Shown one piece after another: positions 1 to 64,000 of a stretch of DNA of 64,000 bases; position 1 is the first letter of the stretch; every line of letters starts with the position of its first letter. The position numbers were made by a program, and so were the translations under genes. Under the pieces are notes generated by a model that worked only from the letters and a program-made list of their open reading frames with translations, did no database searches and was not told the DNA's origin. This DNA comes from Acidobacteriota bacterium (GTDB taxonomy: Bacteria; Acidobacteriota; UBA6911; JACQSX01): contig DASXQR010000146.1 of NCBI GenBank assembly GCA_036507075.1, positions 1 to 64,000 of the forward strand, written 5' to 3'.

Positions 1-65
1 GGTAATCTTCGCGCACGGGCAAAATAACTATATGTTGTGGTAGGTGGAGTCAAGTAAATACCCTT

Positions 66-125
66 AATGACTAATGACCAATGACTAATGACCGATGACT
101 AATGACCAATGACCAATGACCAATG
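66..125 (+). repeat. Heptamer tandem repeat (AATGAC[CT])n
   Basis: About 8 consecutive aatgact/aatgacc units seen directly. Confidence 0.9.
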
Positions 126-282
126 CCCCCATTCCAAGCTGTACTTCCGGCGCCCAGTGAAAGTATCATGTTCCTGTTCAAAACATTTATCAGGGTTCTG
201 GCTCCATCGAATCGCTCCGGCCTTTCTGAACGGTCCGCTGAAATCCCGATAAACCTAGAAGCCCGACGGGCAGGAGAAAGAG

Positions 283-621
283 ATGGGAACCAAACTTTAC
301 ATCGGAAACTTATCGTTCAGCGTCAATGAGTCCAGCCTGGAGGCCTTTTTCAAAGACCGCGGAATTGAGACAGAAAAAATAGAACTCGTCAGAGACGTTT
401 CTTCCGGTAAATCACGTGGCTTCGGCTTCGTGCAACTGGCGCCTGGGCAGGAGCTCGAAGCGGCCATCGAACAGACCAATGGAAAAGACTTGGAAGGCCG
501 GAATGTCATTGTCAATGAAGCACGGGAACGCACGCGCAGCTCCGGAGGAGGCGGCGGCGGTGGCCGTGACAGAGATCGCGGCCGCGGCGGCCGCCACGGC
601 GGCGGCGGACGGCGTTATTAA
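283..621 (+). CDS. RRM RNA-binding protein with Gly/Arg-rich tail
   Basis: RNP2 KLYIGNL, RNP1 RGFGFV, VNEARER, GGGG tail; GGAG RBS upstream. Confidence 0.95.
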   Translation: MGTKLYIGNLSFSVNESSLEAFFKDRGIETEKIELVRDVSSGKSRGFGFVQLAPGQELEAAIEQTNGKDLEGRNVIVNEARERTRSSGGGGGGGRDRDRGRGGRHGGGGRRY

Positions 622-630
622 AGCGCTCAC

Positions 631-762
631 TGGTCATTAGTCATTGGTCATTGGTGGAGTCCGGCTTGGTGTCTTGATGGTTCATTTTTTTACACGAAGG
701 CACGAAGCCAGGGAACTTTCAAAGTGCATGACCGATCATGACCAATGACTAATGACCAGTGA
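631..762. repeat. Inverted pair of heptamer arrays between convergent genes
   Basis: tggtcattagtcattggtcattggt (~631-655) is complementary to accaatgactaatgacca (~741-758). Confidence 0.75.
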
Positions 763-2664
763 CTATTCCCCAGGCAGACTGAACGCCGCCAGAGCGTCCG
801 ACGTGGTCGTGCTGAACGCGTTGCCTCCGCCCGCGGCGATCACAACGAATTGACGGCCGGTTTTCTTCCCCATATAGGTAACGGGCGTGGCGTGCCCGCT
901 TGCCTCCAGCCGGCCCACCCAAAGTTCCTTACCGGTGCGGGAATCAAAGGCACGAAACCGGCTGTCGCTGGATCCACCGATGAACACCAGTCCCCCTGCT
1001 GTAACAATCGACCCGCCCAGGTTCGGCGTGCCGGTGTTCATGACTCCCTTTTTTTCCAGTTCATCAACTACCCCGAGTGGCACCTTCCATGCGATTTCGC
1101 CTTTGTTCAAATCGATGGCGTTGAGCGTTCCCCACGGAGGCTGCTGGCAGGGCCAGTGTTTTTCGTCCCAGAAGCGCGCGTACTCCCCGCCCTTGCTGAA
1201 GCGTCGATAGGGCACGGCTGATCCGGCCGGCTGCGGCTTCATTAATCCAACAGCTCCCACTTCGTTGACATTCACATAAAGATAACCGGCGGCGGAATCG
1301 GATGATCCTCCCGCCCAGGTCGCCCCTCCCAGCGTGCCCGGCATGACCAGTGTCAGGCCGAGGCCCCAGGGCGTGTAGCGGCCCTTCGTTGTGAGCGAGT
1401 CGAATAACTCGGCGCAGTACCGATTGGATTCGGGCGTGACGGTAGTGATTTCCTCGCGTGTCACAGACGAGCGTGACAGTGGCGGAGGTTTGAGCGGCAC
1501 GGGCTGCGTCGGCCAGCTTGCTTCGCCCGGAACTTCGCTCCGGGGAAACGCCCGCTCTTCAATCGGGAACAGTGGTTTCCCTGTGACCCGATCAAACACA
1601 AACACCATTCCCATTTTCGTGAGCTGGACGACGGCCGGCACCTGGCGGCCTTCACGCCGCAGCGTGACCAGTACGGGCTGGGCGGGCAAGTCGTAGTCCC
1701 ATATATCATGATGCACCAGTTGATAGTGCCAGCGGAGGCGGCCGGTAGCAGCATCGAGCGCCACCAGTGAGTTTCCAAAAAGATTCTGGCCTTTTCGATC
1801 CGCGCCATAAAAATCATACGCAGGAGATCCAACGGGTAGAAACACCAGTCCTCGCTCCGGATCAACGCTCATGATCGACCAGACATTCACCCCGGTCCGG
1901 TCCTTCCACGATTCAGCTTCCCAGGTTTCGTGTCCTTTTTCGTCCGGCTGTGGAACAGTGTGAAAAGTCCAGATCAGCCTTCCCGATCGGACGTCAAATG
2001 CCCGCACCGCCCCGCTCGGTCCTTTGGAAGGGCTTTCCGGCACTGAGGCCCCGACGATCACCAGGTCCTTGTAGATCGCCGGAGGAGACGTGAGTTCATA
2101 ATGCGCGCGCGGTTCCGGGTCGTTTATTCCCTGGCGCAGGTTGATGATGCCGTTTTGACCAAAATCGCCGCATGGCTTCCCCGTCGCGGCATCGAGCCCA
2201 ATCAAACGCGCGTCGAATGTTCCGTACAGGATCCTCTTTTCAAGCCTGTTGCCGTTCCAGCCCGACCAGAAGGCGACGCCGCGATGTGCATTCCACAATT
2301 CCGGGCGCCTGCTTTTTCCATCCGGCAGTTCGTACTTCCAGACCTCAAGGCCGGTCTCCGCGTCCAGCGCGATCACGCGACTGGAAGGAGTCGAAACATA
2401 CATGGCACCGTCAACCACCAGCGGAGTGCACTCAAAGGGAATCGGTTTTCCAAATGCAGTGCCACCGGTGATCACATCTCCGGTGTGATACGTCCAGGCG
2501 CGCTGCAGCCGGGCAACGTTGTTTCGATTGATCTGCGTGAGGGGCGAAAAACGCGCCCCGCCCGGATCGCGTCCGTAAGAAGGCCACTCGTAGCGATTAT
2601 CAGCCGAGGGCGCCAGGGCAGCGCCGCATAAGAGAATGGCGATCAACAGCGGAATCTTTCGCAT
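763..2664 (-). CDS. PQQ-dependent (quinoprotein glucose/quinate-type) dehydrogenase, secreted
   Basis: WPSYGRDPGGARFSPLTQIN, FECTPL, HHDIWDYDLPAQP, PPWGTLNAIDL; start placed at signal-peptide MRKIPLL (2664). Confidence 0.9.
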   Translation of the reverse strand: MRKIPLLIAILLCGAALAPSADNRYEWPSYGRDPGGARFSPLTQINRNNVARLQRAWTYHTGDVITGGTAFGKPIPFECTPLVVDGAMYVSTPSSRVIALDAETGLEVWKYELPDGKSRRPELWNAHRGVAFWSGWNGNRLEKRILYGTFDARLIGLDAATGKPCGDFGQNGIINLRQGINDPEPRAHYELTSPPAIYKDLVIVGASVPESPSKGPSGAVRAFDVRSGRLIWTFHTVPQPDEKGHETWEAESWKDRTGVNVWSIMSVDPERGLVFLPVGSPAYDFYGADRKGQNLFGNSLVALDAATGRLRWHYQLVHHDIWDYDLPAQPVLVTLRREGRQVPAVVQLTKMGMVFVFDRVTGKPLFPIEERAFPRSEVPGEASWPTQPVPLKPPPLSRSSVTREEITTVTPESNRYCAELFDSLTTKGRYTPWGLGLTLVMPGTLGGATWAGGSSDSAAGYLYVNVNEVGAVGLMKPQPAGSAVPYRRFSKGGEYARFWDEKHWPCQQPPWGTLNAIDLNKGEIAWKVPLGVVDELEKKGVMNTGTPNLGGSIVTAGGLVFIGGSSDSRFRAFDSRTGKELWVGRLEASGHATPVTYMGKKTGRQFVVIAAGGGNAFSTTTSDALAAFSLPGE

Positions 2665-2828
2665 GAAACTGAAAGTATACAATCTCTGAGAAAAACATCC
2701 ACGGTTTGCGTGATGAACGTTTGGTGCCCTGGTGGTCAAAAAGAATTGAAACCACCAAGGCACCAAGCCAGGCTCTGCACCGCCAACCACGGCCGTTTGA
2801 AAAGGGATTTTGTTAGAATGAAGCACAC

Positions 2829-4346
2829 ATGTATTTCAGTCGCATCATTAGAACTGTCCTTCCGATCTTTCTTCTGCTCTGCTCCCTGGACGGCTCTCCG
2901 GAAGCACAGAATTCGCAGCTCGCAGAAAAATCCAGGCAGGGAAAACAGGCCCTTGAGGGGGAGAGGTTCGACGAGGCGGTTTCCATTTATACCGACCTGG
3001 TTCGAGCTTTGCCTGGCAACCCTGGGCTGAAGATCAATCTGGGTTTGGCCCTCTACATGTCCGGCCGGCGGCAGGAGGCAATTCCCCAGTTTGAGAGAGC
3101 TCTCAGGCTCCAAACTAACCTTGTTGATGGCTGGGTGCTTCTCGGCGCGGCCCGGCTGGACATGGGAGAAAACCTGGCCGCAGTTCAAGCTTTGCAAAAA
3201 GCTCTCGCGCTGCAACCCGACCACCTGCAGTGCCGGCAAATGCTTGCCGACGCTCTGCTCGCTTTGGAACGGTACCGCGAAGCCGCTGAGCATCTTCGGG
3301 AACTGGCTCGATCAAACCCGCAGCATCCCAAAGCGTGGTACGGCCTGGGTCGCGCTTATGAAGCTCTGTCGCAGGTGGCCTTTGAAGAGCTTGAGAAATC
3401 GACACGCGAGTCTCCCTACTGGATGGTCCTCGTGGGCGAGACTCTGGCGCGCCAGGGCAAACACTCCAATGCGTTCTTCTTCCTGCGCCGCGCTTTGGAA
3501 AAATCGCCGAATCTGCGAGGCGTGCACCAGGCCATCGCCGATATTTACCGGGTTACCGAACATTCCGAATGGGCGACGATTGAGGAGGAAAAGGAGCGCG
3601 CGATACCCGAACTCGACTGCTCAACGGAGAAACCTGAGTGTCTTTTCCAGAAGAAACGTTACCTGCCGGCAACCGAACTTGCGCGCGGGCAGAAGAGCGC
3701 CGAAGCGCTTTATTGGATGTCGCGGGCCTATAACCGCCTGGCCCTGGAGTCTTTCTCGCGTCTCGGCGAGCTTCCCGCTTCAGCGGAGCTGTTCAAACTC
3801 AAAGCGGGAATCTTGATCGACCAGCGGCGGTACCGTGAAGCGGCGGACTTGCTGCAAGAGGCGCTTCGCCTCTCCCCCAATGATTTCGATGCGAAAAAAC
3901 AGCTCGCCGAAACGCTGTACCAAAGCCGTGATTACGCCGCGGCAAAGGCTCTCCTGAAAGAACTGCTTCGGGGTCAAGTCGATTCGGCTGAACTGAACTT
4001 CCTGTACGGTGACTGCGTGCTGCAGTCGCAGCGCGCTGACGAAGCGATTCCATATCTCGAGAAGGCTGTTACCCGCAATCCACGACTGCCGGCGGCTCAG
4101 GCGGCCCTTGGCCGCGCTTATTTGCAAGCGGGCAAGACCGGGGAGGCAATCCCCCACCTGAAAGCAGCTTTGAAGATCGACGACGACGGGAGCATGCACT
4201 ATCAACTTTCCCGGGCCTACCAGAGTCTCGGCAAGATGGACCTGGCCCGCCAAACCCTTCAGCGCTACCAGGAAATCCAGAAGTCGGTCCGCTCCGAGGC
4301 CAAGAAAGCGGAGGAAGAGGTGCGCATCACGCCCCCTGGTCCCTGA
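2829..4346 (+). CDS. Secreted tetratricopeptide repeat protein
   Basis: Signal peptide plus many TPR units (LG..Y...G...EA...L..AL...P). Confidence 0.9.
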   Translation: MYFSRIIRTVLPIFLLLCSLDGSPEAQNSQLAEKSRQGKQALEGERFDEAVSIYTDLVRALPGNPGLKINLGLALYMSGRRQEAIPQFERALRLQTNLVDGWVLLGAARLDMGENLAAVQALQKALALQPDHLQCRQMLADALLALERYREAAEHLRELARSNPQHPKAWYGLGRAYEALSQVAFEELEKSTRESPYWMVLVGETLARQGKHSNAFFFLRRALEKSPNLRGVHQAIADIYRVTEHSEWATIEEEKERAIPELDCSTEKPECLFQKKRYLPATELARGQKSAEALYWMSRAYNRLALESFSRLGELPASAELFKLKAGILIDQRRYREAADLLQEALRLSPNDFDAKKQLAETLYQSRDYAAAKALLKELLRGQVDSAELNFLYGDCVLQSQRADEAIPYLEKAVTRNPRLPAAQAALGRAYLQAGKTGEAIPHLKAALKIDDDGSMHYQLSRAYQSLGKMDLARQTLQRYQEIQKSVRSEAKKAEEEVRITPPGP

Positions 4347-4362
4347 AAGGGTTTTTCCAGCT

Positions 4363-6069
4363 CTAGGGCTCCCGGACTTCCAGAACCTGGTTAGGTTTGA
4401 CGCCTGTGAGTCTCTGCTTTTTCCCGGAAGGCCATTTGATTTCTATGGTCGCGGCAGACGCCGCGCGCCCCAGCCCGAAGTGCACGCCATGGTAACTGGA
4501 TGAAGCATAACCCACGCTGGTCGTCATCAGGTTGTACTGGCTTCCAACCTGCACTCGAGCTCCGATTCCGTCGCGATTACTCTGGCTTCCGACTAATTTC
4601 AGAATGAGCCAGTGGTTTCGGCTCGGGCTGACATTCTGCCAGAGTTCCGCGGGTTCGCCCAAAGCCGTCACGACAATGTCCATTTTCCCATCGCTGTTGA
4701 AATCGGCGAAAGCGCTTCCCCTGTGGGCCCTTGCCTGCTGGAAGGACTCGCCCGCTTCCGGCGACACATCCTGGAACGTCCCGTCGCCCAGATTGGAAAA
4801 GATGCTGTTTGGCTGCTTGAACTGCGTCGGCTCGAACAAGTGGACAATGTCATTCACGTGCGAGTTGGCAGTGAAGAGATCCTTCCACCCGTCGTTGTTG
4901 AAATCAAACAGCCCGTTGCTCCACCCGCTGCGCGCCGCCGATAGAACCGCCATGCGACTGGAATGGGTCGCGTCGCGGAAGAAGCCCGACCCTTCGTTTC
5001 GGAACATAGGAAAGGTCTCTCCCGTCAAGGCAGTGACTGTGATATCGGGAAGGCCGTCGTTGTCGTAGTCGCGGAAATCGACACCCATGCTGGCTACCGG
5101 CTTTCCATGAACCAGCAGCGCGGCCCCGGTCGACAGTCCCGCTTCTTCAAAGGCACCGTCGCCACGGTTGCGGAAGAGAAAATTCGGCAGGTTGTCGTTG
5201 CTGACAAATGCGTCGATGCGCCCGTCGCCGTCATAGTCGGCAAAGGCTACGCTCATTCCCCGCCCTGCATGGTCCAGTATGCCGGCCTTCTCGGAGACGT
5301 CCTCGAAAGTTCCGTCGCCGCGATTGCGATAAAGAGTATTGGGAACGGGGTCGTAGTATTTCGGATGACAGTAAACGCGCAAATTCCGGTCGCGGTCTCC
5401 GCAGTAGCGATTAAAACCCACCCACCACTTTGCGTAATTGACAACGAAGAGGTCCAGCCGGCCGTCGTTGTCATAATCAAACCAGCCGGCCGCCACCGAC
5501 CACTGATCGCTCTTGATGCCGGCCTGCCGGGTAACATTTCTGAAAGTTCCATCGCCGTTATTTTGAAACAGAGTGTTGTGGAATACCCCCGCCACGAAGA
5601 TGTCGACATCACCGTCGTTATCGAAGTCGGCCACTGCCGTGCCCATCGAGTAACCTTCGCCCCGCACGCCGGCAGCTTCGGTGACATCGGTAAAGCGCAT
5701 GCCGCCGTCGTTTCGGAAAAGTCGATTGAAGTATTTGGGCGAGTCTTTCTCAAGCGACGGAATCGACGCCCCGTTGGTGAAGTAAATGTCCGGCCGGCCG
5801 TCGCCATTGTAATCAAAAGCCGCCACACCGCCGGGCATCATCTCGATAATGTGCTTTTCAGGAGTGGGATGGTGTTCCAGGATGAAGTTGAGCCCGTTTG
5901 CGGCGACGTCGCGAAAGCGGATCGGATCAACCGGTTTGGGACCCTTCAGACCGGCACGGCTCGGCCCCTGCTGGGCCGCCGGCGCCGCCAGGACAAGAAA
6001 GACCCCCAGAATCAAACCAGCGACGCAATACCGAAAGCGCAAAAAATTCACTAAAAGCATCTGTTTCAT
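4363..6069 (-). CDS. CRTAC1/ASPIC-UnbV family FG-GAP repeat protein
   Basis: Repeated DYDNDGxxD motifs, RGSAFADFNSDG, C-terminal NRDGIGARV...VHFGLG; start uncertain. Confidence 0.9.
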   Translation of the reverse strand: MKQMLLVNFLRFRYCVAGLILGVFLVLAAPAAQQGPSRAGLKGPKPVDPIRFRDVAANGLNFILEHHPTPEKHIIEMMPGGVAAFDYNGDGRPDIYFTNGASIPSLEKDSPKYFNRLFRNDGGMRFTDVTEAAGVRGEGYSMGTAVADFDNDGDVDIFVAGVFHNTLFQNNGDGTFRNVTRQAGIKSDQWSVAAGWFDYDNDGRLDLFVVNYAKWWVGFNRYCGDRDRNLRVYCHPKYYDPVPNTLYRNRGDGTFEDVSEKAGILDHAGRGMSVAFADYDGDGRIDAFVSNDNLPNFLFRNRGDGAFEEAGLSTGAALLVHGKPVASMGVDFRDYDNDGLPDITVTALTGETFPMFRNEGSGFFRDATHSSRMAVLSAARSGWSNGLFDFNNDGWKDLFTANSHVNDIVHLFEPTQFKQPNSIFSNLGDGTFQDVSPEAGESFQQARAHRGSAFADFNSDGKMDIVVTALGEPAELWQNVSPSRNHWLILKLVGSQSNRDGIGARVQVGSQYNLMTTSVGYASSSYHGVHFGLGRAASAATIEIKWPSGKKQRLTGVKPNQVLEVREP

Positions 6070-6075
6070 CTGATC

Positions 6076-6321
6076 GATCCGTCTTAAACCGTGATAATCA
6101 GCGGCCAATTATTTTATGCGATAACAGGCCGCTGATTTGTGCGGAGCACGCCGATCGATCCGTTTTTAACCGTGATCATCAAGCGGCCAATCATTTTACG
6201 CGACAAACAGGCCGCAGATTTGCGCGGAGTACGCCCGCTCGATCCGTTTTTAACCGTGATAACCAGCGGCCAATCATTTTTACGTGACAACAGGCTGCAG
6301 ATTTACGCTGAGTACGCGGAT
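6076..6321. repeat. Three ~81-84 bp imperfect tandem REP-like units
   Basis: Units start gatccgt(c/t)tt(a/t)aaccgtgat at 6076, 6157 and 6241; ggccgc...gcggcc hairpins. Confidence 0.9.
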
Positions 6322-6344
6322 TGACCCTGATAAAATCGGGCTCT

Positions 6345-7763
6345 ATGTTTCATCTGCGGCCCGCATACTTATTGACGATCGCGGCGCTACTTGTTTCCCC
6401 GGCATGGGCGTCACAGCTTCCCCGGCTGCCGCCTTTGGCATTGGAAAAATTCCCGCCCGCCGTTCGGCTCAAAGCCGATGAACTCTACAAACAGGTTCAG
6501 AAAGATCCAAAGAATCCCGATGCGGTCGGACAATTAGGCATGTTCCTGCACGCGTACGAGCAATATCAGTTCGCCGGGATCTGTTATGAGCGGGCCGCGA
6601 CACTGAAGGCCGACTCTTTTCAATGGGCTTACTATCTGGGAACCGCGCACGCCAGGCTGGGAGAGCACAGACAAGCGGTGGAATCTTTCCGAAAAGCGCT
6701 CTCTTCAGATCCCCGTTATCTTCCCGCCTGGCTGGACCTTGCGGAATCTCTTCTGAAGCTGGGTCAGTTGGAGGAAAGCGGAGCCGTTTGCCGGGAGATT
6801 TTAAAGCAATATCCCGAGGCAGCGGCCGCTCACTACGGGTTGGGGCGCGCGAAAGCCGGTCGGGGAGATCTTCGCGGAGCCGTAGAAGATTATTTACAAG
6901 CCTGCAAACTGCTCCCCGGCTTCGGCGCCGCTCACTACGCTCTGGCGCTCGCTTACAGGGACCTCGGCGATTCTTCGAACGCCAAAGAGCACTTCTCCTT
7001 GTATGAACGGGACAAATTGGGATGGCCCTCGGTTGAGAACCCGCTGCTGGATGCGATTCAACAACTGAAGGGCGGTCCTCTCGATTACCTCAAGAGAGCA
7101 ATTCAACTGGCCGGCGAGGGGCGCTATGAGGAATCGATTCGAGAACACAAGAAGGCTCTTGAGATGGATCCCAAACTTCTGCAGGCTCACGTGAATCTGT
7201 TGAACCTCTATGCGCGGCAGGGAAACCTGGAAGAAGCGGAGAAACATTACCGCGCCGCCATGGAAATCAACCCGAACCGCGCCGAAGTCCATTACGATTA
7301 CGGCCTGCTTCTGCTGAACCGGGGCCGCGATTCCGAGGCTGCCGGCGCCTTTGAGCGCGCCGTGCAGATCAATCCCTTCTTCTCCCATGCCCACAATAAC
7401 CTGGGCTTTATCTTGGAGCGCCAGGGACGGTTAAAAGACGCGATCGAGCACTACCGCAGCGCGATCGAAAACGACCCCAATTACCGGCTGGCGCGCTTCA
7501 ACCTGGGCCGGGCGCTGGTTGGTTCCGGGAAGAATCAAGAAGCAATTGAGGAGTTTTCGAAGATTCTCACGCCTGAAGATGAAGACACGCCGCGCTTTAT
7601 GTACGCCCTGGCGGCCGCCTACGTTCGTGCCGGTGATTTGGAAAAGGCTTTTGCTTACACCAAAGAAGCCAGGCGGCGAGCCGAGGCTCTCGGGCAGACA
7701 GCGCTTGCCGCCGCGATTGAAAAGGATTTGAAAAAACTAGAGCAGGCTCGGAATCCTCGTTGA
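6345..7763 (+). CDS. Secreted tetratricopeptide repeat protein
   Basis: Signal peptide and ~10 TPR units; stop overlaps next start. Confidence 0.9.
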
Positions 7764-9469
7764 AAGCGCAACTTCTTGTTCTCCCCTTCCTGCTGTTCCT
7801 TCCGGTTCTTAACAGCCAGACAACTGTCTCGAAAGGCAAAACCGAACTTTTCAAAGAGGCGGCCGCAGAAACAGGGCTGAGCTTCCGGCATTTCAACGGA
7901 TCGACGGGCCAGTATTACCTGTGTGAGATTATGGGAGCCGGAGCCGCGCTCTTTGACTACGACGGAGACGGCGACCTCGATGTTTACCTGATACAGGGCG
8001 GCGTTCTCGACCGCAAAGCCGGCCCATCCAAGTCGCCGCGGCAATTCAGCGCCCGCTTGTTTCGGAATGAATTGAAGCCGAAAGGCAGGCTTCAGTTCAC
8101 CGACGTCACTGCCCAGGCCGGCGTGGGACACCAGGGATACGGCATGGGGGCCGCGGTGGGCGACTACGACAATGATGGAGATCTGGACATGTACGTGACC
8201 AGCTTTGGGTCTAATGTGCTTTACCGCAACAACGGGGACGGGACATTTACCGATGTCACGCGGCAGGCGGGCGTCGATGACGCGCGTTGGAGTACGAGCG
8301 CCGCCTTTCTGGACTACGACCGCGACGGCGACCTGGATCTGTTTGTTACAAATTACATTGCCTTTACGGTGGCCAACAACAAGGTCTGCCACGATCCGGT
8401 CGGCGAGCGCGATTACTGCAGACCTTCGGCTTATGCACCGGTACCGGCCCGGCTCTTTCGCAATGAAGGAAACGGGAAGTTTGTCGACGTCACCGAAGCC
8501 GCGGGAATTTCCAAGGCGTACGGCCCGGGCCTGGGAGTGGTATGCGCGGACTTTAATGGCGACGGCTGGGTCGACATCTATGTCGCCAATGACGGCGCGG
8601 CCAACCTGTTGTGGATCAACAAAGGCAACGGGGCTTTCGAAGAGAGCGGCCTTCTGTCTGGCGCCGCTTACGCCGACGATGGAGTGGCGCGCGCGGGAAT
8701 GGGAGTGGCTGCCGAAGACTTCGACAACGACAGCGACGAAGATCTGCTGGTGAGCAATCTGCGCCGGGAGGGAGCTACTCTGTTTCGGAATGGCGGCAAC
8801 GGGCTTTTTTCAGATGCGAGCGCCCAGTTCGGGCTGGGACGGGCGACCTTTCTCTATACCGGTTTTGGTCTTGGCTGGTTCGATCTGGATAATGACGGCT
8901 ATCTTGACTTGTTTGCCGCCAACGGCACAGTCAACATTCTGGAGGAGCTGCGCGGGACTCCTTTTCCCTATCACCAGAAAAACCAGCTTTTTCTCAACGT
9001 AGCGGGCCAGGAGTTTCGGGAAATCACCGACCAGGCCGGCCCTCCGCTGAAGCTTTCTGAAGTCAGCCGCGGCGCTGCGTTCGGAGATATCGACAATGAC
9101 GGTGATGTTGATGTTCTGGTGACCAACAACAATGGACCGGCGCGTCTCCTGCTCAACCAGCTTAAATCGCCCAACCACTGGTTGAGCATCCGCCTGGAGG
9201 GAGTCAAGGATAACCGCTTTGGAATCGGGGCGCGTGTCGGTGTGCTCAGACATGGTCAGAAAATAATATGGCGGCGCGTCCACACCGACGGCAGCTATCT
9301 TTGCGCCAGTGACGTGCGGGTGCATTTCGGGCTGGGAAGGGATTCATCCCTTGAGGCGGTCATCGTCCAGTGGCCAAATGGCGAAGGGGAGATGTGGACA
9401 GGGATCGGCGCGGATAAATTTGTGACACTCCGCCAGAACTCAGGAAAGCCCTGGAAGCCATCGAGGTGA
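7760..9469 (+). CDS. CRTAC1/ASPIC-UnbV family FG-GAP repeat protein
   Basis: DYDGDGDLD repeats, [28 protein letters not shown]. Confidence 0.92.
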
Positions 9470-9525
9470 TGACTTCGGACCCAGTCACCCGCATCAGCGA
9501 CCGCACTGATTCTTGCCCGGCCCAT

Positions 9526-9960
9526 AGTACCGCGATCCGTCAGGTCGCGGCGAGCCAGCCTGTCCATCAGCTACCGTAGTACCCGCGGTCCCTCAGGAGA
9601 GCGACAATGAGCCGCGTAGCGGCGCAAGAATTGTAGCCGAGGGCGTCAGCCCTCGGTCAGCATCGATTTGGAGCAAGAGCCGCGTAGCGGCGATAGAGCC
9701 GTTTGTGTGCTGCTCAGACACCACCTCAACACTCTGTCGCCGCTCGCGCGGCTTTGCCTGCCGAACTCGCCACCGAGGGCTGACGCCCTCGGCTACAACT
9801 CTCAACGCCGCTGCGCGGCTTAGCTGGTCATTCGACACTACTCCTGACGGCTCGCGGTACTGCTGGGTAGCAGGATGCTGGCGCGCGCCGCGATCTGACG
9901 GATCGCGGTACTGCTGGCGTATTGGTGGACGACACTTGCGGCGGCTGACGGATCGCGGTG
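9526..9960. repeat. Cluster of REP-like palindromic elements (two families)
   Basis: gtagccgagggcgtcagccctcggt and accgagggctgacgccctcggctac form a long inverted pair; gtaccgcgatccgtcag and its complement recur (related copy at ~17819). Confidence 0.8.
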
Positions 9961-10036
9961 GGGAGGATCTATCAGGTTGCACCAGGTTCACTCGGAGTCT
10001 GGTGACTCTGGGTGAACCCGGTGCGGTATTCGCAGG

Positions 10037-13000
10037 CTAGAAGTGCAGCTTCAATCCGAATCGAATGTAGCGTTCCGGCGCGTTCCCACTGGTGCCGGTG
10101 ATCCACATGAACTGACTTGACGTTGCGGTGCCATTCGGATTGTTGAAATGAGGCGTGTTGGTCAGGTTGAAAAACTCCGACCGGAACTCAAGACCTAAAT
10201 CCTCAGTCACCTTGAAGTTCCGGAAGATCGAAAAATCCAGATTGACCCAGGTCGGCCCGCGCAGGATGTTGCGACCGCTGTTTCCATAGCAGTTCAGATT
10301 GGTGCAACTGGTCCCAGGCACTCGGGTGATGGCCGCAAAGGCACTCCGATCATAGTACGGGTTCTGCACACCTATCCCGCCCAGCTTTTGCACATCCGAC
10401 TTGACCTGATCGGCGGTCTGGGAGTTAGCCCTGTTATTAATCGGTGACCCGGAACCGACCGTGAAAGGCGTGTTCTGATTAGCCGAGAAGATCCCATTGA
10501 GCTGCCAACCTCCAATGACCTTGTCAGTAACACTACTACCACCCTTGCCGAAGGGCAGTTCGTATATCGTTGCCAACTGCAGCATGTGGGGACGATTGTA
10601 GCCGGCCTGAGCGCGGTTTCGCCCTATCAAGGCCGGATCGTTCCAGCCAACACCGGTCCATCCGTCATCATCGCTCATGTTAATGGCTCTGGAGTAAGTG
10701 TAGGCTCCCTTGACAAAAAAACCGTTGGCGTAATGGCGATTGATCGCCGCCTGCAAGGAGTGATAGTTCGAACTCAGCCAACCGTCCCAGAACCAGACGT
10801 CTGTTGTACTCTTGGGAAAGAGCTGGCGCCCCGAATTACCTCCTCCCGCGGGAGACCAGTTTATGTTGTTGTCGGCTAGCTGGTGAACCGTTTGCGTTCC
10901 GACGTAGCCAAACGATACGACAAAGTCCGCCGGAAATTTGCGCTCGTAAACCATGTTCCAGCTCTGGATGTATCCGCGGTGAATCTTGTCAGGGGGCATC
11001 GTCCTCTGCTGCACGAACGAAGGTAACGGAATGCGCGCGCCTGGACGGGAATCGGGCCCGGCGAAAAGCGGAATCCCCTGACTGATCGTGCGGAAGGGAA
11101 TGAAAGAGTCCTGCGCATCAAAATCCGCTGCCACCGTCAGCGGATAAAAACCACGCAGCGGACGCGCAAAGGGAAGCGGATCGTAAGTAACGCCATAACC
11201 CGCTCGGAATACATTATTGTCGGATGCCCGGTACGCGAAACCTACGCGTGGAGCCAAAAGGGTCTTGCTCACGGAAATGTTGTTATCCAGGACCATCTCA
11301 AAAGTTTTCAGGTCCAGGAATTCCATCTTCCGATCGTCGCGCGTGACCAGCGGATAGTATTCATAACGCAAACCCGCGGTGACGGTCAGCTTGGGTGTCA
11401 TTTGCCAACGATCCCGCAGATACCAGGCATGCTGCCACTCGTTGGCAGTCATCAACTCCCACTGGAGACTCTTTCCCATGCTGTTGGACAAGCCCAGAAG
11501 GTATGAGGCCCAACCATTCGCCTCGCGAGGGGAAGCGCCACCCTTAAGAGCGGTGGTGTTTTGGCTGAAAGCCAGAACTCCTCGGGGTCCCCGGCCGATT
11601 TCAGGCTGCCAATGATCGAGCATGTGCTTGACCAGGTCGTATCCGAATCTTATTTCGTGAGGACCCCTCGTCCAGCTAAAGTTATTGGCAACGGTCAAGC
11701 TGTTCTCGTTTCGGAAAAGTGGACTCCATCCATCTACTTGGCCCCAATCCGAAAAGCCAGCCACGCTGAACGTTGGCACGCCGGCGCAGCGGTTAACTCC
11801 TCCAACAATGCAGGCCCTGTCCTGGCCCGCAGCGGCGTTGGTGCCGGGGATCCCCAAAGTTTCCAAACCGAAGTTGCCTAGACCGATATCAGCCGTGAGC
11901 ACTTGCTGATCCATGTCTGTAAATCCAAAATTGCCGTCTATCAGAAAGTTGGGCGATACGGTAAACGTATGACCGGCTCCGTACACTTTCACATCCGTCA
12001 AGCCTCTGCCGTCTCCACCGCCTCCGACCGCGCCGCCGCCTCCCTTGCCAAATGCCGCGGTCTTTGCCACCGTAGCATCCAACCAGCTAAACTTTCCCCA
12101 GATTCGATGCTTTTCAGACCGATACCAGTCGACTTTGGCGTCGTAATTGTGACGATCCATCGCCTCCACACCCGCCACTCCGAAGTTATTGGTTATTCCC
12201 GGAAGGTTCGGGAGCGGCAAGAGATCCTGCGTCTTTAAGGCCACCTGATTCAAACGGTTCTGCGGAATGACGTTATTGGGGAAAGCCTGGCGACCGGTGC
12301 CGTCGGCATTGCCCGTATTCGGATCGTAAATAATAGTTGACGGCAAACCAGCGGTGTTTCCGGGGAGGAAGGCGCTGAAATCTCCGCGGCGCTGGTCGGC
12401 GGTCGGCACAGTGAAATTTTGCGAACGCGCATAGCGCTGAAAGAGGCCTTCCCAGCCGCCGAAAAAGAACAGTTTGTTCTTGATGACGGGGCCGCCGACC
12501 GTGAAGCCATCAATATTGCGCTTGCCGCTCGGGACATCCGCTTTGCCGTCGCCGTCCGTGTCCAGAAAATTGAAGAAATTCCGCGCGTTTAACGCACTGT
12601 TCTCGTGATAACCGAAGATGGAACCGTGGAAACTATTGGTTCCCGATTTGGTCACCACGGTCAGGGCCGCGCCGCCGGCAAAACCCTGCTCCGCATCGAA
12701 ATTATTTGTCGAGACATTCACCACCTCGATTGTCTCCTGCGGCGGAACATAGGCGCTGTGGTGAGGCAGCCAGATATTGACGCTCTGCGCTCCGTCAATG
12801 CGTGTGTTGTTGTTATTGCGCGCCGTTCCATTGACGTTGGTCGTCAGCGAACGACCGGGGGTGTCAGTGATTGCATTTTGAAACCCGACCGGCGTCGCGC
12901 CGGGAACCAGGTTAAGCAGAGCCTGATAGTTGCGATACCCGTTGCTCGGCAAGTCCGCGATGGCTTTGCTTTCCAGATTTGTTCGAACGTCGGTTGTGTC

Positions 13001-13414
13001 GGTTTGAAGCAGTGTGTGCTCTCCAGAGACTGTAACTGCCTGGCTGATCTCGCCGACCTGGAGGGTCACATTCCGTCGGGTCACGTTGCCTACTGTGATC
13101 TCGACAGTTTCATCTATAAATTCCTTAAAACCACCGAGGCTCGCCTTTAACCTGTACGTGCCTTTCGGCACATTGCGGATCAAATAGGCGCCGGTATCGT
13201 CCGTGACCGCCGACTGTGACAGGTTAGTTTCTTTATTGGTGACGCTGACTTCGACGCCAGGAACGACGGCGCCCGAGGAATCCACAACAATCCCTGCAAT
13301 CGAGCCGTACAGTACCTGAGCGTAGGCACTGCGCGACGCCAGGAAACCAACGGCCAGCAGTAAAGCCAAAGCAAAGACAAAAACCGGTCTGTCTCTCTTA
13401 GTGAATAGCCCCAT
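10037..13414 (-). CDS. TonB-dependent receptor (Oar-like, carboxypeptidase-regulatory N-domain)
   Basis: G.I.G.V.D.SGAVVPG N-domain, TKSGTNSFHGS, C-terminal FRSEFFNLTNTPHF...FGLKLHF. Confidence 0.93.
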   Translation of the reverse strand: MGLFTKRDRPVFVFALALLLAVGFLASRSAYAQVLYGSIAGIVVDSSGAVVPGVEVSVTNKETNLSQSAVTDDTGAYLIRNVPKGTYRLKASLGGFKEFIDETVEITVGNVTRRNVTLQVGEISQAVTVSGEHTLLQTDTTDVRTNLESKAIADLPSNGYRNYQALLNLVPGATPVGFQNAITDTPGRSLTTNVNGTARNNNNTRIDGAQSVNIWLPHHSAYVPPQETIEVVNVSTNNFDAEQGFAGGAALTVVTKSGTNSFHGSIFGYHENSALNARNFFNFLDTDGDGKADVPSGKRNIDGFTVGGPVIKNKLFFFGGWEGLFQRYARSQNFTVPTADQRRGDFSAFLPGNTAGLPSTIIYDPNTGNADGTGRQAFPNNVIPQNRLNQVALKTQDLLPLPNLPGITNNFGVAGVEAMDRHNYDAKVDWYRSEKHRIWGKFSWLDATVAKTAAFGKGGGGAVGGGGDGRGLTDVKVYGAGHTFTVSPNFLIDGNFGFTDMDQQVLTADIGLGNFGLETLGIPGTNAAAGQDRACIVGGVNRCAGVPTFSVAGFSDWGQVDGWSPLFRNENSLTVANNFSWTRGPHEIRFGYDLVKHMLDHWQPEIGRGPRGVLAFSQNTTALKGGASPREANGWASYLLGLSNSMGKSLQWELMTANEWQHAWYLRDRWQMTPKLTVTAGLRYEYYPLVTRDDRKMEFLDLKTFEMVLDNNISVSKTLLAPRVGFAYRASDNNVFRAGYGVTYDPLPFARPLRGFYPLTVAADFDAQDSFIPFRTISQGIPLFAGPDSRPGARIPLPSFVQQRTMPPDKIHRGYIQSWNMVYERKFPADFVVSFGYVGTQTVHQLADNNINWSPAGGGNSGRQLFPKSTTDVWFWDGWLSSNYHSLQAAINRHYANGFFVKGAYTYSRAINMSDDDGWTGVGWNDPALIGRNRAQAGYNRPHMLQLATIYELPFGKGGSSVTDKVIGGWQLNGIFSANQNTPFTVGSGSPINNRANSQTADQVKSDVQKLGGIGVQNPYYDRSAFAAITRVPGTSCTNLNCYGNSGRNILRGPTWVNLDFSIFRNFKVTEDLGLEFRSEFFNLTNTPHFNNPNGTATSSQFMWITGTSGNAPERYIRFGLKLHF

Positions 13415-13657
13415 AAACCCTCCCAGATTTGGTGACTTGACGTATCACTGACAGAATTACTGCAAAGTTTTGCGATTTACGCTTGCACTTTCCGTACCAG
13501 TTTACTCCCCAGCAAATACTCCATCCTTTGATGATGTAACTTACTTATAATCTGATGTTTATCCTCTACCAAGTCATGCCAGAAAACAGGCGGCAGGCAC
13601 AAACCTATTCGACGATTTGGATGTTCCCGGTGGCTCGATTCAACAATTTGAATTTAA

Positions 13658-13714
13658 CACCACAAAGGCACCAAGGCACAAAGGTAACTTTGTGTTCTTT
13701 GTGTCTTTGTGGTG
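13658..13714. repeat. Nonamer-type REP hairpin (accacaaaggcac.../...ctttgtggt)
   Basis: Inverted repeat seen directly; similar elements at ~665-710, ~2721-2767 and ~15637-15698. Confidence 0.7.
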
Positions 13715-13720
13715 ATTGAC

Positions 13721-15361
13721 TCACCGCCCGAGTGCCAGCTTCTTTTCCTCGACAACCTGGAACTGTCTCGAGGCCTTTAAGCTCTTCTGGCTCGTGCGGT
13801 CCACCACTTCCACGCCGATCTCGTAACGACCGGGCGCCAAACCGTCCAAGCTGAGCCGCTTGACCAGCACCACTCTCCTGCCCGAGGAGAATTCCGTGGA
13901 CTCGCCGTTCTCGTCTACGGCCGTTCTCAACAGCTCACCGTTCTTAAGCAGCTTGTAGGTCACGCGCAAGGATGGACTGAGAGTCGTCTGGTCCACGGCC
14001 GCTCCATAAACCTGCAGATAGACACCCAGCGGCATACGCTCGCTGAACAGGCTGTCGACGTTGGGACGAATTTTGACATCTCCCAGAACAAACATCTCTT
14101 CCTTCTCGGGAAGTTTTTCCAGCCGCTCGATGGCGTCCGAAAGAATCAAGGTGCTGCTGCTCAGTTTTTCTCCCGCGAACGCCGGAGGAAGGATGGCTTT
14201 CTGGACAACGCCCATTTTTCCGCTGTTCAGATCCTTCAAAACCAGGTCCACGCGGTAACTCATCTTCTGGTCGAGAAGCAGGATCTTCTGATAAATCGAC
14301 GATTTTTGAATCCCGATCTCCAGCGTCTCTTTGCGATAAGTAGTCGTCAGATCATCATCGAATTCCATGATGATCCGGTTGGCTATGCTGGTGACCACGC
14401 CATAAACGGCGATGCGAGCCAGGTGCAGCTCGCCCTCCGTTTTGAAAGTGAGATTCTTGTTTCGCACTCGAATTGTCAGAGGAACCAGGACCTGGCTGTC
14501 GCTTAACCTGAAATACTGCTCCTGACACTCAAAGGGAAGATTCTGATAGGAGAGATTGACTTTGACCACCTGCCTTAGATCATCGTACTTGAGCGGCTTG
14601 GGGGCCTGAGCCTTGGCGATCAGTTCGTATCTTGCAAAAGGGACGTCATTGACCCGGCTGTACCACAAGTTCGGGTTCACGCCGTGTCCGCCTGCCGCGG
14701 GGGTCAGCTCCGGCCGGTCCGCCCGAGTGGCAAGCCCGGTCTGCTCGGCCAGCGTTTTGCCTGCGCCGGGAAACTGGAGCAGCGCGTCCTTTTCCCAGGG
14801 GAAGACAGCCAGTTGATATTTGCCGGTGAAGGTCGAATCGACGAACTCCAGAATCACGTCTGATCCGATCCCTTCAATATACTTGTAGCGCCACCTTTCG
14901 AACGGATAGGTGGACGTGGTGCCTCCGCCTTCCCTCATTTCCCGTTGATAGAAGCCGCCGCTGGGGCGCGACTCCATCGAATCGGGCGGGCCGTGAATGA
15001 TGTATATCCTTCCCCGGTCCGTCATCCAGCCCCGGTCGCCGCTGGCGAAGTGCTCATTGGCATAGGCGATGCGCCGGTAATGCTCTTCTTTGAATTCGTT
15101 GTTGGCGGTGCGTGGATCCGGATCGCGCCTGTACCAGAACTGCTCGATGAATTGTTCTTTCTCGTCAGACGTGGTCAGCTTCTCAAAAACGCCGCGCTCT
15201 TCCTCGGTGATGATGTAGACGACGTCTTCCTTGAGCCACTTCTTGAAGTAGTCCTTTTCAATCTCGCGTTGAGCGGCCGAAGGATCTTTCTTCTGCGCAA
15301 GGCCGGGCGCCACTGCAAGCAGGAGAATCAGCGAAGTTGTGAGCGTCCGTTTCCAATCCAT
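13721..15361 (-). CDS. GWxTD domain-containing protein
   Basis: KWLKEDVVYIIT, FWYRRDPDP, EHYRRIAYAN, GWMTDRGRIYI; start placed at MDWKRT. Confidence 0.92.
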   Translation of the reverse strand: MDWKRTLTTSLILLLAVAPGLAQKKDPSAAQREIEKDYFKKWLKEDVVYIITEEERGVFEKLTTSDEKEQFIEQFWYRRDPDPRTANNEFKEEHYRRIAYANEHFASGDRGWMTDRGRIYIIHGPPDSMESRPSGGFYQREMREGGGTTSTYPFERWRYKYIEGIGSDVILEFVDSTFTGKYQLAVFPWEKDALLQFPGAGKTLAEQTGLATRADRPELTPAAGGHGVNPNLWYSRVNDVPFARYELIAKAQAPKPLKYDDLRQVVKVNLSYQNLPFECQEQYFRLSDSQVLVPLTIRVRNKNLTFKTEGELHLARIAVYGVVTSIANRIIMEFDDDLTTTYRKETLEIGIQKSSIYQKILLLDQKMSYRVDLVLKDLNSGKMGVVQKAILPPAFAGEKLSSSTLILSDAIERLEKLPEKEEMFVLGDVKIRPNVDSLFSERMPLGVYLQVYGAAVDQTTLSPSLRVTYKLLKNGELLRTAVDENGESTEFSSGRRVVLVKRLSLDGLAPGRYEIGVEVVDRTSQKSLKASRQFQVVEEKKLALGR

Positions 15362-15701
15362 AAGCGAAGCTCCCTGCGATTCTAGCAGACCCGAAGCACG
15401 GCGAAAAACGTTTAAACCACAAAGACATGAGCAACCCCAACCTTCGCGCTTTCGCGCCTTGACGGTTCCGGCCCTTTTTGGATGGTTCTGAAAAATCCGA
15501 GGATCAGTCATGAGATCAAATCGCCGCACCTTTGTCTCTTTTGTTGCCTGCAAGCATGGCGGCACTGCCGGCTGCCGGAAAGGGCTATACCATGGCGGAA
15601 ATCGATCGAAAGACATCCCGCGGAGTAAAAGCGCGCGAATCACACGAATTCATTAAAGGATATTTCGTGTAATTCGTGAAATTCGCGTAATTCGTGCGCA
15701 A

Positions 15702-17687
15702 TTACCGCTTCTTGACCCAAATAGGACTTGACCACGCCATCGCGATTCTGTCGCGAATGAAGCCGGCTTGGCGCAGGCGCGCGTAGTATATGGAGTCTTC
15801 GCGAAATGCTTCGTCTGTGCCTTCCCATTGGAAATCAAGTTTCCCCGGTTTAAAGGAATAGATCACCCGGAATTTTTTGTCCGACGCGCTGTACCGCAGG
15901 ATTTCCGCCAGTTCGACGGTGGCCGTCCCGTGGGCTTCCAGCTTCAGGCGCACCGGACCTTGCGCAGTGACCTGCCGTCCCATCGGGGTCGTGTTGATTG
16001 AAAAATCGAGAAGGATGCGCGCGCCCGTGGTGCCGTACGTTCGACGTTCATAGAGCGCATCGAAAATCTCCTCTCGAGTCAGGCCGCTCGCCGCTACTGC
16101 GGCAAGTCCCCAGTGTGGCTGGCCCGGATGGGCACGATGATCGTCCGAAGCAGCGATGGTACTCAATATCAGGCCGCGCATCCATACATCCTGGGCGAAC
16201 TTGGGCCCGGGAGAGGAGCTTGCCGGACCGGTAAAAAGACTCTGTTCGAAAGCCAGGGCGTGGATCGGATCGTAGGCTTCGCTCAAGCCATGTCCCGAGT
16301 AAATTTCGAAATTCCTTCTCAGTTCGGGGTCGTGATAGCTAAAGTCCACCACTGGTGGCATCTTCCCCGTGTGGTGAGGAATCGTCAGCGCCTGTCCGGC
16401 TGTAAGGGCCTTCCACAATTCCGGAAGTGTAACCGCTTCCGAAGACAGCAGCGGGCCGGGCCTGCCGCGAAAGAAGACGTTGTGGTGGCCGTAAGGGGAA
16501 CCGAAGGATGCTTCGTAGGCATGAATGGTGACGAACTGTTTCGGCTGATAATACCGGTCAGTCAGTTGGACGTATTCATCCCAGACGTGCTTGCCCAGCC
16601 CTTGAGTGAAGCCGCCTCTTGCAATTCGACTATGGTCAGTCATGGCATAAAATTCAAGCCCGGAAATATCGCGCGCGTATTCGAAGTTTCCCTCTCCTAC
16701 GCCGTCCCAACTGTACCTGGTGTGAGAGTGAAGGTCGCCCCAGTAGATTTTTAGCGGCGGTTCCTGCGCAAATACTTTCATCGGATTGCTGACCGTTCGC
16801 AGTCCGCTCTTCATGCCCGACGCAGCAATTCGAATCACACCTTCACGCGCGGGAACGACTGTCACGGTCTGCCACGGTTGGCTCTTGCTGAAAGGGATCC
16901 TTGAAGGTCCGCTGACCTTGTCTTGATCCATCTGGAGGATGATTTCATCGTCGAAATCGCGCGCGGGATTACTGTTGGCGTCAACCACAGACAGTCGCAA
17001 CTGCGCGGGCCGTCCCATCACGAGATTCGATGGACCGATCACCATCAACTCGGTTGCGGGGCCGCCATAAGCGACGATAGTTGGCCGATCCGGCAGCAGC
17101 TTGAAATCGGCTGCGCCCTCCGTGTTGAGCGCCACCAGAACAGGCTCCGGGCGCGTGCTGATGATGGCAGCCTCCATTCCGCGGCTTCCTTGCGACGTAT
17201 CGCCATAAATTACCGAGAGAGTGTCTCCCTCCTTCAACGCCCCTTCCAGGACCTCGACTCGAACGACAAACACATAGCGCTCGAATCGTCCGTCCAGACT
17301 TCTGCGCGGAGCTTTGACCAGCCATTCCGCGCGTTCCGGCTCCGATTCGACGATTGTCTTGAGGCGCACGTCGCCGCGCGATGCGCGGGCGGAAACGAAA
17401 TGATCGGCGGCCGGATCGGTCGCCTGCAATCGCTTGGCAGAGTTGCGAATGCCGGAATGCCAGGAATCCGGCAGTTGCGTGCGAATCCCGCCGCCTTTCT
17501 TTATGCCATCCGGCCCGACGTGATATGTCACCGTCCAACTGCCGAACTGGCCCGCCACCGCATGATTTGGAGTGATTGTCACGCGCTCGGAATTCAGCCG
17601 CTGGCGCGAGGCCAGATCAGAGAAGAGTGAAGCCGCGACCAGCCAAAGAACAATTTGCCTGCCCAGCGCTCTCGATGCGTTTTCCAT
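15702..17687 (-). CDS. DUF3604 / CehA-McbA-like PHP-fold metallohydrolase
   Basis: YWGDLHSHT..S.DG, AMTDH, GHHNV, IPHH, ASDDH, RRTYGTTG, MAWSSPIW. Confidence 0.85.
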   Translation of the reverse strand: MENASRALGRQIVLWLVAASLFSDLASRQRLNSERVTITPNHAVAGQFGSWTVTYHVGPDGIKKGGGIRTQLPDSWHSGIRNSAKRLQATDPAADHFVSARASRGDVRLKTIVESEPERAEWLVKAPRRSLDGRFERYVFVVRVEVLEGALKEGDTLSVIYGDTSQGSRGMEAAIISTRPEPVLVALNTEGAADFKLLPDRPTIVAYGGPATELMVIGPSNLVMGRPAQLRLSVVDANSNPARDFDDEIILQMDQDKVSGPSRIPFSKSQPWQTVTVVPAREGVIRIAASGMKSGLRTVSNPMKVFAQEPPLKIYWGDLHSHTRYSWDGVGEGNFEYARDISGLEFYAMTDHSRIARGGFTQGLGKHVWDEYVQLTDRYYQPKQFVTIHAYEASFGSPYGHHNVFFRGRPGPLLSSEAVTLPELWKALTAGQALTIPHHTGKMPPVVDFSYHDPELRRNFEIYSGHGLSEAYDPIHALAFEQSLFTGPASSSPGPKFAQDVWMRGLILSTIAASDDHRAHPGQPHWGLAAVAASGLTREEIFDALYERRTYGTTGARILLDFSINTTPMGRQVTAQGPVRLKLEAHGTATVELAEILRYSASDKKFRVIYSFKPGKLDFQWEGTDEAFREDSIYYARLRQAGFIRDRIAMAWSSPIWVKKR

Positions 17688-18106
17688 GATGAGGTTATAT
17701 CCTTATTATGGGACATTTCAGTAGTGGATAGACGGCGTGAGGGCCGTCTCAGCTTGGCAGTACATTGGACAGAGAGACGGCCCTCAGGCCGTCTCCCGGC
17801 GCTGCTAAGCGGCGTTCAGTACCGCGATCCGTAAAGGTCGCGGCGCGCCAGGCTGACGAGTCACTTTTTCCACCGCCATTTGAGGCTCGCCATTCTGGCT
17901 CGCCGCAAGCTGGTGGATCGGTACTGCGGCTGGCTTGGCGAGAGCTGGCCCCTTCCTTCCACTCCAAACCTTGACACCCGCTGGCAACCACGTCGTTCTA
18001 TAATTGGACCGCTCAAACCAGGGGAGGCGTTCTCGTTTATCGGTCTCAGGGGTCGTTGCGCCCGCGCCGCAGGCCGTAGAGGTTTTGAAAATAAGGAGGA
18101 CCGGTC

Positions 18107-19345
18107 ATGAATTCAACTCGTCGCACTTTCGTCTCTTCTTTGTTGCCAGTAAGCATGGCGGCGCTGCCGGCTGCCAGAAAGGGCTACAGCATGGCGGAAA
18201 TAGATCGAAAGGCATCCCGCGGCGTAAAAGCGGCGAAGCTTTCCAAGCCTGACCTTCCTACACCGGCGCTGCTGGTCGATCTGGATGTTTTTGAAGCCAA
18301 CATCAAAAAAATGGCTGCGCATGCTCGGGCGGCGGGCAAAAATCTCCGGCCTCACGCCAAGACGCACAAATCGGCGGAAGCGGCGCGACGCCAGCAGGCC
18401 GCCGGAGCCATCGGCGTGTGCGTCGCAACTGTTCCGGAGGCCGAAGTGATGGTCCGCGGAGGAATTCGAGGAGTGCTGCTTACCTCGCCCATCATGACCG
18501 CGGGAAAGATGGAACGGATGGTGCGACTGGCAGGTGAGGAACCCGCCTTGATTGTGGCAGTCGATCATCCGCGCCAGGTTGAACTCTACCAGGCTGCCGC
18601 TGCTGCCGCGCGCCGCCGGCTGAACGTGGTGGTCGATCTCAGCGTGGGAGACGGCCGAACAGGCGCAGCCTCGGTAGAGTCGGCGCTGGATCTGGCAAAG
18701 CTTGTAGACAAGAGCGGGAACCTGAAGCTTCGAGGGGCCGAGGCATATTCCGGACGCTCTTCACACACGGTTGGATTTGAGAAACGTCGGGCTTATTCTC
18801 ACGAGGTCATGGCCGCAGCCTTGAACCTTCGTGAACGGCTGCGAACCACCGGCCTGCCGGCCGACGTCCTTTCCGGCGGAAGCACGGGCACCTACAACAT
18901 CGACACGGAGCTGGACGGCATAACCGAGCTGCAGGTTGGCTCCTACATTTTCATGGATGTTGATTACCGCCGTATCGGCGGCAAAAGCGGCGAGCACTAC
19001 GAAGACTTTGCACCGTCCTTGTCGGTGCTGGCGACGGTGGTGAGTGCCAATCAGAAAACTCATGTAACCCTGGATGCGGGTGTGAAGGCTTTTTCAACCG
19101 ACCGGCAGTTTGGACCCGTCGCCAGGGACATTCAGGGCGTCAGCTATGGGTGGGGCGGAGATGAATTCGGAATTCTCAGACTGGAAAATCCATCGCGCGA
19201 AGTGAAACTGGGAGACCGCCTCGAATTCATCGTCCCGCACTGCGATCCGACCGTAAACCTCTACGACCGAATTTACGCCTGCCGCGGCGACCAGGTTGAA
19301 GAAATCTGGTCGGTCATGGACCGCTGGCGCGAAGCGAAATCCTAG
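18107..19345 (+). CDS. DSD1/D-threonine aldolase-like PLP enzyme (alanine racemase fold)
   Basis: LPTPAL, RPHAKTHK, SGGSTGT, ELQVGSYIFMD, PHCDPTVNL. Confidence 0.92.
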   Translation: MNSTRRTFVSSLLPVSMAALPAARKGYSMAEIDRKASRGVKAAKLSKPDLPTPALLVDLDVFEANIKKMAAHARAAGKNLRPHAKTHKSAEAARRQQAAGAIGVCVATVPEAEVMVRGGIRGVLLTSPIMTAGKMERMVRLAGEEPALIVAVDHPRQVELYQAAAAAARRRLNVVVDLSVGDGRTGAASVESALDLAKLVDKSGNLKLRGAEAYSGRSSHTVGFEKRRAYSHEVMAAALNLRERLRTTGLPADVLSGGSTGTYNIDTELDGITELQVGSYIFMDVDYRRIGGKSGEHYEDFAPSLSVLATVVSANQKTHVTLDAGVKAFSTDRQFGPVARDIQGVSYGWGGDEFGILRLENPSREVKLGDRLEFIVPHCDPTVNLYDRIYACRGDQVEEIWSVMDRWREAKS

Positions 19346-19359
19346 CGGCTCTATTTGCC

Positions 19360-19524
19360 GCCGCGGATTTACGCAGACTGCACGGATTTAATGGCCTCAG
19401 TTCGCGTAAACCCCCGGGGGCCGCAGGTTGGCGCGAATCATGCGGATCTTATCCGCCGCAGATTGACGCGAATCAGGCGGATCTTGTCTGCCGCAGATTG
19501 ACGCGGATCAGGCGGATCTTGTCT
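19360..19524 (+). repeat. REP-like region with 3 x 35-bp tandem units, homologous to 23558-23652
   Basis: gccgcagattgacgcgaatcaggcggatcttgtct-type units start at 19420, 19455 and 19490. Confidence 0.8.
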
Positions 19525-19548
19525 GCTAAACTTGCTCTCTCCCGGCCG

Positions 19549-19586
19549 GGGCGCTTAGCTCAGTTGGTCAGAGCGCCTGCCTTACA
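19549..19586 (+). pseudogene. 5' half of tRNA-Val(TAC)
   Basis: 38 nt identical to 23730-23767; ends in the anticodon loop (CTTACA). Confidence 0.9.
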
Positions 19587-19786
19587 GCCGCAACAAAAAA
19601 CCCTCACCGCAGAGACACGGGTCGTGAGAAGATCTGTTCGAGCTGCGCGCGCCGCCCCCAATGTCCTATAATTTCTTGTCGAAGTGCACTACCGGAATCG
19701 CATGCTCCTCGGCATATTTGTCTAACCTTTTCCGCGGATGTATGGTTTTCTGAAACCCGCGTCTGGGAAGCGAAGTGGAGGGGGAA

Positions 19787-22700
19787 ATGCAACAGTATAT
19801 GAAATCGGCACTGATGTGCGTTTTTCTACTGGTAGCCATCGCAGCGCCGGTCTTCCCACAGAGCGGGAATGGAAGCGTCCGCGGCACCATTCGGGACCAG
19901 GCAGACGCCGTGGTCCCCGGCGTGAAAGTCAGGTTGACCAACACGGCCACCAACGTGTCTTCGGACACGATCAGCAATGAGACGGGTTTTTACGTCTTCC
20001 CCGTGGTAATTCCAGGGACTTACAAGCTAGTCATGGAGGCGTCCGGCTTAACCAAGCTCCAGGCCCAGCTCACTGTTCAGACGGCGCAGTCGACCACGCT
20101 CGATGCCCAGTTGAAAGTGGCCACTGAAGCCACGGTCGTGACAGTGGAGAGCAGGGCGCCGCTGGTGTCGGCGGATACAACTTCACTCGGAAACGTCCTC
20201 GAGCGCCGGAGAATCGAGCAGTTGCCGATCAACGGGCGCAACATCGCCAACCTGCTGATCCTCATCCCAGGCATGGAAAGCAATTCGCGGGCTTACGGTA
20301 TCCGGCGCGGCGCACACGACTTCTTCTTCGATGGCGCGGCCCTCACGGATGCGCTCGACGGCGCAGGGACGGTAACGCGGCCGCCCGGCCTCGACACAGT
20401 CGAAGAGTTCAAGGTGGAGAATAACAGTTCTTCGGCCAAGTATTCCCGTGTAACCTCGGTCATCGTGACCAGCCGCAGCGGCACCAACCAATTCCATGGC
20501 TCCCTCTTCGAGACTCACCGCAACAATGCGCTGGGCAAGGCACGCACACGAACAGACCCGTCAACGCTTCCTCCTCTAATTCGGAACGAGTATGGCGCCA
20601 GCGGCGGCGGACCTGTCTTTCTTCCCAAGCTCTACGACGGCCGCAACAGGACGTTCTGGTTCGCTGCTTTCGAGGGTTCCAGATTCCGCAGAAAGGCGAG
20701 CCGCCTGTTCACCGTGCCTACGGACGCGATGCGCAACGGCGACTTCAGCGATCTCCGCGACGCGCAGGGCCGCCTGATCAACCTGTACGATCCGAACACC
20801 ACCGACCCAACGACCTGGGCACGGCAGCAGTTCAACTATGGCGGTAAGCTGAACGCGATCGATCCCGCCAGAATGAGCCCGCTGGCCAAGTACATATTTA
20901 GCGTGATTCCCCGGGCCAATCTGCCGAACGTCAACCCGCTGGTAGCGCCCAACTATCTCGGCTTCAACACCTTCCTCACCAACGATGCCACCACGACGGT
21001 TCGTGTGGATCATAGGTTGACCCAGTCGGACCAAATTTACGGCCGGGTCACCCGCGGCACTTCATACCGCGATGACCACAGTACGGATGTGCCACCCATG
21101 CTCGATCACGTGGCCAACTATGTGCAGCAGCCCTTCAGCAATCTGAGCATAGCGGTGAACTGGGTACATACGTTTGGTCCCGCCTTCTTCAATGAAGTGT
21201 CTCTGAGCGGCTCTCGCGAGCGCGGTTATATAGTTTCCGGCGATCCCACGCGGGATTATGCGGCGGAACTAGGACTGCCAAACCCTACCGGCGAGCACGC
21301 CTTCCCAGTTCTGGGCACACTCAATTTAGGAGCCGCGGGCAACTATTTTCAACCGATCAATTACCGAGCGCGGTTCTTCAACTTTTTCATCCTCGACGAC
21401 AATGCCACTCTCGTTCGTGGCAAGCACGAATTCCAGTTCGGCTTTCATGCACGCCTGGACCAGTTGACCACGCTGCCGCAGCAGCAGCAGACTGCCGGCC
21501 TGATCCAGTTTGACACGCAGTCGACATCTCTTTACAATCCCACATCGTCGCGCACGGCCCCACTTGCGCAGCCTCTTACCGGCCATAATCTCGCCAACAT
21601 GTTTCTGGGTGTGTCGCGCTACGCGTATCGCGTGGCGAAGGGGAAGTACTACACGCGCCAGTGGGAGCACGCATTCTATTTCCAGGACAACATCAGGGTC
21701 ACTCCACGGCTGAAGCTTTACCTGGGATTGCGCTGGCAGATCTCGCCATTCCTTGGCGAGAAAAACAGCGTCATGTCAACCTTCGATCCGCAACGAAAAG
21801 CCATTGTCTTTGGCCAGGACCTGGATACGCTCACGCGGCTCGGAACGCTCATTCCTTCAGTCTTGAATCGCTTCCAGCAGCTAGGCGTGAAATTCATCAC
21901 CTGGAAAGAGGCCGGCCTCCCGCAGAAGCTGGGATACGACAACTGGCACGATATTGGCCCCCACTTGGGCGCGGCATACCGGATCGGGTCCGGTAAACCT
22001 GAATTCCTGATACGAGCCGGATATCAGCTCTCTTATCACCCGCTGCCGGTCTACGGCTGGAGCGACAGGTTCCGCGCTAACACGCCGTTCAGCGCCGTTT
22101 TCGAAAACAATCCCAACTCCGCGGCGTTGTCGCCCGACGGCATTTCAAACTACCTGCTTCGGACGGCGCCCACAGTCATCGCGGGACGTAACAGCAGAGA
22201 CGCCATTCAACTGGCGAATCCGACAGGACTCGTCGCCGGTTCAGCCGAGGCGTACTACTGGAACCCGAATTACCCAACCTCGCGTGTTCACGACTGGAAC
22301 GTCACGCTCGAGAAACAATTCATGAGGGACACTGTGGTCCGCGCATCCATGGTGGGAAACCACGCCCGGTATCAGGACATGTATGTGGATTACAACGCAG
22401 GAATGCCCGCCTACATCTGGTATGTGACGCAACGCCGTCCGCTACCAACCGGGCCTCTGGCCGGGGTTCTGACGCGCCCTTTTGACCAGACGGTTTACGG
22501 ACCGATCCAGGAGTTCGGGAAATTCGGCTGGGGCAACTATAGCGGCGCCCGCCTCGAACTCGAGCGCCGTTACAGCAAAGGTGTCGGGTTTCAGGTGTTC
22601 TACGTCGTCGGCAACACTCTCAGCACGCTCACAGGAGGCACGGGTGGCTGGGACGGCGGCCAGATGCTTCACACGAACCAGTTTCTGCCAGGAGCGGTGC

Positions 22701-23491
22701 CCACCGACCTGGAGGATCGCGCGCGGCTCCTGCATTACAAGCGCGATGACACCTCGCCGAAGCACCGGTTGCGCTGGAATTGGATCGTCGACCTTCCATT
22801 CGGCAAAGGCAGATGGCTTGGCCACAACTCCGGCGGGATCGTCAACAAATTCATAAGCGGTTGGCAGCTCGCCGGCTCTGGCACCGTGCGCAGCAACTAC
22901 TTCGCGCTGCCGACCAGCATTTATCCGGCTGGCGGCAATCCGATCGAGGTCTATGGCAAGAAGTACAAGATTCAGGACTGCCGGAGCGGCACGTGCTTTC
23001 CGGGCTACCTCTGGTGGAACGGCTATATCCCCGCCAACCAGATCAACAGCGTCGACGCGCAGGGGCGGCCGAACGGGATTATGGGCGTCCCTGACAACTA
23101 CAAGCCCGCCGGAAAGCCGCTGATTCCATGGGGCACGACCACAGCACCGGAGAACTTCCCCTCCGGCGCGACCCTGTCGCAATTCTGGGACACAAATACG
23201 GTGTGGCTTCGCCTCGACAACGGCACGACCCAGCAGGTGACCTTCAATGACAACATGCATCCGTGGAGGAATCAGTACATGCCCGGCGTCTGGGAGTTTG
23301 GTCAAGACGTGTCTCTGTTCAAGGAGGTACAGATTCGAGAAGCGCTGCGAGTCAGGCTGAATATCGATGCATTCAACGTATTTAACAACCCGGGCATCCC
23401 CATAGGTGTCGGTTCAAACGGCCTTGTGAGCACACGTGAGTCCCGCAAGGCTTCCCGGGAGCTGCAGTTCACACTGCGTGTGACTTGGTAG
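19787..23491 (+). CDS. TonB-dependent receptor (Oar-like)
   Basis: Signal peptide, GSVRGTIRDQADAVVPG, LPINGRN, SRSGTNQFHGS, C-terminal RELQFTLRVTW. Confidence 0.92.
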   Translation: MQQYMKSALMCVFLLVAIAAPVFPQSGNGSVRGTIRDQADAVVPGVKVRLTNTATNVSSDTISNETGFYVFPVVIPGTYKLVMEASGLTKLQAQLTVQTAQSTTLDAQLKVATEATVVTVESRAPLVSADTTSLGNVLERRRIEQLPINGRNIANLLILIPGMESNSRAYGIRRGAHDFFFDGAALTDALDGAGTVTRPPGLDTVEEFKVENNSSSAKYSRVTSVIVTSRSGTNQFHGSLFETHRNNALGKARTRTDPSTLPPLIRNEYGASGGGPVFLPKLYDGRNRTFWFAAFEGSRFRRKASRLFTVPTDAMRNGDFSDLRDAQGRLINLYDPNTTDPTTWARQQFNYGGKLNAIDPARMSPLAKYIFSVIPRANLPNVNPLVAPNYLGFNTFLTNDATTTVRVDHRLTQSDQIYGRVTRGTSYRDDHSTDVPPMLDHVANYVQQPFSNLSIAVNWVHTFGPAFFNEVSLSGSRERGYIVSGDPTRDYAAELGLPNPTGEHAFPVLGTLNLGAAGNYFQPINYRARFFNFFILDDNATLVRGKHEFQFGFHARLDQLTTLPQQQQTAGLIQFDTQSTSLYNPTSSRTAPLAQPLTGHNLANMFLGVSRYAYRVAKGKYYTRQWEHAFYFQDNIRVTPRLKLYLGLRWQISPFLGEKNSVMSTFDPQRKAIVFGQDLDTLTRLGTLIPSVLNRFQQLGVKFITWKEAGLPQKLGYDNWHDIGPHLGAAYRIGSGKPEFLIRAGYQLSYHPLPVYGWSDRFRANTPFSAVFENNPNSAALSPDGISNYLLRTAPTVIAGRNSRDAIQLANPTGLVAGSAEAYYWNPNYPTSRVHDWNVTLEKQFMRDTVVRASMVGNHARYQDMYVDYNAGMPAYIWYVTQRRPLPTGPLAGVLTRPFDQTVYGPIQEFGKFGWGNYSGARLELERRYSKGVGFQVFYVVGNTLSTLTGGTGGWDGGQMLHTNQFLPGAVPTDLEDRARLLHYKRDDTSPKHRLRWNWIVDLPFGKGRWLGHNSGGIVNKFISGWQLAGSGTVRSNYFALPTSIYPAGGNPIEVYGKKYKIQDCRSGTCFPGYLWWNGYIPANQINSVDAQGRPNGIMGVPDNYKPAGKPLIPWGTTTAPENFPSGATLSQFWDTNTVWLRLDNGTTQQVTFNDNMHPWRNQYMPGVWEFGQDVSLFKEVQIREALRVRLNIDAFNVFNNPGIPIGVGSNGLVSTRESRKASRELQFTLRVTW

Positions 23492-23729
23492 GCCGGGAGC
23501 CCGCTCTACGAGCGCGTGAAGCTCCTTACACATTGCCACGAGCACGGATCTATGCGCGGCCGCCGATTCACGCAGTTTACACAGATCTAACGGCCTCAAT
23601 TCACGCAAACCCGCGGGGCCGCAGATGCGCGCGGATCTGGCGGATTTTGTCCGTCTAATTGGTGCAAATCGGCGGCTGAAACCTTAACATTCACCGGCTT
23701 AGCCTGTTAGACTTGCTCCCTCCCTGTCG

Positions 23730-23806
23730 GGGCGCTTAGCTCAGTTGGTCAGAGCGCCTGCCTTACAAGCAGGAGGTCGGTGGTTCGAGCCCACCAGCGC
23801 CCACCA
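23730..23806 (+). tRNA. tRNA-Val(TAC)
   Basis: GGGCGCT/AGCGCCC acceptor stem, D arm, CCTGC-CTTACAA-GCAGG anticodon arm, GGTGG-TTCGAGC-CCACC T arm, encoded CCA. Confidence 0.97.
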
Positions 23807-24208
23807 ATGTTTTCAATGGTTTACGGCCATTTTCTGACTGCCTGGAAATGCCATTGTAGTCATTTTGGTAGATAGTACTTTCCTCGGAGTTTTTCTGAAA
23901 CGCTCTCATCGAAGCACTCGCCGATGAATTGCAAAGGGACGTGATTTTCAATTTGAATTGCAGCGATTTTTGTCGTGGAGTCCGAACTATAATGATGAAC
24001 CGCAACCCAAGAGTCGCTACCATCTACGTTTTTAGTACCATCGCTACGAAGGAGGTCGTTTTTGTACCATCGCAGTTCAAAGATAACCTCGGACTTTTGT
24101 TTACAAGTGCGGTGCTATACTACGATAAACATAGCAAACCAATCGGCTGTTCGCGTGCTGGAAATGCGTCGTTCCCTGAACCGCGTTCAGTGACAATAAG
24201 GAGGACTA

Positions 24209-24604
24209 ATGTCAGATACCGGTCGAATTCCGCATGTGGACGATGTTGCGCCTGTTTCGGATGCCGACGATGCGATATTTGCCGAACTCCGTGATGTGCT
24301 GACTCGTCACAGGGCACTTAATAGGTTCGGCGTAACTTTATTGCACGAGCATTTTGATGTCGCCGACGATGAAATCTTGGTGGAAACCTGCGACCCGGAC
24401 ACGCGGACCCTCGTTACGCGACCCATAAAGAAGGCGGGTCTCGCGGACGAGCAATTGCTGGAGACGAATTGGAGTCTTCGCGTGACGGACGAAATTGGGG
24501 CGAGTTCTGGTCTTGGAACTGGCCGGAAGCCTATCAAAACTTGCCGTGCAGTATGTCAGCCAGTTCGTGGCAAAGGGCATTCGCGCGTGCATTATCCAGT
24601 TTAA
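24209..24604 (+). CDS. Hypothetical protein
   Basis: GAGGA RBS; protein-like sequence with LLHEHF and C-terminal CxxxC...H..H. Confidence 0.75.
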   Translation: MSDTGRIPHVDDVAPVSDADDAIFAELRDVLTRHRALNRFGVTLLHEHFDVADDEILVETCDPDTRTLVTRPIKKAGLADEQLLETNWSLRVTDEIGASSGLGTGRKPIKTCRAVCQPVRGKGHSRVHYPV

Positions 24605-24757
24605 GTGCCTCCTCCGGGCCCAGACGAGGATAATTGGCTACAACAAGAGCGGTCTTGGCCGGACGCGGCAAAAGGCTTTATGCGTTGTCAGAGTTGCACG
24701 GCTAGCCGAAGGACGCGGCGGCTGTCTAATCAGTCAGACATAGAGGCCGAGGGCATA

Positions 24758-25774
24758 CTATGAACTCGCATAGTAGGAAAGCGCGTTGAGTGGCCCGCTC
24801 AGGAATTGGATGACTCGGTGCAAATTGCCTAAGTCATTCCGCAGGTCATGATAGATTCCGGTTTCGGTCCCCGAGATTATTGAGTTCCACGCCAGCGGAT
24901 GGTATCGCGTCAAATTGCTGCTCGCGAACATTGAAAGAAAGATGAGAAGTATCTCCGCTGTGGCCTCGAGCGTGTCAAGACCTGATGTCACGCCTCGCCT
25001 CTCAAGCTCCTGCACCGTCGTCCCGCATAAGTCGGCCCTGTCGCAGTTAAGAAGCTCAAGCAGTGTGATATTGGGCGCATTGAGATAGGAGAATCCGGAG
25101 GTGTTGGTGAACGTGTGGATCGCTTTGAGGTCGTCCAGCCAAACTGCGAATGGTATCTGGCGCATCGACGCACCATCTTTTAGTTCAAGGTACGTGATGA
25201 TGCTGCTGAATGGCGATGGATATCCGAAAATCGTCAAAAGATCCACAAGACGCTGAAATCCGCCAGCCTTTCCGATCGCAACTTTGTAACACTTATCTAT
25301 CGACTCCGGATCGATTGTTGCTGCTACGCAGGAAAACGTAAGCCCGTGGTGAAATTTGGGATTTTCCCACATCAGAAACATCTGGGTAAAAAACGAGACT
25401 GCCAGTTTTGCTGAATAGTAAGTAAGAATTGGATTGGCTAGTTCGCCAGCCCCGGCAGCAAGTCTCGCAAATGTCCGTGCATTTCGTAGGTACGTGGAAG
25501 TCTCGAGCGCGGCTTGCTTAAGCTTTCCTGACTCGCAATTTACAGGCTGGGGAATGTCGCGATTCATCAGGCCTCGCTTTGCCGCTGCGAAGCTGCTCGC
25601 GACTTGCTCGAAGCACCGTTGGTTGTACAATTTACAGTTTTGTGCCACTAAATCCTCGGTGATCTTTGGTATCTCGAATCTTTCCAGATGACCGTAGGGA
25701 TCTAACGAAGACTGGATGGACGTGACGTCGAGCGGGTCGAGCCTGAATCGTCCGTGTTCCGGTTTGCGAGGCAT
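24758..25774 (-). CDS. YaaC-like protein
   Basis: NPILTYYS, HHGL and SNLTRYHPLAW resemble YaaC-family motifs; start placed at MPRKP. Confidence 0.6.
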   Translation of the reverse strand: MPRKPEHGRFRLDPLDVTSIQSSLDPYGHLERFEIPKITEDLVAQNCKLYNQRCFEQVASSFAAAKRGLMNRDIPQPVNCESGKLKQAALETSTYLRNARTFARLAAGAGELANPILTYYSAKLAVSFFTQMFLMWENPKFHHGLTFSCVAATIDPESIDKCYKVAIGKAGGFQRLVDLLTIFGYPSPFSSIITYLELKDGASMRQIPFAVWLDDLKAIHTFTNTSGFSYLNAPNITLLELLNCDRADLCGTTVQELERRGVTSGLDTLEATAEILLIFLSMFASSNLTRYHPLAWNSIISGTETGIYHDLRNDLGNLHRVIQFLSGPLNALSYYASS

Positions 25775-26064
25775 GGACTCCTTTTTATGACATTTCATTT
25801 CGAGCCGAATTGTCTTGAACTGGCCGGCTCTTCCGAATGACTGGGTTTGCAACGCCGTCTCAGTTTAGCTTGACAAGAACAAGGGCAATAGCCAAATCGC
25901 CTCACGAGCCCGCGCACCATGTTTGCATTGCAATCCGTGAGTTGGTTTGCTGTCTGCGCCGTAGTCACGGTCGTGAGCACCCGAAGTTAGGGCATCCAAG
26001 TTCGACGTGTGTCCGACCTGAAGGCCTCGGTCGCCAGAAAGTAGGGAGTACGAGGTTTTTGGTA

Positions 26065-26093
26065 TTGACAATCTGTAAATAGGAGTATATACA
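26065..26093 (+). promoter_or_regulatory. Sigma70-type promoter of the RHH-ssp-like operon
   Basis: TTGACA-17 bp-TATACA just upstream of ATG 26103. Confidence 0.55.
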
Positions 26094-26102
26094 CTGATTT
26101 AC

Positions 26103-26312
26103 ATGAGGGCTGCGCAGAAAAAATCAGCGCGGCGAAAGCCAAATAGGAAGGGGCAACCGCTCCTGATCTACTTCAGTTCTGAGCAAGCGGAGCGTCTTAG
26201 CACCCTTAGTAAAGAACGCCTCGTGCCGAAAGCGAGTGTCGTGCGCTTCGCAGTGGATAAGCTCTTCAGGGAACTCGAGGCGCAGCAGCTCGAACTTCCA
26301 TTGGGCCTATGA
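26103..26312 (+). CDS. Ribbon-helix-helix (CopG-like) DNA-binding protein
   Basis: LLIYFSSEQAERLSTLS...KASVVRFAVD pattern; ATGA overlap with next gene. Confidence 0.75.
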   Translation: MRAAQKKSARRKPNRKGQPLLIYFSSEQAERLSTLSKERLVPKASVVRFAVDKLFRELEAQQLELPLGL

Positions 26313-27265
26313 AACCAAAATTGACGCAGGGACTCAAATCCAATGATTCTCACCCGCTGCCAAAGTTCTCTTTTTCAGGGCATGAAACGTTTGTCTTCCG
26401 TCATGGATGGCTCAAGAAAGCCTACGATGGCATTCAGGAGGACCAGAGGATATTTACTCGTGATGAGGCGCTAATTGTGCTCGGGGTTGGAAAGAATATG
26501 GTCCGGTCGATCCGCCACTGGGCGCTTGCGACTTGCATCCTGGAAGAGGAGCCTGGAACGCGAGGAATGTCACTCCAACCCACCAAATTTGGAGAATTTC
26601 TGTTCGGCAAGCACGACCCCTATCTTGAAGATTTAGCTTCGCTATGGCTGCTTCACTGGAAGATCAGCACAAACCTATTGCGTTGCACTACTTGGGCATG
26701 GGCACTCAACATGCCGACCACCAAGTTCACCAGGGAGTCGCTCCTTGCGCACTTCCAGGAAGTACTCGCATCCCGTACCGACGGCAGAATCAGTGAGCAT
26801 ACGCTGCGCCGCGATATTGACTGCTTTCTTCGAACGTACGTCTCGTCGAAGGTCCAGCACTCTACGATCTTGGAGGACTCTCTCGATTGCCCGTTAGTAG
26901 AGCTGCGTCTTATTGTCGAGAGATCCCCTGGAGATTTCGAATTCCGAAGAGGGCAACAAGACGGACTCCCGTTTGCGATCTTCCTTTACGCTCTCCTCGA
27001 TTTTTGGGAGCGCACAGCATCAGGGCGAGAAAGCCTCGCCTTCTCCGAAATAGCCTACACAACCAACAGCCCTGGAATCATTTTTAAGCTCGATGAGAAC
27101 AGCTTAACGCTCTATCTTGAGCAAGTAGAGGAAACTTCAGCAGGGGCGCTGCTGTATACAGAAACCGCGGGGATTCAGCAGGTATACCGACGGCATGCGA
27201 TCGATGGCGTCGGTCTCCTCTCCAGGTACTACGAGCATTCCAATCCCATTGTACAAGGAGTATAG
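26309..27265 (+). CDS. DUF4007 protein (SspB-like)
   Basis: FSGHETF..R.GWLKK, LGVGKNMVRSIRHW, DPYLED..SLWLLHW. Confidence 0.9.
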   Translation: MKPKLTQGLKSNDSHPLPKFSFSGHETFVFRHGWLKKAYDGIQEDQRIFTRDEALIVLGVGKNMVRSIRHWALATCILEEEPGTRGMSLQPTKFGEFLFGKHDPYLEDLASLWLLHWKISTNLLRCTTWAWALNMPTTKFTRESLLAHFQEVLASRTDGRISEHTLRRDIDCFLRTYVSSKVQHSTILEDSLDCPLVELRLIVERSPGDFEFRRGQQDGLPFAIFLYALLDFWERTASGRESLAFSEIAYTTNSPGIIFKLDENSLTLYLEQVEETSAGALLYTETAGIQQVYRRHAIDGVGLLSRYYEHSNPIVQGV

Positions 27266-27274
27266 CCTTTAACC

Positions 27275-30200
27275 ATGCGGCTCGCCGATGTCATTAGCGT
27301 AACCCCCCGATTCACACGAGCCATTAACCTGGAGCGTGATGCAAATGACCCCGATGCCCTCGACGGCTATATCATCACAAGTACTGCCGAAATGGTATTG
27401 GGCCGCATTGCTGCCACACTGGAAGCACGCGCGATCGAGCACCGAGCTTGGACACTCACAGGTCCGTATGGGTCAGGCAAATCAGCGTTCGCTCTCTATC
27501 TTGCGAACCTCTTAGGGCCGAACCAATCCGTTAGTGCCCGCAAGGCACGGGCTTTGTTGCGCACGCACAATCCTTCGCTTGCCCACGTCTTTCGCTTACG
27601 ACGAGAAGGGTTTTGTCCAGTACTGGTAACTGGAGCCTCGGAACCACTCGCCCCAGCACTACTGCGAGCTTGTGTACGCGATGTTAAGCGATACTGCCAC
27701 GCTGGTCGCCCTCCAACAATTTTGCGTGAGCTCGACACACTCGCGGCACAGGCAGCAGAGGATCAGCCCCTCGGCTCAAGAACTGCAGCCTCGCTAGTCG
27801 AGTTGGCCGAATGGCTTCGAACCGCAAGGCGATCACGAGGTCTCGCCATTATCATCGACGAGCTTGGGAAATTCCTAGAGTTCACTGCGATGAACCCAAT
27901 AGCTGGTGACATTTACGTTCTTCAACAGCTTGCTGAAGCAACGGCACGCTTTAACGAAGCTGGGTTAATAGTCGTGACTGTGCTCCACCAGGCTTTTGAG
28001 GAGTATGCGCGAGGGTTACGGACCACTGTCCGTGACGAATGGGCTAAAGTACAAGGACGATTTGAGGACGTTGCATTCCAAGAGCCTCCAGAAGAAGTTT
28101 TGGGTCTTCTTGCTCATGCAATTCAGCATACCCACAGCAGGACGAATAGGGCGCTCCAGCAAGAGGCGCGCAGAATTGCGGAACAATCATCAGCGCTTGG
28201 CCTTGTACCAGCGGGGATGCAACGTCGCGACTTCATCGAGACCCTAAGTCGGTGTGCCCCACTCCACCCACTCGCGGCAATCAGCCTAGCACGTTTGTGT
28301 AGAAAATTCGGACAGCACCATCGATCTTTATTTACTTTCCTCACATCCCGAGACCCAGCGGGGTTTTCAGAATTCTTGCGGCTACAGTGGGAAGAAAACG
28401 CACGACCTTTTTACCGCCTCCCTATGCTTTTCGACTACGCGATTGAAGCATTTGGCACCACCCCAACACGTGGCGAAACTATCGCGCGATGGTCTGAAGT
28501 CGAACAGGCTTTAGATCGAACGCACCGCAACTCCTGGACAGAGATCGAAATTATCAAGACAGTCGGCCTGTTGAGCACAATCGGTGTAACAGGAGGCCTT
28601 CGACCTTCACGAGATATCCTCACCCTCGCATTGGGCGAGCCAGCAACCACTATTGAGAAGGCCTGCCAACGCCTCACACGCCAATCGGTTCTGATTTACC
28701 GGCGGCACGCTCAGGCATTCGCACTTTGGCAGGGAAGCGATATTGATATCGACGCGAGACTCCAGGATGCGCGCCGAAAACTTCCGCCGCAAACTAGCCT
28801 TGCTGCGAAAATTGCGGAATTGTGGCTGCCACGGCCAATTGTAGCGAAGCGTCACTCGTTCCAGTCGGGCACTCTCCGCTACTTCTCTATGCGGTTTGCT
28901 GACTCCATCACATTTTCTAAGGTGCTGGAGCGACCTGATGACGCCGATGGTCTGCTCATCTACTGCCTACCGAACAATCAGGCTGAACGCGAAATGCTCC
29001 TGGAATTGGCACAGTCATCCTTTGTGCGTGACCGTCTCGACGTCCTTGTGGCTATTCCAGGGTCGTGTGATGCTCTCAACGAAGCGGTGACTGAGTTGGA
29101 GAGGATCTGCTGGGTAGAACTGAACACACCGGAATTGCAAGGCGATGCAGTCGCTCGTCGCGAGATTCGAGCACGAATAGCTGCTGCCAAGGAACGTGTT
29201 TCAATCGAACTTCAGCAACTCTTCGGACCCACCGAGAGGGGGAGAACTCAATGGTACCATCGCGGTCTCCTACAGACGCTTACGACGCCTCGATCGCTAT
29301 CGGTGTTCCTCTCTAGTATCTGCGATGTGGTTTATCCTCACACTCCTCGCTTACATAACGAACTACTCAATCGCCGTACGCTCTCCTCTGCAGCCGCTGC
29401 AGCGCGGCGTAACCTGCTATCGGCGATGCTCACTCGAGCCGGAGAAGCACAGCTAGGGATCAGCGGCACTCCGCCAGAGAAGAGCATGTACGCCTCGGTT
29501 CTCGCAGCCACTGGCATTCATCGTCAAGAGTCCCTGCGCTACGCATTTGGACCTCCATCACCCGCGAGTAGCCTTACTCCAGTGTGGCAGACTATCGAGG
29601 AGTTCTTTCGTACTTGTGAGCTCCGCCGCCGTGGCGTAGGCGAGTTGTTCGAGGTATTACAGAAGCCACCGTTTGGATTGAAAATAGGAGTCATTCCGGT
29701 GCTGTTTTGCGCGGCGCTTCTTGTGCACGATAACGAAATTGCCCTTTATGAAGACCACGCGTTCATTCCCGAACTTACCCCGGACACTTTCGAGCGTCTG
29801 GTGCGCTCTGCGGATAAATTTGAGCTCCGACGTTTTCAGGTAATCGGTGTCCGACGAGAAGTGTTTCGAAAGTTATCAGGCCTTCTTAGCAACACAGAAC
29901 AAGGCCGCGGTGAGCACCTCATCAGTGTTGTTCGACCATTGTACCGCTTCTTCAATCGGCTGCCATCATATGTCCGCCAAACGACAAATGTCTCCCCACG
30001 AACAGCGGCAGTGCGGGATGCACTTTTTCACGCGACCGACCCCGATGTACTACTCTTTGAAGCGCTTCCACGTGCCTGCGGATTTGAACCGTTTCCCCCG
30101 AGCCAGGCACGACTCGAGGAGGTCGAGCAGTTCTTCGAGACGTTGCGTACCGCATTGTCAGAGCTGCAGCGATCCTATGACGACCTGCTTGCGGATCTTC

Positions 30201-30766
30201 AACGACTACTATTTAGAGCCTTTGATGTTCCTGATAGTCGCGGTCGTGAGTTACTGCGCGGACGCGCACAGTCTCTGAGTGAGCACGCGCTCGACGGACG
30301 CCTGCGAGCCTTTATCTTGCATCTCACCGAAGAACTGGACCACGTGGCCTGGATCGAATCCCTCGCGAGTATGGTTATCGGCAAAGCCCCGAAAATGTGG
30401 AACGAGACAGATCGCGCTCGGTATGAAATCGCACTCAGCGAACTCGCTCGGAATTTCCGCCACATGGAAGCCCTCGTATTCGAACTCGGCAAAAATGATC
30501 AGGCTGATGTCGGAGAGTTGCTTCGCATTGGGATAACCGACCGATTCAGCAAGGAGCTCGAAGCAGTCATTCTCGTAAAACCAGAGCAGTGTGGAAAGCT
30601 TGCGGAGGCAATGGTCACACTCGACAGGTGCTTAGAACAGCTTGGACTCGACAGTACCCCCACTCTCGCGCTGGCAAGCCTCGCTACTACAGCAAGAAAA
30701 ATTCTCGCAGAGCTTAACGAGAGTCAACCGAAAACGACTGCATCAACAAAGGCCGCGAAAACATGA
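27275..30766 (+). CDS. Large P-loop ATPase (SspC-like)
   Basis: RAINLERD, Walker A GPYGSGKS, Walker B IIIDELGKFLE, EWAKVQGRF, NELLNR, PPFGLK.G. Confidence 0.85.
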   Translation: MRLADVISVTPRFTRAINLERDANDPDALDGYIITSTAEMVLGRIAATLEARAIEHRAWTLTGPYGSGKSAFALYLANLLGPNQSVSARKARALLRTHNPSLAHVFRLRREGFCPVLVTGASEPLAPALLRACVRDVKRYCHAGRPPTILRELDTLAAQAAEDQPLGSRTAASLVELAEWLRTARRSRGLAIIIDELGKFLEFTAMNPIAGDIYVLQQLAEATARFNEAGLIVVTVLHQAFEEYARGLRTTVRDEWAKVQGRFEDVAFQEPPEEVLGLLAHAIQHTHSRTNRALQQEARRIAEQSSALGLVPAGMQRRDFIETLSRCAPLHPLAAISLARLCRKFGQHHRSLFTFLTSRDPAGFSEFLRLQWEENARPFYRLPMLFDYAIEAFGTTPTRGETIARWSEVEQALDRTHRNSWTEIEIIKTVGLLSTIGVTGGLRPSRDILTLALGEPATTIEKACQRLTRQSVLIYRRHAQAFALWQGSDIDIDARLQDARRKLPPQTSLAAKIAELWLPRPIVAKRHSFQSGTLRYFSMRFADSITFSKVLERPDDADGLLIYCLPNNQAEREMLLELAQSSFVRDRLDVLVAIPGSCDALNEAVTELERICWVELNTPELQGDAVARREIRARIAAAKERVSIELQQLFGPTERGRTQWYHRGLLQTLTTPRSLSVFLSSICDVVYPHTPRLHNELLNRRTLSSAAAAARRNLLSAMLTRAGEAQLGISGTPPEKSMYASVLAATGIHRQESLRYAFGPPSPASSLTPVWQTIEEFFRTCELRRRGVGELFEVLQKPPFGLKIGVIPVLFCAALLVHDNEIALYEDHAFIPELTPDTFERLVRSADKFELRRFQVIGVRREVFRKLSGLLSNTEQGRGEHLISVVRPLYRFFNRLPSYVRQTTNVSPRTAAVRDALFHATDPDVLLFEALPRACGFEPFPPSQARLEEVEQFFETLRTALSELQRSYDDLLADLQRLLFRAFDVPDSRGRELLRGRAQSLSEHALDGRLRAFILHLTEELDHVAWIESLASMVIGKAPKMWNETDRARYEIALSELARNFRHMEALVFELGKNDQADVGELLRIGITDRFSKELEAVILVKPEQCGKLAEAMVTLDRCLEQLGLDSTPTLALASLATTARKILAELNESQPKTTASTKAAKT

Positions 30767-31563
30767 CAGAGTCACGCCATATCTTATGCCTTTCAGGGGG
30801 TAAGGACAGCACGGCGCTTGCCGTCTACATGCGCGACCGCCTGCCCGAAATTGAGTACGTTTTCTGTGACACACAGAAAGAGCTCGCCGAGACCTACGAG
30901 TATCTCGAGCGAGTGCAGGCATACCTCTGCAAGCCGATTCATCGGCTCAACGCCCAGCGTGGATTTGACCATTGGCTGGAGATCTACGGGGGGTACCTTC
31001 CGTCCGCTCGCATGCGATGGTGCACAAAGATGCTCAAACTGAAACCATTTGAGGAGTTCGTGGGGGATGAACCAGTGCTTAGCTACATCGGGATTCGCGC
31101 TGATGAAGACCGGGATGGCTACATCTCAAAGAAGCCAAATATCAAGCCCGTCTACCCGTTCAAAGAAGCCGGAATCGTCGAGGCAGACATCTACCGGATC
31201 CTCGAAGAGAGCGGCCTAGGTCTCCCGAAGTATTACGAGTGGCGCACGCGTTCCGGGTGTTACTTCTGCTTTTTCCAACGTAAGGCCGAATGGGTCGGCC
31301 TCTTGGAACGACACCCTGACTTATTCGAAAACGCAAAGGCGTACGAGAAGATCGATCCCTCACGTGGCGTCAAGTACACGTGGAATGAGCGCGAAAGTTT
31401 GGAAGAACTCGCCATGCCTGACCGCATAGCCGAAATCAAGAAAAGACACGAAACCAACCTTGACGCGGCCTCACCGCAGCCAGGACAAAGGCTCTACCAG
31501 ATCTTCGGGGCTGCGCTTGACGATGAGGATGATTCTGAGCCTTGTCTTATCTGTCACCTTTGA
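30763..31563 (+). CDS. PAPS-reductase-family protein (SspD/DndC-like, short)
   Basis: PP-loop SGGKDS, RWCT..LK, GIRADE, RSGCYFCF, C-terminal CLICH; ATGA coupling. Confidence 0.9.
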   Translation: MTESRHILCLSGGKDSTALAVYMRDRLPEIEYVFCDTQKELAETYEYLERVQAYLCKPIHRLNAQRGFDHWLEIYGGYLPSARMRWCTKMLKLKPFEEFVGDEPVLSYIGIRADEDRDGYISKKPNIKPVYPFKEAGIVEADIYRILEESGLGLPKYYEWRTRSGCYFCFFQRKAEWVGLLERHPDLFENAKAYEKIDPSRGVKYTWNERESLEELAMPDRIAEIKKRHETNLDAASPQPGQRLYQIFGAALDDEDDSEPCLICHL

Positions 31564-31696
31564 TTTGAGTCGTAGCTCAACTTTCGCGCAACTATATTTT
31601 GCTCCGTAGGCTCGAAGGGGCTGCAGCGTGCGGAGGGGCAAGAATTAAGTTTCCGGCCCCCTTGTCGCACGATGCAATGCGCTACGAGTTCGTGTT

Positions 31697-33493
31697 TTAG
31701 ACGTCAATGTCGGGCACGCGTTGAACCATTTGGGACAAGGATAGCCCCCATTGCGTCCGCAATGTAGAGTAGAGTTCCTGGTTTGCTTTGTCGTCGTCCA
31801 TGGCCTCACCTTTGGCGTAAGCGACGATCAACAAATCGAGACCAATTTGGACGATCCTGGCGATTTCACCCAATTCTTCTTCTGTCATCGCCCCGCGAGT
31901 GGTGTCGTCGGAGTGTAGCCGAGCGGCGGCGAGAACCTTGGCGTAGATCTTTGAGAAGAACGGATGCTTATTGTTGTACGTCACGATGATCTTTTCGCCA
32001 AGGTGCTCTGTTGAAAAGAACTCATTTCCCGGCCATTGATCGTCGATAATAGAAAATGGCAGGGACCCAAAGCGCTCCCGTAATTCCTTGCGTGTCTTTT
32101 TCTCGTCCAGGGCTTTTTCCGGCTCTTCTTGAGCAAGATTCTTTGCCGTTTTGTCTGCGAGATCATCGAGTCGGCGCTCACGCTCCTCGGCGGGAATATC
32201 GCGTCCCGCTCGCGGTTTCACAGAGGTTTTTTCCGCTTCTGCAGCGATTTCCTCTGCCGCGTTATGAACGCCTTTCTGCTGTTTCTCCGCATTCGCTGTC
32301 TCGCCCCACTTCTTTCGAATACGGCCAACCAGGGTTTCCATAACAGGTCGAATGATCTTACGAAGGTCGTGACGCAATTCCTCTACGGGTTCCACGCCGC
32401 GTTTAACATTACGAACTCGAAACGCTTCGTCGAGCACAGGGTCAAAGGATATTTCAATCCCAATAAACCGTGCAATTTCACGCACACCATCGGGGTAGAA
32501 CCGCGGAATGATGTCAAAGAAAATTTCCCGATTCGCACGAACCACCGAAAGGGGCTCGTTTTCAATAATACGGCGTTCGCGATTGAACGTAGTCTCAGCG
32601 CCGGAGCCCCTCTTTGGTCTCCACTGTTCGGGCAAGAGTGTTATTCTGACCTTAATCGGTGCCATCACGGTTGGATCGCTAGCGAGCGGCCAGGGAACCT
32701 CTTCGTCAAATTCGAGTGTGGCTTTGGGATCGTCGGCAAAGCGCGAGTCGAGCAGGTAGAGGGGATCGTGCGCCGCTACGGGCGCACCGTTAACCTCAAT
32801 GACTCTTCCGCCGGCTAGAAAATACCTATAAGTGCGCGCGACCCACTTGATCAAATCAGTCTGGACGCGATCAATGGTTCGAACATCCTTTGCCTTCAGT
32901 GCCTTGCGGGAACTCGCTTGTGGTGCGACCGAAAGACGATCGCATTTCGACCAGACGACGAGCGTACCTGAGGTTTTCGAGTTCGGTAAATCAGCAAATT
33001 CTGCTGGTAGATCGCGCGCTTCGGGGGTAATCATCTGTGTGAGAGTGCCCTCCGCGATTTCATCCAAGTCTATGTATGTGTAGAGAAAAGGGCCGCTGGA
33101 GTTGTCGCGGCTGTACACCTCGACTCGACGGCATTGGCTGATGGCGCCAAGAGTACCGCCGACACCGAAACGCCCCATACCCTTTCGGCTGTTATACCGT
33201 GTCGATTCACCAAGTACTAGACACCTCTGCAAAACGTCCGCCGGCATGCCAATACCGTCGTCACTAATCGCGATCTTATCTACAACCGTCAGCGATTCTG
33301 ATTTCTTGCCTTTTTGGATTGTTTGGAGGGTCTCTATTAAACGCACCCTTATCTCGTTTGCGCCTGCTTCGAACGCGTTGTCAAGAGGCTCACCAATCGC
33401 CGCTTCCAGCGTGTAGCCGGAGGAGCGGAGTGAGTTTAGAGCTTTGTCGACACGAATTAACGGCACCGGTTCGACTAATGTTGTTGTTGCCAT
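31697..33493 (-). CDS. MORC/MutL-like GHKL ATPase
   Basis: EPLDNA, DDGIGM, GRFGVG and GTLVVW motifs; AAGGAG RBS. Confidence 0.88.
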   Translation of the reverse strand: MATTTLVEPVPLIRVDKALNSLRSSGYTLEAAIGEPLDNAFEAGANEIRVRLIETLQTIQKGKKSESLTVVDKIAISDDGIGMPADVLQRCLVLGESTRYNSRKGMGRFGVGGTLGAISQCRRVEVYSRDNSSGPFLYTYIDLDEIAEGTLTQMITPEARDLPAEFADLPNSKTSGTLVVWSKCDRLSVAPQASSRKALKAKDVRTIDRVQTDLIKWVARTYRYFLAGGRVIEVNGAPVAAHDPLYLLDSRFADDPKATLEFDEEVPWPLASDPTVMAPIKVRITLLPEQWRPKRGSGAETTFNRERRIIENEPLSVVRANREIFFDIIPRFYPDGVREIARFIGIEISFDPVLDEAFRVRNVKRGVEPVEELRHDLRKIIRPVMETLVGRIRKKWGETANAEKQQKGVHNAAEEIAAEAEKTSVKPRAGRDIPAEERERRLDDLADKTAKNLAQEEPEKALDEKKTRKELRERFGSLPFSIIDDQWPGNEFFSTEHLGEKIIVTYNNKHPFFSKIYAKVLAAARLHSDDTTRGAMTEEELGEIARIVQIGLDLLIVAYAKGEAMDDDKANQELYSTLRTQWGLSLSQMVQRVPDIDV

Positions 33494-33552
33494 AACAGTT
33501 ATCTCCTTATTTGGTGTGTACGTCTCCGAGAATCGTTGTTTAGAGTAGCGAC

Positions 33553-33759
33553 TCAGTGCCAGTACCTATCGGCCTTCCTTTGGATACGCCGCGTCATCTG
33601 ACAGACGGCGGGGCGAGAGATCCCAAAGGCTCGGGCCACCTGTGCCTGTGAAAAACCCAGCGAGAATGCCGCAACAAGGACGCGCTCTCTGGAGGTTAGA
33701 AAGTTGGAAATAAAGGATTTAGCGCAAACTGTGCGCTCGAGGGTTGATAGGGTTCTCAT
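33553..33759 (-). CDS. Small sigma-70 region 4-like HTH protein
   Basis: LTSRERVL..GFSQAQVARAFGISRPAVCQ..RRI; GGAGG RBS. Confidence 0.75.
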   Translation of the reverse strand: MRTLSTLERTVCAKSFISNFLTSRERVLVAAFSLGFSQAQVARAFGISRPAVCQMTRRIQRKADRYWH

Positions 33760-34216
33760 TTGTCCTCCGTGCTCTCTGTCCGCCTACGGCTGGTCAGAGC
33801 GGAATGTGCGCCAGGAAATTCCGGCGACACTGCCTCTTCTTATAACACCGGTAAGGGTCATTTGTTAACTGGTCATTGAGAAAACTTTCGCAACTGTTAG
33901 GGTTATTCTTGAATTCCCGCTTCCCGAACGCTCACGCATCGCCTGCGCGTACAACCAACAAACTCTTGCAAAGAAGAAACCGAGCAAAACAGGTAATAAC
34001 AGACTACGGTTATAGCGCGCATTGAGGGATTCATCATCCCGGGAAGACAAAGTTGCTTTCACAACCAAAAGAATTCTGCCGAAAAACATTCACACCGTTA
34101 ACTATCTGAGCACGATTCTTTACACTGGTGAATGTCAACGCGTGACCGTCTGCAGACGCAACTGTTGAGATTAGCGTGCAAAGGCTCAAAGCCAGCACCG
34201 GAAAGGGGAATTGTAA

Positions 34217-34393
34217 ATGGCAACTTTCGTGATCTACGAAGATACACGGAAAGAGTACAGGTGGCGCTTGGTGTCGAACAATGGAAGAATCATCGCAGAT
34301 TCTGCCGAAGGATACAGCACCAAGTCCGGCTGCCGTACCGCTGTGGACCTCGTAAAAACGGAGGCACCAACGGCCCACGTCGTAGAAAAATAA
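34217..34393 (+). CDS. DUF1508 / YegP-family small protein (not in ORF track)
   Basis: MATFVIYEDTRKEYRWRLVSNNGRIIADSAEGYSTKSGCRTAVDLVKTEAPTAHVVEK; AGGGG RBS. Confidence 0.88.
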   Translation: MATFVIYEDTRKEYRWRLVSNNGRIIADSAEGYSTKSGCRTAVDLVKTEAPTAHVVEK

Positions 34394-34404
34394 CGCTCGG
34401 CTCG

Positions 34405-34434
34405 GGGGCTCGGCAACCTGTTGAGCCCCCGGGT
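34405..34434 (+). terminator. GC-rich hairpin after the DUF1508 gene
   Basis: cgggggctc...gagcccccg stem; no clear U tract. Confidence 0.45.
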
Positions 34435-34508
34435 GACCGCCACAAGAACGGAAAGGTGGTCTGGAGATTTTCGACAGGAACTGAGAAGGACAGCGACTCA
34501 ACGTGGAA

Positions 34509-34536
34509 TTGACACTAACTTTGAAACGCGTACACT
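34509..34536 (+). promoter_or_regulatory. Sigma70-type promoter of the caspase-helicase gene
   Basis: TTGACA-16 bp-TACACT upstream of ATG 34555. Confidence 0.6.
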
Positions 34537-34554
34537 TTAATTACTTGTCTTGAT

Positions 34555-37500
34555 ATGTCCTTCAAAAGCGTTTTTATCGGCATCGACCGATACCAATCTT
34601 CCCTGATTTCCAATCTCTCGTGCTCGGTACGTGACGCGAAGGCGCTTCACGGGCTTTTCGGTGACGCCTTCGGCACCTCGGAGTCGCTTCTGCTGACTAA
34701 CGAACTAGCAACTCGTTCCGCAATTCTCAAAGGCATCCAGAATCTTCAACTGGCGAGCCCTGACGATGTTGTGGTTATCGGCTTTTCTGGCCATGGGTCG
34801 GACTCGCACCACCTGATTACATACGATGCTGATCCGCTCACTCTCGACGCAACAGCGATACACTTGGACGAACTCACAGATCTATTTTCCAGAATCCCCG
34901 CAGCAAATCTAGTGTTACTACTTGACTGCTGCTTCGCTGGTGGCGCTGGGTCGAAGGTCTTTCATGCTCCTGTGGCAGCAAAGGCACCAGCCTCAGCAGA
35001 GGCACTCTTAAATAAAATTAGCGGGAGAGGGCGGATAATATTCACCGCCGCGACTGCTGACCAAGAAGCCATTGAAGATCGGCGGCGAGGCCACGGCTTG
35101 TTTACATTTTATGTTATCGAGGGCCTCCGAGGTGCACCGGAAATCGTGAAAGCCGGCAGTATACCGGTATTGTCTCTACTGCAATTTGTCTCTCAATCAG
35201 TTATCGAAGCGGCACGGCAAATTCGGCATCAGCAGGAGCCAACCGTTAAGGGTGTCGTTGAAGGCGAATTGAGATTTCCAGTCCTCGCGCCCGGACCGAT
35301 TTACAAAGGATTTTTCCCCGAGTGCGCAGCCACGCCGGTCGGGCCAGCCATCAGTGATTTGGTTAATTTTGGATTTCCGCCGCCAATCATTCAGATTCTG
35401 CAAACCGCGATTCCTTCTCTTAATGAGCTTCAGCAGGACGCGATCAATAAAGCAGGTCTATTCGACGGGCAGCATCTGGTCGTTTCCGCGCCAACCACGT
35501 CTGGTAAGACAATGATTGGCGAACTGGCTGCGCTGCACGGTTTTACAAAAGGCGAGCGCAGTTACATGTTGTTGCCGCTGAGGGCGCTGGTCAATGACAA
35601 ATACGACGAATTCACGGCCAAGTATGGTTCCTTTGGTCTTCGAATAATTCGCTCAACAGGCGAAATCGCCGACGACAACGACTCCTTACTCCGTGGTAAG
35701 TTCGATATCGCATTCCTAACGTACGAGCGATTTGCAGCTCTCGCTCTAACCGTCCCTCACATTATGCGCCAAGTTGGCGTGATCGTTATCGACGAAGTGC
35801 AAATGATCACAGACCGTAATCGGGGCGCCAATCTTGAATTTGTGCTCACATTACTAAAAGCGCAACGGCTTTTGGGCATCGAGCCACAGATGATTGCTCT
35901 CTCAGCAGTGATTGGTGACACGAACGGTTTCGAATCGTGGCTTAATGCGCGCCTCCTGTACACGGAGAAGCGACCTGTGCCGCTTGATGAGGGCCTCATC
36001 GACATGAACGGAGCGTTCCGCTACGTGTCAGAGGCGGGTAAGGAAGAAGTCATCAATAATTATGCGCGACCTGAGTACCGAAAGGGGTCATCGCAGGACA
36101 TCATCATTCCACTTGTGCGGCAGTTGGTCGCTGGCGGAGAGAAGGTTATCGTCTTTCGTGAGACAAAGCCGATTGTGCGAGCAACAGCTGAGTATTTGAA
36201 GAATAACTTGGGTCTTTCTCAAGCGATCGAAACTTTAAACCTGCTTCCTATGGGTGACCCATCTGCTGCGTCGGCACAACTTCGCGGGTGCCTGGAGCAC
36301 GGTGTTGGCTTTCATAACGCCGATCTTGATCGCGAGGAGCGACAGGCTATTGAGGCGACTTTTCGGGATCCGGCCAGCTCTTTGAAAGTGCTTGTTGCGA
36401 CCACTACTCTGGCGATGGGCGTGAATACACCCGCTTGGTCGGTGGTAATCGCAGGTCTTGAGCATCCCGGTTCTCCGTACAGCGTGGCCGAATATAAGAA
36501 TATGGTCGGCCGAGCCGGCCGGCTCGGGTTCACCCCTAAAGGGAAGTCATTTTTAGTTGCGCCGACCCAGGCCGATGCTTACCATCTGTGGAATACATAT
36601 GTTCTGGGCAAACCTGAATCGCTGGTTTCGCGGTTTTCAGATCAGGAACCATTGTCGCTCGTCTGCCGCGTACTCGCAACCGCGGCAGCTTCAAAGGCCA
36701 ATAGTCTCTCCGAACAGGAGCTTGTAGACTTCATTCATTCGACCTTTGCGGCGCATCAGAAAGGACAGTATCTTGACGCCGCGACAGTCTCAGGAACTTT
36801 AGAGCGACTCCTTGGAGGGGGGCTGGTCGAACGGATCGACGACCGCTACCGATTGACTGAACTGGGTAAGGTAGCTGGAGAATTGGGTATTCAGGTCGAA
36901 AGTGTTGTGCGCATTTCACGATCCCTTCGTGGGCTCTCCGCTGGCGAACTAACAGATACCGTCTTATTGGCAGCCGCTCAGACTGCCGTGGAATTGGATG
37001 AAGTGATTTTTCCCGTTCATAGAACATCGACAAAGGAACGGGATCGCTGGCAGGGTGCCGTACGCCAACAGCATTTGCCACCCTCGGTGGCAAGCGAACT
37101 TCGGGCGATTGACGGTCGTGGCTACACCGCGCGATGTAAGCGTCTGTCGGCCGTCTTGATGTGGATCGACGGTGTAGAGCTCAATCGAATGGAGGCCTCA
37201 CTCTTACTGCACTTGCCTGGAGACAATGCAGCTGGACCGATCCGTGCATCGGCGGAGCGAACGCGCGACTTGATCGGGGTCGTCACTCGAATTGGTACAC
37301 TGGTGTCTACTAATGAAGGTTCTGAACCTAGTAATCAAATCGACCAACTTAGCATTCGACTGGAACTGGGCATTCCTGTTGATATGTTGTGGCTTGCAAA
37401 AGAGCTCAAGCGAAGTTTAGAGCGTGGAGACTACCTTGCTTTGCGGCGAGCTGGTTTAACTACCGTAGAAGCAATTGACGCGGCTGACAAAAGTGCCCTG

Positions 37501-37632
37501 GCGCGTGTAATAACGGGCGATGTAAAAATCAAGCGGATTCGCGAGGCTATTGAAAGGATTAAGCAAGCCAAACCTGTAAACACCGATGATCTGCCAATGC
37601 CTCTGCCAGCAATGCGGGCGGGCGAAACTTGA
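34555..37632 (+). CDS. Caspase (peptidase C14) fused to Ski2/Hel308-like SF2 helicase
   Basis: N-terminal FSGHGS and LDCCFAG dyad, GHGLFT; helicase APTTSGKT, DEVQ, LSA, ATTTLAMGVN, NMVGRAGR. Confidence 0.9.
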   Translation: MSFKSVFIGIDRYQSSLISNLSCSVRDAKALHGLFGDAFGTSESLLLTNELATRSAILKGIQNLQLASPDDVVVIGFSGHGSDSHHLITYDADPLTLDATAIHLDELTDLFSRIPAANLVLLLDCCFAGGAGSKVFHAPVAAKAPASAEALLNKISGRGRIIFTAATADQEAIEDRRRGHGLFTFYVIEGLRGAPEIVKAGSIPVLSLLQFVSQSVIEAARQIRHQQEPTVKGVVEGELRFPVLAPGPIYKGFFPECAATPVGPAISDLVNFGFPPPIIQILQTAIPSLNELQQDAINKAGLFDGQHLVVSAPTTSGKTMIGELAALHGFTKGERSYMLLPLRALVNDKYDEFTAKYGSFGLRIIRSTGEIADDNDSLLRGKFDIAFLTYERFAALALTVPHIMRQVGVIVIDEVQMITDRNRGANLEFVLTLLKAQRLLGIEPQMIALSAVIGDTNGFESWLNARLLYTEKRPVPLDEGLIDMNGAFRYVSEAGKEEVINNYARPEYRKGSSQDIIIPLVRQLVAGGEKVIVFRETKPIVRATAEYLKNNLGLSQAIETLNLLPMGDPSAASAQLRGCLEHGVGFHNADLDREERQAIEATFRDPASSLKVLVATTTLAMGVNTPAWSVVIAGLEHPGSPYSVAEYKNMVGRAGRLGFTPKGKSFLVAPTQADAYHLWNTYVLGKPESLVSRFSDQEPLSLVCRVLATAAASKANSLSEQELVDFIHSTFAAHQKGQYLDAATVSGTLERLLGGGLVERIDDRYRLTELGKVAGELGIQVESVVRISRSLRGLSAGELTDTVLLAAAQTAVELDEVIFPVHRTSTKERDRWQGAVRQQHLPPSVASELRAIDGRGYTARCKRLSAVLMWIDGVELNRMEASLLLHLPGDNAAGPIRASAERTRDLIGVVTRIGTLVSTNEGSEPSNQIDQLSIRLELGIPVDMLWLAKELKRSLERGDYLALRRAGLTTVEAIDAADKSALARVITGDVKIKRIREAIERIKQAKPVNTDDLPMPLPAMRAGET

Positions 37633-37663
37633 TAACTTCCGGCGCAAATAGTCCGGGCCCGAC

Positions 37664-39220
37664 TCAAGCTGCTATACTCAGATCATCATTCTCCTCCTGA
37701 CCCCGAACGGCAATAGGGGTTTTCTGCAAAATCATTTCAATTTTGGGGATAAGCTCGTCCCAAGTTCGAAGTCTGTCCCGAAGTGGGCTGCCAGTTGAAT
37801 ATTCAAAGCGATTTGCGATGAGATCAAAGGGAACTTTTAGCATAAACTCCGCATTTTTTCCGATCACGAGCCGGTTCGAAGTCAGGTTTTCCACCAAATC
37901 GCGCTTTTTGTCCAAAATTGCAGTTTTGTACGCAGAATAAGCACTTCCGGCGAGTTCGAGGAATCGCGCAAGCCGATCGTGAAGCGAGGTCCCACCACGG
38001 CTTAAATCCACCAATTTTTCCTCCACATCCCTCTTCGTTCCCAGAAGAGCGTTTTTGCGCTGAACGAACGTGTCCTGATCGACGAGGCGGTCAATGTAAG
38101 CGTCGGTCAGGCGGGCGAAACGCTCCTGAATTGCCGACAACTGCAGGTTCAGCGAATCGATCAGTTGTTTTTGGAGACGGATCCAATCCGCCTTGATCTG
38201 CGAGAGTTTTTGCCGGAGATAAGCCTGCTCAGGGGCGCTGAACCGGAGAAGGAATAATTTCTGAACCAGGCTGTTTTCCACCGCCTCTTCCCGAATGGCG
38301 GTAGTTGGACAAGAAGCGGTATGGCAACGGTAATAGATATGCCCTTTCTGCTTTTCTCCGACCAGCGAGTAATTACATAGCTTGCATTTGAGCAAACGCC
38401 GAAACAGGAACTCGTGCTTTTGACTGCGAATGTTGAACTTGCCATCCAATACTGACTGGACGCTATCAAACAGGGCTTTCGACACGACCGGCTCATGCAC
38501 GCCGGGGAAATGTTCCCCGGTACGGCGCAAACGTATGACGCCGGTGTAAAACGGATTGCGGAGAATCGTTGAAAGCCCGTTGCGGGAAACTTCATTGCCC
38601 CGGCGGGTGCGCAGTCCGAGGCGAAAAAGCTCGTCACCTAAAGTATCTAGATTATGTCTGGCGGTTGAGTAAAGCTCGAAGGCCCGCCGAATGAGCGGCG
38701 CTCGCACCGGGTCAGGACTTTTTGGTTTGCCGGGACCAATGTCCGAATAGCCGAGAGGGGCCTGCATGGGCAGCAGCCCTTGGTTGAGCCGCCCATAAAA
38801 GCCCTTGCGCGTCTCTTCCCGCAAATTACGAATGTAGTCGGCTGCAACTACGGCCTGAATGTCGGCCGAAAGACGACCGCCACGCGAACGCAGGTCCAGA
38901 CTCTCGTTGGCAAAGAAGATCTCTATGCCTTGGTCGATGAGTTCACCAAGATCCGCCCAGTCTTTGAGGTTGCGCGCCCCTCGGTCGATTTTGTGGATGA
39001 TCACGCCAGCGGCGCTGCCCCGGCGAAGCAGCTTAAGCATTCTGTTGAAAACCGGTCGGCCGCGCTTGGCCGCAGTTTCGCGTTCCTCAAACCATTGGCA
39101 CACGGTCAAATTGTTTCGCGCGGCGAAGCGCTCGATGGCGGCGCGCTGTTCCTGCAGCGAAACGCCGCGTTCGCCCTGTTTGGGCGTAGAGACGCGAATG
39201 TAGGCAAAACATTGCCGCAT
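37664..39220 (-). CDS. Large serine recombinase
   Basis: YIRVST..Q, KIDRGARN, recombinase domain, zinc ribbon CxxC...YYRC. Confidence 0.93.
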   Translation of the reverse strand: MRQCFAYIRVSTPKQGERGVSLQEQRAAIERFAARNNLTVCQWFEERETAAKRGRPVFNRMLKLLRRGSAAGVIIHKIDRGARNLKDWADLGELIDQGIEIFFANESLDLRSRGGRLSADIQAVVAADYIRNLREETRKGFYGRLNQGLLPMQAPLGYSDIGPGKPKSPDPVRAPLIRRAFELYSTARHNLDTLGDELFRLGLRTRRGNEVSRNGLSTILRNPFYTGVIRLRRTGEHFPGVHEPVVSKALFDSVQSVLDGKFNIRSQKHEFLFRRLLKCKLCNYSLVGEKQKGHIYYRCHTASCPTTAIREEAVENSLVQKLFLLRFSAPEQAYLRQKLSQIKADWIRLQKQLIDSLNLQLSAIQERFARLTDAYIDRLVDQDTFVQRKNALLGTKRDVEEKLVDLSRGGTSLHDRLARFLELAGSAYSAYKTAILDKKRDLVENLTSNRLVIGKNAEFMLKVPFDLIANRFEYSTGSPLRDRLRTWDELIPKIEMILQKTPIAVRGQEENDDLSIAA

Positions 39221-39283
39221 AAAAAGGAAAAATATGGCGTTAAAAGGCGGGTTCTTGGAGGCCCGGTCGCAGGTTACCTCGGA

Positions 39284-39460
39284 TTACCAAGGAACGTCAA
39301 AGTTGTTATCCCCAGAGCGCCCAGCCTCGAGTCGCTCAAAGATCTGCCAAACCACGGTTAAATAACGCTCCAGGTTTTCTTCGGCTTCCTTGAGTTGCTG
39401 GTCGTTAAGCTCGGGATAAAGCTCGCGCAAGGTTGGAACCTTATCAGGGGCCTTGCTCAT
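39284..39460 (-). CDS. Small hypothetical protein upstream of the serine recombinase
   Basis: MSKAPDKVPTLRELYPELNDQQLKEAEENLERYL..., helical, co-oriented with the recombinase. Confidence 0.65.
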   Translation of the reverse strand: MSKAPDKVPTLRELYPELNDQQLKEAEENLERYLTVVWQIFERLEAGRSGDNNFDVPW

Positions 39461-39964
39461 CTGGTCAACATAAACGAGATTGCAAGCGTTGGATAGACGG
39501 GAAAACTTGAATCGCAGTACCCCCTGAATCCGAATCAAGTTTTCCCGCCTAGAAAATTTTCCCGCAGAGCGCGATGATCCGAGCCGCAATGCATCCCATT
39601 GACTACATCCTGGAATTTCTTTATGAAGCAATTCGAATTATTCTTGTCGAAGAGCTGCATGTTCACGTGCGCTCGAAAATGCTGCGCTGTCGGCGGCGGC
39701 GCATGCGCCGTGTCGCGCCACTTCCCCTACATGAGCGACGACGGTCTGTGCAATGTTATCTACAGGCGCAGTGCCGAATTCGCTTGCGCCAGCACTTTGA
39801 GCTGCTTCGCGATCCCTAGCCAGATTCAACTTTTCCCTCCTTTTTTCAAATCCGCCGGGTTGCTATGGTGAACGTACACGCCGAAAGCTTCCCACTTTGA
39901 GTTCTGCGCCTTGAGTACCTCCTGGTCCGCAGGGCGGAGAGTTCAATTTGAATCGGAGGGAGAA

Positions 39965-40396
39965 ATGAGAATCAGGGAAATCTCGGTCAGGTATGCGGCA
40001 AGCGAAGTTAGGTTGGAGGAAGGCGAAAGCTTTAGAAATTCCCGACAGGTCTTTGAGGCGTTCAGGCAGTTGGCACTGGAGCCGGTCGAAGTCTTCAGAG
40101 TCATCCTTTTGGACGGCAAGAACCGAATGCTCTTTTATGAGGACATCAGCCGGGGCAGTCTAACCGGGGCCTTGGTTCATCCGCGCGAAGTCTTCTGGTC
40201 AGCCATTCACCACCGAGCCGCGGCCATTATTTGCCTTCACAATCATCCTTCGGGTGATCCTGAGCCGTCGGCGGAAGATCGTGAAATCACAGCCCGGCTG
40301 AAGCAAGCAGGTGACCTGCTCGGAATTCGGGTGCTCGACCACATCGTAATCGGCGACGGTTGTTACGTCAGTTTCCAGGATCGCGGCGAACTTTAG
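39965..40396 (+). CDS. radC: RadC-family JAB domain protein
   Basis: VHPREVF, HNHPSGDPEPS.ED, VLDHIVIG; GGAGG RBS. Confidence 0.93.
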   Translation: MRIREISVRYAASEVRLEEGESFRNSRQVFEAFRQLALEPVEVFRVILLDGKNRMLFYEDISRGSLTGALVHPREVFWSAIHHRAAAIICLHNHPSGDPEPSAEDREITARLKQAGDLLGIRVLDHIVIGDGCYVSFQDRGEL

Positions 40397-40547
40397 AGCT
40401 TGCTGGATTGCGGTGATAAGGCGGGTGTTAAGGCGAAAAGCTTGCACCCGCCGTCGCTTTTTCAACCGGACCCCCTACTCGCATTCAAGTTTTCCCGCCT
40501 TTTACCAAATCCTCTGAACCTATACATTGAGAATTAGCAAAACCAAT

Positions 40548-40844
40548 ATGAAACAAAACACAAATTCACATCCAAACCAACTCGTGGTTTACCGAATGCG
40601 GATGAAATTCAGTCAAAGCCGCGTGGCCCGACTCTTGGGCCACAAAAATGAGGAGATGCTGTCCCGTTACGAGCACGGGCGATCCTTGCCGCCCTTGCTG
40701 ACCGCCTTGAAACTGGAAATTATCTATCGCGTGCCGGTGGCTTTCCTCTATCCGGAACTTTACGAAACTTTGCGTAATCGAATTCGCGCCGAGGAAGGGA
40801 AACTCTCCGTCCGGGGTCTTCAACAAGCCCTGCCCTTGAATTAA
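40548..40844 (+). CDS. XRE-family HTH regulator
   Basis: FSQSRVARLLG...LSRYEHG...P.L.TALKL. Confidence 0.85.
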   Translation: MKQNTNSHPNQLVVYRMRMKFSQSRVARLLGHKNEEMLSRYEHGRSLPPLLTALKLEIIYRVPVAFLYPELYETLRNRIRAEEGKLSVRGLQQALPLN

Positions 40845-40855
40845 CCGCAAGACAA

Positions 40856-41149
40856 ATGACCAAGATTCTTGATCGTCTCAGCTCGCCACAAGACCGCTTC
40901 CACCCGCAGACGGCCAAAGAGTTTTTCGCGTTGCAGCTTGCCCGCAAGCTGGGAGCCCTGGACCGAGTTGGTCACTTTGTGTTGCTGGTCGACCAATATT
41001 CACAAGGAACACTGCTGCGGATCTACCGGAGGGCTCGCAAGACTCAGCAAGGAACAACGGGGCTGGCAGACCGCTTCGAGGCGGAATTGGCGCATATCAA
41101 CCACAAGGAGGAAGGTAATGACTCACAAGTTAGCCGCCATCAAGGTTGA
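40856..41149 (+). CDS. Hypothetical protein
   Basis: ORF in a tightly packed operon. Confidence 0.6.
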   Translation: MTKILDRLSSPQDRFHPQTAKEFFALQLARKLGALDRVGHFVLLVDQYSQGTLLRIYRRARKTQQGTTGLADRFEAELAHINHKEEGNDSQVSRHQG

Positions 41150-41582
41150 GCGGCGAAGCGTGGCGACGGCCGTCTTTGTCGGCGACAGACTGGACTACGT
41201 GCAACGACGCCAACTTTCATCTGCGCCATCAAAGGCCGAAGCCAGTGCCGTGGGTTTTGTCAATTGGACCGTCAATACGTTTGAAATTCACTCGGTCGCG
41301 CTTGAGGCCGTAACCAATGGAGACGTGCGCCGCGTCCAACTAACAGAATCGATCCTGAAAATGCTTCGGGAAAACGGCGTCCCCATCTGGAAATTGTCAA
41401 AGCAGGACATGTTTGCCGCTTACGGAATCCCACCGCTTCGCACGCGTCGGGAGTTGTGGAAAGTAATTCTGTCGATCTGGCCGATTCTTGACCGCGGTGA
41501 GCAAGGAAACGACGGCATTTTGGACGCCGCGGCGTTGGGTCTGCTGGTTGCTACTGAACGCCTGCTCCTTACAGAGACCTGA
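41118..41582 (+). CDS. Hypothetical protein, possibly degenerate RuvC/RNase H fold
   Basis: AGGAGG RBS; beta-rich N-terminus, VALE and LDAAALGL resemble RuvC topology. Confidence 0.55.
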   Translation: MTHKLAAIKVERRSVATAVFVGDRLDYVQRRQLSSAPSKAEASAVGFVNWTVNTFEIHSVALEAVTNGDVRRVQLTESILKMLRENGVPIWKLSKQDMFAAYGIPPLRTRRELWKVILSIWPILDRGEQGNDGILDAAALGLLVATERLLLTET

Positions 41583-41611
41583 TGGAATGAACGTGAGAGG
41601 TATTAAACAAA

Positions 41612-42424
41612 ATGACATCTTCCATGGTTGGACCCTTGAGTTACATCGGCGGCAAGAATCGCCTGGCCAAACGAATCATCGCCCTGTTTCCCGAGCACAC
41701 GACCTATGTGGAACCGTTTGCCGGCGGCGCGCAAGTGTTCTTTCACAAGGAACCGTCGCCCGTAGAAGTGCTCAACGACTTGGACTTTGAAATCGTAAAT
41801 TTCTTCCGCGTCTGTCAGTGGCACTTTGACGAATTGGTTCGCTATTTAAGATACATTCTGATCAGTCGAAAGTGGTACGAGCTGCTGTCGGCGACAAATC
41901 CAGAAACATTAACTGACATTCAGCGGGCCGGACGCTTCTTTTATCTGCAGAAGAATTGTTATGGAGGCCTCGTCGTCAACCCAACGTACCACTACGGCGT
42001 CATCAAGCCGTCAAACTACAATCCCCGGCGCATAACTGAAATAATCCAGAAAACTCACGAGCGGTTGCAAGGCGTTCAAATCGAATCGTTGCCGTACGAA
42101 AAGATCCTGGAGAAATATGACCGAAAGACCACGTTGTTCTATCTGGATCCGCCATATTGGAATCGCCGATTGTACCGTTTCAATTTCAAGGAGGAAGATT
42201 TTATCGAACTGGAAAGGCTCCTGCACGGCGTGAAAGGCAAGTTCATCTTGTCTCTGGATGACAGACCAGAAGTGCGGCAACTTTTTTCCCGCTTCTCAAT
42301 CACCGGAATTGAGCTGTCCTACACGGCACAGAGAAAAAGCGGAAACCGCTATGGAGAGGTCCTAATCATGAATTACGGCTCAGCTTCTCATCGGGAACCG
42401 CGCGCGACTGCCGCACAGATTTAG
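41612..42424 (+). CDS. Dam-family (D12 class) DNA adenine methyltransferase
   Basis: YIGGK..LA, YVEPFAGG, EVLND, FYLDPPY. Confidence 0.92.
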   Translation: MTSSMVGPLSYIGGKNRLAKRIIALFPEHTTYVEPFAGGAQVFFHKEPSPVEVLNDLDFEIVNFFRVCQWHFDELVRYLRYILISRKWYELLSATNPETLTDIQRAGRFFYLQKNCYGGLVVNPTYHYGVIKPSNYNPRRITEIIQKTHERLQGVQIESLPYEKILEKYDRKTTLFYLDPPYWNRRLYRFNFKEEDFIELERLLHGVKGKFILSLDDRPEVRQLFSRFSITGIELSYTAQRKSGNRYGEVLIMNYGSASHREPRATAAQI

Positions 42425-43772
42425 AAACCCTGGGGTCCATCGTCGTTGGTACTTGGAGTCTCGTTAGAATATCCTCTTCGCGCAGAAATACCAGGAACTC
42501 TTGTCCGACTTGCTTCTTGCAGTTTTCAATCGCTGCCCGCACCGCGTCGGCTTCTCCTCTCAAAATGTGGACCCCAGCTAGCGCTCGGTAAGAGAGCGCA
42601 ATGCAACGCTGATTTCCTGCGCGGATTGCGATTTCGTTGGCGGCGATTGCCGCCTCCCAGGCTCGTTTGATCTGGCCCAGTCGCCGGTACAAATGTGACA
42701 GCAAAATCTCGGCGTCGCTTATGTCATCGGCGATGGCGAGATGCTGGCAAAGGGCAATACATTGCCGAATCCATTCGACGGCCATCCCATAACGGTCTTT
42801 GGACAAGCGTGTGTGACCGGCGTTCCAGCTTTGATCGCCCAGCATCGAATGCACTCGACCGATATTGAAATACGCACTCTGGATACCGTAGTAATCCTCC
42901 GCCAGCACGCAGGCCTCAAGGGCCTGTTGGTAGAACCGCAAGCCTTCCCCATATTGCCCGCGCTCTTTACAAAGCAGTCCCAGACCGTTATAGATCTCAC
43001 CAAGCAACTGATGGTCACGCTTCCGCGCAACTAACGTGAGCGCTTTGCGATAGAACTGCTCGGCTTGATTCAATCGGTGTTTACGCCAGTGAATCCACGC
43101 CGCTGTTGCGCAAGCCTTCGCCTCGGACCAATCGTGATCTTCTGTTGTATGCTTCAACGCTCCTGCCGCTCTTGAATGAAGCTTCAACGCTTCGTCGTAA
43201 TTCCCCTGACGTTCCAACGTCCGCGCTGCACTGCAAAGCGCCATTACCTGATGATGGGGCAGCGCTGCCGCCTCGGCCGCGCGCTGATAGTGATCCAAGG
43301 CCTTCTTGAGCTTGCCGTCGTTGAAAGCTCTATCCGCCCGCCAAAAATGCTCGACAAACCTGTAGAACCGTTTTTGATCGTCATCTTTCAATCCAGAGAT
43401 ACGCGACGCCGAACCCAGAAAAGATTCCATTCTCGATAACTCAACATCGAGTCTGATCTGTCCAGGAGCAACCTTCAGGCGGAACGGGCCGTAAACCTTC
43501 TGCTGACTCTCAATCGGCGTAGCGCCTCCCTTTCTTTGAATGTGACGCCTGATCTGCTTTCCCACACTCAACAGCGAGTTCTTTCCCCAGGAAGGAAGCA
43601 AGGCGATTTGCTCGGTCTCCACGAATCCTTCATCCGATTGAGGGCTCTTCAATCTCGCGATCGCAAGAAGGCAATACAGTTCAAAGAACCTCTTTGACAG
43701 AGCCAGATGATGGCCGCGGAATTTCACCACACGATCAGCCAAGGTGATTGCCAGCGTTTCTGCGCGACTCAT
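42366..43772 (-). CDS. TPR protein with putative N-terminal winged-helix domain
   Basis: C-terminal TPRs (YNGLGLLCKERGQYGEGL..YQQAL); N-terminus resembles a regulator wHTH. Confidence 0.75.
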   Translation of the reverse strand: MSRAETLAITLADRVVKFRGHHLALSKRFFELYCLLAIARLKSPQSDEGFVETEQIALLPSWGKNSLLSVGKQIRRHIQRKGGATPIESQQKVYGPFRLKVAPGQIRLDVELSRMESFLGSASRISGLKDDDQKRFYRFVEHFWRADRAFNDGKLKKALDHYQRAAEAAALPHHQVMALCSAARTLERQGNYDEALKLHSRAAGALKHTTEDHDWSEAKACATAAWIHWRKHRLNQAEQFYRKALTLVARKRDHQLLGEIYNGLGLLCKERGQYGEGLRFYQQALEACVLAEDYYGIQSAYFNIGRVHSMLGDQSWNAGHTRLSKDRYGMAVEWIRQCIALCQHLAIADDISDAEILLSHLYRRLGQIKRAWEAAIAANEIAIRAGNQRCIALSYRALAGVHILRGEADAVRAAIENCKKQVGQEFLVFLREEDILTRLQVPTTMDPRVSKSVRQSRAVPDEKLSRNS

Positions 43773-43873
43773 CGCGATTTGTGAAGTTTTGTGAAATTAC
43801 GTTGCAGACAGCTTAACACAGGAACGGGCAGGATCTGGAGCGTAGGGGCTCGGAATGAGAGCTCAAACACGAG

Positions 43874-44290
43874 ATGCGGAGAGACGGTATGGGATTGTAT
43901 GACTCAGAGATCCTGCTCTTTCAAACTTGTCGAGGTTTTGACGGCAGGACTCATCCCGTAGACATCGGAAAACGTAACGGTCGGCTCGCCCTGCTGTTTC
44001 ATCCCCGACTAGTCGCTCTCCCTTCCGGCATCGCAGCCAGTTGCGCTGAGGACCGAGCGCGCAGAAGAATTCGTCAAGCGTTCTTTTGGGGACTGACGCC
44101 CACGGAAAAGCGAACGTGGCAAAAGGCGCTCGAGGGCAGCTCTGTCCGGCAGATCGCGCGTGAGGAAGGCGTGAGTCGCTCGGCGATTTATGAGCGATTC
44201 CGGGGCAACTCTAAAGGTCAAGGCGGCATGATCGCCAAAAATCCCTATGTGGCCGTCTGGTGGTACTTCCGCTCGGAAAAGATTCTATGA
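43874..44290 (+). CDS. HTH (sigma-70 r4-like) protein
   Basis: LTPTEKRTW..ALEGSSVRQIAREEGVSRSAIYER. Confidence 0.7.
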   Translation: MRRDGMGLYDSEILLFQTCRGFDGRTHPVDIGKRNGRLALLFHPRLVALPSGIAASCAEDRARRRIRQAFFWGLTPTEKRTWQKALEGSSVRQIAREEGVSRSAIYERFRGNSKGQGGMIAKNPYVAVWWYFRSEKIL

Positions 44291-45663
44291 GCAAAATCGT
44301 CGAAAAATTTATTGCCGGGATTTGGAACCGGTCGGCTACCGAAGGCGAGCCCCAAGTAGTCATTCGCGGTCTGGACCTTGGGCTGTCCATTGTTGACGGC
44401 CAGCTTACTCGGAGCCACACGGGCATTCCCCATTCCAAACGACCGGAGCACGTGGCGATCCTCGGAAAGACCGGCACCGGCAAGAGTTCACTACTTCGAT
44501 ATATGGCGCGCCAGGACATTGGTCGGGATCAAGGCTTTTGTTTCTTCGATCTTCATGGTGACGCGACTTCTGTCCTGCTCGGCCTGGTGGCATCAGAGGA
44601 GCGAAGGAGTAGCCGGGACCTGAGTGAAAAGCTCGTCATTATTGAACCGGCTGACCGCGAGTTCTCGGTGGGCCTGAACGTGCTGGAGGAAACCGGCCTA
44701 CAAAGCAGCTTTGTTCAGATCGCCGAGTTTGCGCAGATTCTAAAACAGCGCTGGCATTTGGACGCCCTGGGCGCGAGAACCGAAGAACTGCTCCGAAACG
44801 CGCTCGCGGTCGCCTTGGACAACAATTTGACCTTACTCGAAGTGGCGCCGCTTCTAACCAACCAAGCGTTTCGCGCCGCTTGTCTTCGCCGCACTGCCAA
44901 TCCGGAAATCAAGGATTACTTCGAGGGACGCTACAACCGTGCAAGCGAAGGGATGCAGGCGACGACCAACAACGCGATTCTGAACAAACTGACCGCTTTT
45001 ACGGCCGATCCACACTTCCGCCACATTCTCGGCCAGCGGCAATCGACGTTTTCGCTTCTTGATGCGCTGGACCACGGCTGTTGGGTCGTCGTGAATCTGG
45101 ACAAAGGGCGCTTAGGAGAGCAGGCCGCAACGCTCGGAAGCCTGCTGTTGACCAAACTGAAAAACGCTCTGTTCTCCCGTCGCAGCCGGAACCTGTTCAC
45201 CATTTACGCCGATGAAATTCAAAACCTGGTGACCTTTGACAGCGGCTTGGATGTGTTGCTTTCGGAAGCTCGAAAATTTGGTATCTCCGTCTGTTCGGCG
45301 AATCAATATCTTGATCAGTATCCCCAGCAGATGCGCGCGGCGATCATGGCGGTCGGCACGCACGTTTGCTTCCAGCTTTCCGCCGCGGACGCCGACAAGC
45401 TCGGCGCGGCATTTGACGGCGGGAAAACTCTTGCTGAGATTCTGAAAAACCTCCCGCAGCGTCACATCGTAATCAAGTCCGGTCATCATCGATGGCGGCA
45501 GGCCGTGGTTCCTCAGATCGAAATCCCACAGGTTGACTGGAGAGATCTTTACAACAGATGTCGTCACCGATGGGCCAGACGGCGAACGGAGATTGACGCG
45601 GAAATCCGCGCACGCCAACAGCGTTTCAGTCGCCAGGATGAGGTGCTCGATGACTGGGAATAA
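44287..45663 (+). CDS. Type IV coupling protein-like / HerA-FtsK ATPase
   Basis: HVAILGKTGTGKS, FFDLHGD, YADEIQN, LSEARKFG, ANQYLDQ. Confidence 0.88.
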   Translation: MSKIVEKFIAGIWNRSATEGEPQVVIRGLDLGLSIVDGQLTRSHTGIPHSKRPEHVAILGKTGTGKSSLLRYMARQDIGRDQGFCFFDLHGDATSVLLGLVASEERRSSRDLSEKLVIIEPADREFSVGLNVLEETGLQSSFVQIAEFAQILKQRWHLDALGARTEELLRNALAVALDNNLTLLEVAPLLTNQAFRAACLRRTANPEIKDYFEGRYNRASEGMQATTNNAILNKLTAFTADPHFRHILGQRQSTFSLLDALDHGCWVVVNLDKGRLGEQAATLGSLLLTKLKNALFSRRSRNLFTIYADEIQNLVTFDSGLDVLLSEARKFGISVCSANQYLDQYPQQMRAAIMAVGTHVCFQLSAADADKLGAAFDGGKTLAEILKNLPQRHIVIKSGHHRWRQAVVPQIEIPQVDWRDLYNRCRHRWARRRTEIDAEIRARQQRFSRQDEVLDDWE

Positions 45664-46414
45664 CAAGAAGGCGGTGGTGATCCAGGAACGCGACCGTTTG
45701 CTGTTTCGAGAGCTCTCGCGAATGAGGGTGATCGATCGGGAACAGGTCAAAGTGGTGGCAGGTTTCCGGTCCACGACTGCCGTCAACCTTCGCCTGTCGA
45801 AATTGCTTCACGCCGGTTTCTTGCGGCGCATCTTCATTGGTACTGCGCCAGGTAACAAGAAGGCACTGTATACGTTGTCCTCCACCAGCGCGGCGCTCGT
45901 GGGAGATGACCGATCTCGCAAGTCGCTCTCTCTGTCAGGAACCCTTGGCCTCGAGCATCAACTTGCCGTCAACGCAATCTACCTGACCATCAAGTTCCAC
46001 CCGATCGCAGTTAACGACCTTAGGTTTGAGCGCTGGATTACTTTCCGCCAGCCCCTTCCCGGCACCGCTTTGATTCCCGATGGGTACTTCGAGCTGCAGT
46101 CGCCAACCGGAATTCACCCAATGTTTTTGGAAGTGGATCTCGGCACCGAAGTCTCAAGAATCTGGCGGGACAAGACGGCAGCCTATCTGCAGTTGGCCAC
46201 CTCAGGTCAGTTTGAAAAGCTCTTTCATCAATCCAGATTCCGGGTCCTGGTCGTGGCCACTACGAGGCGGCGCCTCGAAACCATCCGGTCGAGCGTTGCC
46301 AAATCCACTGAAAAGATCTTTTGGTTTTCCAACTTCGAGCAAATCAAAGGCAATTCCTTCTGGGCTTCGGTTTGGCTTCGACCGAAGGGCAACCAACTTC
46401 AATCACTTTTCTAA
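45650..46414 (+). CDS. Replication-relaxation (Replic_Relax) family protein
   Basis: RD..LF..L, EHQLAVN, IPDGYF, FLEVDLGTE, FRVLVV. Confidence 0.85.
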   Translation: MTGNNKKAVVIQERDRLLFRELSRMRVIDREQVKVVAGFRSTTAVNLRLSKLLHAGFLRRIFIGTAPGNKKALYTLSSTSAALVGDDRSRKSLSLSGTLGLEHQLAVNAIYLTIKFHPIAVNDLRFERWITFRQPLPGTALIPDGYFELQSPTGIHPMFLEVDLGTEVSRIWRDKTAAYLQLATSGQFEKLFHQSRFRVLVVATTRRRLETIRSSVAKSTEKIFWFSNFEQIKGNSFWASVWLRPKGNQLQSLF

Positions 46415-46423
46415 AGAATTCTT

Positions 46424-46855
46424 ATGCGCTATTGCAACAACTGTCATCGAATCACTGAAGGCGACCCGCTCTTTTGCCAGTTCTGCGCCAGAAGCTATGA
46501 CGTCAAGCTCTGCCCTCATCGACACGTCAACCCGCGAATCGCCGATGTCTGTTCTGAATGCGGCTCGCGGGATCTGAGCACGCCGGCTCCCTCGATGGGA
46601 CTCGGCAAGAGACTTCTCCTATTTTGCTTGTCGGCGGGCCCCGGCGTGTTCCTCTTGCTGATGACGATCCTTCTCGTTGTCGGCTTCATCCAGGTCATCT
46701 TCGGCGATCCTGCAATGCTCTTCCGCTTCCTGATCTTGGCCTTGTTGTTCGGCATTCTCTGGCGGATTTATATGTTTTTCCCACCTCCGCTTCGCAACTT
46801 GTTCAAATCCATATGGCCCAAAACTCGACCCAAGCGACAAACGCCCAGGCACTGA
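46424..46855 (+). CDS. Double zinc-ribbon membrane protein
   Basis: CxxC..FCxxC..CPxxH..CxxCG followed by two hydrophobic helices. Confidence 0.8.
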   Translation: MRYCNNCHRITEGDPLFCQFCARSYDVKLCPHRHVNPRIADVCSECGSRDLSTPAPSMGLGKRLLLFCLSAGPGVFLLLMTILLVVGFIQVIFGDPAMLFRFLILALLFGILWRIYMFFPPPLRNLFKSIWPKTRPKRQTPRH

Positions 46856-46994
46856 TACCCCAACTCGCCGCGTCGGCCAAACGCGCAACCACGCCATTTT
46901 ATTGGCTTTCTCTGGCCTATCCCATAGGCAGCCCTGCCTATGCCGGTGCCTACAACTCTGCCTATACCGAAACTCCCAACCCGAGGTGTCCCGC

Positions 46995-47279
46995 ATGAGT
47001 GAAGACATTCTTGGCAAGCCGATAAACATCCGTGACGTTGCCAAATTGATCGGCCTCTCGCCCTGGAGTGTAAGACACCGGCTCATCCCGAAGGGATTGC
47101 CGCACTTCCGCTCCGGGGCCAGCGGCAGGTTGATTTTCTACACCAACCAAGTCGTCCGCTGGATCGAAGACCAACAGAAAGGAGGGAAACAAAGTGGGTC
47201 TCTGGAAAAGAGGACAGGTCTGGTGGGCTTACTGGTACGTCGACGGCGTCCGGCACCAGGTATCGACAGGCACAGGTAA
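46995..47279 (+). CDS. Excisionase-like HTH protein
   Basis: IRDVAKLIGLS..SVR..GLPHFR..GRLIF..VVRWIE; GAGG RBS. Confidence 0.75.
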   Translation: MSEDILGKPINIRDVAKLIGLSPWSVRHRLIPKGLPHFRSGASGRLIFYTNQVVRWIEDQQKGGKQSGSLEKRTGLVGLLVRRRRPAPGIDRHR

Positions 47280-48234
47280 TCGAAGACAAGCCGAGAGCAT
47301 CATGCAGAAGCTCAAGCAGGAGGCCAACGCGAGACGCCACCAACTAATCGAAGCGGACCCGCACATGACGTTTGGGGCCTTGGCCGCCAGGTTCATCGCA
47401 AACGGCAATCCGTCTCATCATCACCTGGAGCGGCTCGAAATGCTGCTTACGTACTTCGCCGACACGCCGGTGGTGCGGATTAACCGGGCCATGGCGGGTG
47501 AGTACAGGGCGTGGCGCCACGCCGCCAAGCAAGTCTCCGACGCGACCATCAACCGGGATCTATCCGTGATGCGGCGGCTGCTCTACTGGGGCGTCGAGCA
47601 ATCCTTGTTGCTGGCAAACCCTCTAGCGCGCCTGCGAATGGAGAGGGAGCGCAGAACAGGACGGCCGGTGGTCAGCATTGTCGAGGAAGCTAACCTTTTG
47701 AAAGCCGCAGCCGACCACCTGAAGGACATCATCGTCGCCGCGCTGGACACTGGCATGCGGCGCGGCGAGATCCTGCATCAACGGTGGGAGCACGTTGATT
47801 TTACGAGGCGCTTGCTCTTTGTCACCCGGTCAAAAACGCCCGAAGGGGAAGCCCGAGAGATCCCGCTGACCCGGAGACTGCTGACCCTGCTCTGGAGTCG
47901 GCGGCAGCCCGAAGGCCTGATCTTCACCTTCAACCAGGTAGCCATTCGCGACATTAAGACTGCCTGGAAACGGACGCTGAAGAATTCAGGGAGCCGCCAC
48001 ATCCGCTTCCACGACCTGCGGCACACGTTCAACACCCGGCTGCTGGAAGCCGGAGTCATGCAAGAGGTGCGGATGGCCCTGATGGGTCATTCCAACCGCG
48101 AAAGAGTGCATTCCATTTACACCCACGTGGAACTGCCGGCTAAACGCGAAGCGATCGCGAAGCTTGAACAGTGGGTGCAAGACCAAAAGCAACTAAAGGG
48201 AGGAGGAGAAAATGCCATCACCCAAGCAGTCTGA
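47194..48234 (+). CDS. Tyrosine recombinase/integrase
   Basis: ATINRDLS, TGMRRGE, SKT, FHDLRHT, MGH, IYTH: catalytic set intact. Confidence 0.94.
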   Translation: MGLWKRGQVWWAYWYVDGVRHQVSTGTGNRRQAESIMQKLKQEANARRHQLIEADPHMTFGALAARFIANGNPSHHHLERLEMLLTYFADTPVVRINRAMAGEYRAWRHAAKQVSDATINRDLSVMRRLLYWGVEQSLLLANPLARLRMERERRTGRPVVSIVEEANLLKAAADHLKDIIVAALDTGMRRGEILHQRWEHVDFTRRLLFVTRSKTPEGEAREIPLTRRLLTLLWSRRQPEGLIFTFNQVAIRDIKTAWKRTLKNSGSRHIRFHDLRHTFNTRLLEAGVMQEVRMALMGHSNRERVHSIYTHVELPAKREAIAKLEQWVQDQKQLKGGGENAITQAV

Positions 48235-48421
48235 AGCTGCCTCTGCAAAGGCCGCCTCAACCGGACGAAAACCCTGGAAGAAAAGGACGCCTGTCGAAGT
48301 TGTATTGGAACAGGCCGACAAGCTCAAACAGGAGATCGCCCAGACCGAAGACGACCTGAAGCAAAAGCGCAAGCAGCTTGCCAAGTTCGAAGAGGCACGC
48401 AAGATCTTCGAAACAAGCTAA
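48212..48421 (+). CDS. Small basic coiled-coil hypothetical protein
   Basis: GGAGGAG RBS; followed by a terminator. Confidence 0.7.
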   Translation: MPSPKQSEAASAKAASTGRKPWKKRTPVEVVLEQADKLKQEIAQTEDDLKQKRKQLAKFEEARKIFETS

Positions 48422-48427
48422 ACAACC

Positions 48428-48467
48428 AAGGAGTTTGCCCGATGGGGGCAAACTCCTTTTCTTTTTT
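48428..48467 (+). terminator. Rho-independent terminator
   Basis: aaggagtttgccc-gatgg-gggcaaactcctt followed by a T-rich tract. Confidence 0.85.
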
Positions 48468-49447
48468 GACCCAGACCCGGCCTCCTTACAGGGGAGTGTC
48501 AGAATCAAATTAGGGGCAATGACGCCTCAAATCCAATCAGGGAGAGAAACATGAAGCGAAGTATCCATAAAGAGAGCGGCATCGGACGAGATGCCTCGGG
48601 ATGTTGAAGTCGAACCGGGAACGACGGCCTATGACCTCTGAATTTCGATCCGCACCAGCATGCCATCGGCACCGCTAACGGCGAAATCCTGCACGGCAAC
48701 GATGCGCTCTATTCCAAGGTGAGCGAAGGCGAACAAGCTGCTGGTCACCTCGGGAGAAAAGTCTTTTTTTCTTCCCAGGGGCGCCCGACCATTTTCCTGC
48801 GATCCTGCCGGTAGCCCCGAGGGTGGCTGTTCTGGAATCTCGTCGCTCGCATGGCGTTGGTCCCCCCCCATTTTTTTTCTTCCCAGGACAGATCGCGGAC
48901 CACCGAATCATCGATCCATTGGGGCACCATTTGATTCCTGACCGAAGTGGCCTGCAGCCAAACGCAAGAGTTGATTGCTCCTTGGTGCGCGTCGGCTGGT
49001 GTGCGCAAGGCTCGTTGTGGCGGATCCGCTCGGGGGGCGCGCCGCAAGAGAAAAGGGTTACTTCCCCCAAGGCCCCGGTCAGGATATGCCGAGAGATCGC
49101 CATTTTGACTGAGAAATTTCTCACCAGAAAAGACCTGCGAAATTCGCAGACTTGTCACCGGCCGATGACGTCACAAGCACTCTCGAAGGTCGGCGAACAA
49201 AGGAGAGTAAACCCCACAAAGGGTGGTACAGTTCGGAGCATTAGGAAGAACAGTTTTGGTATAACCAATATTGCTTGACTCCTCTGCGCTGTTTTTGCGG
49301 ATAATTGCGCCAACAGCAAGAGCAATTCTCCCGGACTCTTGTTTTTCTCAAGACTCGAAGACGGCACGGCGTAGGTGACCTTCCACGTCAGGAGCCATCG
49401 GAGTGACGAGGAAACGTAATTGTCGGGCTGCGTATTGGAGGCACATC

Positions 49448-49918
49448 ATGGGGACCAAGCAAACCACGAAACGAGGTACGGACAGGACGAGGTCGAAGCA
49501 GCGACTGAAAGCACTTGCCCGTCGGTACGCGCAGGTCTTGCGCGGGATTAACACCCAGGAGGCCGCACGACGCAAGCTCTCAAAGGAACTCTATGAGCTC
49601 GCGTTGGATTCCGAAGATGCGGAGCTGGCGTTACACGAGCACACCTTCGGCCCCCGCAAGACCAAGCCAGTTGTCAAACATGTGCCATTGGCGAGTCCGG
49701 AAGCGGCGTTATGGCTGATGTGCTGCAATATTTGGGTGCCCCTGCCGATCATCGTGTGCATCCTTGCTGGGTGCCCGCCCGTCCTGCTGCCCCCGGGCAG
49801 AGTCTGCTTTTTAATAAACTGTCAGATGAAGGTCCGTTCTCGAATCGCAGGCCCCTGCCCTAGAACGACAGCCAAACGAGTCAGACTGCGTTTTCTATTG
49901 ACCTGGACTGACACGTAG
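49448..49918 (+). CDS. Hypothetical protein with Cys/Pro-rich C-terminal half
   Basis: GGAGG RBS 6 nt before ATG. Confidence 0.5.
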   Translation: MGTKQTTKRGTDRTRSKQRLKALARRYAQVLRGINTQEAARRKLSKELYELALDSEDAELALHEHTFGPRKTKPVVKHVPLASPEAALWLMCCNIWVPLPIIVCILAGCPPVLLPPGRVCFLINCQMKVRSRIAGPCPRTTAKRVRLRFLLTWTDT

Positions 49919-49994
49919 GAGCAAGCTTTGTGAAACCCCAAGGAAGTTGGACTCCGAGGCTAAACCTGCTTAAAAGACTACGGTGTTGCTCACA

Positions 49995-51263
49995 ATGAAC
50001 ACAGAGTATGTCATTGACGCCCTAAGCATCTGCAAAGAAAGGCCCGGCCAGACAAGGCTTTCCATACTGCTTACGCTATTGCTTGAACTAAGACGACGTG
50101 GTGATTTGTTCTTCTGTGTCTTCGATCAGTCAGCATTTCACGAGTTTAATAAAAGGGGGGGTACACAGTCGAAGCTGTACCAACAACTTCGAAGACATCC
50201 TAAATATTTTTCTCAAGTGCGCGGTCAGGCAGATGTCAAGATTCTTGACCTTGCCGAGCGGAATCACTCACGGATCATTAGTAACGACAATTTTCGGGAG
50301 CACCGGGCAGCTTACCGTTGGTTGCAATCAGACAAAGATCGTCTAATAAACGTTAGTGTAGTGAAAGATCGAATTATTTGTGAACCACTGGCTATAAACG
50401 TGTCTGAGATCACCGACGAAGCTCAACTTTGGAAGGACCTCGAGACAACTCTAGTTGGTGACGTTGTCACACCGCCGCCTCCGCAAACACTACTACGCTC
50501 CGCTAACCCATCACCAGCAAAGTCCGCGAAGGCCCAAGGAGGCGATGATTTCGTTGCTTTAACGCAGCCTTCAGGATCCCCTCCGGCAACGGGAATCCAT
50601 CAACACGCCGCGAATTCTAAAGGAGGTGCTGCAGTGGAACAGAGAATAGGAACGATAACCGAAACAAAGGCTCGTGAGCAGCTCGGAATCTTGGTACTTG
50701 ATGGATCGGGATCTATGAGTGCCCAAGGGGAGACGAATTTGACGAAAGCCGGTGAGGTCAACATCGCCGTTCAGGGTCTTATGGCGCGACTTAGAATTTC
50801 AAGGCTAAGGGAGAATTTCTATTTGGCAATTATTACTTACGATGATCAAGTTAATTCGAGCCGCCTACCGCCCACTCCAGTTACTCAGGTCGATCCGACC
50901 TCCGACTACAACCCGCTCCACGGCCATGGAAATGAGACCGCCATTGGCGATGCTCTAAATGCGGCTGCATCTGTCGCATTTCAGTTCCTGTCTGAACAAC
51001 AAAGCTTTCCCCGCTCAGTAGTAATTGTCTTAATGACTGATGGCCAAAACAATTGTGGTCAGGACCCGGTCGAGGTCGCAAATAAGATCAAAAACAGCGG
51101 CAAACGTATCACTATATGCGCTGCTGGCTATGGGAAGGGCGACGATGTGGATGCCCTAACCCTGCAAAAGCTTGTGACCGATGGCAACGGATATGTGCGT
51201 GCATACGATCCAGAAGTGCTTCGTAAGTTCTTTGAAGCAAGTATTAGCAGGGTCAGAGGCTGA
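49995..51263 (+). CDS. NYN/PIN (Zc3h12a-like) RNase fused to TerY-like vWA domain
   Basis: VIDA, VFD, QADVKILDLA, IISNDNFREH; vWA MIDAS LDGSGSM, ETAIGDAL, MTDGQ. Confidence 0.82.
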   Translation: MNTEYVIDALSICKERPGQTRLSILLTLLLELRRRGDLFFCVFDQSAFHEFNKRGGTQSKLYQQLRRHPKYFSQVRGQADVKILDLAERNHSRIISNDNFREHRAAYRWLQSDKDRLINVSVVKDRIICEPLAINVSEITDEAQLWKDLETTLVGDVVTPPPPQTLLRSANPSPAKSAKAQGGDDFVALTQPSGSPPATGIHQHAANSKGGAAVEQRIGTITETKAREQLGILVLDGSGSMSAQGETNLTKAGEVNIAVQGLMARLRISRLRENFYLAIITYDDQVNSSRLPPTPVTQVDPTSDYNPLHGHGNETAIGDALNAAASVAFQFLSEQQSFPRSVVIVLMTDGQNNCGQDPVEVANKIKNSGKRITICAAGYGKGDDVDALTLQKLVTDGNGYVRAYDPEVLRKFFEASISRVRG

Positions 51264-51275
51264 CATCTAAACTTC

Positions 51276-52307
51276 ATGCTTCGGAAATTCTTGCGCTGGC
51301 CGCGCATTAAAGGGCCTAACATTAAGAAGCAGCCCGACGGCGGGCTTCGTGCTGACGCACCTTTAGAAACTGCGACAAGCAGGGATTCTACACTCGCCCA
51401 ACTACCCCCAGGAACCACGTCCCTCATACCAAAAAGACCGCAAAGAGCGGCCGCTGTGAGTAGTAAGGCTGCCAAATTGACGAATGAAGATCACTGCGAC
51501 TTGTATAGGAGTGATCGGATCCTTGCGGTTGCACTTGCTGACGGCCTCGGCTCATCCGCCGACAGCTCAGTTGCTGCAAAGTTAGCTGTCAAGACTTTTT
51601 TGCACCAAGTGGAACAAGTTGATGCGGAGCTCCGAGAAGTATCAATTGCGGACCTTCACAGTTTTTGGAATCGCACGTCACAGAAAATAACAAATCACTT
51701 TCAGACTAATTTCGCCAAATATGCTGGTCTAGCGCATCCCCTTGAGACGACCTTGATTACGGTAGTCGACCAGGGAGATAGTTACCTAATCAGTTACTTG
51801 GGGAATGGCAGCATCTGGTATGTCCGGGGCGACTTCTGGGAGTTTCTGGATCGCCGTTGGCCATGGTCAATCTCCGACTTACTTATAAGTCAAAGCGTTC
51901 TCGACGATGACGGTCGTGATGCGCTCTATGGATTGATCGGTCATACCGGCCTACACGGAGAGATTCGAACACTCATAGTCAACAAAGATCATCACCGCGG
52001 TGAGATACTTATCGTGACAACAGACGGAATAAGCTCTCCAGATCACCTAAAAGTCGGCCACGACCCGAACAACAAACTGTGGCTAGAGGTTAATCCCTAC
52101 ATTGAGCGACTACTGCGTGACCACCTGCGCCGCTATCTCACGTCCAATTCGCCGAGCGTGACATGCCGTAACGGCTGCCTTCAAAAAGTCTTGGACGATT
52201 TTCTTACCGTGGAAACCTTCGATGACGACGCCAGTCTCGGTATTATTGTTTCAGACTCGGTCTTCACCTATCCCAACAGAAACCATCTGGCAGCTCATAG
52301 CAAATGA
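51276..52307 (+). CDS. PP2C-family phosphatase
   Basis: NEDH, LADGLGS, TTDGI, DDASL motifs. Confidence 0.88.
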   Translation: MLRKFLRWPRIKGPNIKKQPDGGLRADAPLETATSRDSTLAQLPPGTTSLIPKRPQRAAAVSSKAAKLTNEDHCDLYRSDRILAVALADGLGSSADSSVAAKLAVKTFLHQVEQVDAELREVSIADLHSFWNRTSQKITNHFQTNFAKYAGLAHPLETTLITVVDQGDSYLISYLGNGSIWYVRGDFWEFLDRRWPWSISDLLISQSVLDDDGRDALYGLIGHTGLHGEIRTLIVNKDHHRGEILIVTTDGISSPDHLKVGHDPNNKLWLEVNPYIERLLRDHLRRYLTSNSPSVTCRNGCLQKVLDDFLTVETFDDDASLGIIVSDSVFTYPNRNHLAAHSK

Positions 52308-54016
52308 GGATCACAGTCCGCCCCGGCTCGTGCGTATCAACTGGTTTGTCGAATGTTCCTTCTCACAGCGAGGCGCACTCGATCCTTATACATAGTGTAC
52401 ATTTCAACGAGGGCGGTCAGGGAAAGATCTACAAAGTAGACCAGATAGACGGCAGAGGCAGTTCTGACCTAGTCTTGAAGTTGTTTGACGCTGGAATCCC
52501 TTCCACCTTGAAACAGATAGCGGCTGCAGTCCGGGACGGCATATCGTGTCACAACATTCGTCAAGTAAGCTCTCTACGAGCTCTACCCCTTTTTCTTTTT
52601 GAAGGCACGGCGTCCGGTCATGCTGTGATGGGTTATGTGATGCGCGAGGTGCCTGGCCGAGCGTTTAGCGAGATTTTGGAAGGGCACCTAGACGACTATC
52701 TCACTCTTAGCCTCAACGATCGACTCGACTTATGTCGTCAGTTTGTAGAGGGAATGTGGATCCTTTATGCTCTCACGATTGTTCATGCGGATCTAAATGG
52801 TCAGAATCTGATGATTGACCTATCTAACAGGACTCTGGCGATCATTGATGTGGACGGCGGCGCCGTCGCAAGAAGTGGCTCTGTCCCAATCGTTGTCAAA
52901 CAGGAGCCAGGATGGCTTGCTCCAGAGATATTCGCTCAGCTAAGCAGAACGATCAGGGCCGAACCTGTTTTTGTCAGCATGGAGGCAGACCTCTGGTCTA
53001 TCGCCTCTGGGGTTCACTACTTACTATTCGGAATGTCTCCCTTCTTTTTTATCGCTAATCAGCCCGACATACCTGAATATCTGCGTCGGTATCAATGGCC
53101 AGAGCACCGAGGCGTTCATACTATCGCAACAAGAAATCACCATGCTTTCCGACATTACGAGGATGTGTATTCTCAAGTGCCCGACTTGCACAGGATGTTT
53201 TTTGTGACCTTCCAAGAGGGTTATGAAAATCCGTCGCGACGAATAGCCGCATATACTTGGCTCCAGGTGATCAGCGGCGTCTTAAAGTCGACGGGTCATT
53301 CCGAACGGCGTTCTCCAGTGAAACCGCAGCCAGAGGAACCAGCTGTCGTATCGCCTCTGCCAGCCCAACCGAGACGGCCCGTTGCCCGTCCCCCGTCCCC
53401 GCTTAGGCCGCCAGTCCAAAAACCCGCTCCCAAACCACCGCCCCCAGTGATTCCTTTCGGCCCAAAACCGCCGACACTGGTGGGACAGCGCAGGCAGAGT
53501 TCGTTCACGGTGTTTGCGGTCGCTGCAATAGCGGCGATCCTCGGTGTGGCCATCGTCGCGGTTATGCTGAATCCAGACGTAACCCGGCCTTCGATAGAAA
53601 CGTTTACTGTCAACCCTGCGACCCTGCAGGCTGGTGAGCATGCCACCATTCGATGGGTTGTAAGAAACGCGGGGGAGGTCAGAATCGACAATGGCATCGG
53701 TATTGTCGCTACCAGCGGGAACATCGATATTACTCCACCGATGTCTACAGTGTATCGCCTCACTGCGACGTCATCCGTGGGTACGATCGAGGGAGAGGCT
53801 GTGGTGGCAGTTGCCGCGCCTCCGCCCCCACCGCCACAGGAGAAAACGGCCGCCGACTACGTCCAAGAGGCCAATGTTTTGTATGAAAATCGACAGTATC
53901 TCAGAGCGATAGACGCTTGTGATAAGGCATTGGTTATATCTCCCGATGATCAAGAGGCTACGCGCTTGAAAGCGCAGATCAGGAACACAATCGAGATCTT
54001 GAATGGATCGAAATGA
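52304..54016 (+). CDS. Ser/Thr kinase with Pro-rich linker, TM helix, Ig-like and TPR domains
   Basis: EGGQGKIY, LVLK, HADLNGQN, IIDVDG, APE; TM VFAVAAIAAILGVAIVAVML. Confidence 0.88.
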   Translation: MRITVRPGSCVSTGLSNVPSHSEAHSILIHSVHFNEGGQGKIYKVDQIDGRGSSDLVLKLFDAGIPSTLKQIAAAVRDGISCHNIRQVSSLRALPLFLFEGTASGHAVMGYVMREVPGRAFSEILEGHLDDYLTLSLNDRLDLCRQFVEGMWILYALTIVHADLNGQNLMIDLSNRTLAIIDVDGGAVARSGSVPIVVKQEPGWLAPEIFAQLSRTIRAEPVFVSMEADLWSIASGVHYLLFGMSPFFFIANQPDIPEYLRRYQWPEHRGVHTIATRNHHAFRHYEDVYSQVPDLHRMFFVTFQEGYENPSRRIAAYTWLQVISGVLKSTGHSERRSPVKPQPEEPAVVSPLPAQPRRPVARPPSPLRPPVQKPAPKPPPPVIPFGPKPPTLVGQRRQSSFTVFAVAAIAAILGVAIVAVMLNPDVTRPSIETFTVNPATLQAGEHATIRWVVRNAGEVRIDNGIGIVATSGNIDITPPMSTVYRLTATSSVGTIEGEAVVAVAAPPPPPPQEKTAADYVQEANVLYENRQYLRAIDACDKALVISPDDQEATRLKAQIRNTIEILNGSK

Positions 54017-54057
54017 CTTAAATCGCGACTATTTGACTGGAATATGGTCGGCAGAAT

Positions 54058-54420
54058 CTATTTGGAAAGAGATTGTCGATACGTACCCGCTAGTTGGACA
54101 TTGCCTTCTCTATCCATCCTGATTTGCAAGATCTGGCCATTGATACCGACGAATTGGTGTTCCACATATGGACCGGTTATTTTTTGGTGTTGGTTGTTCC
54201 AACCTTGAAGCATTTTGAAAAAACTCTCCGGTGTTAAGCTGGGATTTCGTATTAACTGGATTGAGGCCTGTAATTCAGCAGATGCCGCTATGAACGTATC
54301 TAAGCGTCGCTTCTCCCCAGATATGTATGGATCGTATATTTCGTCTATTTTCTTAGGCAAAATAGATTCTTCGGCCTCGCCGTTTTCTGGCATAAAGGGC
54401 CGCTCGCCTTCTCGCGGCAT
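54058..54420 (-). CDS. Hypothetical protein
   Basis: ORF with protein-like composition; no family recognised. Confidence 0.5.
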   Translation of the reverse strand: MPREGERPFMPENGEAEESILPKKIDEIYDPYISGEKRRLDTFIAASAELQASIQLIRNPSLTPESFFKMLQGWNNQHQKITGPYVEHQFVGINGQILQIRMDREGNVQLAGTYRQSLSK

Positions 54421-54599
54421 GTTGTAGTAGGAGATTTAATGAGTCAGACTGAGTCCCGCTGGAGGGGTTGGGGTAATAGTAACAGTCTAGTGAGAACTGT
54501 CAAGCAAGCCAGTAGCAATGTTAGAAGAATCGGTTGTCGCGAGTACGTTAGCAAATCTTCGCCAGCGAGGAGCTGGCCCCAAAACAATCGCGAGTTCGA

Positions 54600-55150
54600 A
54601 TCCACAGGGTGTGAGATCTCAGTCGATGGGCTTTATCGTGGCAGACCTGACACTCGTGGCAGGCTAACAGTCTCCGACCTTGAGCCTGGCAGCCATAATC
54701 TCATCGCCACACAACGGCCTCGTTACCGCGATGAAACCGTTGAAGTCGTGTATCACCTGGTCAGAATACGATAACTGCGACGCTCCAAATGGCAGTTGGT
54801 TTCCTTATGTCAATCGTGATCATTACCGGACTCCAACCGCAGGCTACGCCTTTGACTCTTGATCGGATCGAAACGATTAATTGAATCAGAAGCAACTGAC
54901 GCCCCTCATTGCGGGCGAGATGACCGCCAGAGGCCTGCGGTTTCCCGTCGGCGCGAGGTCATTGACGCGCACTCAGCCAACGGGGACAGGACCTAAGAGA
55001 CTGGGAGCACTGAGTCGGTTCCTTGTCAGTCTGCACGTTGGTCATTTCGAATCGAGTTGCCTAAATGTGATATGATCGCCGATGGAATTGAGCGTGGTGG
55101 CACGGACTTCTTTGGCACGTTAGCAGTTTCCGACGGTTGACCCCGGCACC
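54600..55150 (+). pseudogene. Decayed paralog fragments of the 55747 PEGA protein N-terminus
   Basis: GCEISVDGLYRGRPDTRGRLTVSDLEPG and IAGEMTARGLRF...GALSRFL match residues of the 55747 ORF; interrupted by stops and frameshifts. Confidence 0.7.
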
Positions 55151-55548
55151 CGCTCCGTTGGACCGAGTGGCCTCGGTACCGCTATGAGAGTGTTCACGCG
55201 CGCCTAACTCCGGGGCAGAATCTAGTCGGAGTGCCCTTGCGTCTGGGAGCCTTTATATCGAACGCACTTCGTCAGATTAGCAGTCAGTTCGCGGGACGTG
55301 TTCTTCGACGTTTTGGGCGACACTTGCACTTTCAAGCCATTTACCAACTCAGAGGATATCGATGAGAATCTGTGACAAGTGTGGCAAAGAGCGTGTTTTG
55401 GATGGCGGGAGGACATGTGAGACGGGCCACTTCATATGTAAAAAGTGCGTTTGGGAAACAGCCAGCTTCTTTAGTGCAGAGCGAAAACACTGTCCGCTTT
55501 GCAAGAAGACCCTAAGATAAATCGTACTCTGGACAGAGGGAATCCAGC

Positions 55549-55731
55549 ATGGAGTCTATTGGGGGCTTACTGCTGATAATTGTCGTGCTTTGCCTTATGC
55601 TTGGTGCTCTTTCCAGAATGATTCTTCCTCCGCGACTAAGAGAAAGCGGGTGGCCTCGCCTGGCCCGGAATCTTTTCCGTGCCCTTTGGTCTCACTTGCA
55701 AGGACGAAGGTCCGGAAAGTTTCGGCCCTGA
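55549..55731 (+). CDS. Small membrane protein
   Basis: Hydrophobic N-terminus; GAGG RBS. Confidence 0.5.
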   Translation: MESIGGLLLIIVVLCLMLGALSRMILPPRLRESGWPRLARNLFRALWSHLQGRRSGKFRP

Positions 55732-55746
55732 GGTCCGTTTACACCA

Positions 55747-57849
55747 ATGTTTGGATCGGAGATATTTCCATGTCCGACGGCCAAGCGAATAAGTACGCGA
55801 TGGACTATCTTGTTGTGTATTCTCACCGTCCTCCTTGGGATCCGGCTGATCGGCCAGGAACGAGCCTTGAGCCTTGAGCAGGTTCAAAAGCTAGTCGACC
55901 AAAAGGTGCCGGATGTAGTTATTGCTGGTGAAATCCAGGACCGCGGCTTGGGATTTGATGTTTACCGCAGTACGATAACGCACTTCCAACGCCGAGGAGC
56001 CGGACCCCAGACCGTGCGCGCGTTATCACGATTTCTTCTTACCGCGAGCCTTGTCGTTTGGACGAATCCACCGAATTGCGAAGTTTATATGGACGGTTTG
56101 CATCGTGGCCAAACCGATAGCGTGGGTAAATTAGAAGTATCTGGTCTGGAACCCGGCAGGCACGCCGTAATGGTCTCTAAGGCGAACTATTCTGGAAGAG
56201 ATGCGGAAGCCATGGTTTCACCAGGGCAGAATCTTTTAAGAGTGGAGTTGCAAAGGGCCGTGGGTTATTTGACAGTATCCCCCAAGACTTCGGGAACGCA
56301 TATTGCAGTTAAGGGATTGGGGAATTATGACAACTCTATTCGAGATCTTGAATGTTCACCCGGCGTCTACGACATCACTGTATCAAGGTCATATTTCAAA
56401 ACATTCACGACACGAGTAACCATCTTGGCAGGACGGAAGGTCGAAATTTCACCGGCCCTCGACTTCGATCCTCGTATCCAGTGGAAGCAGCTCAAGAATG
56501 GGCTAACTAACATTAACGTTTATTGTATCGGTATTGACGAGCGTCAGAGACTCTACGCGGGGACGGGGAATGGGGTCTTTGTTAAGTCTGCAAACGCCGA
56601 CTCTTGGAGCTTTTGGGCGCTTAAGGGCCTTGAAGTGAGGTCTCTCTCAATCGATCCCAAAAACTCCGATATAGTTTACGTCGCTCTCGAGCATGGAGGC
56701 GTCGTCAAGACCACGAATGGGGGAGCCTCGTGGCATCGAATTGATAAAGGACTGCCCAACACAAATGTCAATGCTCTCGCTGTGGATCCTCGAAACAACC
56801 GTGTTGTCTACGCTGGTCCAGACGCCTTTGGTATCTGGAGGACCATTGACGGTGGCAGCAACTGGCGCAGAGTTGGTCCCGGTCGAGATGTCAGGTCGTT
56901 CTCGATAGACCTGCTAACCACCGGCATCTTATACGCCTCTACTTCGACTGGCATCATGAAAACCGTTGATCTAGGTACCACGTGGTATTCTCTAAACTCG
57001 GGTCTTCCAAACCCTTTTATAAATGGGTTGAGCATAGATCCCACGAAGTCGGAAATATTGTTTGCAGGGCCGTCTGGTCGCGGCGTTTGGAAGAGTGTCG
57101 ATGGTGGGGCGACCTGGTTCGAGGTGAACAACGAACTTACAAAGGCCGTCACGATTTTGGCATTTATTGTCCATCCGCAAAACTCTCAGATAGTTTATGC
57201 AGCGTCAGACGCCGCTGGTGTGTTTCAAACAATCGACGGGGGATTGAGTTGGTCTCCCATTAATAATGGACTTGGCAATCTAACGATTGGACGGCATGCG
57301 GTCGTGATCGATCCCAATGATGGAAGGGGCGGTGTGATGTACGTGGGAACCGTTGGTGCCGGTGTATTTACAACTGCCCTTCCTGCGCTCACGATCTTGT
57401 CTGAAATGGCTAACTCGCAAATGAGCTCCTCCTCGACAAAGTTTGTGGCTACTCTGAATTGCGCGCTTGACTCTGGTGTGATCACTGTTCGTGCAGATTC
57501 GCCAAATGGTGCAAGTTTTGAAAATTCCTGCGACAAACAAATCACGGTTCAGTTCAAAGCTGCCGGAAGGTGGAGTTTCCGGCCAGCCGAAGGTCTTCAC
57601 GGCGCTTCTGGACACACGACCTATCCTGTTACTTCCTTTTCGAGAGCAAAGTACAGGGTTGAAAGCGCTCCGCCTGGTAGTCTCGTCATTCGACGCCAAG
57701 GCGGCAGTTATCAATTTGTCGGAGATGCAGGGACACTGATTCTACATGAGCATGAGACTGTGGCTTTTGTGATGAACGATGAACCGAATGGCTATTGGGA
57801 TAATCGAGGCAGCGTCGAGGTGTCATGGCGTTGTATAGATTGTGAGTAG
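55747..57849 (+). CDS. Secreted PEGA + BNR/VPS10-like beta-propeller + LecA(PA-IL)-like domain protein
   Basis: PEGA repeats; S/T-x-D-G-G-x-S/T-W repeats; C-terminal NDEPNGYWDNRGS resembles the LecA Ca/galactose loop. Confidence 0.75.
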   Translation: MFGSEIFPCPTAKRISTRWTILLCILTVLLGIRLIGQERALSLEQVQKLVDQKVPDVVIAGEIQDRGLGFDVYRSTITHFQRRGAGPQTVRALSRFLLTASLVVWTNPPNCEVYMDGLHRGQTDSVGKLEVSGLEPGRHAVMVSKANYSGRDAEAMVSPGQNLLRVELQRAVGYLTVSPKTSGTHIAVKGLGNYDNSIRDLECSPGVYDITVSRSYFKTFTTRVTILAGRKVEISPALDFDPRIQWKQLKNGLTNINVYCIGIDERQRLYAGTGNGVFVKSANADSWSFWALKGLEVRSLSIDPKNSDIVYVALEHGGVVKTTNGGASWHRIDKGLPNTNVNALAVDPRNNRVVYAGPDAFGIWRTIDGGSNWRRVGPGRDVRSFSIDLLTTGILYASTSTGIMKTVDLGTTWYSLNSGLPNPFINGLSIDPTKSEILFAGPSGRGVWKSVDGGATWFEVNNELTKAVTILAFIVHPQNSQIVYAASDAAGVFQTIDGGLSWSPINNGLGNLTIGRHAVVIDPNDGRGGVMYVGTVGAGVFTTALPALTILSEMANSQMSSSSTKFVATLNCALDSGVITVRADSPNGASFENSCDKQITVQFKAAGRWSFRPAEGLHGASGHTTYPVTSFSRAKYRVESAPPGSLVIRRQGGSYQFVGDAGTLILHEHETVAFVMNDEPNGYWDNRGSVEVSWRCIDCE

Positions 57850-57995
57850 TTAACTGGCTCCTCTCCCTAGCAGGAGGGCATTTCGACGTACACCGAGCCG
57901 ACTAAACCTGGGAAGCGTGGCTTCGTCCCGTGTCATCCGATAGCTAGTTCCCAACTGGGGATTAAGTTGACTTTGGCGCTTTAACTGGAGAACAT

Positions 57996-58625
57996 ATGGG
58001 TGTGACACATAAAACCTTAACAACGCTGTTCCTGACAATGTGTATCGCGGGCAGTTTGACACTCACCACACAAGGTGCGCCGATAGAACAGATGTCCAGT
58101 CTCGGCCTTGACAATACGGAAATGGTTGTCAGTCTTAATACTCCGATTAGTACGAAGGCGTCGAGGAGAGGAGATACATTCGCTGCTCAGATCGTTTCAC
58201 CAGAGGAATACCGCAGTGGAACTATTGAGGGACACATCAATAGTGTGAAGAGAGCGAAGAAAAGGAATAGAGCGGAAATCCTGTTCGTCTTCGAGACGAT
58301 AACGATGAATGGTAACAATTACCTCATCAGAGCTGATTTGACAAACGTTGCAAATTCGAAGGGTGTCAAAGAAGTGGATGAAGAAGGCCGAGCGATAGGT
58401 AAAACGTCGAGGAAGAAAGCCATCGGCTCAGCCGCGGCAGGAGCTACTATTGGCGCTATCATTGGTGCCATAGCAGGCGGCGGAAAGGGAGCTGCTCAAG
58501 GCGCAGGTGCTGGCGCTATTGCGGGTCTCCTGATAGGTATCACGTTCACCACTGCTAGTTCGGACCTGGAATTTGCTCCGGGTTCACAATTCACCATCAT
58601 GGTATCGGATAGATCACGGGAGTAG
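57996..58625 (+). CDS. Secreted TrbI-like beta domain + glycine-zipper protein
   Basis: LNTPIST..S..GDTF.A, GAAAGATIGAIIGAIAGGGKGAA, L..GSQF.I. Confidence 0.75.
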   Translation: MGVTHKTLTTLFLTMCIAGSLTLTTQGAPIEQMSSLGLDNTEMVVSLNTPISTKASRRGDTFAAQIVSPEEYRSGTIEGHINSVKRAKKRNRAEILFVFETITMNGNNYLIRADLTNVANSKGVKEVDEEGRAIGKTSRKKAIGSAAAGATIGAIIGAIAGGGKGAAQGAGAGAIAGLLIGITFTTASSDLEFAPGSQFTIMVSDRSRE

Positions 58626-59098
58626 ACTGAGCACGTCGTTTGTGCGGAAGAAGGCGCTGCAAGAAGGAGGGATGGCAACCAGTTCCTGAGGGCATACTAT
58701 CGATGTGGATTCGCACTTAAATCGCCGTGGACTGCGAACCCGGGTGATTCCCGAGAACAGGCACAGAACATGGTCGCGCGTTCGGAAAAGCGGTATCATA
58801 ACTAGATGCTAACTAACGGCTCGGCCTTATGCCGGAGTTGACACTCAATGAGGCCGTCGAGCAACTATTGCAGACATTGCCTCCGAGATCAGAACAAATT
58901 CGGTTGTCGTCGTATGAAACACCACCGCAATTTACGCCTGCTTTTAACAGATGATGAATGCTATCTAGCTGAAGTCAACAAGGATCAACCACGACATCTC
59001 ATTGATGTTCGACGGCTCCACAAGAAGCCCGGCGTTCTGAGGGTTATCCGTCAAATGATTCGAGAGATGCAGCGTTCCTTACATCGATGGAATCTTGA

Positions 59099-59683
59099 GT
59101 GAGCGCACCACGACCATTTCCTGAAGGCATCTACCAAGCCGCGAAACTCATGTTCTTCATCGATGGTGAGAACCTTGCAATTCGTTACGGCAGCATCTTG
59201 GCTGACGGAGAGACGCAGGACCACGTGGAATATGAGCCTAATGTCTTCGTTTGGTCGCGCATCGCTAATGTTACCCAGCACACGCGGTGGGAGGTGCTGC
59301 GCCGGTATTACTACACGTCGATCCAGGGCGACGTCGTGAGACTCGAGGAGATTGAGGAACGACTAAAGGGTCTTGGTGTTGAGTCACCGCGCGTTTTTAA
59401 GAAACATGCGGGAAAGCGGTCGAAGCGCGTTGATATTTCGCTTGCAACCGACATGCTCACCCACGCGCACCGCAAGAACTACGATGTCGCGGTACTCATT
59501 GCTGGCGATGAGGATTACGTCCCACTCGTGGATGCTGTCATGGGAGAGGGCAGACGCGTCCTTGTGTGGTTCTTCGAGAAGGGATTAAACCCGACTCTCC
59601 GCCGCAGAGCTGATTATTTCTTTGACATCGGCAAGTTTTTTTTCCAATCTCGAAAGGACCTCGGGATTTACGGTTGGATCTGA
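59099..59683 (+). CDS. NYN domain (LabA/DUF88-like) protein
   Basis: FIDGENL, KRVDISLATDML, LIAGDEDYVPLV. Confidence 0.9.
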   Translation: MSAPRPFPEGIYQAAKLMFFIDGENLAIRYGSILADGETQDHVEYEPNVFVWSRIANVTQHTRWEVLRRYYYTSIQGDVVRLEEIEERLKGLGVESPRVFKKHAGKRSKRVDISLATDMLTHAHRKNYDVAVLIAGDEDYVPLVDAVMGEGRRVLVWFFEKGLNPTLRRRADYFFDIGKFFFQSRKDLGIYGWI

Positions 59684-60279
59684 ATGGGTTATTGCCAAAT
59701 CTCACTTCAGTCGCCAGCCCAAGTTCGGGTTATAGCTCGTGACCTGGAGCGGCGTCCCCGCGAGTGTGATTAGTGGGGTTGCTGTTCCCGACGTTGATTC
59801 CCGACACAGTGACGAGTTGCTTGACAACATTCGCCTCAACCTTAATGACAACCGCGGACTGTCTGACAAAAAAGTTAAAACCAATCAAACACACCCCCCG
59901 GGAAAGGTTATGAAAACCCCCTGCGGGTAAGCCCGTGAAAATCCACAGGAGGGATATCTAAGCCGGGTCGAAGAATCGTCAGCGCGGCTCGCGGATGAGC
60001 GGCAGGTTGTGAGAACGATGGAGGTGACAATATCGCGGGAAGAACTGGTGCCCTGTGGGCTTCAGTCTAGGCTTTTTCTGTTGACCCTTTCGTAAAGCGC
60101 ATGTGCTATAATTTGGTGTCCCAGTTTAAGAGAGCGTAATCTTCGACGATCCTTCTGACCCTCTGATTTTCCAGGCCCTTGAGGCACTCCGAGATGCCGT
60201 CCACAAGAAAAGGGCAGAACTCACACGAGCGATAAAGCGGCAGGATAAGTCGGCTTCTTCGTCGCAACCCGATGACGAA

Positions 60280-61743
60280 GTGCGGCGCTTGGTGAGTGAG
60301 GTGCAGCGGGCTAACGAGGCTTTGGGCGAAGAATTGAAGAGAGTCCAGGAAAAGCTCGGCATTCCCGAGCAACTCCTTAGGGAAATTGAGGCTAGCAGGC
60401 TGCCCAACGAGGAAAGCCGTATCTGGCACCAACAAGTTGAAGGGGCACCCCCAACAGCTTATCTTGACGATCTTGCCGCCTCTGGTCTAGAAGAATTACG
60501 CTCGTTAGTGGACAGAGCCTGGTTGAGCGATCAAGCGGCTCGAACATATCGGCTTGGGACTGAGTTTCTATCCACGCCCCTCCACATTCTGAATGGGCAG
60601 AGATTCATCTCTACAAAGCAAGTGAGTCCTCAGCGCTTTGCTCAAATGATCTTAGTGTGCCGGGATCATTTGGCCAAGCGCGATGATCTTGATTTCTTTG
60701 CAGCCCCTCTTCTGGTGACTGAAATCGCAATGTTGGGGAATCATCTAGACGATCTTCGATTCCTCGGCAAGCATGCAGCAACGAAGGTCAGTATGCTTCA
60801 ATCGATGATAGATGATGAGGTCAGTGCGACGGTTTACGAACTACTTGTGGGAGCTGCGTGTGTGAGGAGTGGATTAGATCTGGAGATGCTGATTCCGGAG
60901 TTGAACGCGAGGACGCCAGACTTTCGTGTACATAGCTTGAGTGTACCAGCTGTTATTGAATGCAAACGCCGTCTTGGTCCGTCGCAGTATGAAGTTAGAG
61001 AAGCTAATCATATCGAAATGCTCTACCACTCCGTAGTTCGGCCACTCACGAACGAGAGACATCTTCATGTATCAATAGAAATCGTGTTCACTGACGAAGT
61101 GGAAAGTGTTGGGCCTGAGCCTTTTGCGGCGGCTTTGCAGTCGCTGCTGAGGGCCAGCGATATGTCTGGGGAGTGTGAGGTCAATTGGGGCAAGCTTTCA
61201 TACGAAACTTTGCCCTATTATGACGACGTTGTACGCACGCGTCTGTATTCCCCTGATTTCATGGAAGGCGTTTTTGGCTGGTCAACCTGTCAGAGACGGT
61301 GGGATGGAATAATATGTGAAGTGGAACCACCTAATAGAATTATTGTCTCGAAGTATCGAGAGCCGCGGTGTCTGAAGTGGATGAGCAGGAGCCCTACTGC
61401 CGTCTTGAAGAAATCGCGCGGTATCACATCGCTCTGGGCAAAGGCCATCCGGCAGATTCCGGCTGGAGAGATGGGATTCGTTTACCTAGCTTATCCGGAA
61501 GGGGGTGGGACCGAAATAGCGGATGCAAGGTCATCCCATATCATAGATACCTGTAAAGAATGGAGGCATCGTTGGACGATAACCGTTCCACTCACAATGG
61601 TTAACCGGCTTTATATGAGAACGTTTGGCCCAGGCAGTCCCGATTTGATCGAGAGCACTCTTGTATTCGTAGAGGGCAATTCGCACCATTTTTTGAAGGA
61701 TTTTCCCACCTGTGTCTTTACGGTCCCGCCACGGCGCTCTTAA
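60280..61743 (+). CDS. Hypothetical protein with PD-(D/E)xK nuclease-like motif
   Basis: YELLV...RTPDF...VIECKR; frame is open from ~60130, so start uncertain; TGnTATAAT at 60104-60112. Confidence 0.7.
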   Translation: MRRLVSEVQRANEALGEELKRVQEKLGIPEQLLREIEASRLPNEESRIWHQQVEGAPPTAYLDDLAASGLEELRSLVDRAWLSDQAARTYRLGTEFLSTPLHILNGQRFISTKQVSPQRFAQMILVCRDHLAKRDDLDFFAAPLLVTEIAMLGNHLDDLRFLGKHAATKVSMLQSMIDDEVSATVYELLVGAACVRSGLDLEMLIPELNARTPDFRVHSLSVPAVIECKRRLGPSQYEVREANHIEMLYHSVVRPLTNERHLHVSIEIVFTDEVESVGPEPFAAALQSLLRASDMSGECEVNWGKLSYETLPYYDDVVRTRLYSPDFMEGVFGWSTCQRRWDGIICEVEPPNRIIVSKYREPRCLKWMSRSPTAVLKKSRGITSLWAKAIRQIPAGEMGFVYLAYPEGGGTEIADARSSHIIDTCKEWRHRWTITVPLTMVNRLYMRTFGPGSPDLIESTLVFVEGNSHHFLKDFPTCVFTVPPRRS

Positions 61744-61797
61744 TGCGGGGATTCGGATTATTTATGACCGAGACGACCGCTAGCTGCCGATGGTCTC

Positions 61798-62055
61798 GTG
61801 AAGGAACCATCCCTGCTGGAACTGGGCCAAACTGTGGTGAACAGGGTGAATCGAGTAGTCATAATTATTAACGCAAAGCGACTTTTCGTCGAATGGGCCG
61901 ATCGCTTCGATGACGGCGGTAAGTCTTTCGGAGTGCAGATTCGGCTGAACTGCCTTTCTCGTTCCGGTATTCGAATGTGACGAAAATTTCCCCACATTCA
62001 TCAAGGCTCATTACGCCGAGATTTTTGAGAACGCACTTGAGACTTGGATGCTGAA
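61798..62055 (+). pseudogene. Frameshifted remnant of a small hypothetical gene
   Basis: VNRVVIIINAKRLFVEW and, in another frame, IFENALETW resemble a short conserved hypothetical family. Confidence 0.4.
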
Positions 62056-62245
62056 GTCTCGGTCAGGGTCCGGTTGAGATCGAACGGTGAAGGGTTCCCG
62101 AAGTGCAAAACTTTCTGTAGTTAAAAACGTAGCTACAAGGGCTACGGGCTTCAATAAATCGCAACAGGTTTCAATAAGAATGCCATAAGCGCTTGAAAAG
62201 TAAGTAGTTGGAAATAGGCAATTTGCGGCGTTTGCCGCGAACGGA

Positions 62246-62290
62246 CTTACAAGCAGGAGGTCCGCGGTTCGAGCCCGCGAGCGCCCACCA
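62246..62290 (+). repeat. attR: 3' half of tRNA-Val
   Basis: CTTACAAGCAGGAGGTCCGCGGTTCGAGCCCGCGAGCGCCCACCA; 4 differences from 23762-23806. Confidence 0.92.
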
Positions 62291-62722
62291 ATGTTTTCGA
62301 TGCTTTACGGCCATTTTTTGATGGCCTGGAAATGCCTGGGGTGAACCCCTTGGGGTGGACCCCTCCTCTGGCCGACAAACCATGGCAACTAGCGCTGCCC
62401 GATTCATCAGGGATTGCGGACTGCAAGGTGCCATCTAAGTTATCCCGAGGGTACCCAGGGAATTTGACTTTCACTTTGGCGGGGCACCTCTGGAATGACC
62501 AGAACTGGCGAGGGACAAAGTCGGCGAAAAAGACGTGCGCGGGGAGGGAAAAAACAGGTACCCAGGAGGGAAAACGCAGACTTCCGAAAACAATCTCAGT
62601 AATGGCAGCTACTTACGTACTTCACCTGTGACAGGCAAACGCAAACCCTGTTTTCCTATACGACCACACCGAGAAATTTTTCTGTATTACCCGCAACACC
62701 GGTTCCAGCATAATATGTCGTC

Positions 62723-63046
62723 ATGCGAATTGCGGGCGGGTCAGCGAAGCTGAAGCATGCAGTTCTCCCGCTGGCTGCGGTTCTGTTTTTGGCCTTTACC
62801 GCCGAATACGGACACCTGGTCGAAGAATCCGTCGCGCATGCTGCGGCAACGGGCGCAAGAACACCTGCTCCGAACGGCCACAGGTGCCACAACTGCGTCA
62901 CGTCGCAGCCCCAGATAGACTCCCCAAGCTGCTCTTTTCAGGCCTCTTTCTCGGTGCTTGAAATTGCGCCGATTCGTCAGACGCGCGGGCCGGTCTCTCT
63001 GGCGCTGCGCGAACTCCCAGCCAACCGGGCGCCTCCTTCCAACTAA
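62723..63046 (+). CDS. DUF2946-like leader protein (HxCxxC ... RAPP)
   Basis: Hydrophobic N-terminus, HRCHNC, ends RAPPSN; start uncertain. Confidence 0.7.
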   Translation: MRIAGGSAKLKHAVLPLAAVLFLAFTAEYGHLVEESVAHAAATGARTPAPNGHRCHNCVTSQPQIDSPSCSFQASFSVLEIAPIRQTRGPVSLALRELPANRAPPSN

Positions 63047-63276
63047 TAACACTCGTTGGCGTTCCTCTCTGATCGCGTTTTCGGCAGCCGGAGTCCCGAT
63101 TCCGCTGTTTGCGCGATTTGACCGGATCCATTTCATCTACAACCGAATTGCCGGCATTCCATCCGGCGGATGACGCGGTCCGTGCACTATGCCGATGGGC
63201 AACCAACGCAGAGGGTGCCGCGCGGCAAGGTCGGGGGGCAGTTTCCGGTTTCGATTTCTGAGCTTGTGGAGAATTT

Positions 63277-64000
63277 ATGTTACCTAAAAGGAATTTCCTG
63301 GAATCTATCGGTCTGATTTTCGCCGTTTGCCTGTTGCAGGTTCCTGCATTGGCACAGGCTGGCGCGACTGGGACTGTTCACGGTGTAGTCACGCTCGAAG
63401 ACTCGGGCAAGCCCATCCACGGCGTGTCGGTCACGATCATTGAATTGCGCGCCTCGGCAGTCACCGGTGATGACGGTTCGTACGAGATCAAAAACGTGCC
63501 CCCGGGTACGTACACTGTTATGGCCCATCTGGACAGGGTTCCCGACGTTGTGCAAACCGTCCAGGTGCCGGGCGGCGCCACAGTGGAAGCCGGTTTCAAG
63601 ATCCGGCTGAGAGCCGCCGGGGAAAAAGTAACGGTAACGGCCAGCGGAAGCGAGGAGACCTTTCTCAACACGATTTCACCCGTGACCTCTCTGGACTCAA
63701 CCGACTTGCTGGAAAAAAACACTCAATCACTGGGTGAGGCGCTCGATCACGAACTGGGAATTGCCAAGCGCACATTCGGGCCCGGAACCTCCCGGCCCGT
63801 GCTGCGCGGCTTCGATGGAGACCGGGTACTTGTCTTGCAGGATGGAAATCAAATCGGATCCCTTGGCTTCCAGTCCGGCGATCATGCCGAGCCGATCGAT
63901 GTTTTGACCGTCGATAAGCTTGAAGTAGTAAAGGGCCCGGCCACACTTCTTTATGGCAGCAATGCCATCGGTGGCGTGGTCAACGCCATTACCGGGCATG
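63277..64000 (+). CDS. TonB-dependent receptor, ZnuD-like plug (runs off window; not in ORF track)
   Basis: MLPKRNF...; SLGEAL, FGPGTSRPVLRGFDGDRV, GDHAEPID, EVVKGPATLLYGSNAIGGVVN. Confidence 0.9.
   Translation, partial: MLPKRNFLESIGLIFAVCLLQVPALAQAGATGTVHGVVTLEDSGKPIHGVSVTIIELRASAVTGDDGSYEIKNVPPGTYTVMAHLDRVPDVVQTVQVPGGATVEAGFKIRLRAAGEKVTVTASGSEETFLNTISPVTSLDSTDLLEKNTQSLGEALDHELGIAKRTFGPGTSRPVLRGFDGDRVLVLQDGNQIGSLGFQSGDHAEPIDVLTVDKLEVVKGPATLLYGSNAIGGVVNAITGH

Follow-up and report, generated by a model that had tools for sequence, protein, structure and literature searches.

A caspase–Hel308 helicase fusion protein as a candidate one-protein immune sensor in bacteria

The gene described here encodes a single polypeptide in which a C14 caspase-like protease is joined to a Hel308-type helicase (Table 1). 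The family is widespread, stand-alone and found near anti-phage genes, and probably represents a new kind of immune sensor made of one protein. We place a probability of about 0.55 on the reading that the fusion protein is a horizontally mobile, stand-alone immune protein with sensor and effector in one polypeptide, in which engagement of DNA by the helicase would switch on an Arg/Lys-specific protease and so stop infected cells. If the protein does act in defence, no earlier immune system would have a Hel308-type helicase wired to a caspase in one chain, combining a nucleic-acid sensor with a death protease and dispensing with any adaptor, second messenger or partner gene. Such a compact and readily transplanted system would offer a simple model of how DNA engagement switches on a caspase.

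Within the window (the whole 64,000-nucleotide stretch of DNA that was analyzed), the fusion gene, P0001, is one open reading frame, and it is present as a single copy in its own genome. An earlier, sequence-only reading had proposed that one gene fuses an intact protease to a complete helicase, and that description stands, with the C14 dyad and the GKT, DEVQ and GRAGR helicase motifs all encoded in the one frame. The same reading began the gene at 34509, which is instead the first base of a promoter-like TTGACA hexamer; the ATG is at 34555. Its suggestion that the gene has its own promoter holds in part: the TTGACA-16-TACACT motif is present, but the region 33400–39400 contains three such sites compared with 3.7 ± 2.0 in shuffled sequences, which is no excess over chance.

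Table 1. Positions of the fusion gene, its domains and motifs, and nearby features in the window
Feature	Position	Strand	Basis or remark
tRNA-Val, left edge of low-GC island	23730..23806	+	GC falls from 0.58 to 0.52 past the tRNA
Promoter-like site TTGACA-16-TACACT	34509..34536	+	10/12 consensus matches; ATG 19 nt downstream
Caspase–Hel308 fusion gene (P0001)	34555..37632	+	one ORF, ATG start, 1025 aa
C14 caspase/metacaspase-like protease domain, residues 1–245	34555..35289	+	Pfam, AF2, Foldseek, profile against PDB
Catalytic His80 (FSGHG)	34792..34794	+	aligns with SGHG of metacaspases
Catalytic Cys126 (DCC, second Cys)	34930..34932	+	aligns with catalytic-Cys position of MCA2 and AtMC4
p20/p10 intersubunit loop, residues 128–160	34936..35034	+	flexible; candidate autoprocessing site
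Short linker, residues 246–265	35290..35349	+	invariant F254-P255
Five-domain Hel308-type SF2 helicase, residues 266–1006	35350..37572	+	NCBIfam, PDB, Foldseek
Walker A G317-K318-T319	35503..35511	+	invariant in 76/76
Motif II D413-E414-V-Q416	35791..35802	+	D, E and Q invariant in 76/76
Motif VI G652-R653-A-G655-R656	36508..36522	+	conserved in 76 aligned relatives
Disordered C-terminal tail with (D/E)LPMPxP motif	37573..37629	+	pLDDT 45–55
Large serine recombinase, convergent to fusion gene	37664..39220	-	Pfam Resolvase, Recombinase and Zn_ribbon_recom
25-nt copy of tRNA-Val 3′ end, 2 mismatches, candidate right edge of island	62266..62290	+	GC rises again past 62 kb

The N-terminal domain is a C14 peptidase, with both a caspase-hemoglobinase fold and a His–Cys dyad. 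Peptidase_C14 (PF00656) matches residues 6–231 with an E-value of 1.5e-13 (51.4 bits; cut-off 21.4), and the dyad codons lie exactly at 34792 and 34930, where they had first been placed. The AF2 model of the domain has a pLDDT of 88.8, and in Foldseek it matches the MALT1 paracaspase (E 1.3e-11), GSU0716 and caspases-6, -8, -3 and -9, with E-values ranging from 1e-11 to 6e-9. When a profile of the domain was compared with PDB sequences, the metacaspase MCA2 was matched at 8.4e-6. The domain is also a regular part of the family: among the 120 best full-length homologues, 108 have PF00656. Of 147 representatives clustered at 50% identity, 62 contain over 200 positions of the family caspase domain; at least 62 clusters at that level retain the fusion.

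The unprocessed loop that separates the p20 and p10 portions is modelled with a pLDDT of 58–69 over residues 121–160 and below 50 over residues 128–133. All 76 sequences have Lys or Arg at both position 134 and position 143, whereas the adjacent loop positions are variable. With these two basic residues, the loop is a candidate autoprocessing site that may be cleaved in the course of activation. An acidic residue two positions ahead of the catalytic cysteine has a role in Arg/Lys specificity, and the fusion protein carries one there, as do Arg/Lys-specific C14 members. A preference for Arg or Lys at P1 is predicted on the basis of D124, E174 and K/R143, the last of which is invariant. Both this preference and autocleavage of the loop are suggested by resemblance to metacaspases and paracaspases, drawn in part from general knowledge of those enzymes.

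The C-terminal portion is the complete SF2 helicase that the sequence-only reading had described. GKT (317–319), DEVQ (413–416) and GRAGR (652–656) are all there, Pfam places DEAD at residues 291–453 (4.4e-22) and Helicase_C at 581–658 (1.2e-11), and the NCBIfam model PRK02362 spans residues 275–1006, corresponding to profile positions 9–710 of 739. All five Hel308 domains (RecA1, RecA2, winged helix, ratchet and helix-hairpin-helix) are present. With motifs I, II and VI intact, the helicase is predicted to unwind DNA in the 3′ to 5′ direction. Both dyad residues are conserved in the sequences checked (His 63/63, Cys 63/63) and the helicase motifs in 76/76, a pattern that suggests selection on both activities across the deep family.

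The helicase is not of the HamB type, although the sequence-only reading had pointed to the Ski2-like sensors of Hachiman (HamB) and AbpAB as precedents. Compared with PDB sequences, the domain matches Hel308/Hjm with E-values of 8e-54 to 7e-46 (160–186 bits), ASCC3 at 3e-38 and the Pol-theta helicase at 1e-34, versus 76 bits for HamB (8vx9_B, in two partial stretches) and 27 bits for AbpB. The PADLOC HamB models match the helicase core with up to 100 bits. The fold is that of Hel308: Foldseek aligns the domain with Hel308 structures 9b15, 2va8, 2zj8 and 2p6r at TM(target) 0.81–0.88 over chains of 653–700 residues, with 24–26% identity, and with the Pol-theta helicase at TM 0.69–0.80. Scores against the Hel308 equivalog models are far under their cut-offs (NF002654, 301 bits against 887; NF040935, 231 against 1200; NF001308, 221 against 1216), and the fusion helicases therefore form a sister family of Hel308 rather than orthologues.

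These nearest solved relatives, Hel308/Hjm, the Pol-theta helicase and ASCC3, are repair helicases, and a repair or replication role on behalf of a mobile element would fit the Hel308 fold equally well. In such a role, which we consider rather unlikely, the helicase would restart stalled forks or process recombination intermediates of either the element or its host. The protease would clear proteins that block DNA, such as DNA–protein crosslinks or stalled replisome and recombinase proteins; we give this part of the proposal similarly little weight. In eukaryotic crosslink repair, a protease does work together with a helicase.

The distribution of the family bears on this question. The genomes of 173 species encode a relative, and the loci that were kept, 80 in all, come from more than 12 phyla. 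The gene is accessory: it is borne on conjugative plasmids and integrative elements, is found at ≥80% coverage in 17 plasmid records and is present in none of 60 related genomes. Its carriage on plasmids, its position beside recombinases and integrases, and the proximity of RadC in the window and in one other locus (L008) are all consistent with a repair helper for mobile DNA. Such a helper would be expected to show vertical inheritance in some clades, but the gene is missing from all 60 relatives and is patchy across phyla. Being carried by plasmids and integrative elements, the gene could also have a function that serves the element and not the host. Culturable carriers include Sphingobacterium spiritivorum ATCC 33861, Chryseobacterium, Pedobacter, Bradyrhizobium, Afipia, Nitrobacter winogradskyi and Acaryochloris marina.

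None of 50,697 phage records carries the fusion at ≥80% coverage, and 12 match the helicase core only. Coupled with the presence of the gene on conjugative plasmids and integrative elements, this absence would suit a system directed against plasmids or competing elements rather than phages, as would the pAgo systems that neighbor it in two loci (L016 and L026), since pAgo targets plasmids. The helicase would then track 3′ to 5′ along transfer ssDNA or rolling-circle intermediates, a specialization that strikes us as very unlikely, and the protease would destroy proteins attached to the incoming DNA, which seems just as improbable. The absence from phage records means little, because defence genes are generally rare in virulent-phage records.

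The window places the gene in a putative island that extends from a tRNA-Val gene to a partial copy of its 3′ end, a copy for which none is expected by chance (100 shuffles). The defence-rich setting noted in the sequence-only reading is evident here: SspB, SspC and SspD lie at 26309–31563 (E 3.5e-92, 0 and 4.6e-116, respectively), and further genes encode a GHKL ATPase, a D12 methyltransferase and a VWA-PP2C-kinase triad. That reading also reported no HamA or gasdermin nearby, in agreement with the lack of any match to HamA (DUF1837) or gasdermin families among 43 window ORFs searched against Pfam and 24 against PADLOC. No TIR domain was matched among the window ORFs scanned against Pfam. A small mobile module accompanies the fusion gene, with locus L009 sharing the recombinase (50% identity), orf115, an HTH protein and the D12 methyltransferase (60%).

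Clustering of ORFs within four genes on either side in 76 related loci and the window, with 15 redundant loci collapsed, revealed no conserved partner gene. The commonest neighbor after collapse is a serine recombinase, found within four genes in 11 loci, the window included; the large neighbor clusters all come from one alphaproteobacterial element represented by ∼17 loci. A Pfam scan of 38 recurrent neighbors likewise gave no conserved partner, and in tblastx comparisons of 700-nt flanks the largest shared clusters comprised 6/57 loci upstream and 3/62 downstream. The DUF1508, HATPase, HTH and SspBCD genes that neighbor the fusion gene in the window were considered as partners and rejected, as they are found in 0/80 related loci.

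The flanks bear equally on the idea of an addiction or programmed-cell-death module, in which the caspase would be a toxin restrained by the helicase and would fire on loss of the element or under general stress. A role of this kind is the usual proposal for bacterial orthocaspases, the gene resides on plasmids and integrative elements, and a Fic/VbhA toxin–antitoxin pair is encoded close to it on a Hymenobacter plasmid (L084). The 700-nt flanks nevertheless contain no antitoxin-like conserved small neighbor, and a conserved helicase of ∼760 aa with all ATPase motifs intact is more than simple inhibition needs, so that we regard the module as quite improbable. The census literature, in the portions of these papers available, treats such proteins as cell-death proteases (PMC3501461, PMC7475262).

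The association with defence genes extends beyond the window. At E ≤ 1e-20, PADLOC models match 20 of 114 neighbor ORFs, in 13 of 28 loci, and the matches include pAgo, CBASS, Gabija, HmaC and type IIG RM; the control, 14 regions of 12 kb drawn at random from the genome to which the window belongs, gave matches in 2/108 ORFs and two regions. This difference corresponds to Fisher p-values of 6e-5 per ORF and 0.049 per locus; the sample is small, the control comes from one genome, and related loci are not independent. The enrichment, which agrees with what had been anticipated from the window, is for defence and not repair genes, and no repair partner is conserved, which argues against the repair role considered above. 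Counting against the immune reading, 15 of the 28 loci have no PADLOC-recognized neighbor at this threshold, and two of the 13 positive loci owe their status to reverse transcriptases only, which may belong to group II introns. HamA is absent from the 114 neighbor ORFs of these 28 loci. On an Acaryochloris plasmid (L085), a TIR gene lies two genes away, the only locus with such an arrangement.

For the one-protein immune sensor that we favor, a plausible sequence of events can be outlined. The helicase would load on 3′ single-stranded tails, forks and damaged or branched DNA, like archaeal Hel308 and HamB; such DNA would build up during phage or plasmid replication. It would then move 3′ to 5′ at the expense of ATP, and DNA engagement would lift the latency of the tethered protease, either because two molecules on one DNA allow proximity dimerization of the caspase type or through a conformational change in the helicase. 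Autocleavage in the loop at the invariant K/R143 would likely be part of activation. The active protease would cut after Arg or Lys in widely conserved proteins of the host or invader, and this cleavage would halt growth or replication of the invader, as in abortive infection. As the gene manages with no fixed partner across more than 12 phyla, what the protease cuts must be the fusion protein itself, proteins of the invader or conserved proteins of the cell.

In a different arrangement of the same parts, the protease would be guided by DNA: a Hel308 motor would carry the caspase 3′ to 5′ along invading ssDNA, where it would cut proteins that it meets or that are covalently attached. Conjugative relaxases, phage terminal proteins and filaments of recombinase or SSB are candidate targets. 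Choosing targets by their position on DNA would explain a partner-free gene in more than 12 phyla, and such an enzyme, if real, would constitute a bacterial branch of a helicase family thought to be missing from bacteria. We consider this arrangement doubtful.

Comparison with known systems sets the fusion apart. HamB of Hachiman is a Ski2-like helicase, Hel308-like in its biochemistry, that senses damaged DNA and frees an effector, according to the available portion of one account (PMC12278908). Hachiman and its variant AbpAB resemble the fusion in linking an SF2 helicase of the Ski2/Hel308-related group to a destructive effector, but the Hachiman effector is a nuclease acting in trans and that of the fusion a protease in cis; at the N terminus HamB has a HamA-binding helical bundle and the fusion a caspase domain. 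The protein is not Hachiman because no HamA is present, and membership in Hachiman or AbpAB was rejected on this ground and on the weak similarity to HamB (76 bits). Proteases do occur in related pathways. In the parts of the reports available, the protease-bearing trypsin-MBL Hachiman system HamMAB is anti-phage and has a trypsin-like protease fused to HamA (10.1101/2025.07.28.667249), and the caspase-nuclease Canu systems, also anti-phage, have a CanA caspase with an Ig-like domain (PMC13069673). As these accounts describe them, HamMAB and Canu share with the fusion a protease within a helicase- or caspase-based antiphage pathway, with proteolysis as the switch; they are multi-gene systems whose protease activates a dedicated pronuclease next door, whereas the fusion protease is joined to a helicase. 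No pronuclease of this type (gated MBL-fold or other) is a conserved neighbor in the related loci.

The protease resembles metacaspases, orthocaspases, MALT1 and the caspase-like effectors of type IV Thoeris in its caspase fold and its SGHG and D-x-C motifs. It differs in lacking TIR, CARD, Ig-like and EACC1 modules (with the NCBIfam model caspase_w_EACC1, whose cut-off is 140 bits, it reaches 79.5) and in that a helicase in cis would activate it. Type IV Thoeris places a TIR signal producer beside the caspase-like effector, and no TIR was present in the window ORFs scanned. Archaeal Hel308/Hjm and the Pol-theta helicase share five-domain architecture and fold with the fusion helicase, which differs from Hel308 in being bacterial, accessory and protease-fused, with 24–26% identity. 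Hel308 is described as missing from bacteria in the portion of the text available (PMC12278908); if our assignment is correct, bacteria do have helicases of Hel308 architecture, encoded by accessory genes, a result that would be relevant to how HamB, Hel308 and Pol-theta are linked in evolution.

The initial claim that no characterized system has this fusion is upheld in that we found no functional study or characterized system with the architecture in the literature searched. The architecture itself is not new: domain censuses of 2012–2021, in their available portions, already list proteins with both caspase and helicase domains (PMC3501461, PMC8283722, PMC7475262).

The frame of the fusion gene is split into two ORFs in four loci (L036, L039, L058 and L072) and truncated in a fifth (L020), and these may be pseudogenes or assembly errors. 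A regular two-gene form was considered and rejected, because the 71 short proteins that match the caspase part at E ≤ 1e-10 are mostly fragments that still carry the helicase start or lie on short contigs. One relative, P0131, has the same helicase with a different N-terminal domain of 247 aa, which has no match in Pfam and by eye is a candidate cyclase-like domain. At the other end of the protein, an LP[MLIV]P motif occurs within the last 22 residues of 27/76 relatives, and a second subclade has a PxLPxY tail (12/76 relatives by the strict pattern).

The fusion gene, single-copy in its own genome, encodes a protein that carries the Pfam domains Peptidase_C14 at residues 6–231 (E = 1.5e-13), DEAD at residues 291–453 and Helicase_C at residues 581–658. 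The sequence-only reading had located the catalytic codons exactly (His80 at 34792 and Cys126 at 34930), and the helicase motifs that it named, GKT, DEVQ and GRAGR, are all found in the ORF. Its start for the gene, 34509, is actually the first base of a promoter-like TTGACA-16-TACACT site, and the ORF opens at 34555. A promoter-like site is present, as had been proposed, but sites of this type are no more common than in shuffled sequence (3 found versus 3.7 expected), so that a promoter at 34509 is no more than plausible. PADLOC v2.0.0 holds no model covering the whole fusion protein; the top match is PDC-M23B (113 bits, residues 570–754). The disordered C-terminal tail carries a (D/E)LPMPxP motif seen in 27/76 relatives, whereas the C-terminus of a further subclade is PxLPxY(E). 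Both motifs may be docking peptides for a host factor.

The N-terminal half is, as noted earlier, a C14 protease with a His/Cys dyad. Its profile matches the metacaspases MCA2 (8.4e-6) and AtMC4 (5.3e-5) as well as GSU0716 and Yca1, with SGHG aligned on SGHG and D-C-C-F-x-G on the D-x-C-H-S-G active-site strand. When residues 1–266 were modelled separately (pLDDT 88.8, pTM 0.89), the structure matched the MALT1 paracaspase (E = 1.3e-11), with further matches to the bacterial caspase-like GSU0716 and to caspases-6, -8, -3 and -9. Residues 121–160, which separate the large-subunit part from the small-subunit part, form a low-confidence, flexible loop (pLDDT 58–69) that is variable except at positions 134 and 143, which are Lys or Arg in 76/76 relatives. 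Arg/Lys-specific metacaspases and paracaspases are marked by an acidic residue two places ahead of their catalytic Cys, and D124 occupies this position relative to Cys126. The invariant basic residues and the position of D124 suggest that the protease prefers a basic P1 residue and that the loop contains an autoprocessing site.

The helicase half is a complete five-domain helicase of the Hel308 type, based on profile coverage, PDB scores and the fit of a predicted structure. The NCBIfam archaeal Hel308-type model PRK02362 aligns with residues 275–1006 over profile positions 9–710 of 739, at 301 bits, far under the equivalog cut-off of 887. The top PDB sequence matches are archaeal Hel308/Hjm (2zj2, 8e-54; 2va8, 1e-49; 9b15, 1.5e-48; 2p6r, 7e-46), followed by ASCC3, the Pol-theta helicase domain (1e-34) and Brr2. 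An AlphaFold2 model of the fusion protein built from 76 relatives is confident (pLDDT 87.6, pTM 0.81), and its C-terminal 760 residues fit whole Hel308 chains with TM(target) of 0.81–0.88 and Pol-theta helicase with 0.69–0.80. The fold is shared with Hel308 without orthologue-level similarity, and the half belongs to a sister family rather than being an orthologue. The Ski2/Hel308 assignment of the sequence-only reading holds, but likeness to HamB is weak: HamB (8vx9_B) reaches just 1e-20, over two partial stretches, against 8e-54 to 7e-46 for Hel308, which rules out HamB as the identity of this half. AbpB (8zue_B) scores 1e-5 in the same comparison.

A word-indexed search scored 7999 candidates, and 1290 proteins passed at E ≤ 0.001. 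PF00656 is present in 108 of the best 120 relatives (47–80% identity; precomputed column); the remaining 12 comprise five truncated and seven full-length proteins, and in three of these seven SGHG and DCC are still recognisable once aligned. Searched exhaustively, the helicase part alone gave 13,112 matches at E ≤ 0.001, of which 1,150 reached E ≤ 1e-30. Of the 150 top-ranked 50%-identity representatives, 62 are 989–1199 aa long with the helicase beginning at residue 247–320. A family caspase-domain HMM, run on 147 of them, matched 71, and in this search, which had been proposed as a check, 62/147 keep the fusion over >200 of 266 HMM positions, with His and Cys each conserved in 63/63 when the query is included. 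The next tier consists of helicase-only Hel308-like proteins of 880–950 aa with a C-terminal extension, and most of the short proteins that match the caspase region are fragments. The fusion is the family's standard form, ancient and under selection. One representative, P0131, has the same Hel308-type helicase (43% identity), but its 247-aa N-terminal domain is unrelated and has no Pfam match, which hints that the N-terminal module is exchangeable.

In three censuses, the caspase–helicase architecture is already in print as a line: 12/671 prokaryotic metacaspases have helicase domains (PMC3501461), three cyanobacterial orthocaspases have DEAD and Helicase_C (PMC8283722), and DEXDc is among the accessory domains listed (PMC7475262). 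A full-text literature search, supplements apart, found no functional or defence study of such a fusion. The claim that no characterised system contains it therefore survives, although the architecture itself had been listed. The fusion resembles Hachiman in that a helicase would sense and an effector destroy, and protease-bearing HamMAB and Canu have the nearest logic; it has no HamA, no pronuclease and no partner, which sets it apart from all three as defined. The fusion is real, intact and widely spread, and the class that suits it best is helicase-sensor/protease-effector immunity, of which it would be a new variant.

Relatives are encoded by at least 173 of 185,579 species genomes scanned, a lower bound because the scan relied on two peptide patterns. 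The 80 loci kept are from Acidobacteriota, Verrucomicrobiota, Planctomycetota, Chloroflexota, Bacteroidota, Alphaproteobacteria, Myxococcota, Bdellovibrionota, Patescibacteria, Bacillota, Actinomycetota, Elusimicrobiota, Omnitrophota and others. The gene is found in 0/60 related genomes (same family to class; 61 genomes searched, 56 at least 90% complete). The full gene is present in 17 plasmid records, each annotated only as DEAD/DEAH box helicase, and in no phage record. This patchy, partly plasmid-borne distribution places the gene outside core-genome contexts, as an accessory gene.

In the window, the gene lies within ∼38.5 kb of lower-GC DNA between tRNA-Val and a copy of the tRNA 3′ end. 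This stretch also contains SspBCD, two recombinases, a TraD-like/Replic_Relax pair and a VWA–PP2C–kinase triad, and is probably a composite integrated island. The acidobacterial locus L009 likewise has the fusion gene together with a serine recombinase, a 115-aa ORF, an HTH gene and a D12 adenine methyltransferase, and a second, L036, has all of these but the 115-aa ORF; their recurrence points to a small mobile module around the fusion gene.

Coordinates of the fusion gene and surrounding features
Feature	Position	Strand	Remarks
Three tandem 35-nt repeats and tRNA-Val copy	19420–19586
tRNA-Val leader and 5′ half, copy	19523–19586		64 nt, 92%
TonB-type outer-membrane protein gene	19775–23491		between 64-nt copy and intact tRNA-Val
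Fourth 35-nt repeat, then part of intact tRNA-Val	23618–23767
tRNA-Val	23730–23806		start of low-GC stretch
SspB, SspC, SspD	26309–31563		phosphorothioation
GHKL ATPase	31697–33493		598 aa; convergent, directly after SspD
DUF1508 (YegP-like) gene	34217–34393		58 aa; then GC-rich inverted repeat; immediately upstream of fusion gene
TTGACA-16-TACACT	34509 (first base)		last base 19 nt before ATG
Fusion ORF	34555–37632	+	1025 aa, ATG start
C-terminal tail	37573–37629		residues 1007–1025
Large serine recombinase	37664–39220		convergent with fusion gene
Mobile module	37664–42424
VWA, PP2C, Ser/Thr kinase	49983–54016		in a row
tRNA-Val 3′ end, copy	62266–62290		25 nt, 2 mismatches; low-GC stretch ends near

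A single ORF covers the match in 76 of the 80 loci (none such in L011, L030, L037 and L069). In L036, L039, L058 and L072 the frame is divided between two ORFs, and in L020 it is truncated; these may be pseudogenes or assembly errors. When four genes either side were clustered, the sole large clusters (15–18 loci) belonged to one alphaproteobacterial element, with a small DUF2158 gene upstream and a tyrosine integrase downstream. Once 15 redundant loci had been collapsed, a serine recombinase was the commonest neighbour (11 loci including the window); ThiF-like, HTH and unknown genes recur in 2–5 loci each. Comparison of 700-nt flanks by tblastx, which would catch small genes masked by the ORF caller, gave clusters of at most 6/57 upstream and 3/62 downstream. 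Because neither approach gave a common partner, the fusion gene stands alone. The window neighbours SspBCD, GHKL ATPase, HTH and DUF1508 do not recur in the 80 loci (DUF1508, 0/80).

Enrichment of defence genes nearby had also been proposed as a check. Within four genes either side, 61 non-redundant loci contain 235 ORFs of ≥150 aa, the first 114 of which (28 loci, L001–L033) were scanned against PADLOC. At E ≤ 1e-20, 20/114 ORFs in 13/28 loci matched, including class II pAgo with a nuclease (two loci), a CBASS cyclase with a 2TM effector, Gabija GajAB, HmaC, a type IIG enzyme with DrmD and several candidate systems; two of the 13 loci have reverse transcriptases only. The same ORF caller and threshold gave 2/108 ORFs in 2/14 random 12-kb regions of the window's own genome (Fisher, p = 6e-5 per ORF, p = 0.049 per locus). 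Because the control is one genome and the loci are related, this enrichment lends support without being conclusive. The annotated surroundings on plasmids point the same way: a Tn3 transposase, a PLD protein and a Fic/VbhA pair in Hymenobacter, and NB-ARC and TIR proteins in Acaryochloris.

In its genomic behaviour the gene is solitary, mobile and defence-associated, and a role in conflict or defence is very probable. Like Hel308 and HamB (PMC12278908), the helicase would engage 3′ tails, forks or damaged DNA. This engagement would activate the tethered protease, through proximity dimerisation or a conformational change, and the protease would then cut conserved host or invader proteins after Arg/Lys, aborting infection. 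We give this mechanism as a whole a probability of roughly 0.55, and the gene is worth experiment. Among rival readings, a helper in repair or replication whose protease clears roadblocks is unlikely; an addiction or cell-death module and a specifically anti-plasmid factor are both improbable.

Three features of the window are of separate interest. SspA, SspE and SspFGH were not recognised alongside SspBCD in the window, and the adjoining GHKL ATPase (HATPase_c_3, weak MzaB match) might be the missing restriction partner. The VWA protein, which has an NYN-like N-terminus, forms with the phosphatase and kinase a row that we take to resemble the TerY-P triad; PADLOC gave weak kinase matches alone. 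Finally, the partial tRNA-Val copy and its 35-nt repeats look like the trace of a further, second insertion, by which the tRNA gene's 5′ half was duplicated.
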